Source of the DNA: Geosiphon pyriformis uo1
Taxonomy: Eukaryota; Fungi; Glomeromycota
Length of the DNA: 64,000 nt
Direction: 5' to 3'
Assembly (NCBI GenBank): GCA_016748015.1
Contig: JAAOMT010000082.1
Location: forward strand, 110,857 to 174,856
In this document: positions 1 through 64,000 of the stretch, in pieces
How positions within the stretch are numbered: position 1 is the stretch's first letter
How the letters are laid out: each line of letters begins with the position of its first letter
The notes under the pieces: generated by a model
Seen by the model: the letters and a program-made list of their open reading frames with translations, nothing else
The model's database searches: none
Told to the model about the DNA's origin: nothing
Program-made: the position numbers and the translations under genes

Positions 1-482
1 CTTGCACTGCGACCAAAATTATTTTCATTAAAGTTACTACTACTAACAACAAATGTACTGCTATTTAAAGCCTCAATCACTATTAAATTAACAAAATGTG
101 AGTGAGCCAGCCTCTTTTCCAAAGTGGCACTTGCATACAAGCCTAAAATTGTTACTGAACACTTGTTTTTGAAGAGCAGCTTTACAGAAATGAGTCAACT
201 AGGCACCTCAGAAACTTTACACACATGCTTTGCTAGAAAAACATCCAAAATTATGGTGACATCTAAACTTAAATAACCAGACTCTAAACCAAAGATAAAC
301 ACTCAAATGCCATTAAATTTATTCACAATTCATGAACAAACTTTGCTTTTCAACTTTGTTTCAGTAACTACAGAAATTACATTGTCCATATTTTTGTGCC
401 AGTAAATAATATCTTCCTGTTTGGCAGAATTGTTTATGCCTCTGATGTTACATGTAGCCATTTTCCATACCAAACTACTCAT
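1..482 (-). pseudogene. LINE1 ORF2 N-terminus, APE endonuclease
   Basis: ATG at 482-480 overlaps the ORF1 TGA (ATGA). Translation shows MATCNIRGIN, VVTETKLK, VTILGLYA and SNFNE. Confidence 0.8.
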
Positions 483-2335
483 TGAAATGAAAAAAGAGCT
501 GAAGAATCTGAACTAGAACACAAATGATCCAATCTTTTTAATATTGAGCCGATTGAAACCTTAAAAGCTATTATTTTCAATTTCAATCCATCCACCTTGG
601 AGATCAGAATCTTAGAAAAACTTAAACTAGAGTCACAGACCATATCATCAACAACTAAAAGAAAAGGAGCAGATGTCAACATCACATTATCTAAAACCAT
701 ATTCACATCCAAAATGTGACACCATAGGGGTGTAAGTGACCAGAGGAGGAACATCAAAAGAGAGTACCATTGGTGCCAGTTCCACACAACTTAACTTTTT
801 CAATATATCAGACACCTGATCCATCAAAAGCTCCAAGGAGCATTCTAAAGAGGCCAAACAGGCATTCAATAAAGAGTTGTTAGCTGAAACAAGAAAGGAA
901 ACACCATTTAAATCTAAGATATTAAAGGAGAGAGGCCAGAACTGAAACCAGAACTGAAATGAAAACCACCAGAAGGACCAACAAGTGAGACTACCTGGGC
1001 CCAAGTTTTACCACTAAAAGCAGCAGAGTGAGAAATCAGAACACTTTTTCTTTTATACAATCTTGTCAACTAAAGACAATACATATTAAAAGCATTTCTT
1101 TTAAAGTTTTTTTCAGGAAGAACAGGAACCAGAATGTCAGAAACATCATATTCTAAAGCTGAATGTCCAAACTTCTTACACTTTTCACACCGAACCAAGT
1201 CTAATCTTGTCCAAGAAAGTCTTATACCACCAAATATTAGCTCAATGCAAAATGCAGATTCAAGCTCATTTTCAGATTTAAAACCAACAACAGCACAGCA
1301 AGTCTGGTTGCCAGTCTCTAGAAAATGATTGATCACACAAGTTTTCTCACCAGTCCCTTCCAAAAGAGTATCAAGATCATGCACAGTTGTTCCTACTGAC
1401 AAAGTAAACAAAAGCACCCTAAAGCAATCTCTAAACATCCAAGTATTCCAATCTCCTATGGCCATAGCCACATGTACTGAGTCCTTTCTAATGAGAAATA
1501 ATTATCTTGATGCCAGCTGTTTTGCCTGCTTTAATTCAGCAAATTTCACTACAGTCTTCTGCCACATTCCAATCAGCTGAATTTTAATCAACTTAATATT
1601 ACCAAACTCAGATACTATGGTAACAATTATTTCTTTTGGCATGTCCATGAGAATTTTTTTGATTACTATGGCCCAATTTGAACAAACTCTTTGTTTCTTG
1701 AGATTGCTGTTTATATTGATTCCCTTTTTCTTGGCCAATAAAGCAGTCTTATTCATGTTTTCTTCAGATGTAAAGGTAAATTAGATAATTTTTTCAAATT
1801 TTGAGGAAGTAGTGATTCCTCCAAAACCATTGACTAATGAAAAAATTTTTCTAATTAACTGAGTCTTTGCCATAACAGATTTGTTTTCTACTGCCGAAAG
1901 GTTGATATTTAAAACAAAGGATTTCTTCACTGAAACTTCTATCTGAGTTTTTATAACCTTAGAATCAATCTACTTTTTGTTAAAAGAAACACTGAGAGAA
2001 AAAGGAAGGACCACTTCATTATCATCTATGTGATAATTGAGAAAGCCAATAGAAGAACCAAAATCAGCACCAGTGTCAATTTGCTTTATTTTAAGGGTAT
2101 TTGTAGCTGAATCTAACAGAGAACCACTATTATTACAAGCCAAGCCAATATCCTCATTATTACCAGACAAATTTTCAGCATTAGAATATATATTAACACT
2201 AGAACCAAACTCTAAAAATATGTTTTTTTTATCACCAAAATGCTTAACATTCTCTAGAACAATCTTCTTTTTCTGTGAAAAAGAACTACTAGCAGAACCA
2301 TAAAAAATACTTTTGGGTGTCTTTTTTTTAAACAT
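479..2335 (-). pseudogene. LINE1 ORF1 (Gag-like nucleic-acid-binding protein with CCHC knuckle), multiple stops
   Basis: ORF track pieces 1970-2449, 1502-1756, 1070-1471 and 479-787 are collinear; ends SSALFSFQ* at 479-481. Confidence 0.75.
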
Positions 2336-2532
2336 ATTACTACCTGAGGCAGCTATCAAATCCACTATGAAAGAGTTATTAAATAGAGAAATATTAATAG
2401 AAAACCAACAAAAAAAAACCAAAAACTTCTTTTTCAGAAATATGCTCATTGAGAGTTTTTTGAAAATAAGAGAGAAAAAAGTTCTATAATTTTTTTTAGT
2501 TATCTTAAAAACATAAATTTTTAATTATTATT

Positions 2533-3608
2533 AAAACAACCAAAAACTCATACCCAATATCATTAATTGACAAAATCTTTGATATTTTTGGAAGAGCAAA
2601 ATGGTTTTCTACACTTGACTTGACCAGTAGATATTGACAAGTGGAAATAGACCCAAAAAACAGACATAAAACAGCATTCACAACACAAAATAGCAATTAT
2701 GAGTTCAATATAATGCCATTTGGATTGACAAACACTCCTGCAACATTCCAAAGACTAATAGACATAATTTACTCTGGAATTCTGTGACAATTCATTGTTG
2801 TCTACTTGGATGATACAAATATTTTTTTGCCAAAATTCACAGATCATCTCCAATATTTACAACAAGTTTTTGAGAGATTGAGACACACTAGATTTAAATT
2901 AAATTTAGAAAAATGTTTTTTTGAGAAAAATAAGCTAGTATTTCTAAGACATGTAGTTAGAAAAGATGGAATAAAACCAGATCCATTAAAAATAGACAAA
3001 GTGAAAAATTTTTCAGTACCTCAAAATGTTTCAGAAGTCAGAAGCTTTTTAGAACTTGCATCTTACTATTGCCACTTTGTAGAAAACTTTTCAAACATCA
3101 CCAAACCTCTTAATTATCTACTATCCAAAAATGTGAAATTGAATAGATTGAAACACAGCAAAAAGCTTTTGAGTACCTTAGGCAAAAGCTCATTGAATCA
3201 CCAATAATTATCTATTCAAATTTTAACAAGAAATTTATTTTGGCCACAGATGCCTCTGAAACAAGACTTGGGACCATTCTTTCACAAAAAAATAATAATA
3301 GAAGAGAATATATAATTGCTTATATTAGTAGAAGTCTTAATATGACAGAGCAAAACTACGCAGCATACAAACTGGAATACTTAGCAGTAGTCTGGAGTTG
3401 TGTTCATTTTGACACATATTTATGGTATAAACCCTTTGATATTATCACAAATTATAGAAGTCTGGTCTGGTTAAATAACAAGAAAGCACTAAAAGAAAAA
3501 TATGTTAGATGGTTACAAATATTAGCACCATATAATTATATTATCAAATACAAAGAAAATACCAAAAATGCCAATGCTAACTGTTTGTCAAGAATAAAAC
3601 ACACATAA
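2533..3608 (+). pseudogene. A1 reverse transcriptase (partial) and RNase H
   Basis: FSTLDL, MPFGL, VYLDD, ATDAS, NANANCLSRIKHT*. Confidence 0.9.
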
Positions 3609-3636
3609 AAATCACCAACCTATTCATCACAAAAAA

Positions 3637-5010
3637 ATGAACAATTACCTTTACAAAAACTTCAAGCAATATTTAGAAACACTACAAGTTAATGAAAACA
3701 TGCCAATAGAAAAGCTAATTAAGCTCCAGAAATTATCAAGACATTATTTCATCCAAAATCACATACTCTATTATCAGAATTGACAAAATTCAGACAATCT
3801 ATTAAGAGTTATAACCACAGATGAAAAAAAAACTATCTTATTCAACATGCACTCAAATATTCATTCAGGCCATTTTGGAAAAACAGCAACTATCCAACAT
3901 GCAATTAGTCATTACTATTGGCCCAAAATGAATTCAGATATAATCCAATATATAAGAAATTGTAATCCATGCCAATGGAAAGAAGAAGCAAAAACAACTG
4001 AACCATTGAGACCAATAAAAATGAGACAGCCATTTGACAGAATTGGAATTGATTTAGTTGGACCATTATTAATAACAACAAGAAACAACCATTATATTGC
4101 AATAACCATGGATTATCTTACTAAATGACCAGAAGCTAGAGTTATTAAAACAGCTAATGCTATTTTAGTAGCTCAATTTGTACATAAAAACTTAATTTGC
4201 TGCCATAAATGTCCACAAGAGTTGCTATCAGATCAAGGCACACACTTTGTAAACAGCACTTTAAAAGAGCTTAGCCAAAGATTTGGCATTAAACAACTAC
4301 TATCATCATCATATTATCCATAAACAAATAGATTAGTTGAACAGTTTAATTACACATTATGTGAATTACTGGCCAAAATTAGCAATGAACATGAAAAAGA
4401 ATGGGATTTATTCATACCAGCAGCATATAGAATATTGAAACAAGATACTATACAATTTACATTATTTGAATTAGTTTATAGAAGAAAAGTTACATTACCA
4501 GTTGAACTTACTATTCCAATTTATCCAAGTGACACTATCACTAAAACAACATTCAATGAAACACTACCTAAAAAAACATATGAATTAATAGAAACTTTAG
4601 AAAACAAAAGAAAAAAAGCAGCACAAAATATTAAACAGTCACAAAAACAACAAAAAGTAAGACATAACAACTAGTTACCAGATAATATAGTTAACTATAA
4701 AATTGGAGATAAAGTATTATTGTACTGTACTAAAGCTAAAAAACAATGGAGTGGAAAGTTTGATCACAAGTGGGATAGACCATTTTACATTCATAAAATA
4801 CTTGAAAATAAAACATATAAGTTAAGACTGGATGAAAAGATATTAAAAAAAGCAGCACATAATAACTGGCTAAAATTATATCACAGTAAACTAGTAATAA
4901 TAACACAAACACCCAGAATTAGAACACAATTACTATTAGTGTTATCAGATCAAATTCTATGAGATTTAGAACCAGTAGTTTTAATTGAACAGTATTCAAA
5001 AGATAATTAA
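3637..5010 (+). pseudogene. A1 stand-alone integrase ORF
   Basis: Own ATG (MNNYLYKN); HHCC (HSNIHSGH...CNPC); DDE core (IGIDLVGP, SDQGTHF); GPY/F-like KWDRPFYI; C-terminal LEPVVLIE. Confidence 0.88.
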
Positions 5011-5144
5011 TCTTAAAACACACCAAAAACGACTTAGCAAACATAAAAACTCATGCAAAAAAATCCAAAATAGCAACCAAAAAAATAAAATAAAATAAAA
5101 TAAAATTAAAATTAAAATTAAAATTAAAATTAAAAATTAAAACA

Positions 5145-5815
5145 ATGATATGTATTCCAGAAAACATTAGCAATATAACTTAACAATTAATCAAAATCTT
5201 ACAATAATCAAAGTTAGATCTAGAAATTACAATTAGTAATGTTAAAATAACATACATAAAAAGAATAATAAAAAGCCCAAAAACAAAAAAAGAACATAAT
5301 TTTGAATCATACAATATTACTATCAAACATAGCAACAAGTTTAACAGTAAAATTATTGAAAAATTGGAGATAGCATTGGACAATACATTAATAATAGAAG
5401 AAATAGAAATAAAAAAATTAACACCAGACATATTTAACAACTTAAAAGCAAAATTTCCAATTAACTACTGTTATTATTAGCTTAAAAAACACTTAAATAT
5501 ACAAATATTATACTCAAAAGATTCAAATAGAGTATTTGACAAAGCAACAATCCAACAATTAGAAAGTTTTATTGGAAAACCAATAGTATATTCCATTCAA
5601 AAGCAGTTTACAAAATTTTTAAAACATTTAAAAATTGTTACAAAATATTATTGGATCTAACTATGAACATAATAACAATTAACAATATTAGACAACTTAC
5701 CAACTCTTAATTTCAAAAATTACAACAACAAGTTAATAATATAATATTGAACTATTATAGCAACTTAGAATTCAATAAAAAAATTAACTTTGATTTTGAC
5801 AAAACTCAATTTTAA
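5145..5815 (+). pseudogene. A1 ORF3, uncharacterised ~220-aa helical protein
   Basis: Homologous to the A2 ORF at 28698; ends FDFDKTQF* abutting the PPT. Confidence 0.7.
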
Positions 5816-5828
5816 AAAAAGAAGATAA

Positions 5829-6812
5829 TATTATGGTTTAAGAATTTAGCAAAAAAATCATAAAATAATATAAATTATCCAATTATAATATAGTACAATA
5901 ATAATTTTAGAAAAATAATAATTAACATAATGGCAAACACCATCTTATAATAGTGATAAGCACCAGTTTATAATAGCAGTTAACACCAATTGATAATAGT
6001 GGCCAATACTAACTAGTGATAATAACCAACACCAACTGGTAATAACAGCCAATACTAACTAGTAATAGTGGTCAACACCAACTGATAATAGTGACAAACA
6101 CTAAGTTAAAATACCAAAAAGAAAGTATTACAATGTGTTTTCTCATAGAACTACAAATATTTATATATACAGTAGCTTTAATATTAAGAAAAACAACAAT
6201 ATTATTCAACAAGTCATAAAACAAATCATAAAAACAAGTTATTAAACAATTCATCCAACAGTTCTACTTTAATTATTTTCTAGTCTTTACTTTTAAAATA
6301 AATATTCACAAAAACTTTTAATCAAAAAAAATAAAAAAAAATATTAAAAACTAAATAATCACAACTCAAAGTATTAAGAAACTTACTTGTATTATTATTG
6401 AATAAAACTATTATTCATTAGCTAAATCTCTTAAAAGAATAATTCCTAATCAAAATTATTTATGTTGTTACTAATTGATAAAAGCTTTATTGTGAGAATT
6501 AAGAAAAACACTAAAGGCCATTAACATTTCATGTTTCTAGATTAAAGAAACACATTAGACAATTACAGGGATAGCCTTAAAGAAAATATTAGACAATGAG
6601 TAGATTTTAGTTTAGTCTTTGAAAAAAAGTACATAAATACACACAACAATTAAAAATTAAGAAATAATTTATATCATAACATTAAAGAAAAAGTCTTTAA
6701 TATAACAATAATATTATTATACAAATAGAATTGAAGAACTTATAAGAGACTAATTGCAATTAAAACAGGATATATTAGCAATTAAATATACCAAAAAAAC
6801 TATTTTGTAATA
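5829..6812 (+). repeat. A1 3' LTR with an expanded 23-bp U3 array (~8 units, ~5928-6105)
   Basis: TATTATGG...TGTAATA, a decayed form of TGTTACGG...CGTAACA; preceded by a purine tract at ~5814-5825. Confidence 0.85.
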
Positions 6813-6864
6813 ATGTCTAGATTTAAAAAGCTCTGTCTTTACTTGGTTTAACATAACTACTTAG

Positions 6865-7834
6865 TATTACTAATAGAATTTAGTCATTAATTAACATGAA
6901 ATTAACCTTATAATTCCTATTATTAATTAGTATACATTATTATTATTTCAATTATTACTTATTAAATAATTAAATTATCAAATATTACTATTTAATTAAT
7001 AACCTAATTTGTACTATAAAAATTAAGATGATCAAATTACACAATACTCTGAACCATTTGATATTTAAAATTCACCGAAATTTGGTAGAAATTGGCTGAA
7101 ATAATCAATAGATTGTAGAAATAACTTGTAGTTTGCCAAAATATATCTTTAGTTCACAAAAATAATAACAAAGAAAAAATGCAAGTTCAAAGACTAGTAC
7201 TACAACATATTGTATAAAAGAAAAGCTTTTCTTTTCAAGAAAATGTATTTTACTCAGAATTATCTTATTTTAAATATTTTAATTAAAACAAATTATTTCT
7301 TATATATCCTTACAAAAATCAAATAAAAATAAAATTTTGAAAACCAAATTCTTAATTATTATACTTGAAATTCACAAAAAAATACCTGACTAACGTTTTG
7401 AAATTGATTAGCTACCAATTTCAATAATCTGTTAATGACTTTAGGCCTAGATAAAAAACGATTTTCTTGATAAAATTCTATTTTTTTTACATTTTTTTTA
7501 TTTATTTATTTTTTTATTATTATAATTATTAGAGTAGCCTATAGACAAAATTTCTGTAGAAAAGTTGACTTTTATAGCAAAGTAACTATATATTTTAGTG
7601 AGCTTCCAGACAAGCAATTCCTGGAAAAGAGTTAATATTTACTACAATATAACTACATAAAGTAATTGGCACAGAATTGGTCATTTCACTTTTAAGTCCA
7701 GCAGTTCAAATTATAGGAGATAATTTGAAGATAAATTCAGTTATTGGAGATTCAACTACTTTTTTTAATTGTGAATTTACAGCAAACAAACATTAACAAT
7801 ATTTAAAAAAAAAGACCAAAAATCCCCAGTAATA
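6865..7834 (+). repeat. B 5' LTR
   Basis: Collinear with 32426-33377; TATAAAA at ~7214; followed by TT plus PBS TGGTGCTC. Confidence 0.88.
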
Positions 7835-7836
7835 TT

Positions 7837-7853
7837 TGGTGCTCTTTCACAGG
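7837..7853 (+). promoter_or_regulatory. B primer-binding site (PBS)
   Basis: TGGTGCTCTTTCACAGG, 2 nt after the LTR end. Confidence 0.7.
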
Positions 7854-7879
7854 AACAACACAACAACAACAAATTTAAA

Positions 7880-10800
7880 GTGACAACTTCAGCAGACACA
7901 ACAATTTTAGAGTATTATTAATTGATTTACACTCACTGTAAGCAAAAATTTAACATCTAAGATGAAATTAAAATTTTGAAGAAATCACTGTATCAATATA
8001 TTAAGAACCACATCAATAATTATCTTTTTGAAAATTACAACATTTTAAAAGTCAGAAGCAATCTTTATTAAAATTTATTACACTATTTTCATTTAGAAAC
8101 TGAAGATCTTAACAGTAAAATACTTAACACCTACTTCCAAAAACTCAACTACAATATCATTTAATATTGTAAAAAAAATACTTTGTATAATATAAATTCT
8201 CTTTTGGCTTTGAATCAGAAACCAAAACAAGCAATAAAGACAAACAAAAATTGAAACAGCATTCAAAAATCACTTCTAACACTCTGAAAACACCAAAAAT
8301 AACTACCAAACACTTACAAACTCCAGAACAAGAAACCAGTATTAAATTACCACTTTTTATTATACTATTTTTAATTTCACTTGCTTAACAACAAACTCCA
8401 AACTTATCACTTATCCAGTTTTCAAGACTAGAAGATTTTCAGTCACTTAAAAGTCCTACTTAACTGCAGAAACCAATATCAACTAGCACCAATTTTCTTA
8501 ATTACTTAGAAGAAAATAAAAGTAATTATTCAGAGAACTTAGAAAGTAAAAAAACCAAATCAGAACAAGAAAAAACTACCAAAAACAAAGAAAAAATGAC
8601 AACCACTTACATTGCAAAAATCACTGAATTTACAGGAAAAGATATTAACATTAGTTGACAAAAATGGCTAGACAAAATCCAAAAAACAAAAAATATAAAT
8701 AAATGAACTATAGCAAAAATACAAAAAGCAATCCCATACTTTCTCTAAGGAATAGCAAAAAAATAGTTTGAAAACATAGATGAATCATTTAAAAACTAGC
8801 AAGCATTCAAAAATGCCTTTTTACAACAATTCACCAATAACAACATCTTTATCACTCTCTGAAATTGCTTTCACAATATCAAACAAGAAACATCTAAAAC
8901 TGTCATGATCTATTTTGAGAGGTTTAACAAACTTTTTTAACAAATTTGATAATTGAAAACCAATAACTACTATTCCAATGCCTAGATTTTGGATTAGTTT
9001 ATTGCACAATTAAAAGATAAATTAATCAAAAAAATTTATCTTCATGTTTTAATAGACTTAGCTACAGCTATATAATATACAAAAAACTATGAAATAGCTA
9101 TGAAAAAAGTAAATTATACAAAGCTTGTAAATCTTACAATTGGAAAAACCAGCTCAGCAGTTGAAAAAAAAATTAACCAATTTACAAAAAAGATCAAAAA
9201 TTATTTTACTAATCAACAACAACAGCAAAAACCACAAAAATACCAGCCACCTTAATAATACAATTAAAACAACTACTCTTTATTATTCAACAACCAACTA
9301 CAAAACTGTCATTATTGTGGAATTCTAGGATATTGAAAAAAAAATTGCAGAAAATTACAATAAAACCAACAAAACAGAAGTAATCAATATTATTCTTTAC
9401 CACAGCAATTCTATTATTAAACTTCACAATCATCTGTCTATTACTCTCTAAGACTCCAACAGCAAAATAATTACTACCAGTCTGCTTCACAGCAACAATA
9501 ACAACAAATTTCACCAATGTAACAATATCAAATACCTGCTCAAAGATTGGTTTAACAAAACTAATTTATATCTTAAAATTGTTTTCAGAGTAATAACAAT
9601 AGAATCAACTCAAATAACCAATTGGTTCTCCAAAATTCTGGTTAGCAAAGATCTAATCATTACTACACTCAACCCAGTTATTTTATAATACTTGAAGAAT
9701 CGAATTTTCAACAAACTGTACTTTCTAAAAATGAAGCTATAGTACTAAGATTAAATCCTTCTAACAATACCATTCTACCAGCTCAAATTATCCAAAATAC
9801 TAATTTTTCAGATATATTCCTATTTAAATCTGAAGCTAATGAATCATCATTCCTACTTAGTAATGCAGCAGTTAATAAACAAAAAGCAATAACAGCAATA
9901 TACACTAAAGTTAAAGTAGAAGAAAAACAAATTTGATTAATTCTAGACAGTAAATCTGCTGAAAATATTATCACTTATCAACTAATACAACAGCTTTAAC
10001 AAACTGTTAATAGACCAGCACAAACAGTTATTGTTATGACAGATGATATAAAGAAAACTTTAATAAAAAAAATTGATAATTTCTATTTTACTATTGATGG
10101 AATTACTATTCTAATCAAAGTTTTGGTTATAGATGCATCCCAATATTAAGCTCTAGTAGGAAACAATTGGCTTTTCAAGGCCAATGCAAATTTAGATTGG
10201 AAAATCCAAGAATTAAAAATTTCATATCAAAAATAATACATCAGAGTATCTGCTATTTGTAATATTTTTAACAAATAATCTAAAAAAGTCTTAGTGTTCA
10301 AATTTGAAGAGAAAAAAAAAATGCCAATTACTAAAACTTTTATGGTTCTTGGATTACCATTCAATTGGGCTGAAGAAACTGAACAAAAAATTTTTAAGAA
10401 AACCAGAGAATAGAATATTGTTTAATACTTTACACCAGAACCATAAAAAAAATCATTCTATATTTTACTTAAATATAAAGACTACAAGAAGAAACTTTTA
10501 TCAATGAGAGCATACATATCTCTAAAAAAGAAATATAAAACAAGCATCTGCTATTTTTGTAAAGCCTGCCATAGGAATTGATTCAAATACCCTAAATATA
10601 ATGGAAAATAGAACAATACTCCTTGTTTTACATGTGAAAAAATGCTATCAGAAGAATATAATTAGATTAATATTGTAATGAGAAGAGGAGTATGTAACCA
10701 AACATGTTAATATGCTTTATCAATTGTAGAAAAAATAAAAGGAGGAACACCATTCAATGCTATTTACAATAGTGCTCTTAATAAACTTTACCACTACTTA

Positions 10801-13448
10801 CATAATGCCAAAATAATTTATGAATTAGCCATGATTCTAATTAATGAAGAAACCAAAAAAAATATATGTTAAATGAAAAAAGTTGAATATATTAAGTACA
10901 TTATAGAATTAGTTGAATTTGATTATGAAGATGAAGTAGAAACATAACACCAAATTGCAAGTTATACTTACCTAACCCAAAAAGCTCAAGTTCAACAATT
11001 AAAGCAAATAAACATTCAATTGTGTAAAGTATACATCATGCCTTGTGATAACAAATAGTGTCCAAAATGCTATGCACTTAGCATTCTTTTGTCCAGCAAA
11101 AATGACCAAAAAGAAATTAAACTCAGAAATTCTAAACTAGAGAAAAAATTCCCAACAATTCCAATCTATCTTATTGAAAATCAACCAGCTCTATAACTTA
11201 AATACTTTGACAACAATGGCCAAGGAATCAAGCCTAAAAAAGCTTATAAAATTGATGCAAGATATGATCTACAATATTCTGATAAAAATACTTTAGTTCT
11301 TTAACCAAAGTTTTTAACAAAAATCAACTTTAGAATTGCTCTTAAAATACTACCAGGAACAATAATTCAAATTGCTTCTTGATCATTATTGGCAAGCAAA
11401 GAAATTAATGTCAGAAGAAAAATTATAAATACAGAATACACTGAAGATATTATTATTATGATACAGAATAAAACTAAAAAATCATTTAGAATAAAACATA
11501 CTAAAAAGATTGCTCAAGCAATTTACTTACTTTTAATCAATATTTTAGAGTTACAATTAGTTAGTAACACAGAATAATTAGACAAAAACGAAAGAAAAAT
11601 ACAAGGTTTTGGTTTAACTGAACAATTTACAATTTTAATAAATATAGCCTTTAATACACAGAATGAATCTTATCAGATTTTTCAACTTCTCCAACCAATT
11701 ACCATATTACTTTTCAGAAAACATCATGAGATATACACTTGTTTAAAACCTACTACTACCCAACAAATTTTTGAATCCAATAAACAAATTTGTTTAAAAC
11801 ATGAAATCTCAATTCCAAATATCTATATACCAAAAGAAATAAAAAAATTTAGAGTTACTTTCTATAATCCCAACAATCACCTCATCATTTTATTAAATAA
11901 ATTAAAAATTGAAATCATATATAGCAACATCTTTTAAGATAAAATCTCTCAGATTGTTAGCAATTTCATTAAAGTTGTAAGATATACTTTACTTCCAAAC
12001 TTAAACATCACTTCTACTACTGAAAATTATTATATCTTAGAAGAAAAACTCTCTTGAATCAACATGGGTCTCTTAGAATCATTACAATAAAGACAATTAA
12101 AACAGCTAATTGCTGAATACACTGACATATTTGCTAAAGATAACAATAACTTTGAAAAAACTAATATTGTTTAACATCAAATTCATACTGGAGATACTCT
12201 ACTAAAATGTTAATAAGCTTATCAAGTTCTACTTGCCAGTTACCAATTCATTAGAAAAAAAGTACAACAAATGTTCAACAATAGTTTTATTTAACTATCA
12301 AAAAATCCTTGAGTCTTATCAATAGTTTTTGTTAAGAAAAAAAATGGCAAAATCGGATTTTGTGTAGATTATTAACAGTTAAATAATGTCATAATCAAAG
12401 ATGTCTACTTTTTTCCAAGAATTGATAACATATTAAATGCTTTGGAAAAAGCCAAGTTCTTCTCAATTTTAAACTTGAAAAGCAGATACTAACAAGTCAA
12501 AATAGACCAAAGAATTGTCTCAAAACAGTATTTAACACTCAAGAAAAAAACTATAAATTTAATATTATGCCTTTTGGACTCTGCAATACACCAGTAACAT
12601 TCTAACAACTTATAAATATTGTCTATAAAAGACTTTTATAACAATTAGTAGTGGTTTATTTTCCAACTTTTGAAGCTTATCTGATTTACCTATAAGAAGT
12701 ATTTTAATGATTACAGAAAACAGGATTAAAGCTAAACATCAAAAAATATCATTTCAGAAAAACAAGTCTGATTTTTTTTGGACACATAGTTAGCAAAGAT
12801 GGAGTTCAACCAAATCCAGAAACAATTAGTGCTATCAAAAACTTTTAAATTTTCTGAAATATTACTGAATTAAAAAGATTTGTAAGATTAACTTTTTATT
12901 ATTAAAAATTCATCAAAAAATTCTCTGAAATTGCAAAATTTTTTAATTATCTGACCAACAAAAATATACTTTACTAATAAACTAAAGAACAACAAAAAGT
13001 CTTTAAAACTCTTAAAACAAAATTGATAACAGTCTTAATTCTTGTTTATTTAGACTTTAACAAATAGTTCTAATTAGTCACCAATGCATTACACATAGTT
13101 TTTGGTGCCATCTTATTACAATTAGATAACAATAATAATAAGCAAGTAATTACTTATGCTAACAGAACACTTAAACCAACAGAACTAAAATATGGCTCTA
13201 TTAAACTAAAAACCATAGCTGTAATCTGGGCCCTTAAACATTTTCAACAATACCTTCGAAATAGACCACAATTTGACATTATTACAAATAATATTGGCCT
13301 CAAATAGCTTAACAAAAAAAAATTTAAACTTAATGCCAAACAATTATAATAAACTGATTTTCTAGCTGATTACAAATATATTGTTTACTACAAATCTGGC
13401 AAACTACATACCAATGTGAATAGTTTCTCAAAAATAAGGCAAACTTAA
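7880..13448 (+). pseudogene. B gag-PR-Cys-rich-dUTPase-RT-RNaseH
   Basis: MTTTYIAKITEFTG (~8597); CHYCG knuckle (~9307); LILDSKSA (~9940); IDARYDL and ASxSLLA dUTPase (~11.2-11.6 kb); FCVDY (~12360); ends FSKIRQT*. Confidence 0.8.
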
Positions 13449-13510
13449 CACCAATATCAACAAATATTAACAAATCTACCAGCTTAACAAAATCAACAAA
13501 ATTAACAACA

Positions 13511-14331
13511 ATAGGCTCAGAAACTTACAACAATATCAAACAATATTTGGGGACACTTATCCTACCAGAAAATTGGGTTTCAAGTAAAAAACATTAATTA
13601 CAAAACCAAGTAAAATAATATTTTATCTATCACAACAAAATTTATTACCAAAATCACAAAAACCCAACCAATTTATTCAGATTAGTACAAAAAAATAAAA
13701 AATAAACAATCTTGTATAATATGCATATTGACTTTTTATGAACATATTTAGAAAAAAATAGTATCATCCAAAAAATACTTGAACATTATTTTTGGCCTTA
13801 AATGCAAAAAAACATTTGACAGTACATAGAATTATGTGATAGTTGTCAAAGAAGAAAAAGAATACACTCCACTGAACTTTTAAATCCAATCAAAGTTGGA
13901 CAATCTTTTAACAGTATAGGAATTAATTTAGTTAAACCACTATCTATTACCATTCAAAGAAACCATTATATTGCTGTTACAATAGACTATCTTACCAAAT
14001 GGTCTAAAGCCAGAGCTATTTAACAAGCAGATGCAAAATCAGTAGCAAATTTTATCTATAAAGATATTATTTGTAGACATAGATGCTCAATTAAACTTTT
14101 ATCTGATTAAGAAACACATTTTGTAAACAACTTGATACAAAAAATTTGTGAACAATTCAATATTAGAAGACTTCTATTATTATCTTATTATCTCTAAATA
14201 AATAAATTTGTAAAATGTTTAAGCCAGACATTGTGTAAATTACTAGTCAAAGTTTTAACTAATTTTAAGTAAAAATAGAATATTTTTATTCCATTAGTAT
14301 TACTAATTTATAAAACACTAAAACAAAATAC
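13511..14331 (+). pseudogene. B integrase, N-terminal part (continues 31030 to ~31594)
   Basis: ACAACA-ATA (decayed ATG)-GSETYNNIKQYL; CDSCQR; IDYLTKW; split by C1. Confidence 0.8.
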
Positions 14332-15081
14332 TGTTATGGTTAAAACCTATACTTCTTATTAATTATCACATATATTAGCCACTAATATCATATAATTAGC
14401 CACTTTATTTTTAGATAGTGATTATTAATCTGATCAATGACTTAACCATTGACCTGATCATTAACCTGATCATTAACCTGATTAATAACCTGATCATTAA
14501 CTTGATTATTGATCTGATTATTGACCTAGTTGTTGATTTGATTATTGATCACTTTTGATAGCAATATAAGCAATAAATTTCTTAGCTGTAGAAAAACATA
14601 TCAGAAATCAAAGAAATTAAATAAATAAAATAACAACTTTCATCTCAATTCTTCTCTTCTCACTAATTTTTTTTTTTACCTTCAAGTATCTGAACATCTT
14701 AAAGATAAAAGATTACTTATTGGTTATTTCTTACCTTTTTCCTAAAACATGTAATTGCAGCATTTGAAATTATTGAATAAAATGTAATTAAAAAGTACAT
14801 CTAATATCTGATATTGAATTCTAAGAGTGCTGATATAAGGCATAGAATTATATCAGTGTATGATCATTTATTGACAGTATGGACTATCTCTCTACCTTCA
14901 GATTTTCCAGTTATTTTTTGAAAAGTATAGTGACTAAGATATTTTATGAAACTGATCTCACACATTGAATTCATACTTATTCAATTTGCTCTTTGAAGTT
15001 GAATTCTCTTTTATTCCTTTCATTACTCTACAATTCTGTTTTTTTTTGTTATCTGTTAACTTGTTATTCCAACCCATAACA
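14332..15081 (+). repeat. C1 5' LTR with 12-bp tandem array (TTGACCTGATCA)
   Basis: Matches 30298-31025 and 54129-54854; array at ~14425-14550. Confidence 0.9.
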
Positions 15082-15133
15082 TAAAAATAGTGTTCCTTGT
15101 GAGGTTGTCAAAATCTACTCTGTTTCCTATTGT

Positions 15134-16681
15134 ATGGGTGATTATTTATATTTGCTACAACAATCAGAAAAATACTTTAAAGCACATAACAAAAATAATC
15201 TAGACTTTATTAAACTCAATCTTTTGCTCTTCTGCTTAATTTGCTTCCCCATTGAAGAACAATCTAGCAGACAATTCCAAGACTTTTGAAACTGGTTCTT
15301 GAACAAACATTCAGCTGAAACCTACACAGCTTATACAATCTATTACTTTGACCAAGCTTATTTTAAAGACAACTTTGAAGAAAGAAACAACAATATCAAT
15401 CAGCTTTTATATTCTACAACCTTTGAACAACAGCCCCCTGATTTCGAATATTTGAATCATCAAATCTACATTTGAATTGCTGCCCATCAATCAACTGAAA
15501 CTCCTCTTAAAACAGAAGAAGAAAGCTACTAAACCACTCCTGTTTTTGATCTTTTATTAAATAAATTAGACTCATCTACACAAACAGTTATCCCTGAACT
15601 AATGGCTTAAGACCCTATACAACAAAACATTCTGATTGCCTTTCAAGGCATACAGACTGCTTTAGAGTAAAGAAACAATATCCTATTATCATTATTTAGA
15701 AATGATACCCAAGATCTAATTAAATGGTTGGATGATTTTGAAAGAGCTGCCACAACCAACCAATATGATAATAAGTTTCAAATTGTTGGTGGCTACTTTC
15801 AAGACTTTCCTGCTACTTGGTTCTCACAAAAAACTAATGCTGGTGCTCACCAAAGAATTATTAGATAGACATTGGCAAATGCTGGAGAAGATAACACTTC
15901 TTTTACAATCTGGTTTGAAACTAAATTTAAAACTCCTATCTTAATTTCAAAATGGCATATGGAATTAGAAAAAAAAATTCAAGGCCTTAGTGAAGTTGTA
16001 ACTGAATATGCCAAAGCAATCAGAAAGTTAATTAAGTGAATAGACTCTGAAAGGAATTAGACAGAAGAGCAAAAGATTTATTCCTTTATAAAAAGATTGA
16101 GAACTAATTTTTCCTATGTTTTTTGGCCCTTCTTAGTCTTAAAAGATAATTCCATAATAGATATGGCTATTAAACTTGCCCAGAGAATAAAAGACAATCA
16201 AAAAATGCACCTAGAATTTACTCTTTTAGTATTTGCTTCTACTCCTGTTATGACTTTTGCTCTCCAAATGGCTGCTATCTTTTTTGCTGTCCAAACTCAA
16301 GATCTAAATGAATAATTAATAGATAGGCTTACAGCAAATCTTGTCTGGCTATTGGAACCTTTGGCCCAAGCAGTTAGAAAGAATCAACAATTCCAAAGAC
16401 CCAGATTTGAATTCCACTTCAATTAGCCTCAACAACTACTATATCAAAGACAGCAAAATTGTGGCCTATCTGTGTACTATTGCTATAAACTAACTAGACA
16501 CTTCTCAAGAAATTGCAACAATTCTCTATTGTCCCCTCCAGCTTCTAGAAATAATGACACTCAGAATAACAGACCCAACAGTAATAATGTTCTCAATCAA
16601 AGATCCAATCATGCCAACATCAATTTCTTTGGAGAGAATCCTCTAATTGAAGCTACTGTTTATTAGCCTTTAAACTGGTAG
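15134..16681 (+). pseudogene. C1 gag
   Basis: MGDYFIF start; capsid-like WLDDFERAATTN; decayed CCHC knuckle at ~16475; gag-frame stop 16679-16681. Confidence 0.75.
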
Positions 16682-19343
16682 GTGCATCTCCAAAAAGTGA
16701 GAGTACAAGCCAACCAGAAAAAAACCCCTTTTATACTTTTAACCTAATTAATAATGATCATGATATAAAAAAACTGGCAATCAATATCTCTGACTTAACA
16801 AGAAAGAAAAAAAAAGCCAAGGTTGATTTTGCTTTAAATTCTAACAAAGTCTCAACTTCCACTACAGACAACAATAAGCCACCAAAGGCTAAAGTTATTA
16901 AAAATCCTCCAAAATTGGAATCTTCAGAAATAGTACAAAAATCTGGTCCTTATTTTGTTGTTAAAGATCTCATAAAAACTTCAGCACACATTACATTTGG
17001 CCAACTAATGATCCATCCACAGTTCAGAAAAGATTTTTACAAATTATTGATACCAAAAACTAACAAGTGCCCTTGTCAAGCTGGATTTGTTGATAATAGC
17101 AATGTTACTCTTCTGATTTGCAAAGCCCAAGTAGCTGGCTACTTTATTGATTTGATCCTAAACAGTAAATTATCTGTTAGTGTAATTGCCAAACACTTTC
17201 TGAAAGCCATTGGAAGAAAAATTGATGAACTTTCTACCCAGTCTATAACTAATATACATGGTAACAAAAAGAAAGGTCTGGGTATAGTTAAAGCTATTCT
17301 TGTTTGCATCAATAATATCAGCATTAAAACAGATATGAAAGTATCTAAAACAAAAAAGTATATTATAATTGTTGGTAATGAGTGGCTTAAGAAAGCCAAA
17401 GCACTACTTGACTATGAACTTTGTGAACTAACCATCAGATGTGGTGAAAAACCCATTGTGGTTAAATGCTGTTATTGGACAACTCTTCTAATAACCAAAC
17501 AAAACCAAGAAAAAGAACAATTAGATAAATTAGATAATAATAAGAGTAATGATGAAGAAGATTAAAAAAAACAAGAAGAAACTGCTAAACTTGTCTATAC
17601 TATCTTCACCAGCAATAGCAAGCCACTAAACAATGTTAAAGTTAACAAAGAAGGAATCATGGTAAATGACAAGCTGATTTGCTGGCCTTACTATAATATC
17701 CTCAGAAAAACCTTTGACAGAAAACCTGGCAAGAAAGCCAAATACAGTTATTGGTGATATGGTCTTTGTGCATAGTGCTGGTGTAATAAATTTTTGTATT
17801 CACCAAGTAATAAATGCAAATTCTGCCTGATCTATTACAAAAATTGGGAATCAATTAGCTTGATATCTTGAGAAAAACTTAAAGAAGTACAAAAGTTCTT
17901 TGAAAATGAACCACCTGAAATCCAATTACTAGTTGTAAAACAAAGAGAACTTTCCTTTGAAAAAGAAAAAATAGACATTGAAAATCTGTTGGCTGGAAAT
18001 AGCTCAGTTATTTCAAAAGAAAATGACACCTCTGGATGAACCCATGTAATACAATACACTATTACCACCAAAGAAACTTGCCTCATCCATTTAAAGCCTT
18101 ATCAATTCAATTAACACAATGATAAGTTTATCAAGAAAAAGATAAACCAGATAAAAGATCTTAGATTTATACAAAAAACCAAGAGTGAATGGGCTTTCCC
18201 AATTGTAGTGGTATCCAAGAAAGGTAGAATTCTACACTTCTGTGTCAACTATTATCAATTAAATGCCATTACTATAAGAGACATATACTCACTCCCCAAA
18301 ATTGATGCAATGCTAAATAAATTCAATAGTGCTGTTTTCTTCTCAACTATTAACTTAACTGCTGGATTTTGGCAAGTAGAGATAGATCCAAAAAGCAGAA
18401 AAAAAACTGCTTTTATTACCAAGTATGGCATCTATGAATTTACAGTCATGTCTTTTGGTCTTACCAATGTCCCTCCCACTTTTCAACACCTAATGGACAA
18501 AGTGTTTGAATCAGTAAAAGAAAACTTTGTTTTGGTTTATTTGGACAATACAATGGTATACTCAAAAACCTGAGATAAACATCTTAAACACCTGCAAAAA
18601 GTTTTTGACCTCCTTAGAAATGCTGGCCTCAAGATAAACCCAATCAAATCTTTCTTTAGACACCAATTCACCCAGTTTTTTGGTTATTTTATTACAAAAG
18701 ATAGAATTTTCCCTGACCCAGTTAAAGTAAAAAAGTTCAGAACATTAGACAACCAATGAATGTTTCTGAACTATGCTCTTTCCTTGGTTTGGCTTTTTAT
18801 TATTGCAAATTTATCAAAAATCTCTCCAAAATTGCCTTTCCACTCAATCAGCTACTCAAGAAAAATGTCAATTATCACTGAGGTACTCATTAACAAAAAG
18901 CTTTTGAAATTCTGAAAAAAAAACTTGTTACTGAACCAATTCTCAAGCAACTTGACTTGGACCAACTTTTTATTCTCCACACTAATACATCTGACTATGA
19001 ATTTGGTACTGTTCTATCACAAAAAGATAAAAATAATAGAGAACATGCTATAACATATGCCAGTAGATTTCTTACACCCACAGAAAAGAACTATTCAGTA
19101 ACTGAACAAGAATGCTTAGCAGTAGTTTGGGCTACTAATTACTGGGATCAATATCTTTTTGGTGCAAAATTCTTAGTGGTAACAGATTATTAAACCTTGG
19201 TTTGGCTATGCAATAAAAAAAAGCTAGAACACAAATGGATAACTTGCTGGATACTTCACTTGGATAAATTCAACTATGACATTCAACACCACAAAGGAGC
19301 TAATCATCAAAACGCCAATGTTCTTTCCAGACTCACTATTTAG
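16669..19343 (+). pseudogene. C1 pol (PR-RT-RNaseH), in the -1 frame relative to gag, no dUTPase
   Basis: LILNSKLSVS (PR); HFCVNY; SFGLTN; VYLDN; LHTNTS; ends LSRLTI*. Confidence 0.82.
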
Positions 19344-19411
19344 TAATAGTACAACTTTTTTAAACCAAACCAACTTAATTATTAGTAACTTCTCTTTTGA
19401 CAAACACGATA

Positions 19412-20718
19412 ATGAACTTGAACAACTATTCTGCCTTAATAGAATTTTTGGATAAAGGACAATACCCACCAGAATACATTCAATAGCAAAGAGAACATTT
19501 GCACAAACAATCAAATTTCTATTTGATTTGCTAAAACCAATTATATAAAAGAAACAAAAAAGATTCTGACCATCTCCAAAGAGTCTTAAAATTTAAAAAA
19601 AAAAAATTGTGATTTATAACATGTATACTAATTCATTAGCTGGACACTTTGGAAAAACAAAAACAATTTAGAAAACCTTAACTCACTATTATTGGTCTAC
19701 CTTGGGAAAAAACATTGTTGAGTACATAAAAACCTGTAATATCTGCCAAAAAAAAGAAAAACCCAATCAAAAAGAAGATATTCATTCAATCTCTGTTGGT
19801 CAACTATTTGACAGAATTGGTATAAATGTTGTTGGACTTTTAACAATAACTCCTGATGGCAATAGATATATTATCACAGCTACTAACTATCTTACAAAGT
19901 GGGTAGAAGCAAGAGCCACTCCAGACCAAACAGTAGTCTTAATAGCCAATTTTATTTATGAAGATATCATTTGCCATTATGGCTGCCTTAAAGAGCTTTT
20001 ATCTAATAAAAGAAGAGCTTTTCTCAGTACACTGGTTGAAAAACTTTGTAGAAAAATGGGAATATGTTATAAACTTTCTTTTCTTTACCACTCTCAAACA
20101 AATAGCTTAGTGGAACGTTTTAATAGAACATTATGTGAAACTCTAGCTAAAACCAGTGAAAAAACAAACTTATGAGACAAAGTACTGCCTTCAGCTTTGT
20201 TTGCTTATAGAACTGTGAATTATGACATAACAAGTTATGAATCTTTTTATCTACTCTATGAATACATAACAATATTACCAATAGAAACTAATATTGAGAC
20301 AATACTCTTTGAAGAAATCACAATAAAAAATTACAAAGACATTTTGCAAAGAAAACTTGGTACCATTCTTGACTTTTTGATAAAAACATAAATAATTGTT
20401 TTTGAAAAGATAAAACAGTTTCAAGAAAAGCTCAAAAAGAAGAAAACTTATAAAACACTTTTTTTAAGTGTTAATAACTTAGTATTGGAATACCATTCAG
20501 ACAGAGACAATGTCTATGGTAATAAATTCTCTAACCAGTGAAAAAAACCCTTTATAGTCAACAAAGTTTTAAACAATGGTTCTTATATTTTTCAAGATCA
20601 ATCCAGAACAATCTTTAATGATTGTTCTGTTCATAGTATATGACTCAAGAAATATTATAAACAGTCTGATTAATTGTTTGTTGTACTAATACTGACCCAA
20701 ATGATTAGCAGAAATTAA
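19412..20718 (+). pseudogene. C1 stand-alone integrase ORF
   Basis: Start MNLNNYSALIEFL; LAGHFG; CNICQ; IGINVVG; LVERFNRTL. Confidence 0.82.
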
Positions 20719-20728
20719 GTATAAATAA

Positions 20729-20875
20729 ATGCACTATTCTCAAAACAGAGGTATCTTCAATCAACATGAACAATTATTTTCTGGATTAAAATATTTAAAA
20801 TGCCTTCTATACTCTTCATGAGTATTGAATCAAAAACTATTCAAATGCTACTTTAACTATTGGAAAACAGACCAT
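20729..20875 (+). pseudogene. C1 ORF3, N-terminal part (continues 29782 to ~30290 after A2)
   Basis: ATG 10 nt after the integrase stop; reading continues after the A2 TSD as ITDNSRTHTVIRPK...LLESITAAIL. Confidence 0.55.
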
Positions 20876-21742
20876 TGTTACGGTTTAAAAATTTAGCAAA
20901 AAGAATCATAAAAATAATACAAACTATTCAATCATAATATAGCACAGTAATAATCTTAGAAAGGTAATGATTAACATAGTAGCAAACACCATCTCGCGAT
21001 AGTGGCAAGCACCAGTTCACAATAGCAGCCAACACCAACTGGTGATAGCAGCAAGCACCAGGTTGAAATATCAAAAAGAAAGTATTTTCTCGTAGAACTA
21101 CAAACATGTATATATACAGTAGTTTTAATATTGGGAAAGCATCAATCAAGTAATAAAAATCATACCTTATCAAGCAATAGATCCAATTTTATCCAACAAA
21201 CTCCACTTTAAATCATACTTTCAAATTAAATATCCCAAGAAACCTTTAAAATCAAAAAGAAATGAAAAAGAATATTTAAAACTGAACTATCACAACCCAA
21301 AGTATTAAGAAACTTACTTGTATTATTTATTGAATGAAACTATCATTCATCAACTGAATCCCTTGGAAGAATAATCCTTGATCAAGATTATTCACGTTGT
21401 TACTAATTGATAAAAGCTTTATTGTGAGAATTAGAAAAGCGCTAAAGGCCATTAACCTTCTGTGTTTCTAGATTAGAGAAAGACATCAGGCAATTGCAAG
21501 GATAGCCTCAGAGAAGACCCCAGACAGTGGGTAGATTTCAGTTCAGCCTCTGAGAAGGAGTACATAAACACACACAACAATCAAGAATTAAAGAATAACT
21601 TACATTGCAACAGTAAAAAGAAAGCCTTCAGTGTAACAAGTAACCTTATCACACAAATAGAATTGAGGAACTCACGAAAGACTGATTGCAATTAAAGTGG
21701 GATATCAGCAATTAAATATAACAAGAAAACCATCCCGTAACA
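20876..21742 (+). repeat. A2 5' LTR
   Basis: Near-identical to 29007-29777; TATA at ~21109; AATAAA at ~21152. Confidence 0.93.
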
Positions 21743-21744
21743 TT

Positions 21745-21761
21745 TGGTGAACCCTACGAGG
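21745..21761 (+). promoter_or_regulatory. A2 primer-binding site
   Basis: TGGTGAACCCTACGAGG, 2 nt after the LTR. Confidence 0.75.
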
Positions 21762-22405
21762 AAAGAAAATCAAAAAGGAAATAATAATTAGCAATAATTC
21801 ATTGCTAAAAAGGAAAAGACAAAAGTGGCAACAAAAACCCCTAATCTTACTGTTCTTGAATTCNNNNNNNNNNNNNNNNNNNNACTTACCTTAATATACC
21901 AGAAAACCTGATCATCGGAAACAATGACGGTAGAAACATAAACAGAACCAAGAATTCCTCCAAATTGAGCCAGACAATACCACCAGCAGTTGCCACCGAA
22001 GATAGCAGCCTCGCAGCTATTTTTCCTTTTGAATTAGAGGAAAACGAGGCTATGTTCAGTGGAGCAGCATTGGACGAAAAACGCCCAATCACTGCTATGT
22101 ATACGGAAGCCACTGTAAACAATACCCCAATCAAACTTATCTTAGACAGTGGATCTGCTGGAAGCATCGTAATGCTTCAACTAGTAAACCAACTGGGTTT
22201 CAAAGTTGATTGTGTCATAACATCCCAAATCATAACAGCCAATAGAAGTACAAAGCTGCCTCATGGTGAAATCGACTCATTCCCTTTCGAAATTAACAGC
22301 ATAGTAATACCTACAAAAGTATTAGTAATAGACACTACACAATATCAAGTGTTAGTAGGGAATGACTGGCTAACAAAAGCCAATGNNNNNNNNNNNNNNN
22401 NNNNN

Positions 22406-25400
22406 TCTGAATCAGAATCCGAAAAAGAGACCAGCGAAAAAACAATCACAAGACCAGTCACTGGAACAAGCAGCCAGTCCAGAAACCAAGAAACTCGTGA
22501 TTAAGAGGAAGAACCAGATATAAGGGAAGCCACCTTTAGGAATGCTCAAGGAAATATCATCCCACCTCCTCTTAGACCAATAAACCCACCAGCAGAAAAT
22601 GGCAACGAAATGACCACACCATACATTGCAAGACTAACAGATTTCTCAGGAGAGGAAGAAGAAACGGACGTGCACACATGGCTCAGAGAAGCACAAAAAG
22701 CCATCCAGGCAAATAACTGGAACGACCAAAGAGCAATTCAAACATTACCTTTCTTCTTGAAAGGCACAGCCGACTCGTGGTATCAAAGCCTGGAAACAAA
22801 ACCCACGAGCTTCGCCGAATTTAAAAATGCACTCCTGGAGTATTTTAGCAACCCAAATGCCGTAATCCAACTACAGAACGAATTCAATACTATCAAGCAA
22901 AATACCGGTGAAACTGTCACCCAATACCTTGCTCGATTCAATCGAATTTGCCGTCAGATTGAAGCAATTGAACAAGGATACTACACTGATCCTTAGGTTT
23001 TAAATCAGTTTATTAGAGGATTAAAAAGCAGCATTTTAGGAAGAGTACGCCCTGCCCACCCTAATTCCTTACCAGAAGCCGTTACACTCGCCAGAGCCCT
23101 TGAATCGGCTGAAAAAGAAGCTAACCATAGTCAAATGGTTAACATGGTAATGGAGGAAAATAAGACAGAAACATTAGAAAAAAGAGTAACGCAATTAGGG
23201 GAGAAACTTTCTAAGAAAATAGAAAGTTACCTCATCCCGGATCTGAGAAAAAATACATACCAACCACCCCAAAGACGCAGCCAGGAAGTCAGCGACAGTC
23301 GAAATAATCGCTCGTCGCACCAGGAATTCAGAACAGAAACACACGCCTGCCATTTTTGCAAACGCGTAGGACATTTGATTAGTCAATGTCGAATGTGAAT
23401 GATGCAGGAAGCACGTGAAAATAATTACTACACGCCACCCCAAATGCCCTGAAACCAGTATATGCCAATACCACGCCAATATTCCACCACGTATCAAAAT
23501 CAAGGAGCTTACCAGCAACAGCCCATGATAGCCAACCCGAATTGGCGTCCTGAGGCCCGAAATCAGCCCATGTGGAACCAGAACGCGTTGGTCCAGAGGA
23601 ATCCAAACCGCACCGGAACCAATCAGCAAACCAATCCAAACTACCAAAATTATCAACAAACTTACCTTAATATACCAGAAAACCTGATCATCGGAAACAA
23701 TGACGGTAGAAACATAAACAGAACCAAGAATTCCTCCAAATTGAGCCAGACAATACCACCAGCAGTTGCCACCGAAGATAGCAGCCTCGCAGCTATTTTT
23801 CCTTTTGAATTAGAGGAAAACGAGGCTATGTTCAGTGGAGCAGCATTGGACGAAAAACGCCCAATCACTGCTATGTATACGGAAGCCACTGTAAACAATA
23901 CCCCAATCANNNNNNNNNNNNNNNNNNNNNNNNNNNNNNNNNNNNNNNNNNNNNNNNAAATTAACAGCATAGTAATACCTACAAAAGTATTAGTAATAGA
24001 CACTACACAATATCAAGTGTTAGTAGGGAATGACTGGCTAACAAAAGCCAATGCCACCCTAGACTGGACCACCCAAGAGCTTCTGATCAATTATAATGGC
24101 CACCAGGCCAAAATTCCAGCCACCTGTGGCCACTTCCAAAAACCCAGCGCCAACCAAAGACCTACCTTCGAATTTGAGGAAAATCCAGCACTACCAGCCA
24201 TCGAAACCTATCAGCTCTCTCGGGCTGATGACCAAAGAACAGGACTACCAGCCGTACCAACGTGGACCAGCGAAGAAAAATCTGAATGGAACCAGGTAAG
24301 TTCACGAAGAAACCACCAGCGACACAGACCAAAGCTAGAATGCTCGGTTTGCAAGAAAAAACTCTCGTCTATGACTGCGTGCAGCGCACCGGACAAAGAC
24401 CCAAGAAATCTCACCCACTACTATTGTAACCGTTGTAACAAAGAAAAATACGGTTACCCAGAAAGACACGGAAAATGGGACGAGGAACCATGCCTCGCTT
24501 GTGGAGAACCATTACCAAGAGGGTGCGACTGGAACGACTTACCAGGCAGAGGAGGAACGTGTGACGCAACTTGCCAATACATGATCCTCATCTGTGACTA
24601 GGTAAGAGGAGGAACGCCATTCGAAGCAGCGTTCAACAGAGCGTTAAAAAAACTACAGCACTACCCACACGACAAGGATGAGTTGTACAACACCGCACAA
24701 GCCAAAGTAAGAGAAGGAACCGCCGAAGAAATACGACGTTGGAAAGAGTCAGCCAAAGTAGCCGATGAAGTCGCCAGCTACAACATGTTCGACCCAGTGG
24801 ACAAATTCCAAGACTACTACCAACAACTATGCCCCACTCGACAAGAGCAAGAACAATACCTTGCCCAAATCAACACTTACCTCTGCGAAAACTGTCTCAT
24901 CCCGTGCCAAAGTCAGTGCTGTGAAGAGTGTCAAGACAAAAGGGACTTAGAAAGAAAAATGGAAATTGAGAATCAGCAGTCTCAAAATCAATCAATAAAT
25001 CAACAAGACTCACCTGACGGTCCCGAGTCAGAAAAATTTGTAGCCTATACCGACCTAGAACAGGTGACCGACATCTGATACTTCGACAACGGGCACTTAG
25101 GAATAATACCCAAAAGAGCCCATCCAACCGACGCCGAATTCAATCTACGTTATCCGGAAGACCAATCCACAACGTTACCACCCAGGAGCATCACCAAAAT
25201 CGACCTAAAATTAGCGGTTAAAATTCCGCCAGGAATAATGGTTCAAATGGCGTCGCGATCAAGCCTCGCGAAAAAAAGAAATAAGCGTTCAAGGAGGAGT
25301 AATTGACTCCGGATACACTGGAAATTTGATGGTTTTGCTACAGAACAATTCAGAAAAGCCTTATACCATTGAATCTAAGGAAAAGATTGCACAAGCAATT

Positions 25401-27237
25401 TTCCTACCATTGGTAAAAATTGGGAAATTTGTGCCAGTAGAAAATCGTGAGGAATTGTCACAAACAACGAGAGGAACTTTTGGTTTCGGATCGACAGGAA
25501 AAGGAATTGAAGCGAATTTCGCTGAAACAATAGAGGAAAAAGGCGAAGTAATTAAAAATGAGTGGTCTATCACGCTCCTACCATATAGAAAATCAGAAAT
25601 AAGAATAAAAAGGACAATTAAAGAAAAAGACCTAATATTTGAGCCCTACCCAGAAACTTGCCAACAGTTTCTCATAGGACTTACTAACCTTTTTATTCCA
25701 GCTGATAAAGCTCAATGGATAAAAATTTCTATCGCAAACACCACAGAAGAACCCGTCTACATTCCGGAAGATACCATCATTGGATACCTCGGAACGGAGC
25801 TAGAAAATGCGTTAACACCACAAAAAATTCTAAATTTCCCAGAAATCGCCCTCTACTGTAAACTCACTTCAATAAATTGGCAACAACCGGTAGAATGCTA
25901 TCAATTTACGCCAGAAGAATTGGCCAAATTAAACATTGGAACAATGGATCCCGACCAACAGCGACAATTAAAAGCATTAATTTTAAAATACTCTGATATA
26001 TTTTCAAGAAATGGCGAATTTGGAAGAACCAACTTGGTTCAACACCAAATCCCCACTGGAGACGCCAGACCTGAAAAACAACGCGCTTACCGTGTCCCAC
26101 CAATGGAGCATAATTTTATCAGAGAAGAAGTCCAAAGCATGTTGGAAAAAGGAATAATACAATCATCAATGAGCCCATGGTCCTCACCAGTTGTTTTAGT
26201 AAGGAAAAAGAACGGAAAAATTAGATTTTGCGTCGACTATCACAAACTAAACAGCAAAACAACCAAAGACTCATACCCAATACCGTTAATTGACGAAATC
26301 TTCGACGTTTTTGGAGGAGCAAANNNNNNNNNNNNNNNNNNNNCCATTTGGATTAACAAACGCTCCCGCGACATTCCAAAGACTAATGGACGTAATTTAC
26401 TCCAGAATCCTGTGGCAATCCGTTGTTGTCTACTTGGATGATACAAATGTTTTCTCGTCAAAATTCACGGATCATCTCCAACATTTACAACAAGTTTTTG
26501 AGAGATTGAGACATGCTGGACTTTAACTAAATCTAGAAAAATGTTTCTTTGGGAAAAATGAGCTGGCATTTTTAGGACACGTAGTTGGAAAAGATGGAAT
26601 AAAACCAGATCCATCAAAAATAGACAAAGTGAAAAATTTTCCAGTACCTCGAAACGTCTCAGAAGTTAGAAGCTTTTTAGGACTTGCATCTTACTACTGC
26701 CGCTTTGTAGAAAACTTTTCAAACATCGTCAAACCCCTTAATTACCTACTATCTAAAAATGTGAAGTTTGAATGGACTGAAGCACAACAAAAAGCTTTTG
26801 AGTACCTTAGACAAAAGCTCATTGAATCACCAATAATGATCTATCCGAATTTCAACAAGAAATTCATTTTGGCCACAGATGCCTCTGGAACTGGACTTGG
26901 AGCCATTCTGTTACAAAAAGATGATAATGGAAGAGAACGTGTAATCGCTTATGCCAGCAGAAGTCTCAGTATGGCAGAACAAAACTACACAGCACATGAA
27001 CTTGAATGCTTAGCAGTAGTCTGGAGTTGTGTTCACTTTGACACATATTTACGGTACCAACCCTTTGAGATTACGACAGATCATAGAGGTCTGGTCTGGT
27101 TAAATAACAAGAAAGCGCTAAAAGGAAAATACGCCAGATGGTCACAAACGTTAGCACTATACGATTATATTATCAAATACAAAGAAGGTACCAAAAATGC
27201 TAATGCCGACTGTTTGTCAAGAATGAGACACACATAA
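22406..27237 (+). pseudogene. A2 single-frame gag-PR-Cys-rich-dUTPase-RT-RNaseH polyprotein
   Basis: ORFs 22610, 23135, 23462 and 24683 share one frame, broken only by transition-type stops; CHFCKRVGHLISQC; dUTPase ~25075-25500 (ASRSSLA, GVIDSGYTG, RGTFGFGSTG); one frameshift in an A-run at ~25275; FCVDY; YLDD; ATDAS; ends CLSRMRHT*. The true N-terminus is lost in gaps. Confidence 0.9.
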
Positions 27238-27267
27238 AAAATCACCAACCCACCCGCCACAACAACA

Positions 27268-28612
27268 ATGAACAACCACCTTTACAAAAACCTCAGCCAA
27301 TACTTGGAAACACTACAAATAGATGAAGAAATGCCAGTAAAAGAGCTAATTAAGCTCCAAAAATTAGCAAAACACTATTTCATCCAAAATCACATACTTT
27401 ATTACCGGAATCGACAAAATCCAGATAATCCATTAAGAGTTATAACCACGGATGAAAAAGAAACTATCTTATTTAACATGCACTCAGATATTCATTCAGG
27501 CCACTTTGGAAAAACAGCAACCATCCAACGTGCAACTAGCCGTTACTATTGGCCAAAAATGAGCTCAGACATAATCCAATACATAAGAAATTGTGACCCA
27601 TGCCAACGAAGAGGAGGAGNNNNNNNNNNNNNNNNNNNNNNNNNNNNNNNNNNNNNNNNNNNNNNNNNNNNNNNNNNNNNNNNNNNNNNNNNNNNNNNNN
27701 NNNNNNNNNNNNNNNNNNNNNNNNNNNNNNNNNNNNNNNNNNNNNNNNNNNNNNNNNNNNNNNNNNNNNNNNNNNNNNNNNNNNNNNNNNNNNNNNNNNN
27801 NNNNNNNNNNNNNNNNNNNNNNNNNNNNNNNNNNNNNNNNNNNNNNNNNNNNNNNNNNNNNNNNNNNNNNNNNNNNNNNNNNNNNNNNNNNNNNNNNNNN
27901 NNNNNNNNNNNNNNNNNNNNNNNNNNNNNNNNNNNNNNNNNNNNNNNNNNNNNNNNNNNNNNNNNNNNNNNNNNNNNNNNNNNNNNNNNNNNNNNNNNNN
28001 NNNNNNNNNNNNNNNNNNNNNNNNNNNNNNNNNNNNNNNNNNNNNNNNNNNNNNNNNNNNNNNNNNNNNNNNNNNNNNNNNNNNNNNNNNNNNNNNNNNN
28101 NNNNNNNNNNNNNNNNNNNNNNNNNNNNNNNNNNNNNNNNNNNNNNNNNNNNNNNNNNNNNNNNNNNNNNNNNNNNNNNNNNNNNNNNNNNNNNNNNNNN
28201 NNNNNNNNNNNNNNNNNNNNNNNNNNNNNNNNNNNNNNNNNNNNNNNNNNNNNNNNNNNNNNNNNNNNNNNNNNNNNNNNNNNNNNNNNNNNNNNNNNNN
28301 NNNNNNNNNNNNNNNNNNNNNNNNNNNNNNNNNNNNNNNNNNNNNNNNNNNNNNNNNNNNNNNNNNNNNNNNNNNNNNNNNNNNNNNNNNNNNNNNNNNN
28401 NNNNACTTGGAAATGGAGCATACAAGCTAAGACTAGATGATAAAATATTAAGAAAAGCAGCACATGGTAACCGGCTGAAATTCTATTACAGTAAACCAGT
28501 AATAACAGCAAAAACACCCAGAATTAGAACACAATTACCTTTAATTCTACCAGAACAAATTCCACGAGATTTAGAACCAATAGTTTTAATTGAACATTAT
28601 TCGAAAAGATAA
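27268..28612 (+). CDS. A2 stand-alone integrase (catalytic core hidden in an N gap)
   Basis: MNNHLYKNLSQYL; HSDIHSGH...CDPC; LGNGAYKL; ends DLEPIVLIEHYSKR*. No stop in the visible parts. Confidence 0.8.
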
Positions 28613-28697
28613 TTAATCTTAGATCACAGCAAAAATGATTTAACAACCATAAAAAACGCATGCAAAAGATTCCAAAATAACATTCAAAATTAAAACA

Positions 28698-28986
28698 ATG
28701 ATACTTATTCCAGAAAACATCAACAATATAACTCAACAATTAGTTGAAAGCTTACAACAATTAAAATCTGATCTAGAAATCACAGTTAATAGCTCCAAAA
28801 TAACATACATAAAAAGAACAATAGAAAATCCAAAAACAAGAAAAGAACATAATTTCGAACCATATAATATTGCCAAATATAACAACAAATTTATTAGCAA
28901 AGTTATTGAAAAATTAGAGATAGCATTGGGCAATACATTAATAATGAAAAAAATAGAAATAAGTGAATTAACACCAGACACATTTA
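28698..28986 (+). CDS. A2 ORF3, truncated by a gap
   Basis: MILIPENINNITQQLVESLQ..., open up to the N run. Confidence 0.7.
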
Positions 28987-29006
28987 NNNNNNNNNNNNNN
29001 NNNNNN

Positions 29007-29777
29007 TAACATAGTAGCAAACACCATCTCGCGATAGTGGCAAGCACCAGTTCACAATATCAGCCAACACCAACTGGTGATAGCAGCAAACACCAGGTTG
29101 AAATATCAAAAAGAAAGTATTTTCTCGTAGAACTACAAACATGTATATATACAGTAGTTTTAATATTGGGAAAGAATCAATCAAGTAATAAAAATCATAA
29201 CTTATCAAGCAATAGATCCAATTTTATCCAACAAACTCCACTTTAAATCATACTTTCAAATTAAATATCCCAAGAAACCTTTAAAATCAAAAAGAAATGA
29301 AAAAGAATATTTAAAACTGAACTATCACAACCCAAAGTATTAAGAAACTTACTTGTATTATTTATTGAATGAAACTATTATTCATCAACTGAATCCCTTG
29401 GAAGAATAATCCTTGATCAAGATTATTCACGTTGTTACTAATTGATAAAAGCTTTATTGTGAGAATTAGAAAAGCGCTAAAGACCATTAACATTCTGTGT
29501 TTCTAAATTAGAGAAACACATCAGGCAATTGCAAGGATAGCCTCAGAGAAGACCCCAGACAGTGGGTAGATTTCAGTTCAGCCTCTGAAAAGGAGTACAT
29601 AAACACACACAACAATCAAGAATTAAAGAATAACTTACATTGCAACAGTAAAAAGAAAGCCTTCAGTGTAACAAGTGACCTTATCACACAAATAGAATTG
29701 AGGAACTCACGAAAGACTGATTGCAATTAAAGCGGGATATCAGCAATTAAATATAACAAGAAAACCATCCCGTAACA
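29007..29777 (+). repeat. A2 3' LTR (first ~95 bp lost in gap)
   Basis: Matches 20972-21742. Confidence 0.92.
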
Positions 29778-30297
29778 CCATTATAACTGATAACAGTAGA
29801 ACACATACTGTTATTAGACCAAAGAAAACTACTACCAGAAAAGAAAAAATTGGTAGCAAAATAGATAAATATCTGTTGGAAAGTATAACAGCAGCTATAC
29901 TCTCATCTTCCAGCACAATTAGAAAAACAATCCAAGAAATCTTGTCCATAGACAAAAATTTGTCATATAGAAGACAATTAGAACTTTATGGTTGCCTTAG
30001 AGAAATTATAAAGGATATGAAACTCTTGAAAAAAACAATTTCAGAGATACAGACAGAAATTTTGGGCATTATATGATTAGATGTTCCAAGAGTTTTAACT
30101 ATTGCTAAAAGAGCCAAAACTTTAATACAAAGATTTGGTCTCTTGAATACAAAACTCATTTTGCTTTAAATACTATATATCCTATTTACAAAAGACTTCA
30201 ACAAATTAGTTAGCTTTGAGTTAGATAAAACTCTTTAAATAGATTATATCATAAATAGCTTGATTTTACCAGAGCTCAATCTCTTTGGAAAAGATGA

Positions 30298-31025
30298 TGT
30301 TATGATTGAAACCTATACTTCTTATTAATTATCACATATATTAGCTACTGATGTTATATAATTAGCCACTTTATTTTTAGATAGTAATTATTGACCTGAT
30401 CAATGACCTGATTGTTGATCTGATTAATGATCTGATTATTGACTTAATTATTGACCTGATCATTGATCTAGTCATTGACTTGATCATTGATTACTTTTGA
30501 TAGCTATATAAGTAATGAATTTCTTAGCTGTAGAAAAGCATGTTAGAAATCAAAGAAATAAAATAAATAAAATAACAACTTTCATCTCAATTTTTCTCTT
30601 CTTGCTAATTTCTCTTCTCTATTTTTAAGTATCTGAACATCTTAAAAATAAAAAATTACTTATTGGTTATTTCTTACCTTTTTCCTAAAATATGTAATTG
30701 CAGTATTTGAAGATTATTGAATAAAACATGACTGAAGAGTATATCTAATATCTGATATTGAATTCTAAGAGTGCCAACATAAGGCATAAAATTATACCAG
30801 TATGTGATCATTTGTTGACAGTACAAACTATTCCTCTACCTTTAGATTTTCCAGTTATCTTTTGAAAAGTATAGTGACTGAGATATTTTATGAGACTGAT
30901 TTCACACATTGAATTCATACTCATTCAATTCACTTTTTAAAGTTGAATTCCTTTTTATTTCTTTCATCACCCTACAATTCTGTTTTCTCTTGCTATTTAT
31001 TAGCTTTTTATTCCAACTCGTAACA
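30298..31025 (+). repeat. C1 3' LTR
   Basis: Preceded by GAGCTCAAT and a purine tract (GGAAAAGA); matches the 5' LTR. Confidence 0.9.
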
Positions 31026-31737
31026 ATACTATAAAACACACACTATTTGACTTAACATATAAAAAAACAACAACATTACCAATTAATTTTACAGTAGAAA
31101 CATATTCAGTACAACCTATTACAGAAAAAAACTTTTAAAAAATACTATAATAAAAAGCCTATACACTTTTTAGTACTTTAGAAAGGAAACAACAAATAAC
31201 AGCCACTCATATTGAACACTTTCAAGCTTAACAAAAAGAACAGCATGACAACAAATTGCCACCAGTTACCAATGAATTCAAAGTTAGAAACAAAGTTTTC
31301 TTACACAGAACTAAGACTAAAAAACAGTAGAGTGAAAAATTTGAACATAAATAAGATAGACTATTCTATATTTACAAAATCTTAAGCAATAAATCATATA
31401 AATTAAGACTTAATGACAAAATTTTTGTCAAAGTTGCACATGAAAATCAATTAAAATAATATTATTCAAGAAACAATCCTGAATTATTAATTTTACAAAT
31501 TAATACATATTCCTCTTTAATTAATTTTGAAGATATTTTCCAAAATTTAGAATCAATAGTTGTAATAAAACAACAACCAAACCAAAATATTTAATTAGTT
31601 ATTATATTAATATCCTCTTTAAATAATACAAAGTAGCAAAACACAAAAATAGAAAAATAATCAACAGAAATACCAAAACCAAAAATAATTTTTTTTTTTA
31701 AATTTTCTTTTTACAACAAATTCTTTCAAATTTTATA

Positions 31738-32414
31738 ATGTTTATTTCTCAAAACATTCAACAAATATTCCAAAAACTAATAATAGTCTTGAAAACATGT
31801 TTTGACTTATTTATAATAATTAATAGAAGTCAAATTAATTACATTCAAAAAGAAACTACAGTCTTAGTAGTAAACAATTCTAAAAGTTACCATCCTTATA
31901 AAAGAAACACAAGAAATTATTTAGGAATTTAATTACCAAAACTTTTAAAGCAAGCTTTAAAAAAAAATCTTTTATTTGCTCTTATCAACATTCTACCAAA
32001 TACTACAATCCAACAAAAACTTCTATTATTCCTCAATAAACAAAACAATAAACATACTCTTATTTATAGATATTTTCATATTAAAAGAACATTTTATGAA
32101 TAAAAACTAAAACTTGAAACAACAAACATTATTCTTAAAACTATATAAAAACAAATTCACAATGAATTCAAAATAGCAGACAAACCAACAAACACCTATT
32201 ACAAACTTAAAGCAGTTCTTAAACTCTATAATTTATTCAATACTTGTAAAAATATTCTATAAAATCCAATACTTTAACCATTGAAAATTTAATATATTAA
32301 CAAATTCACAAAACTGAAATTTTAACAATATTCAGATCAAATTACTTCAATAATTTTGGATTACTATCTCAATCTTATGGATAGTGCTTGGTTTTTAATA
32401 GAGCTCAGTCTTAA
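31738..32414 (+). pseudogene. B ORF3
   Basis: MFISQNIQQIFQKL resembles the A and D ORF3 starts; ends ...RAQS* at the PPT. Confidence 0.6.
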
Positions 32415-32425
32415 GAAAGAGATTA

Positions 32426-33377
32426 TATTATTAGCAGAATTTAGTTATTAATTAGCATGAAATTAATCTTATAATTTCTATTATTAATTAGTATACATTA
32501 TTATCATTTCAATTATTACTTATTAATTAATCAAATTATTAAATATCACCATTTAATTAATAATCCAATTTGTATTATAAAAATTAAAATGATCAAATTA
32601 CACAATATCCTGAACCATTTAATATTCAAAAATTGGCCGAAATTTGGTAAAAATTGGCCAAAATAATTAATAAGTTATAGAAATAACTTGTAGTTTGCCA
32701 AAATAATAACAAAAGAAAAAGTGTAAATTCAAAGACTAATACTACAACAAATTGTATAAAAAAAGAGCTTCTCTTTTCAAGAAAATGTATTTTACTCAGA
32801 ATTATCTTATTTTAGATATTTTAATTAGAACAAATTATCTCTTATATATCTTTACAAAAATCAAATAAAAATTAAAATTTCGAAAACCAAAACCTTAATT
32901 ATTATACTTGAAATTCACAAAAAAAAAACCCAATTAACATTTTAAAATTAATTAGTTACCAATTTCAATAATTTGTTAGTAATTCTAGACCTAGATAGAA
33001 AATAATTCTCTTGATAAAACTCTATTTCTTTTACATTTTTTTTCTTTTTTTTTTCTTTTTTTATTATAACTATTAAAGTAGTCTATAGACAAGATTTCTG
33101 TAAAAAGTTGACTTTTACAGCAAAGTAACTACATATTTTAGTAAGCTTTTAGACAAACAATTTCTGGAAAAAAGTTGATATTTATTACAACATAATTACA
33201 TAAAGTAATTAGCACAAAATTGGTTATTTTACTTATAAATCCAGCAGTTCAAATTATAAGAGATAATTTAAAAATAAATTCAATTATCAGAGATTTAACT
33301 ACTTTTTTTAATTGTGAATTTACAGCAAACAGACATTAACAACATTCAAGAAAAAAGACCAAAAACCTTTAGTAATA
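32426..33377 (+). repeat. B 3' LTR
   Basis: Follows PPT AAGAAAGAGA; collinear with 6865-7834. Confidence 0.88.
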
Positions 33378-33474
33378 CTAGTTTTTGAGAAACAAGCTAG
33401 CTATAGCTAACTGTTTGTCTTATTTCTCTGATGTAAACTCCTTAAACTCCTATACAGCAGACTCAATTAGCCAT

Positions 33475-36400
33475 TATTACTCATAGAAAAAAATGTATAA
33501 AAAAAATAGTAAAAAAAACAGATAGACCAATAGGAGAATTGTAGTTAACACATAAGCACATTGCTTAACAATATGAAGCAATATCAAAAATTATGGCACA
33601 TTGTTCAGCAATGTAGAACAATATTAGGAAATTAGAACCCATTGCTCAGCAATGTGAATATTGTTCAAGAAATTATAGCATATTACTTGAGAATATAAGT
33701 GATCTTATAGAATCCAAATTATGTATATATAATAAGAACACTAAAAGCAGAAAAAATAGATTTCTCAGAAAAAAAAGACAGCTTAGTTAGAATTATCACT
33801 ATTAATAAAAAGAATAATTATTTACTATCTAAATCATTCTTTTCACTATTAACACTATATGTTGATAGTATTTAATACTTAATCACACTAAAACAATAGC
33901 TCTTGATTATGGCTATTAACAGAATACTAATTTTTGTTGTCTTGGCTTATTTCTTTATTTTTTTTATTTTATTTTATTTTTTTTATTCATTTTCTTGTTG
34001 TTATCAATTGATTTAAGAATTATATATAGATTAATTGATATTAAAAATTGCTTAGTAAAAAATCTCTGCAAATAGATAGAACACATAAAAATTATGAATT
34101 GTTTACCAAAAAAGTACCAGCCATTAAGCTGAGAAAAAAATTGACAAAATTGCAATTCTGAGAAGTTACAAATAAAACAATACTTAAATCTCTGTCTATT
34201 ATACAAAGAATTTAACCAAAACCTTCAGATATGAAAAATCTTCAGATAATACCAATTTTATTAACTATTAAGTACCAAGTTATGAGTTTGTTATTTGATT
34301 TAAGACTCCAAATAATTATCTGTAATATTTGGTGCTTTCTGTAAGATATAATCTTACAGAGAACCAGTACCAACAACAATTATTCAAAAGTGACTGAATC
34401 AAAAAGAATAGAGACAAACCATTTAGGATTTGCCAAATCTTTATTTCAATACTACTGTTAATGTTTGGGATTAATCAGCAACCACCTATTAGCAAAATTA
34501 GTCTTTAATTTCTATGTTAATAAGAGAATTTCATATTTTCTAAAAGCACTAGTAGATACTAAATTAGCCAGAAAAAATTTTTACAATAAATTAATTCAAA
34601 ATACCAGCCTACCAATAAATTATAATTTTGCATTAATTATTACTGAAATTAATAAAGAAATTGAAAATTATACTTAACAGAAATATCTAATTACCTATAC
34701 AAACAAAGACAAAGGGAGACTACAAACATCAGCAGTAACATCTCAGAGAATACAACTACTCATTTGAAAGAAAAAAAGAGTTGAATCACCAACTAATTCC
34801 TCATATCACTATATATCTGGAAGTACTATCAACATTTCATCAACAAATGTGTTCATATTAACTACAAAAACATTATCAGCTCAACTTTTATTTCAAAATA
34901 AACAAAAGAAAGTAGAGTTATTAAGAACTTATGGAAAATATTTTGAAAGATTTAACTTGTGATTACCAACATCATCAAGATTTTAATCTCTGGCACCTCA
35001 ACCTGATTTCAGAACCACCAGTCCTTGAGAAAAAACCAATTCAGAAAAAAAAAAAAAGAAGATCAAGAATTTAATTACCAAAACTCAATACCAGAAAACC
35101 TGAAAATCCAAACTTTGATTGTTCCAACTTAGCAAAATCAAAACAATTCAAACCCTAATATTAATAATCAACAATACTTACCTCTAGTAATCATAATTAA
35201 TCCACCACTAATTGCTGTATTACAACAACAACAACAATTACTCCAACAATTGTCATTATAATACTAACCAATTGTACCAATGATATATGTACTAATCACC
35301 AAATTAGAAAAGTTTACTAACAAAAAAGATAATGCCCAAGTATGGCTTAACAATATAGAAAAAGCCATCACAACCAATAGATGAAATGATGTCAGAGCTC
35401 TCCAAGCCATTTCATATTTCTTACAGGATACTACCAATTTCTGATATTAGAGTTTGATTCAGAAACCCCAAAATTTCAATGCATTTAAAGTGGAATTTTT
35501 AAGATACTTTAGTAATAACAACAGCATTAATTACTTAGCCAATATGTTTACCATTATCAAACAAGAAAACACTAAAGTGGTCACTATTTACTTAGAATAC
35601 TTCCATCAAAATCTGCACCAAATCCAAGCAATTGATACTACCTACTTTACTGAACCACAAATCTTGAACCAGTTCATCCACAATTTGCACAGTAATATCC
35701 TTCAATACATATGTGTATACATTTAGCCAACTTTCAAGCTGTAGTTACACACACTAGAGATCTTGAATTTATTGAACTTAAAGCCAATTACACCTAAGCC
35801 ATAAATCTAGTAATAAATAAATTATCTGACTTGAATTCCAAATTGAAGCAGTTCAATGATTTAATCAATCAAAAACTCAAAGAATACTTAGCTAACAATC
35901 AAACAATATATCAACCTCTACAATAATGCAATAATTCAAAAAACTCAAATTGTTTCCAAAATCAGTTACATCCAGCATCATTATCCAATTAATTGTGACA
36001 ACCAAAGATGTGTGTTTGCTACAATTGTGATAAATAAGATCACATCAGAGCTAGCTGCCAAGTTTATAACAATAACTCAAGATTAGAAAATCAATATCAA
36101 AACCCTAATCACAGGTTTTAAACTCAGAATTATTACTTAAATTAAGATCAATATTAACCAAATTACTCACAAATAATACTGCAGCCAATATACCAACTTC
36201 CAATTTATCAGACTTCAGCACCTGTAATATATCAGTCACAGCTGCAAATAATCTATTAACTCTAATCAATCTAAACACCACTCCAGAACACAGCTTAAAT
36301 AATATTTAGAATTCAAAAACTAAAAAACACACAGCAAAACTGGAGATCAGCAATAGTAGTCTACCAATCAATTTTCAGTTCATCAACCCAACAATTAGGA

Positions 36401-36762
36401 TTACACCAGTGGAGTTTGGAAACTGAATACATCCAAAACCTGAATTTTCAATATTATTTAAGTCTTCTAATGATCCCAAAAGATGCCATATTCAGCAACC
36501 AGAAATCTAACCAAAAACAACTAATTAACAACATACCACCAGCAACTATTATTAATAACAAAACCTTAGCAGTTATTTTTTCCTTTAAAATTGAGAAACC
36601 AACTGAAATGCTTTTTTTTAGTGGAGCCATTCTAAACACCAAAGCAATTACTGCAATATACACTGATGTCAAGATTGATAGTCAGTCAATCAAACTGATC
36701 CTTAATAGCAGGTCAGCAGATAGTATTATTACATAACAACTTATAAACCAATTAGATATTAA
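33475..36762 (+). mobile_element. E1: 3'-truncated Gypsy-like element (LTR 33475-34327, PBS, gag, start of PR)
   Basis: LTR homologous to the reverse complement of 58373-59168; PBS TGGTGCTTTCTGTAAG; gag homologous to D; breaks just after LILNSRSADSII. Confidence 0.85.
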
Positions 36763-37140
36763 GATACATTTTTTTGAAGAAAAAAGCTCTTCTTTTATAT
36801 ATTTTTAAATAATATTTATTAAAGTTCTAATACTCTTTTTTTTGTAATTTTTTCTCTGAATTTTTTAAAACTAATTATAAATTTCAGTAAACTCTTTATA
36901 TTTTAGTAAATTATTGCAAAATTCGTGGATTTTTGCATATTTCGACCAATTTTTACTGTTATAAAATTCGAGTTTAGTTATATTTGTGTATTTACATAAT
37001 TTGAATTATTAATTAAAATATAAATAATTAATAATTTATGAAATAATAATAAAATATAATTTGATTAATATATAATAGGGAATAATAAGAATTATAAAAT
37101 TAATTTTATGTTAATTTTTATTTACTTTTAGTTGATAATA
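36760..37140 (-). repeat. Partial LTR related to family B (U3 through TATA region), inverted
   Basis: Reverse complement has TATAAAAGAAGAGCTTTTTTCTTCAAAAAAATGTAT versus B TATAAAAGAAAAGCTTTTCTTTTCAAGAAAATGTAT, and ATTAACATAAAATTAATTTTATAATTCTTATTATT versus B ATTAACATGAAATTAACCTTATAATTCCTATTATT. Confidence 0.6.
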
Positions 37141-37768
37141 ATGTATTGCAGATAGATTAATTTAGCAATTTTTTATATTTATTAATATTTTTATTTAAAT
37201 ATAAAAAACTTAAAATATCTTATATAATTTAACAAAATCTTTTTTAAACAACTTATTTTAAAAAATACAAAATTTTTTTATATTTAATAAAATTATTATA
37301 ATTATTTTTATATGAATAATTTTATATTTTATTTTTATTATGTTTAAATTTTTTATAATTTTTTATTTAAGCTTATATTTTAAATATTAATTAAAAATTA
37401 ACTTAATTATAATAAATAACAAATATATATTTTATTTATAATATATATTTAACTAAAACTTAAAACTTTGTTTGTTATTTTCAAAATTAATTTTATTAAA
37501 CAATTTTAAATAAAAATTTAAATTATATCTTTTAAAAATAATATTAATAAATATCAACATAATACATTAAAATAAATAGAACTTAATATTTAAACATCTT
37601 AATTTTACAAATATATTTGTAAAAATAATATATTATTTACTTTTTTCTAAACAAATTTTTAATTACATATAATATTAATGTAAATTTGTTTAAATAAACA
37701 GTTACTAATTTCTATTATAAAACAATATGCATAATTTATATATAAACAAAAAAAACTCTATTTTTGTT

Positions 37769-37787
37769 AGATGTGTATAAGAGACAG
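37769..37787 (+). other. Tn5 mosaic end / Nextera adapter (library artefact)
   Basis: Exact 19-mer AGATGTGTATAAGAGACAG; translates as AVSYTHL on the - strand; composition changes abruptly at this point. Confidence 0.97.
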
Positions 37788-39337
37788 CCTTTAATGTATC
37801 AACACGTTTGCAGTCCTTCTCTAAGCCATAGAGTTCACTCTCCGGAACAACTTTCTGGACATGGTCTTCAAAGAAAGTAATTGTAGAATGTCCGAAGTCC
37901 AATGACTTACCGAGAGGGATTACTTTAGCAGGGAACGCATTCTTTGTGATCATGGTTTTAAGGATACGAACAATATTGATGCATATCTTGACAGATGTGT
38001 ATCGAGCTTTGAGATCATACAGGTAAAGTTCTGTGGACAGTGGAACCAACGTCTTGCTGGGACCATCAATTGCATAAAAGCACATAATGTCCTTTGCTAC
38101 AGCAAAACAAATTAAAAATTGAATATTCCCGAAATATAATGGATCGAGCTTGCTAAACTTGGATATGAGCTCTTCTTTGGCAGTTTCAAGATCGATTCGT
38201 GCAGCCTTCTCTTCATTTTTTATCACTACTACATCTTTAACATATCCAAGAAGATCAGGTCTAGTATTTTTTATTGTCGCTGGAGTGCTTTTTGATTTCG
38301 TTGTATATCTCCTTAGAAAACAAAGTGTAAAATTAATGTTAGACATGGAAACAAAAACTAATAAACACTAAGAACAGCATACAAAATGAAAACATACCTC
38401 TCATTCGCGTTACGGGAAAATTCGATTTGAAAATCAGAGTTACTGCAAAGTAATTCCAGAGGAAATGTGATTAATCTATCCACGGCCCCAGCCAGCTGTA
38501 TTTCGGTTTTAATTTGGGTAAACCTCGTCTCAGAAAGGGCAGCCTTGATCACAATTGCTAATTCACTCGCCCTATCTATTTCATCATAATAGATACAGTC
38601 ATCAAGTTCTCGAAACTGGCATTTGTCAAAATAAGATAATATTGTCAATTATGAATAGATTAAGAACAGCTAATATGAAAATCAAGGTCATACTTTTCCT
38701 AAGTCCGAGTATAAACACACGGGAAGCTTTGCAAGAAGAGGCCTATTAATGAGGTCCACCAACTGGCCAGCATGAGTTGGCAGAGTATCAAATGGCTGAA
38801 TGAGGTTTTCACATAGAAACTTAGTCTTGTCGGGCTCTATTGTTCAAATTGTTAAAAACTGGGGGGCTATCAACATTAACGTATAAATCTGTGTTAAAAG
38901 GTACAATACCGCTGCGTGGTCTTTTTGGAGGACGCTCGAGTTCTGCAAGTGAAACAACATTCAAGAACGTTGAAGTTGCGAGTGCAACACTCATGAGTCA
39001 GTCATTACCCAAAGTCATAAACTCTGTCCCCAACGTTCAAGTCACAAGTCACGAAGTCGTTACCTATCAACGTATCTTGTAATTTTTCCATCTGCAACTC
39101 CCATCTATCTTTGCTCGCCTCCAGCTTTTTTTCTTGCTTTTCCAGATCTTCCTTTTCTTCTATCCATGCCTCTTTTTCATCAGTATCCGTCCACTTTTTT
39201 ACTCTCAGATTCCTCTTCAACTCTTCTAATCTATCTCCCTTCTCACCCTCCATAAACTTCTCTAGCTTCTCCACGCATCTCTCATAATGGGTCGTAGCCA
39301 CCTCTAATTGACGTTTAATATCTTCAACAGCAGACAT
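37788..39337 (-). CDS. Crinkler-type protein: coiled-coil header, NLS, PD-(D/E)XK (REase-like) domain and probable start of a protein kinase; 3' end lost at the adapter
   Basis: Phase-consistent GT-AG model with no stops: exons 39337-39064, 38942-38910, 38836-38694, 38615-38398, 38311-37788. Motifs PPKRPR, RPDLLGY...KNEEK...AKEELISK and LYFGNIQFLICFAVA. Family assignment is from motif recall. Confidence 0.75.
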
Positions 39338-40459
39338 GGTGTTTTGCGTGTTTGTTATGGTTTGAGAAGATATGGCCTAATATATGTTTGGTTCGTGTCA
39401 ATGACGTTTCAGATCTTTGATTTATCAGTATAAATTTACTATTTAGGTAACAAACCCGCCTTTGTTAAATTACAGGAGTTTTTACTCTATAATATAATTG
39501 TTTTTTTAATAATTATTGTATTATGCAATATTCATTAAATTATTATTTTTTTGTTAAATTAAGACTATTATTGTTTTATAATTTTAATATTGAATAAAAT
39601 TCGTTTTATTATTTTAAAATAAAAATAATTGTAAGTTTTAAAATTAGAAAAAATTAAACCAGTATTAAATATATTTTTATTATTATTTTGCATATATATA
39701 TGTAACTTTATATTAATTTTAAACTTATTAAATAAGTTTATATATTTAATTTATAAATAAAACAAATTTAATAATGTTATTTTTAATTAAATATAATTTA
39801 ATTAAAACTTAAAATATGTAACAAAAATATTACTTACACATTTTTTATATATAACCAATAATTTAAACTTATATTAAGCTATATAAATTAAAAAACTATT
39901 TGTTTTTATTTTATTTAAGTATTTAACAATTTTTTATTTAAATGCTTATTTAATTTTTTATTTTAAACATATTTATATATTTAAATTTAATAATTTTTAC
40001 ATTAATACTTTATATTTTTTACAAAATTATTAATAAATTTATTATTTTTATTATTTAAAAAACATATATTATAGTTTTGTGAATTTTTAAACAACAAAAT
40101 AATAATAATAATACTTTTAATTTAAAAATTTTTGGTATTTATTTTTAATAATCAATAAAAAAATAATTTAAATTATTAAAACACTAATAAATTTAACTAT
40201 AAATTTAAAAAAATTTTTCTTTTGTCGATCTCTTGACCATGACAAAAGCAAATGAATTTTTTTTTTGGAAAAATAGCTTTTTTTTTTCCTTTTACTTTTT
40301 GTTTCTCTAAGTCATTTCATCCAACATACCATTTTTTGTCATAATAGAATAGGTGAGTTTATCTGCTGGTGGTTTTGATTTGGTTTTAGCTGGATTAAAG
40401 ATCCAGTCTGGTAATAAAAAAAATGTGTGTTGAGAGTGTCTACTCTTATGATCCTTAGC

Positions 40460-41964
40460 ATATCTAAAAAGAAGGCACTTAAAAATGCTTTTTATGGTCT
40501 TGCTAATAGTTTTTTTTCTCAAAAAAAGAGAGTTGTTCTTAAAAATATTAAACACTCTGATAATAAAAAAAATATTTTTTTAATTAAGTCTGGATCTGGC
40601 AATTATGTATATTTAGATATGAACAATATGTTTAATAATGATAAAGATAATATTATAACTGGTGTTAATAGTAAGTTTCTTTTAAATTTGGCTGCAACTA
40701 TTCCTAAAGCAAAAAGAGTAGTTACTGATTTGAATTGTGGTTCTTTTTTTAGTTCTCTTAATTTTGACATAGATAAAAAATTAGGTCCTTTCTATTTTTT
40801 TTAATATCTTTTTAAACAGAAAATGAATGAATTCTAAAGTAGTAAAAACTTAAGTAGAGATATCTGTTAGAAAATTATTTGTCTTAGATATTAATTTTTT
40901 AGCAGTAGTAGAGTTTGCTAATTCAAAACAAACTGATTAATTGGTAACAAGATGGTTATTTTTAATCGAAAAAAATTCTGTGTATATAGCCAAAACTGTA
41001 AATGATCATGAGATTTGGATATCTAGAGATTAGGTTTAAGGTATTTTTGTTTATTTTGCCTATAGAAATAACAGTTTATGATTTGAATACTCTATTAGAA
41101 GAAGTTAGTAAAAAAATTTGTATTATTAATCATTTACTTAAGACTAGCAACCAGGTTTGCTGTACTGTAATTGTTTTTGAATTAAATAAAAAGCTGGAGT
41201 CTGTTTTTTGCATAAAGCCAATTTTTAGTAACATAAAACTCTTATAAACTAGGATGAATTTGGTTTAGTGTGAAAAGTGTGAGAGATTCAGACATTTTGC
41301 TTTAGAGTGTAATATAACAAATACATTTACTTCTAAGTTTTTAAAGTTATTTAAAAGAATGGTTTCAAATACAAGTTGCTTTTAGTTGACCAAATTATAT
41401 GTAAAGAATAGTGTTTTTATTTTTTATTCTGCTGTTTTTGGTAACAAATCTTGGGCCCAAGTGGCTTTACTTGTTATATCTTAATAATATTTACTTTGGT
41501 TTTAGTTCTGGTTTCTTTTTTTTTGATATATTACGCAATAAAAAAAATTTATTCATTGTACAAAATAATTCATCTATTGGTGCTCATTTGGCTTTCTTGG
41601 AATGTTTCTTAAAGCTGTTGACTAATCAAGTATCTGGTATTATGTAAAAATTAAGTATTATGAATTTGGTGTCTTTGGTATTTGCTTCTAAACTTCTTTT
41701 TTCCACAGTGTCTGTTTTTTTAAAGTCAAATTTAGATCTAAATATGGTTTTAGATGACCCACTTATGTTATCTGTCTTTTTTTTTTGGTTGCAAATTATA
41801 TGGTTTCAGATTTAGATGTGAGTAGATTAAAGATTTTAATTACCAAGGTAAGTGAATTGAAATCTAAAATAGTGGCTCTTAAAGTTTCTATTAGTACAGT
41901 TTTGACAAAATTAGATCAGTTGTGTACTAGCTCAGATTCTTTGGTGTCTTTTTTCTCTTAATAA
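40460..41964 (+). pseudogene. LINE2 ORF1
   Basis: Homologous to LINE1 ORF1 (SKKKALKNAFYG, FSQKKRVVLKNIKHS); internal deletion near 40905. Confidence 0.72.
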
Positions 41965-43900
41965 ATAATCTGGTTTGAAAATTTGCCATATGCAATATTT
42001 AGAATATCAATGTCTTTGCCAAGCAGAAAAATGTTGTTTATTGGCATATAAAATTAGAGAATATGATTTCTTTTGTAACAGAATAAAGCTGAAGTTTAGT
42101 GTTAAGCTGTAAATTACAAATAAGTTTGATAAAATATAATTTTTCATGTCTGATTTAGAAAAGAGTTTTTTTGGTGTTAGTATGGCCATTATTATAAACA
42201 ATTCCTTGGCTTAACATGTTTTAAAGATAGAAGAAATTTCTAGTCACATTATTTCAGTATAGCTTTTTTTTAAGAGCAAGCTCTTAATTATAATTTTGGA
42301 TTTATATGCTGGTATTTCTGCTAAAGCTAAGTTTAGTTAGGCATCAAATGTTAATTTTTTTATTGCTAAAATGGTTAACTCCAATACTTTTGTGGTCTTG
42401 GATGGAGATTTTAATGAAAATAAATCTGAAAAAAGTGCAAATTTCAAGTTTTATACAAGTTTGGATTTGGTTAATTCACTTAGGAAATATTTATTAGTTA
42501 GAACTTTTACTTAAAACAATTTAAAAAGTGTTGAAAAAGTCATTAATTACATTTTTGTAAGTAAGAATATAGTATTTGCAGTTGCCAGCCATGTGATCAG
42601 ATTAGTATTTGAATTTTTTAACATTAATTACAAGATTGTCTTAGTTTTAATTAGTTTAAGTGATCTCTTAAATGTTTATTTAAACAATATATACAAACAA
42701 GCTAACAAAAATTGTTGGAAATTTAAAATCAAGAATGCAAATAATGCCAAGTAAATATGTTTTATGAATTGTTCTTTTGTTAAAATATCTTTGTGGTTAA
42801 TTAAGTTTTTAAATGCTAAGAGTCATAGAAGTCTAAATTCTATATAGGATATTTTAAATAGAGTGCTGACAAATTCAGCAGAATTGGTTTTCTTTAAACA
42901 ATGATTCAATGTTTTTAATTGTTCTAAGAACAAACTTTTTTCTCAGTTTTATAGACTTGAATTGTTAATTGTTAAGATAATTAAAGCTTGTAATCTAGGT
43001 AATTGCTCAGAATTTGCTTGCCTGGTTAAAGTTTGGTCAAATTTTGATGAAATAAAAGCTGCTAAAGTTGTTAACTTGTTTAATATAGATGTTAGTTTCT
43101 TAAAAATCATCCAACAACTATTAAAGTACAAAAAAAATTATCATAGGTCCAAGTATCATGAATCAAAATTGGCCAAAAGTGCATTTATAAACAAAACAAT
43201 TAAGAAACATATGGAAAACTTTAGATTGGATAAAAAAAGTATAATTAGAAGTATTTTAAAACATCTTTTTTGTAAAGTGATACTGAATTATTTGGTTGTT
43301 GGAGATAAGTTAATTTTGAAACTGGTTGATATAAAACTCAGGGTTGATGAAATTATGGTAAGTTGGATAAGAAAGCACACAATATCTTTAGTGTTACCTA
43401 TATTATAATCTTATCAATATAGACTTTTGAGCTACATAAATAAAAATGTTTTTTTTAAAGTCATAAATAAAATCAACATAGATAATTTGACTTCAGTTAT
43501 TAGAAATATGCTTAATGACAAAGCTGCTGGCTTTTTGAGTATTTTGAATAAACTATAAAAACATAGTAGAAATATGATATTAAAATGTCTTTTAAATTTA
43601 ATTAATGTTTGTTTATTACTTGGTAACATTTTAGCTTTTTAGAAAAACACTTAAGTTTCAATGATTTCCAAATCATATAATTGAAATAATAACTTTACAA
43701 ATACATAACTTATTGTCTTGATTAAAATAGCTTGCAAAATTTTTTCAAAAATCTTATTAGATCATATTTCTTTGGCTTGCAATAAATCTAATATTCTTTG
43801 AGATAACAATTTTTTGGTCTTAAAAATATTTCAACTCAAATACTTGTTTTTGCTGTCAGTTTAATAGTGAAGGATGTTTTAGAAAAAGACCACAAACTGT
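41961..43900 (+). pseudogene. LINE2 ORF2 (APE and N-part of RT; resumes 54055-54128)
   Basis: FAICNI, GDFNE, INYIFV, NDKAAG, ACKIFSKIL, QDMHKAY. Confidence 0.8.
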
Positions 43901-44782
43901 TGTTACTCATAGAATATAAGAAATATAGTATTATTAGTCAGTAAATATTAGCCAATCAGAGGTAGACATAGTAAATGTGGAATTCCAGAATTCCTCTTAG
44001 AGAAATTGCAGGATTCCAGGAATTTCAGAATTCCCCGACAAGAAATTGCAGAATTCCAGAATTTCAGGATTCCTCTCATCAGGAATTGCAGAATTCCAGG
44101 ATTCCTGTCGCAAAGAATTGAGGAATTGAGGAATCTCAATTATGTATATATAGCAGTAGGATTAGAAGCTAAAAAGACAGATCTCTCAGTTTAGATTTAA
44201 TCTAAGCAACATTCCAGTTCCCAATCATCAAATAAATAATTATTCCATATCTCAACCCACTCTCTACTATTAACACTTTATGTTGATAGTAATTGATACT
44301 TAACCACACTGGAACAATAGCTCTTGATCACGGCTATTGATGAAATACTAACATATCAAATTGTCTTGGCTTATTTTTTCTATTTTCTTTATTTTTATTT
44401 TCTTTATTTTATTTTCTTTCTTTTTTTGATTTTGGTGTTGTATACTAATTGATTAAAAGATTAAGCACTGAGTTATTGACATCAAAGATAGCCTGGTAAA
44501 AGACCCAGAAATAAGGGTAGGATTTTATATATTATCAGATAGCTTACCAGCAAAGCACGACTGCCAGACTAAATCTGGCCACCACGTTGAGAAAGAAATT
44601 GGAAAAACTCTTGGAAAGATACATTTACTATCAACCCTATTGAATCTTTGTCCATTATACAAAGAACTTTATCAAAACCTTCAGATACAACACTTGCAGA
44701 ACCTCATCCATGGAAGTAGCTTTTGAGCACCAAGTTATGGATTTGTTATTTAATTCAACAGCAGAAATAATTACCTGTAACA
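43901..44782 (+). repeat. D 5' LTR with GGAATTCC-type U3 array (~43978-44135)
   Basis: Matches 53174-54050. Confidence 0.93.
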
Positions 44783-44784
44783 TT

Positions 44785-44801
44785 TGGTGCTTCCTGTGAG
44801 G
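44785..44801 (+). promoter_or_regulatory. D primer-binding site
   Basis: TGGTGCTTCCTGTGAGG. Confidence 0.78.
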
Positions 44802-44844
44802 TATAATTCTACAGAGAACCAGCACCAACAAACACCATCTAAAA

Positions 44845-47800
44845 GTGGCAGAATCAGAAAATATAGGAGCAAACCATTTAGGATTTGCAAAATCTTTATT
44901 TCAACACTATTGTCAATACTTGAAATTAAACCACAATCATATATCTGCCGAATTAGTCTTCAATTTCTATGTCAACGAAAAGATTTCCTCTTTATTAAGA
45001 ACACCAGTGAATACTAAATCAGCAAGAGAAACTTTCTATAAGGAGTTAATTCAAAACACCAATCTGCCAACAAATCATAATTTCACATCCATCATCACTG
45101 AGATCAACAAAGAAATTGAACACCACACTCAACAAAGATATCTAATTACATATGCTAGTAAAAGCAAAGGAAAACTACAAACACCAGCAGTAACACCCAG
45201 AAAAATACAGCCATCTACTTAGAAGAAAAACAGAATTGAATCCCCAAGCAACCCATCCTACCACTATACACCTGGAAGTGCCATCAACATATCATCAACA
45301 GATGCATTTTCATCAACTGTGACATCAGCATTTGGACAATTCCCATTCCAAAGTAGACAAAAAAAAACAGAATTATTAAGACCATATGGCAAATACTTTG
45401 AGGGATTTAATTCATGATTATCAACCTCATCAGGACTTTGATCACTACTGCCTCCACCTGGAATCTCTGATCCATGGGAAGCAGCAGAATCAGAAAAAGA
45501 GGAAGAAGAATCAGAGAATCAAGAATTCACTTACCAGCACCCGATCACTGAAAACCCGGAAGTTGAAATCCCGAATTTTCAAACTCAGCAAAATCTAAAT
45601 CTAGAAAATTCAGAAATCAAAACTCCGAATTATCAAAGGCAGAACAATCCAAACTCTGAATTAATTAATCAGCAAAACTTACCTCCGGTAATTGTTATTA
45701 ATCAACTGCCGATTAATCCCATAGCCAAACCTATACAACAGCCACTTCAACTACCATCCTAACAACCAGTACAATAACAACTGCTTCAACAGCCACCACA
45801 ACCACCTAACTTAGATCCAATGGCCTATGCACCAATTGCAAAACTTGACAATTTTACTGGCAAAGAAGATAATGCTCAAGTATGGCTGAATGATGTAGAA
45901 AAGGCCATTGCAGCCAACAGATAGAATGATGCCCGAGCAATGCAAGCCATTCTCTACTTTCTCAAGAATACTGCCAATTCATGATATCAGAGCTTGGTTA
46001 ATAAACCACAAGATTTTAATGCCTTTAAAACGAAATTCCTAAGATATTTCAGCAACAATAACAGCATCAATCACCTAGTCAATACATTCACCACCATGAA
46101 ACAAGGAGAAACTGAAGCGGTCACCACTTACCTGGGACACTTCCATTGAAACTTGTGCCAAATTCAAGCAATTAACACCAACTATTTCACAGCCCCACAG
46201 ATACTCAACCAGTTTTTTCATGGCCTGTGCAGCAGTATCTTGCAACATGTACGTCCGTTGCATCCAGGCACTCTTCAAGATGCAGTCACATGTGCCAGAG
46301 ATTTTGAATCCGCTGAGTCAGAGGCTAACCATGCCCAAGCCATTAATCTAGTAATGAACGGATCATCTGAATTGGATTCCAAATTGGAGAAGTTCAGTAA
46401 ATCAATTAATAAGAGACTGGAAGAATACTTAACTGACAATCATGCCATTTATTAGTCTCCACAATAATGCAATAATCAAGGAAACTCTAATTGTGCCCAA
46501 AATTAATCATGTCCATCTTCATTGACCAATCAACAGTGACAACAGGAAACACGTATCTGCCACTATTGTGGTAAACAAGGACATATCTAAATTGACTGTC
46601 ACCAGCATTTAAATAACCAATGATCAAGAAACCAATATCAAAATCCTGATCACCAGTTCCAAACTCTGAATTAGTACCCAAATCAAAACCAACCCGCTTA
46701 CCTACCAGTAATGCAGTCATCAGTCTATCAATCTCTGGTGTATCAAGCTCTAATCTATCAACTGCAGCCACAAGTAATTTATTAACAACTGCAGCCACAA
46801 ATAATCTATCAGTCCCAACAAATCCAAATACCACCCCAAAGCTTACCACCCAACAGAACCCAAAGACTGAGAATGACTCAACAGAACTGGAGATCAGCAA
46901 TGGTAGTCCATCAACTGATCTTCAGTTCTTCACAGCAACTATCTGGATTATGCCAGTGGAATTCAGGTGCTGGTCAACCCCAGAACCCGAATTCTCAGAA
47001 CTATTTAAGTCTCTTGGTCACTCCAGAAAATGCCTCAACTAATAATCCAGCATTTACCCAAAAACAACCATTCACCAGTAATATCCCATCTGCTACCATC
47101 ACTGAAGATGAGTCTTTGGCTGCTATATTCCCATTCGAATTCGAGAAAACAACTGCAATGTCATTATTTAGTGGAGCCGCTCTTGAAGCCAAACCAATCA
47201 CCATGATGTACACTAATGCCAAAGTTGAGAGACAATCCATCAAATTGATCCTTGACAGCAGTTCAGCAGGCAGCATCATCACACGACAACTTATGAATTA
47301 ATTAGGTCACTGAGTTGATCGAGCTGCCAGCACCAGAATCATCACAGCTGATGGAGCGACCAAAACTCCAATCAGCAAAATCAACGACTTCCCTTTCGAA
47401 GTTAATGGCATCATAACTCCCATTAAAGTTCTAGTGATGGAAGCCACTCAATACCAAGCTTTCATTGGTAATGACTGGCTATTCAAAGTTAATGCAACAT
47501 TAGACTGGAACACCCAGGAATTCTAACTAACATATTAGGGCCAACACATACGTGTACCGGCCATGTGTGGCCATTTCAAGACTCCTCCAAGAGAGAAACT
47601 ATTGATCAAACTGGAGGAGAAGAAAGAGAAACCTACCTGGGAAGCTTACCAAGTCTCCTGGGCCAACACCAACCACAATGAACTACCACTAATACTCTTG
47701 TGGAATGACAACCCTAAGGGAAAGCAAAAAGAGGAACTGACCTGGAAAACAGACAATTTGATTTGGACCGACAATAAACAGGAAAAACCATTGAGTTGAG

Positions 47801-50800
47801 AATGGAAAGAAGAAAAGAGAAAAGGGAAAGAGAGGGAGAAAGAAAACACTCAACAACATTTATATTCCATACACCTATGGTCAACAACAATCATCAATCT
47901 ATCACCAATCCAAACTAATATGCATTAATTGCAGCAAGAAATTGTCATCAATGGGCACATGCTATGGTGACAATGAAGAATATCAGATGGCAACCAAGTT
48001 CTATTGCTGCGCATGCCATGTCAAACATTTTGGAAGACCAAAATGAGTGGGAAAATGAGATAATACACCATGTATAGCCTGTGGAGAAACTCTTCTCAAC
48101 AAAGAAATATGGAACAACATTCTGGGAAGAGGAGGAACATGTGACATGTCTTGCCAATACACGATCCTTATCAGTGATTGGGTCAAAAAAGGAACACCCA
48201 TAGAAGCTGCCTGGAGAAGAGCTGTACAGCAATTGGACATTTGTCTACATAACGATGATAAATTATGGCAAATGGCAATCGCCAAAATTGAAGGCGCATT
48301 GCCAGAAGAAATCAGAACAATTAAAAACAACCCACCAGAACCCATCGAGCTTGACTGAGACACAGAGCCAGTCATAAATTTTCTGGAATTAGAAAAGTTC
48401 CATGAACACTACCAAAACTTGGCATTCACTAGAGAAGAGCAAGAACAACGGCTAGCACAGTTAAATACAAGACTGTGTTGCCATTGTTTAATTCTCAGTA
48501 ACTTTGAATATTATGACAATTGTGATCTCATTTACAATCTACCACCATGCATAATCTACACGATCTCTGAAGAAGAAAAACCAATCAGCAACTATGCATC
48601 GGAATCAGAATTGCTGATCAATTGCAATCCAGACTCCAACAATGACGACAAAAACACTGGTTCCAGCTCCATTCAAAATGGCAATAACAACAAAGACAAT
48701 TCAAACTCAAATTCAAACTCCTATTTAAACTATGAACAATACATTGCACTACCAGATCTCTTCAAAGAACAAAAGTTGAAATGGTATAGTAACAATGGAG
48801 AAGATATTATGCCAGAACATGCACATGATACTGATGTAGGATTTGATTTGAGGTATTCAGAAAAAGAGGCCATCAAATTGAAACCACATTCACGTATCTG
48901 TATTGATCTAAAAGTAGCACTAGAAATTCCAGCAACAACAATGGTTCAATTAGCATCTAGGAGTAGTTTAGTGAAAAGAGAGATTAATATAAGAGAAGAA
49001 ATAATTAACACGGAATATATAGGAAATATCATTGTTATGCTACAAAATAACTCAGAAAAGGCCTATATAATAGAGCCCAATGAAAAGATAGCACAGGCAA
49101 TATTTCTGCCTCTGGTTAGAGTAGCTCAGTTAGTATCAGTGGGAAAAAGAGAGGAATTAGGAATAACAGTGAGAGGAATACAGGGATTCAGATCAATGAG
49201 TAGAATAGATATACCAGTTAATATGGCAGAGAAAAAAATTGTTGGCCAAGGAGAAATTATTTCAACCAGTCAAGCTATTTTTATTTCATCATATAACCAG
49301 TACATGCTAGCAATAGAAAGGAAGGAAAAAGACCAAGCACAAATTTTTGAAGCAGAAGCCAGTCTTTGTGAATTAGGAGAAGTTGGACTCATCAATCTCC
49401 ACATACCAGCCAAAGATTACAGTCACATCAAAATTCCCATCTACAACAATACAGGAAATGTCATAGAAATACCAGCCAGAATTATTATTGAATACTTAAA
49501 CACTGAAATAGAGGATCAACCACCGAACCTCATTTCAGACTTTCCACAACTTTGTGGATATGTTGATATCACATTACAAACAATATACGGATGAAGTGAA
49601 TGTTATTTGCTCCAACCAGAACAATTGGAACAAATGAACATAGGAAACTTAGATCCACTCCAATGTATGCAACTTAAGATGTTGTTCAACCAGTTCAATG
49701 ACATCTTTGCCAGTGAAAATGAGTTTGGCTGAACTGACATCATCCAGCATCAGATCAAGACTGGAGATGCAATGCCAATTAAACAAAGAGCATACAGAGT
49801 GCCACCAGTCAGCCACGAGATTATTCGTCAAGAGATAAACTGAATGCTTGACAATGGGCTAATTCAGCCATCAATGAGCTTATGGTCATCACCAGTGGTA
49901 CTTGTCCATAAGAAGAATGAAAAGATCCGATTTTGTGTAAACTACAGAAAACTCAATGGTATAACTTGTGGAGACAGCTATCCAACTCCACAGATACAGG
50001 AATTATTTGATGCTTTTGGCAGAAACAAATGGTTCTCAACGTTAGACTTAGATAGTGGTTACTAGCAAGTAGCCATGAATCCAGCCGACAAAGAAAAGAT
50101 GGCATTCACCACAAGAAAAGGGAATTTTGGATTTGAAGTAATGTCATTCGGTTTAACCAACACACCAGCCACTTTCCAATAGCTAATGGAAATTGTCTAT
50201 ACTGGCTTATTGTGGAAATCAGTAGTTGTATACTTGGACAACACCAACGTATTCTCAAAAACATTTGATGATCATCTTTATCATCTTCAACAAGTGTTCA
50301 AAAGACTAAGAAGAGCAGGGCTAAAGTTAAATGCAACAAAGTGCTTCTTTGGCAAGACAGAGCTAAAATTCTTGGAACACATAATCAGCAAAAACGGCAT
50401 CAAAACAGATCCAGAGAAAATAGAGATAGTAAAAAACTTTCTAGTGCCAACCTATATGGCAGAACTGAAATCATTCTTGGGATTCGCCAGCTACTATTGA
50501 CATTTTATCAAGAACTTTTCCAAGATAGCGCAGCCACTCAACCAACTGCAAACCAAGAATACCAAATATGAATGGGCAGAAAGTTAACAAGAAGCTTTTG
50601 ACATTTTGAAAGGAAAGCTCATTCAAGCTCCAGTACTGATTTATTCAGATCACAGCAAACCATTCATCATTACCACTGATGCATCCGGCCAAGCATTGAG
50701 AGCAGTATTATCTCAGAGAGGACCAGACAGCAGAGAACATCCAGTAGCATATGCCAGCAGAGGTTTAACACCAGCCAAAAAGAACTATGGAACACCGGAA

Positions 50801-51034
50801 CAAGAACACTTGGCAATATACTGGGCAGTCATGAAATGGAAAGAATACTTGAGCCAGAAGTTTGAAGTATACACAGATCACAAGAGATTAACATTACTCC
50901 AAAAACAAGAATTTGGAAATAAAAGACAGTCAAAATGGAAAATGGCACTCACACCATACAATTATACTATATATTACAAAAAAGGAAAAGACAATGGAAA
51001 TGCTGATGGTTTGTCGTGAATAAGACAAATCTAA
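44845..51034 (+). pseudogene. D gag-PR-Cys-rich-dUTPase-RT-RNaseH polyprotein
   Basis: ORF pieces share a frame except for one shift near 47850; CHYCGKQGH; LILDSSSAGS; DTDVGFDL and ASRSSL; FCVNY; FSTLDL; TTDAS; ends LS*IRQI*. Confidence 0.9.
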
Positions 51035-51096
51035 GAACATTTTAATACAAAAATATAACAAAACCAGAACAATACCAACGAAAAATATAACAAAAG

Positions 51097-52478
51097 ATGA
51101 ACATACAAAAATATCAACAACTGCAACATTATATAAACACTCAACAGTTCAAGGAGAATTTATCTCAAATAGAACAAAAGAGTATCAAACAACAATCAAA
51201 ATATTTTATCACTCACCAAAATATACTTTATCAGAAAAATAAAAAAAATTCAGATCAACCAACCAGAGTAGTTACAGAACCAGAAAAAGAGACAATATTA
51301 TTCAACATGTACTCAAATCCAACAGCAGGACATTTTTACAAAGAAGCAACCATGGAAAGAACCAGAAAAAAATACTATTGGCCATCAATGTATTCAAACA
51401 TCATCCAATATGTTCAAAATTGTGATGCTTGTCAGTGAAGAGAAGGTACAAAACCCAGTAAACTGTTAAAACCAATTAAAGTAGAACAACCATTTGACCA
51501 TGTTGGAATTGATCTAGTCAGATCATTAACAATCACCAGTGAAGGAAACAGGTACATAGCAGTAGCCATGAACTATCTCACTAAATGGCCAGAGACAAAA
51601 GCAATTCAAAGAGCGGATGCAGAATCCATTGTCGAATTTGTTCATCAGGATTTGATCTGTCAACATGGATGTCCAAAAAAATTATTATCAGACCAAGGAA
51701 CTCATTTTGTGAACAAAACATTAACAGAATTGAGCCAAAGATTCGGAATTAAGAGACCACTATCATCACCATACCATCCATAAACCAATGGATTAGTCGA
51801 AAGATTCAACAGAACATTGTGTGAAGCAATAGCTAAACTCAGCCAAGAAAACCAGAACAATTGGGATTTGTTGATACCATCAGTACTATTTGCTTATTGG
51901 ACAATGAAGCAAGATACTACACAAGCAACACCATTTGAATTAGTATATGATAGAACAGCAATACTACCAATGGAAATAGAAGTCAGCACATACCCAACCA
52001 AACCAATAACAGAAGAGAATTTCAAAAATACATTGTTAAAAAGAACATATGACTTAATAGAAACATTAGAAAACAAACAACGAAAAGCAGCTGATAACAT
52101 ACAAAAGTCACAAGAAAAACAAAAAAAAAACATGATAACTAACTACCAAATAAACCAGTTGAATTCAGGATTGGAGACAAAGTACTACTACATCGTACCA
52201 AAGCGAAAAAACAATAGAGTGGAAAATTTGACCCCAAATGGGACAGACCATTTCACATAGAAGAAATTCTAGGAAATGGAGCTTACAAATTAAGATTGAA
52301 TAACAAAATTTTGACCAAAGCAGCACATGGAGATTGACTAAAACCATATCACCATATAGCATCATCATTCACCAGTAATATTCCACAATTAGGAGTACAG
52401 AGAATACTAGTCCAACCAGATAAGATTTCACGAGACCTAGAACCAATTATTATCATTAACAACAACATGTTCAATTGA
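51097..52478 (+). pseudogene. D stand-alone integrase ORF
   Basis: MNIQKYQQLQHYI; AGHF...CDAC; VGIDLV; SDQGTHF; VERFNRTL; ends DLEPIIIINNNMFN*. Confidence 0.9.
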
Positions 52479-52531
52479 TCGACAAAAGAATATATAAAAC
52501 CATAGTCGACACAACAGAAGAGAGCAGAAAA

Positions 52532-53160
52532 ATGGAGATTATAGACAATATCTATTCACTAGCCCAACAAATTTTTCAATTAATCCAACACCAGGAGATA
52601 GAAATTACCATCAATCAACAAACCATTCATTACAAAAATACGGTAAAAATACCACAAAACAAAGCACAAAAAAGACTTGAAAACGTGGTCAACAAGATCA
52701 TGACTAAGATAAAATTGGCCATAAAAGAACAACAAATAGTCAGATACACCAAAAACTTACCAAAGAAACTTGGACTTGGTGGATACAACAATTTCCAAAA
52801 AACTATTGTTATTTTTACTTGGGACAACATGTGAATATTCAGAACTTATATATGGATAAAACAAAGTGGTTATTCAACACAACAATACTACAACAACTAG
52901 AACATTTTGTGGAAAAAAACAACTTATCCATACAAGCTCGAGCTATATACTGAATACACACAGCATTCCAGGATCGACCAGAAATTCTACTCAACAAAGC
53001 AATGGATACAGTTACCAATAATCAATTGGGAAAAATCACCAATGCTCAATTTAAAGAATTATGAACTCAAATAACACAAGTAATTCTTAAAAATGAAATT
53101 CAAAAAATACTTCAAAAGGGAGAATTAAATGAATTAGATTTCAACAGAGCTCAATATTAA
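52532..53160 (+). pseudogene. D ORF3
   Basis: MEIIDNIYSLAQQIFQLI...ELDFNRAQY*, with one frameshift near 52880; the stop overlaps PPT AAAAGGAGGAAA. Confidence 0.72.
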
Positions 53161-53173
53161 AAGGAGGAAATAA

Positions 53174-54050
53174 TGTTACTCATAAAATATAGAAATATAT
53201 AGTATTATTAGTCAGTAGATATTAGCCAATCAGAGGTAGACATAGTAAATGTGGAATTCCAGAATTCCTCTCAGAGGAATTGCAGGATTCCAGGAATTTC
53301 AGGATTCCCCGACAAGAAATTGCAGGATTCCAGAATTCCAGGATTTCTCTCATCAGAAATCGCAGAATTCCAGGAATTCCAGGATTCCTGTCGCAAAGAA
53401 TTGAGGAATTGAGAAATCTCAATTATGTATATATAGCAGTAAGATTAGAAGCTAAAAAGACAGACCTCTCAGTTTAGATTTAATCTAAGCAACGTTCCAG
53501 TTTCCAATCATCAAATAAATAATTATTCCATATCTCAACCCACTCTCTACTATCAATACTTCATGTTGATAGTAATTGATACTTAATCATGCTGGAACAA
53601 TAGCTCTTGATCACGGCTATCGATGAGATACTAATGTACCAAATTGTCTTGGCTTATTTTTTCTATTTTCTTTATTTTATTTTCTTTCTTTTTTTGATTT
53701 TGTTGTTATATACTAATTGATTAAAAGATTAAGTACTGAGTTATTGACATCAAGGATAGCCTGGTAAAAGACCCAGAAATAAGGATAGAATTTTATATAT
53801 TATCAGATAGCTTACCAGCAAAGCATGACTGCCAGACTAAATCCAGCCACCATGCTAAGAAAAAAATTGAGAAAACTTTTAAAAAGATACATCTACTATT
53901 GACCCTATTGAATCTCTGTCCATTATACAAAGGACTTTATCAAAACCTTCAGATACAACACTTGCAGAACCTTATCCATGGAAGTAGCTTTTAAGCACCA
54001 AGTTATGGGTTTGTTATTTAATTCAACAGCAGAAATAATCACCTGTAACA
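53174..54050 (+). repeat. D 3' LTR
   Basis: Matches the 5' LTR, differing mostly by transitions. Confidence 0.93.
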
Positions 54051-54128
54051 CTGTGATTAGTTTTACAAGATATGCACAAAGCATATAATTTAGTATGGTA
54101 GTATTATCTTAAAGCTAGTTTAAAATAG

Positions 54129-57100
54129 TGTTATGGTTGAAACTTATACTTTTTATTAATTATTACATGTATTAGCCACAGATATTACATAATTAGCTAC
54201 TCTATTTTTAGATAGTGATTATTGACCTGATCATTGACTTGATCATTGACCTGATTAATAACCTGATTATTGACCTGATCATTGACTTAATCATTGACCT
54301 AGTCGTTGATCTGATCATTGACTACTTTTGATAGCTATATAAGTGATGAATTTTTTAGCTGTAGAAAAGCATATAAGAATCAAAAAAAGAAAAGAAATAA
54401 AATAACAACTTCATCTCAATCTTTTTCTTCTCACTAATTTTTTTTTCCCTATCTTCAAGTATCTAAACATTTTAAAGATAAAAGATTACTTGTTGGCATT
54501 TACCTACCCTTTTTCTGAAATGTGTAATTATAGTATTTGAAGATTATTGAATAAATGTGACTAAAGAGTACATCTAATACCTGATATTAAATTCTAAAAG
54601 CACTAATGTAAAGCATAGAATTATACCAGTGTGTGATCATTTGTTGACAGTACAGACTATCTCTCTACCTTCAGATTTCCTGATTATCTTTTAAAAAGTA
54701 TAGTGACTAAGATATTTTATGAGACTGATCTTGCACATTGAAACCATACTTATTCAATTTGCTTTTTGAAGTTAAATTCTCTTTGATTCCTTTCATCACC
54801 CTATAATCCTGTTCTCCCTTGCTATCCATTAGCTTGTTATTTCAACTTGTAACATAAAAGTGGTGCTCCCTGTGAGATTGTTAAAATCCACTTTGTTTTC
54901 TATTGTATGGGTAATTATTTATACTTGTCACAACAATCAGAAGAACACTTCAAAGCACACAATAAAAATGATTTAGACTTTATTGAACTCAATTTTTTGC
55001 TCTCCTGCTTGATTTGTTTCCTCATTGAAAAACAATCCAGCAGACAATTCCAAGACTTTTGGAACTGATTCCTGAACAAGCATTCAGCTAAAACTTACAC
55101 ATATACAACCTATTACTTTGACCAAGCTTATTTTAAAGACAACTTTAAAGAAAGAAACAACAGTATCAATCAGCTCTTATATTCTACAATCTTTGAACAA
55201 CAGCCCCCTGATTTCGAATATCTGAATCATCAAATCTATATTTGGATTGCTGCTCATCAATCAACTGAAACTCCTCTTGAAACAGAAAAAGAAAGCTATC
55301 AAACCACTTTTGTTTTTGATTTCTTCTTAAGTGAATTAGAACATTCCACACAAACAGCTACTTCTGAACCAATGGCTTAAAACTCTATGCAACAAAACAT
55401 TCTGATTGCTCTTCAAGGCATACAGACTGCTTTAGGATGAAAAAACAACACCCTATTACCATTATTCAGAGATAATGCCCAAAATCCAATTGAATGATTG
55501 GATAACTTTGAAAGAGCTGCCACAGCCAACCAATACAATAATGAATACAAGTTTCAAATTGTTGGTGGCTATCTTCAAGGCTCTTCTGCTACTTGGTTCT
55601 TACAAAAAACTGATGCTAGTGCTTAACAAAAAATTATTAGATGAACATCAACAAATACTGGAGAAGAAAACACTTCTTTTACAACCTGGTTTGAAACTAA
55701 ATTTAGAACTCCTATCTTAATCTCAAAATGGCATATGGAATTAGAAAAAAAAACCCAAGGTCCTAGTGAGGTTGTGACAGAATATGCCAAAGCAATAAAA
55801 AAACTTATTAAATGGATAGACTCTGAAAAAAATTAGACAGAAGAGCAGAAAATACACTCCTTCACAAAAGGACTGAAAACTGATCTATTATATGCTCTTT
55901 GGCCTTTCCTGGCCTTGAAAAATAATCCCACAATGGATATGACCATTGAACTTGCCCAGAGAATAAAAGATAACCAAAGGATTCATTTGGAATCCACTCT
56001 TCTAGCTTTTGCCACTGTTCCTGTTATGGCTCCTGCTCCACAAATGGCTGTCACCTCTTTTACTGCCCAAACTCAAGACTCAAATAAACAATTAATAGAT
56101 AGGCTTACAGCAAATCTTGCCTGGCTATTAGAATCTTTGGCCCAAACAGTTAGAGACAATCAACAATCCCAAAGACCCAGATTTGAACCCCGTTTTAATC
56201 AGCCCCAACAACTCTCTTATCAAAAACAACAAAATCATGGTCTACCTGTGTGTTATTGCTGTGGATTAACTGGACATATTTCTAAAGATTGCAATAATCC
56301 TTTTTTGTTCTCTCCAGTTTCTAGAAACAATAACAATCAAAACAACAGAATCATTAACAACAATGCTTTCAATTAAAGATCCAATCATGTTAACATCAAT
56401 TTTTTTAAAGAGGATTCCCTAATTGAAGCCACTGTTTATTAGCCTTTAAACTGATAGGCACACTTCCAAAGAGTAAGAGTGCAAGCCAACCAGAAGAAAA
56501 CCTCTTTTATGCTCTTAACCTAACTAATGATGACCATGACATGGATAAACTGACAATCAACACCTCTGACTCAACAAAAAAGAAAAAGAAAGCCAAGGTT
56601 GATTTTGTTTTAGATTCTAACAAAGCTTCAACTTCTACTACTGATAACAATAAGCCACCAAAAGCCAAAGTTTTTAAAAATCCTCCAAAGCTGGAATCTC
56701 CAGAAATTGTATAAAAATCTGGATCATACTCTGTTGTAAAAAATCTTATGGAAACCCCAGCACATATTACTTTTGGCCAGTTAATGACCCATTCACAGTT
56801 TAGAAAAAATTTTTGCAAATCATTAATCCCAAAGAAAAAGACACCAAAAACCAACAAACGTCCATGCCAAGCTGGACTTGCTGACAACAGTAATGTTACT
56901 CCTCTCATCTGTAAAGCCCAAGTGGCTGGTTACTTCATTGATTTGATCCTGAACAGTAGATTATTTGTTAGCATCATTGCCAAACACTTCTTAGAAGCAA
57001 TTGGCAGAAAGATTGATAAACCATCCACACAACCAATGACCAACATATATGATAACAAGAAAAAAGATCTGGGCATAGCCAAAGCTGTTCCTGTCCAAAT

Positions 57101-58372
57101 CAATGACATCAGCATTGAAACTAACATAGAAGTATCTGAAGCAAAAGAATACACCATAATAGTTAACAATGAATGGCTCAAGAAAGCAAAAGCTTTGCTT
57201 AATTATAAACTCTGTGAACTGACCATCAGATGTAATGAGAAACCTATTGTAGTTAAGTATCGCCATTGGACAACTCCTTCAGCACCCAAACAAAGCCAAG
57301 AAAAAAAACAATCAAATAAATCAGATGATAATGAGAGTGATGATAAAAAAAATCAAGAAGAACAAAAAAAAACTGCTGAACTCACCTATATCATCTTTAC
57401 CAGCAATGGCAAGCCACTGGACAATGTTAAAGCTGATAAAGAAAAAATCATAGTAAATGGCAAGCTAATCTGCTGGTTCTACTATGATATCCTTAAAAAA
57501 ATCTTTGACAGAAAACCTGGCAAGAAAGCTAAATACAGTTATTGGTGGCATGGTCCTTGTGCATATGCTGGTGTAACAAACCTTTGTATTCACCAAGTAA
57601 TGAATGCAAATTTTGTCTAATTTATTACAAAAATTGAGAACCAATTAGCTTAATATTTCAAAAAAAACTTAAAGAAGTACAGAAGTCCTTTGAAAATGAA
57701 CCATCTAAGATCCAATTAATTACAGTAAAACAAAGAGAACCCTTTCCAAAAAAAAGAAAGATAGACATTGAAAATCTGTTGGCTAGAAATAGCCCAGTTA
57801 TTTTAAAAGAAGGTAATACTCCTGAATGAACCCATGTAATACAATACACCATCACCATCAAAAAAACTCACTCCATCTATTTGAAGCCTTATTAATCTAA
57901 TTAATACAATGATGAATTTATCAAGAAAGAGATAAGCCAGATGAAAGATCTTGAATTCATACAAGAAACCAAGAGTGAATAGGCTTTTCCAGTTGTAGTA
58001 GTATTCAAGAAAAGTAGAATCTTATGCTTTTGTATTGACTACTACCAATTAAATGCCATCACTATAAGAGATATGTATTCACTTCCCAAAATTAATGCAA
58101 TGCTAGATAAATTCAATGGTGCTGCTTTTTTCTCAACCATTGACTTAACTGCTGGATTCAGACAAGTAGAAATGAATTCAGAAAGCAGAAAGAAAATGGT
58201 CTTTATTATCAAGTATAGCACTTATGAATTCACTGTTATGCCTTTTGGCCTCACCAATGCTCCTCCTACCTTTTAACATCTAATGGACAAAGTGTTTAAA
58301 TCAGTGAAAGAAAACTTTGTTCTAGTTTATTTGAACAATATAATGATATACTCAAAAACCTGAGATGAACAC
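54129..58372 (+). mobile_element. C2: family C element (LTR 54129-54854, PBS 54861-54876, gag, PR, part of RT), interrupted by E2
   Basis: Collinear with C1 from 14332 to ~18582; breaks at YSKT*DEH within RT. Confidence 0.9.
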
Positions 58373-59168
58373 TATTATAGATGATTATTTGGAGTCTTAA
58401 ATCAAATAACAAATCTGTAACTTGGTGCTTTAGTATTTTGATGACATAAGTAATATTGGTATGTCATTGTTATCTAAAGGTTTGGTTGATCTGAAAATTT
58501 TATGGTTGAGTTCTTTGTATAATGGACAGAGATTCAATAGTGGTTTTCAGTAGCCTCCTGGAATCACAATTCCATTAAATTTCTTTCTTAGTGTGGTGGC
58601 TGGTAATCCTTCTAATAAGTTATCCTCAATTCTATAAGTGTTTTACCCTTGTTTCACAGGTCTTTTACCAGTTCCTATAACATTTTTTAATTCAACACTT
58701 TTAATTTTTAATTAGTTTAGTAAACAACAATAAAATCAAAGAAAATAAAAAAAATGAAGAGAAATAAGTCAATGCAATTGCAAGTTAGTATCCCATCAAT
58801 AGTTATGATCAAGAGCTATTGTTCCAGCATGGTCAAGTATCAATTACTATCAACATGAAGTATTGATAGTGGAGAGTAGAATTGAGATAACAAATAGTTA
58901 TTTATTGATATTTGTGATGGAAAAGGTTGTTTAGATTAAATCTAAATGGAGAGGTCTGTCTTTTCTACTTTTACCACTACCACTATATATACATAATTAA
59001 TGTTCTACAAGATTGCTTATATTCTTGAGTGATGTGCTATGATTTCTTGAGCAATGTGGTGTGATTTCTGATATTGCTCCACATTGCTGAGCAATGTGCT
59101 TATGTGCTGACTACTATTCTTTTATTGGTCTACTATTTTTTATATCTGTTTTTTCTTTATGAGTAACA
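58373..59168 (-). repeat. E2 3' LTR
   Basis: TGTTACTCAT...CTATAATA on the - strand; homologous to the E1 LTR and, outside U3, to the D LTR. Confidence 0.88.
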
Positions 59169-59876
59169 TTATCTCCTCCTTTTTAATATTGAGCTCCATC
59201 AAAATTCTCATTTTGAATTATGTTAAATACTTCTTTTTTAAGTAGCATTTGTTCCATCTTATTCCTTATTTCTTCAATTTATGCATTGTTTATTCTTTCC
59301 TATTGGTTAATAATTATAGTTTCCATGTCTAAATATAACAGTATTTCTGAATAGTTCCGAAATATGTTGTGCAATTGGTAAATTGTTCTAACATGTAGTG
59401 TTGAATTTGTTTTTTTTTAATAAATTCTTTAATTTGTTGTATTATGTCTTGATTGAATATTCTCTTGATTTGTTAATATACAACTCCTAAATATTCAACT
59501 TTTGACCTAACTAATAGTAACAATATAGTATTGAAAGTTGTTTTGTTCATAACTTCCAATTCTCTTTTGTAAGCTCTTCTGTTGGTGCCATAATAAATAT
59601 TTTTCCAAAAGTGTTCTTTACTTTTTCTATTAAGTTATTTGATCAATTTTTATCATTCTTTGATGACTGCTGATATAGTGTATTCTTTGTCTTTCTTTTG
59701 GTGTTTTGATAGCAAATTGTTTGGTTTTTAATAACAATTTCTATGTCTAACTGTTGTTGACTTAAGGCCTGAAACAATTGTTGAGCTATAGTATGAATAT
59801 GATCTGGTATTTTCTTTTTTTTTAGTTGCTTTTGTTATATGTACTGTGTCTTTATATATTCTTTTATTGTTCAATT

Positions 59877-61243
59877 TTATGTGTTTGGTCTAATGATTAT
59901 AATTGGTTCCAAATCTTGTGAAATTTCATCTAATTGGACTAGTATTTGTTATACTCTCAGTTGTAGAATGTTATTGGTGGATGATACTATCTGGTGATAT
60001 GGTTTTAGTTAATCACCATGTGCTATTTTGGCTAAGATTTTGTTGTTCCATCTTAATTTATAAGCTCTATTTCCTAGAATTTCTTCTATGTGAAATGGTC
60101 TATCTTATTTGGGGTCAAATTTTCTACTCCATTGTTTTTTCACTTTGGTACAATATAAAAATACTTTGTTTTCAATCTTGAATTCAACTGGTTTATCTGA
60201 TAGTTGGTTATTATGTTGTTTTTTTTGATTTTTTTGAGAGTTTTGGATGTTATCAGCTGCTTTTTGTCATCTGTTTTCTAATGTTTCTATTAAGTTATAT
60301 GTTTTTTTCAACAATGTTTCTTGAAAATTATCTTCTGTTATTGGTTCAGTTGGATATATATTAACCTCTATTTCAACTGGTAGTGTTTCTGTTCTACCAT
60401 ATACTAATTCAAATGGTGTTGCTTGTGTAGTATCTTGCTTCATTGTCTGATAAGCAAATAATACTGATAATATAAACAAATCCCATTCTTTTTGATTTTC
60501 TTGGCTGATTTTGGCAATTGCTTTACACAATGTTCTATTGAATCTTTCAACTAAACCATTTGTTTATGGATGGTATGGTGATGATAATGGTCTCTTTATT
60601 CCAAATCTTTGACTTAACTCAGCTAATGTTCTATTTACAAAGTGTGTTCTCTGATCTGATAGTAATTCTTTTGAATATCCATGTTGACAAATTAGATCTT
60701 GGTGAACAAATTCAGCAACAGATTTTGCATCTGCTCTTTGAATGGCTTTTGCTTCTGGCCATTTAGTAAGATAATCCATGGCTACTGCAATATATCTGTT
60801 GTCTTTGCTAATGATTATTAATGATCTGACTAAGTCAATTCCAATATAATTGAATGGTTGTTTTACTTTGATTGGTCTTAATGATTCACTTAGTCTTAAT
60901 TCTTTTCTTTTTTGACAAGCATCACAATTTTGAATATATTGGATGATGTCTGAATATATTGATGGCCAATAATATCTTTTTCTTCTATGGTTGCTTCTTT
61001 ATGAAAATGTCCTGCTGTTAGATCAAAGTGTATGTTGAACAGTATTGTCTCTTTTTCTGACTTTGTAATTACTCTGGTTGGTTGATCTGGATCTTGTCTA
61101 TTCTTCCAGTAAAGTATATTTTGATGGTTGATAAAATATTTTGATTGTTGTTTAATCTGATTTTGTTCCTTTTGAGATAATTTCTCCTTGAACTGTTGAG
61201 TATTTATATAATGTTGGAGTTGTTGGTATTTTTGTGTATTCAT
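59877..61243 (-). pseudogene. E2 stand-alone integrase ORF
   Basis: MNTQKYQQLQHYI; DYLTKWPEAKA; SDQRTHF; ends DLEPIIIIRPNT*. Confidence 0.87.
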
Positions 61244-64000
61244 CTTTTGTTATATTTTTGTGTTCAGTTGTTTGGATTTTGTTATATATTTTTTTTTATT
61301 GAAATGTTCTTAGATTTGTCTCATTCATAACAAACTGTCAACATTTCTATTGTCTTTTTCTTTTTTATAGTGTACTATAAAATTATATAATGAAAGTGCT
61401 ATTTTCTATCTTGCATGTTAATTATCTTCAAATTTCTGTTTTTGGATTGAAGTCAGTCCTTTGTGATCTGTGTATACTTCAAATTTCTGACTTAAGTATT
61501 CTTTCTATTTTATAACTGCCCAATAGATTGCTAAATATTCTAATACTGGTGTTCTATACTTTTTCTCGGCTGGAGTTAAACCTTGGCTGGCATATGCCAC
61601 TGAATGTTCACTTCCATTCAGTCTTTTCTGTGATAATACTGCTTCCAATGCTTGACCTGATGCATCTGTTGTAATGATGAATGGCTTATTGTGATCTGAA
61701 TAGATCAGTATTGGAGCTTGAATAAGCTTTCTTCTTAAAATATCAAAAGCTTCTTGTTGAGTTTCTGTCCATTTGTATTTTATATTCTTGGTTTGAAGAT
61801 AGTTGAGTGGCCAAGCTATTTTAGAAAAGTCTTTGATGAAGTAGCAATAATAGCCTGTAAATCTTAAGAATAATTTCAATTCAGTCAAGTTGGTTAGTAC
61901 TGGAAATTTCTTTATTATCTCTATTTTGTCTGAATCCATTTTGATTCTATTTTTGCTCACTATATGTTCCAAGAATTTTAATTTTGTTTTGCTAAAGAAA
62001 CATTTGGTAGCATTTAACTTTAACCCTGCTTGTCATAATTGTTCAAACACTTGTTAAAGATGATGAAAATGATTATTAAATGTTCATGAAAATATATTGG
62101 TGTTGTCTAAGTATATGATTACAGATTTCCATAATAAGCTGGTATATATGATTTCCATTAGTCATTGAAATATGGCTGGAGCATTCATCAAGTCAAATAG
62201 CATGACTTCAAATTCAAAATTTCTTTTTTAAGTTGTAAAAGCTGTTTTCTTCTTGTCTTCTGGTTTCATGACCACTTGTCAGTAACTACTGTCTAAGTCT
62301 AAAGTTGAGAATCATTTCTTTTCTCCAAATGCATCAAACAGTTTTTGGATCTTTGAAGTTGGATGACTATCTTCTTTTGTTATTCCATTCAGTTTCTAGT
62401 AATCTATGCAAAAGCAAATTTTCCCATTCTTCTTATGGACTAGTACTACTGGTGACAATTATGGACTCATTGATGATTCAATTAACCTATTGTCAAGCAT
62501 TTGATTGATTTCTTGACGAATGATCTTATGGCTGGCTAGTGGTATTTTGTATGCTCTCTGTTTAATTGATATTACATCTCTCATCTTGATTTGATGCTGG
62601 ATTATGTCAGTTCTACCAAATTCATTCTCACTGGCAAAGATATCATTGAAATTGTTGAGTAATATCTTAAGCTGCATACATTGAAGTGGGTCTAAGTTTC
62701 TTATGTTTATCTGTTCCAATTGTTTTGGTTGGAGTAAATAACATTCTTTTTGTCCATATATTGTTTGTGATGTGATATTCACATATTCACAAAGCTGTGG
62801 AAAGTCTGAATGGGGTTTGGTAGTTGGTTTTCTATTTCTGTGCTTAGATATTCAATGATGGTTTCTTCTAGTATTTCTACAATATTTTCAGTGTTGTTGT
62901 AGATGAAAATTTTGATGTAATTATGGTTTTTGGCTGGTATGTGGAGACTGATGTGTCCAATCTTTTTTGATTCACAAATGGCTAATTCAGCTTCAAAAAT
63001 CTGCACTTGATCTTTTACTTTCCTATCTATAGTGTACATGTACTGGTCATATGGTAAAATAAAAATTGATTGACGAATTAAGATAATTTTTCTTTTGTCA
63101 GCAATTTTTTCCTCTGCCATATTAACTGGTACATCTATTCTACTCATTGATCTGAATCCCTGTATTTCTCTTGCTGTTATCCCTAACTCTTCTCTATTTT
63201 CCACTAAAACTAACTGAGCTATTTTTACCAGAGACAGAAATATTGTCTATACTATCTTTTCATTTGGCTCTATGATATAGATCTTTTCTAAGTTGTTTTG
63301 TAGCATAGCAATAATATTTCTTACATATCTTGTGTTAATTATTCCTCCTCTAATGTTGATCTCTCTTTTTGCTAAACTACTCCTAGATGCTAACTGAACC
63401 ATGGTTGTTGCTGGAATTTCTAGTGCTATTTTGAGATCAATACATGTGCACAAATTTGGTTCCAATTTGATGACTTCTTTTTTTGGATATCTTAGATCAA
63501 ACTCTGTATCAGTATTATGTACACATTCTGACATGATACCTTCATTGTTATCACTGAACCATTTTAGTTCCTGCTTCTTGATAAGATCAGGGAGTACAAT
63601 ATATTGTTCAGAGTTTGAATCTGAATTTGAATTGTCACTATTTTGATTGCCATATTGAACAGAGCTGGAACTGTTGTTTTTGTTGTCATTATTGTCAGAG
63701 TTTGAATCAAGATTGAAATTTAATTCCAATTTCAATACGCAATTGCTGATTGGTTCTTTTTTCTCTGGGATTGTGTAGATCATACATGGTAGTAGATTGT
63801 AAATAAGATCACACTTATTACAATATTGAAAGTCACATGAGATCAAACAGTGTTGACACAGTCATGTGTTTAATTGTTCTAAGCATTGCTTTTGTTCTTT
63901 TCTTGTGGGTGCTAATCACTGATAGTGTTCATGAAATTCTTTTGGGTCATCCTCAATGTTGCTAAAGACATTGTTACTTATAGAAATATAGGGAATATAT

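Follow-up and report, generated by a model that had tools for sequence, protein, structure and literature searches.

Integrase outside Pol in a lineage of Ty3/Gypsy retrotransposons from Geosiphon pyriformis and in related elements

Results

The DNA analysed here (the window) is a 64-kb stretch of the Geosiphon pyriformis uo1 genome that consists of a nest of decayed Ty3/Gypsy LTR retrotransposons from five families, A–E (Table 1). The Gypsy-type Pfam domains of these elements follow the order gag, protease (PR), RT, RNase H (RH) and integrase (IN), with a dUTPase-like region between protease and RT in families A, B, D and E. The five families are 38–68% identical to one another in RT-RH; copies A1 and A2 share 86% identity, and D and E2 share 77% at the nucleotide level over 4.8 kb. 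As in A2, the PBS of D begins with TGG 2 nt past the 5′ LTR, and a purine run precedes the D 3′ LTR. The window integrases are of the full Gypsy type, with H2C2, a DDE core and a GPY/F-like motif.

Table 1 Coordinates of the RNase H/integrase junctions and of the elements A2 and D in the window
Feature	Position	Strand	Details
A1 junction	3606..3639	+	TAA 3606-3608, 28-nt spacer, ATG 3637
B junction	13446..13513	+	TAA 13446-13448, 62-nt spacer, ATA 13511 at start position
C1 junction	19341..19414	+	TAG 19341-19343, 68-nt spacer, ATG 19412
A2 5′ LTR	20876..21742	+	TGTTAC...GTAACA ends; 4-bp TSD CCAT; PBS starting TGG 2 nt past LTR
A2 gag-PR-Cys-rich region-dUTPase-RT-RNase H	22505..27237	+	decayed; apparently a single ORF originally
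A2 stop ending Gag-Pol/RNase H	27235..27237	+	TAA
A2 RH-IN spacer	27238..27267	+	30 nt, A/C-rich, one G, ATG-free, unstructured; in frame in A2; ATG 27268
A2 integrase ORF, own ATG	27268..28612	+	YPYY-like N-terminus, H2C2; centre missing in N gap 27620-28404
A2 ORF-X, small ORF 3′ of integrase	28698..28986	+	interrupted by N gap
A2 3′ LTR	29007..29777	+	98.4% identity to 5′ LTR; followed by CCAT; start inside N gap 28987-29006
Full-length decayed element D	43901..54050	+	LTRs 43901-44782 and 53174-54050 (91%), TSD CTGT, PBS, purine tract, gag-pol, ORF-X
D junction	51032..51099	+	TAA 51032-51034, 62-nt spacer, ATG 51097
D integrase	51097-52478	+	H2C2, DDE, GPY/F-like motif
E2 junction	61241..61312	-	TAA 61312-61310, 66-nt spacer including a second in-frame stop, ATG 61243

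At all six RNase H/integrase junctions of the window, Pol stops 3–4 codons past the motif that ends RNase H and the integrase follows as a separate ORF with a conserved start, as it also does in dozens of intact relatives from soil; the positions, spacer lengths and separate-ORF arrangement given in an earlier sequence-only reading of this DNA were confirmed at each of them. The spacers are, as described there, G-poor and A/C-rich, with 0–4 G each, and their folding energies at the six junctions lie between 0 and -0.2 kcal/mol. The first ATG downstream of the RNase H stop is that of the integrase in five copies, and the spacer of B contains no ATG; a Geosiphon protein resembling the integrase start of B (P0126) has Met where B reads ATA. 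An NCBI Geosiphon gene model begins at the same Met as the A2 integrase, with 100% identity over the first part of the protein, and a word-index search for longer proteins with two integrase N-termini, which counts as weak evidence, returned one Geosiphon gene model each.

Other parts of the earlier description had to be narrowed. The start motif M-N-x3-Y-x2-L-x2-[YF]-[LI] is conserved, except that F in A1 and I in B replace L, and the spacers are of mixed frames overall, but that of A2 is in frame without a second stop. The five divergent families do share the same split but are not independent instances of it, since in the RT-RH tree they form one starred clade with locus L009, so that the window records a single inherited split and not five. 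The term tricistronic, in the sense of gag, pol and integrase, suits only family C, both copies of which have a -1 shift at the same T-run, and not A, B and D, where gag-PR-dUTPase-RT appears to be one frame save for shifts at copy-specific places. A third cistron nevertheless exists in the form of a small ORF-X after the integrase of A2, with homologues in A1 (ATG 5145), D (ATG 52532) and E2.

A profile built from four window integrase N-termini retrieved 1899 proteins, the best 150 of which, each standing for a 50%-identity cluster, were classified. Met occupies profile position 1 in 78 of these 150; the rest comprise 14 proteins fused to RNase H (mostly distant), 26 truncated and 31 extended at the N-terminus, and one that starts with a residue other than Met. 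P0134, an integrase of the split type, has integrase domains only, and a Lichtheimia protein, known from its protein record alone, is a free-standing integrase. Many of the 120 best RT-RH matches stop 1–20 residues past the RNase H motif, although some of these short ends may be contig ends; others, including Rhizophagus proteins, carry an acidic tail of 200–400 residues and no integrase.

We also scanned metagenomes with six free-type integrases as queries and analysed the best 80 of 516 confirmed loci. The junction could be resolved wherever the contig carries both the end of RNase H and the integrase Met, which holds for 50 of these 80 loci (41 clusters at 80% identity); every one of the 50 is split, with no fusion among them. 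The Met-starting queries favour a split lineage, but a fused member would nonetheless score nearly equally. Of the other loci, two have the stop but lack a Met where one is expected, and 28 have no RNase H in reach. The integrases of the relative loci end at about 410–450 aa, and 5 of 16 long contigs have terminal direct repeats of 55–139 nt, as in LTR elements. IMG/VR scans returned nothing or distant elements only.

The behaviour of the stops was followed in a host DNA run (X1), which consists of Logan contigs from one sample, possibly the window's own source. Over the stretches of A2 aligned with 1209 X1 contigs, 37 variant rows were obtained at 5%, mostly C>T and G>A, and no substitution at 5% affects the RNase H stop or the integrase ATG of family A. 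Loss of 1 nt from the A-run at the A2 stop shortens the spacer to 29 nt and is present at a depth of 50481 of 115869 in 18 contigs, so that 29- and 30-nt spacers coexist in family A and the stop is fixed while the frame is not. For D, no indel reaches 10% among 13065 X1 contigs; the RNase H stop and ATG of D are absent among the 40 of 151 variant rows listed, and fixation is therefore established for family A alone.

The earlier argument that a shared stop position speaks against random decay is thus upheld, by fixation in family A and by the 50 of 50 resolvable relatives that are split, and neither a sense codon at the stop nor an open RH-IN fusion was found in young copies. Every window copy does contain many scattered premature stops, for the most part C>T and G>A changes, but it is scarcely credible that those at the junctions arose by decay of dead copies or as assembly errors, given that a decay stop of D at 51436 is a sense codon in a depth of 140226 of 225457 in X1, whereas the family A stop shows no variant at 5%, and that the split is kept in 38 of the 50 split loci with both Pol (400 or more codons, or to the contig end) and integrase (380 or more) open.

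In the RT-RH tree, from which 7 of 68 rows were dropped as long branches or near-duplicates, 39 split-type rows and one long-branch fused row group together at 84/87. The 39 rows include three Rhizophagus proteins, known as protein records alone, which sit among the metagenome loci. An AU test does not reject a monophyletic split group (p=0.57). The integrase tree, built from roughly two-thirds of the split loci and with a bootstrap that had not settled, is a polytomy; its subclades mirror those of RT, as in an ordinary element. Within it, the fused P0088 pairs with the split L086 at 93/87, and the sole Ginger1-like row (P0258, with a Ulp1 domain) falls in the polytomy and is not grouped with the split integrases. 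The earlier suggestion of a lineage intermediate between Ginger DNA transposons and fused-Pol Gypsy elements finds no support in these trees.

Directly before the integrase of some relatives lies a two-helix RNA element that ends 1–33 nt (mostly 4–5) upstream of the ATG. The motif model matches 26 of 86 loci (21 clusters) once each, mostly together with the long-tail Pol clade. Paired bases fill 94% of its cells, double changes occur in 8 of its 10 pairs and 0 of 500 shuffles score as high, a significance inflated by related rows and obtained on the same rows from which the motif was derived; the structure also outscores slid controls. Rfam gave no match at the gathering score (14 loci) or at E<=10 (14 loci), and the model found no credible match in the 64-kb window (best E 0.33). 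This covarying structure thus appears to be new.

The ORF that follows integrase in the relatives belongs to another conserved family, about 140 residues long and in some cases linked to the integrase by ATGA or by a gap of 3–5 nt. This protein is predicted to adopt an all-helical fold (pLDDT 94), and no match to it was found in Pfam, PDB sequences or known folds (best Z 5.2, rmsd 4.5, 86 residues aligned, values that do not imply a new fold), nor does it match the window ORF-X.

Reinitiation, internal entry and a subgenomic RNA had been put forward as routes to a separate integrase; they are still the right candidates, and we rank reinitiation first. Among the 41 clusters, the distances from stop to start are -20, -14, -14, -8, -8, -4, -1, -1, -1, +2 and +2 nt, followed by values of 15–206 and 371–943, some of the last of which probably reflect decayed Pol tails. 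Stop and start thus lie within -20 to +2 nt of one another in 11 of 41 clusters, with three TAATG and one ATGA. An A occupies position -3 at 42 of 54 integrase starts compared with 96 of 313 internal ATGs (p=1e-10), and 25 spacers of 10–170 nt contain 4 ATGs where 15.9 are expected, a count as low as which was found in 0 of 1000 dinucleotide shuffles, although AAT, TAC and GTA are similarly depleted and the ATG depletion is not unique. The A at -3, the ATG-poor spacers and the overlaps favour reinitiation over subgenomic RNA and internal entry, and we tentatively suggest, with somewhat less than an even chance of being right, that integrase may be made by termination-reinitiation after the RNase H stop.

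Under such a scheme, translation would terminate at the RNase H stop and the small subunit would remain bound to the genomic RNA. In relatives with overlapping TAATG, ATGA or ATGnnTRA junctions it would restart immediately; otherwise it would traverse a spacer that is short, unstructured, ATG-free and A/C-rich (24–68 nt in the clade of the window elements) and start at an ATG preceded by A at -3. Integrase output would be lower than that of RT, no protease release would be needed, and the free integrase would need its own way into the particle or onto the cDNA, possibly by attaching to its coding RNA. According to passages of PMC10275272, UAAUG and AUGA stop-start overlaps are a hallmark of termination-reinitiation in viruses and SART1, with efficiency falling off beyond about 30 nt, and a passage of PMC5972666 proposes that LINE-1 ORF2 reinitiates over a 63-nt spacer.

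Several observations sit uneasily with termination-reinitiation. The distance between stop and start is inside the limit of roughly 30 nt tolerated by TURBS-type restart in just 15 of 41 clusters and in window family A. Scanning would hardly cross the spacers of the intact cluster L017, L020, L036 and L045, which are 192–446 nt long and contain 2–10 upstream ATGs; L017 and the elements with stop-start overlaps belong to the same RT clade. No excess conservation of synonymous codons was detected at the RNase H end of 28 loci, which argues against a shared TURBS-like upstream signal. In seven relatives, protease and RT are separated by an in-frame stop, which reads TGA-CTA in 7 of 7 and has no counterpart at RH-IN. 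We take this to be a stop-codon readthrough context, so that integrase would there face two low-yield steps.

A shorter mRNA, transcribed from a promoter within pol or the spacer, or generated by env-like splicing, and translated by cap-dependent scanning, is a close second candidate, though less likely than not. The strong start context and ATG-poor leader fit it as well as they fit reinitiation; it would accommodate spacers of any length, including long ATG-rich ones, and would explain both the double bottleneck of the readthrough families and the further ORF 3′ of the integrase. A precedent is the env of Tor, which the relevant passage of PMC4402516 describes as driven by an internal promoter in or just past pol. 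A shorter mRNA gives no reason for stop-start distances to gather at -1, -4, -8 and +2, though compaction could produce this, and no shared promoter-like or codon constraint was seen. Splicing in the manner of env is further disfavoured by the lack of any AG in 7 of 25 spacers and by a last AG that lies 1–114 nt upstream of the ATG.

Internal ribosome entry before the integrase ATG, on structured RNA in one subclade and on unstructured A-rich tracts elsewhere, the window included, appears improbable. It would give a role to the covarying two-helix motif found immediately upstream of the ATG in 26 of 86 loci, but the motif is missing from the other 60 and from the window, its statistical support carries the reservations given above, and the hairpin could equally well aid reinitiation, serve in packaging or integrase binding, or direct processing.

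It is very unlikely that a fused Pol-IN is still made through readthrough, frameshifting or Ogre-like splicing of the spacer. In its favour, a single stop separates in-frame Pol and integrase in A2, L009 and L085, fusions are known among relatives whose integrase N-terminus is similar (P0088, P0184 and P0251), and the inter-ORF region of Ogre is an intron in the account given in part of PMC6317226. Against this, the 50 loci are divided 22/16/12 among the three frames, with only two in frame without a second stop, and their RNase H stops vary (TAA 33, TAG 10, TGA 7), whereas the lineage's own PR-RT stop is TGA-CTA and in frame in 7 of 7. Family A holds both 29- and 30-nt spacers. Excision of the stop by a GT-AG intron that preserves the frame could occur in just 2 of 31 short-tail clusters and at none of the 6 window junctions, and a fusion would have no use for an unvarying Met preceded by A at -3. 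Because frames are mixed and neither frame nor stop context is fixed, readthrough, frameshifting and intron rejoining fail as general explanations.

Discussion

In described retroviruses and Ty3/Gypsy elements, as portrayed in passages of PMC3248453 and PMC6317226, integrase enters the particle within Pol. Its position outside Pol at 6 of 6 window junctions and in 50 of 50 relatives makes the elements described here a variant of the Ty3/Gypsy plan, and it is virtually certain that this split architecture is real, lineage-wide and heritable.

A Ty3/Gypsy lineage with a separate integrase ORF was not found in the portions of the literature consulted (PMC3248453, PMC13465315, PMC13524379, PMC5006619, PMC6317226 and bioRxiv 10.1101/2021.03.30.436303); Repbase, Dfam, subscription journals and supplements may hold one. 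Gypsy-1-I_RO of Rhizopus may be an already deposited split member.

Retention of a separate integrase cistron across elements whose RT-RH is only about 40–60% identical implies that the coupling of Pol and integrase is dispensable, and it raises two questions: by what means a fungus translates a second long cistron, and how integrase, once free, reaches its cDNA. Reporter tests could draw on dozens of naturally occurring junction variants and on the new RNA motif. Annotation pipelines will score such intact elements as broken, and their integrases as Ginger-like or as host genes. More speculatively, and with well under an even chance of being right, the elements might represent an old, large and undescribed Mucoromycota clade with a polycistronic plan (gag-pol, integrase and a small helical protein), in which free integrase would be made by stop-restart or internal entry, a new RNA element would control it or recruit integrase in cis, and loss of gag-pol could give rise to free-standing Ginger1 integrases. 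The lineage would also supply a credible path connecting LTR elements with Ginger1.

The closest known elements are the YPYY-type Ty3/Gypsy groups (Athila/Tat-related, Gypsy-1-I_RO and DGLT-A), which, as far as the part of PMC2836005 consulted describes them, share with the window elements TGT...ACA LTRs, a 4-bp TSD, a PBS and the order PR-RT-RH-IN, along with an integrase that has a YPYY-like N-terminus, H2C2, DDE and a GPY/F-like motif. They differ in that the window integrase stands outside Pol, with its own ATG past a stop.

The YPYY motif itself is found, according to the same part of that source, in Ginger1 and in a small number of Gypsy groups, Gypsy-1-I_RO of Rhizopus among them. Ginger1 and GIN1 likewise have a free-standing Gypsy-type integrase with YPYY, H2C2, DDE and GPY/F, TGT ends and a 4-bp TSD; unlike them, the window elements have direct LTRs, gag and RT, and lack long TIRs and OTU or Ulp1 domains. 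The TSD of Ginger1 is CCGG or CCGT, whereas the two read in the window are CCAT (A2) and CTGT (D). We reject an identification of the window elements as Ginger1 DNA transposons, which have a single transposase, TIRs of 40–270 bp and no RT, since the integrase here lies inside LTR elements that bear gag and RT.

Among systems that reinitiate, SART1, the hypovirus CHV1 (UAAUG) and the calicivirus and influenza B TURBS, in the portion of PMC10275272 seen, have out-of-frame overlapping or close stops and starts, comparable to the TAATG and ATGA of the relatives, and the 63-nt spacer proposed for LINE-1 ORF2 in part of PMC5972666 is matched by window spacers of 62–68 nt. None of these systems is an LTR element or parts integrase from Pol, and in the elements described here no TURBS-like motif was detected upstream and many spacers are longer than 30 nt.

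In the LTR retroelements Ogre and Bianca of plants, Tor of Oikopleura and foamy virus (Pol), a downstream coding part is expressed apart, through an intron, an internal promoter or a separate Pol that is packaged by a route of its own. Their break lies before RT or env, with integrase staying in Pol, and no intron fits here; foamy virus Pol nevertheless offers, in the part of PMC3196705 consulted, a precedent for separate packaging through RNA. Finally, the DIRS-1-type tyrosine-recombinase elements, as described in part of PMC5006619, also carry their integrating enzyme in an ORF of its own, apart from RT and RNase H, but theirs is another class of enzyme with other termini, whereas the window elements place a DDE integrase between ordinary LTRs.

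RNA element and integrase organisation

Directly upstream of the integrase start codon, we observed a conserved and covarying two-helix RNA element in metagenomic relatives of the window elements (L027, L030, L047 and 23 further loci), which gave zero matches in Rfam and was not found in the window. The clade bearing this element also has an acidic, partly Cys/His-rich extension of 200-350 aa at the end of Pol, beyond the RNase H motif (L027, L030, L042, L047, L058, L075 and L078); that of L030 had no match in Pfam.

Among proteins from our profile searches, P0088, P0184 and P0251 are RNase H-integrase fusions, with an integrase N-terminus similar to that of the split type, in which a stop separates the two domains. 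P0088 groups as a pair with the split locus L086, possibly reflecting re-fusion or the ancestral state. P0287 and P0288, of the same integrase type, come from a source labelled as an archaeal MAG (2.5-kb contig), probably mis-binned eukaryotic DNA.

Putative recoding sites and accessory ORFs

An in-frame TGA-CTA stop separates protease from RT in seven relatives (L017, L018, L061, L084, L020, L065 and L070), likely a readthrough site positioned 3' of protease rather than of gag. In both family C copies of the window, a T-run with a -1 frame change marks the gag-pol boundary, a candidate programmed frameshift site.

Downstream of integrase, relatives carry a conserved ORF (L007, L075 and ~15 further loci), whose ~140-aa product is predicted to be all-helical in a confident structure model, with no match in Pfam or by fold. 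The ORF-X versions located 3' of integrase in window elements A1, A2, D and E2 are mutually homologous but did not match it.

Positions of features (L, locus coordinates; others, window)
Feature	Copy or locus	Position
Two-helix RNA element	L027	3352-3387
	L030	5193-5228
	L047	1091-1126
TGA-CTA	L017	2498-2503
	L018	2882-2887
	L061	3290-3295
T-run	C copies	~16620-16630; ~56397-56407
~140-aa ORF	L007	4516-4929
	L075	5455-5874
ORF-X	A2	28698-28986
	A1	5145-
	D	52532-
	E2	~59810-59400 (minus)
dUTPase	A	25239-25500
	D	48800-49160
	E	63250-63510 (minus)
	B	~11400
Protease-region duplicate	A2	21884-22385; 23660-24053

Flanked by a 20-N gap on each side, the exact second copy of A2's protease region is probably an assembly artefact. 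In window families A, D and E, and in B according to tblastn, a dUTPase preceded by a Cys-rich region lies between protease and RT, an arrangement that is unusual in Ty3/Gypsy elements.
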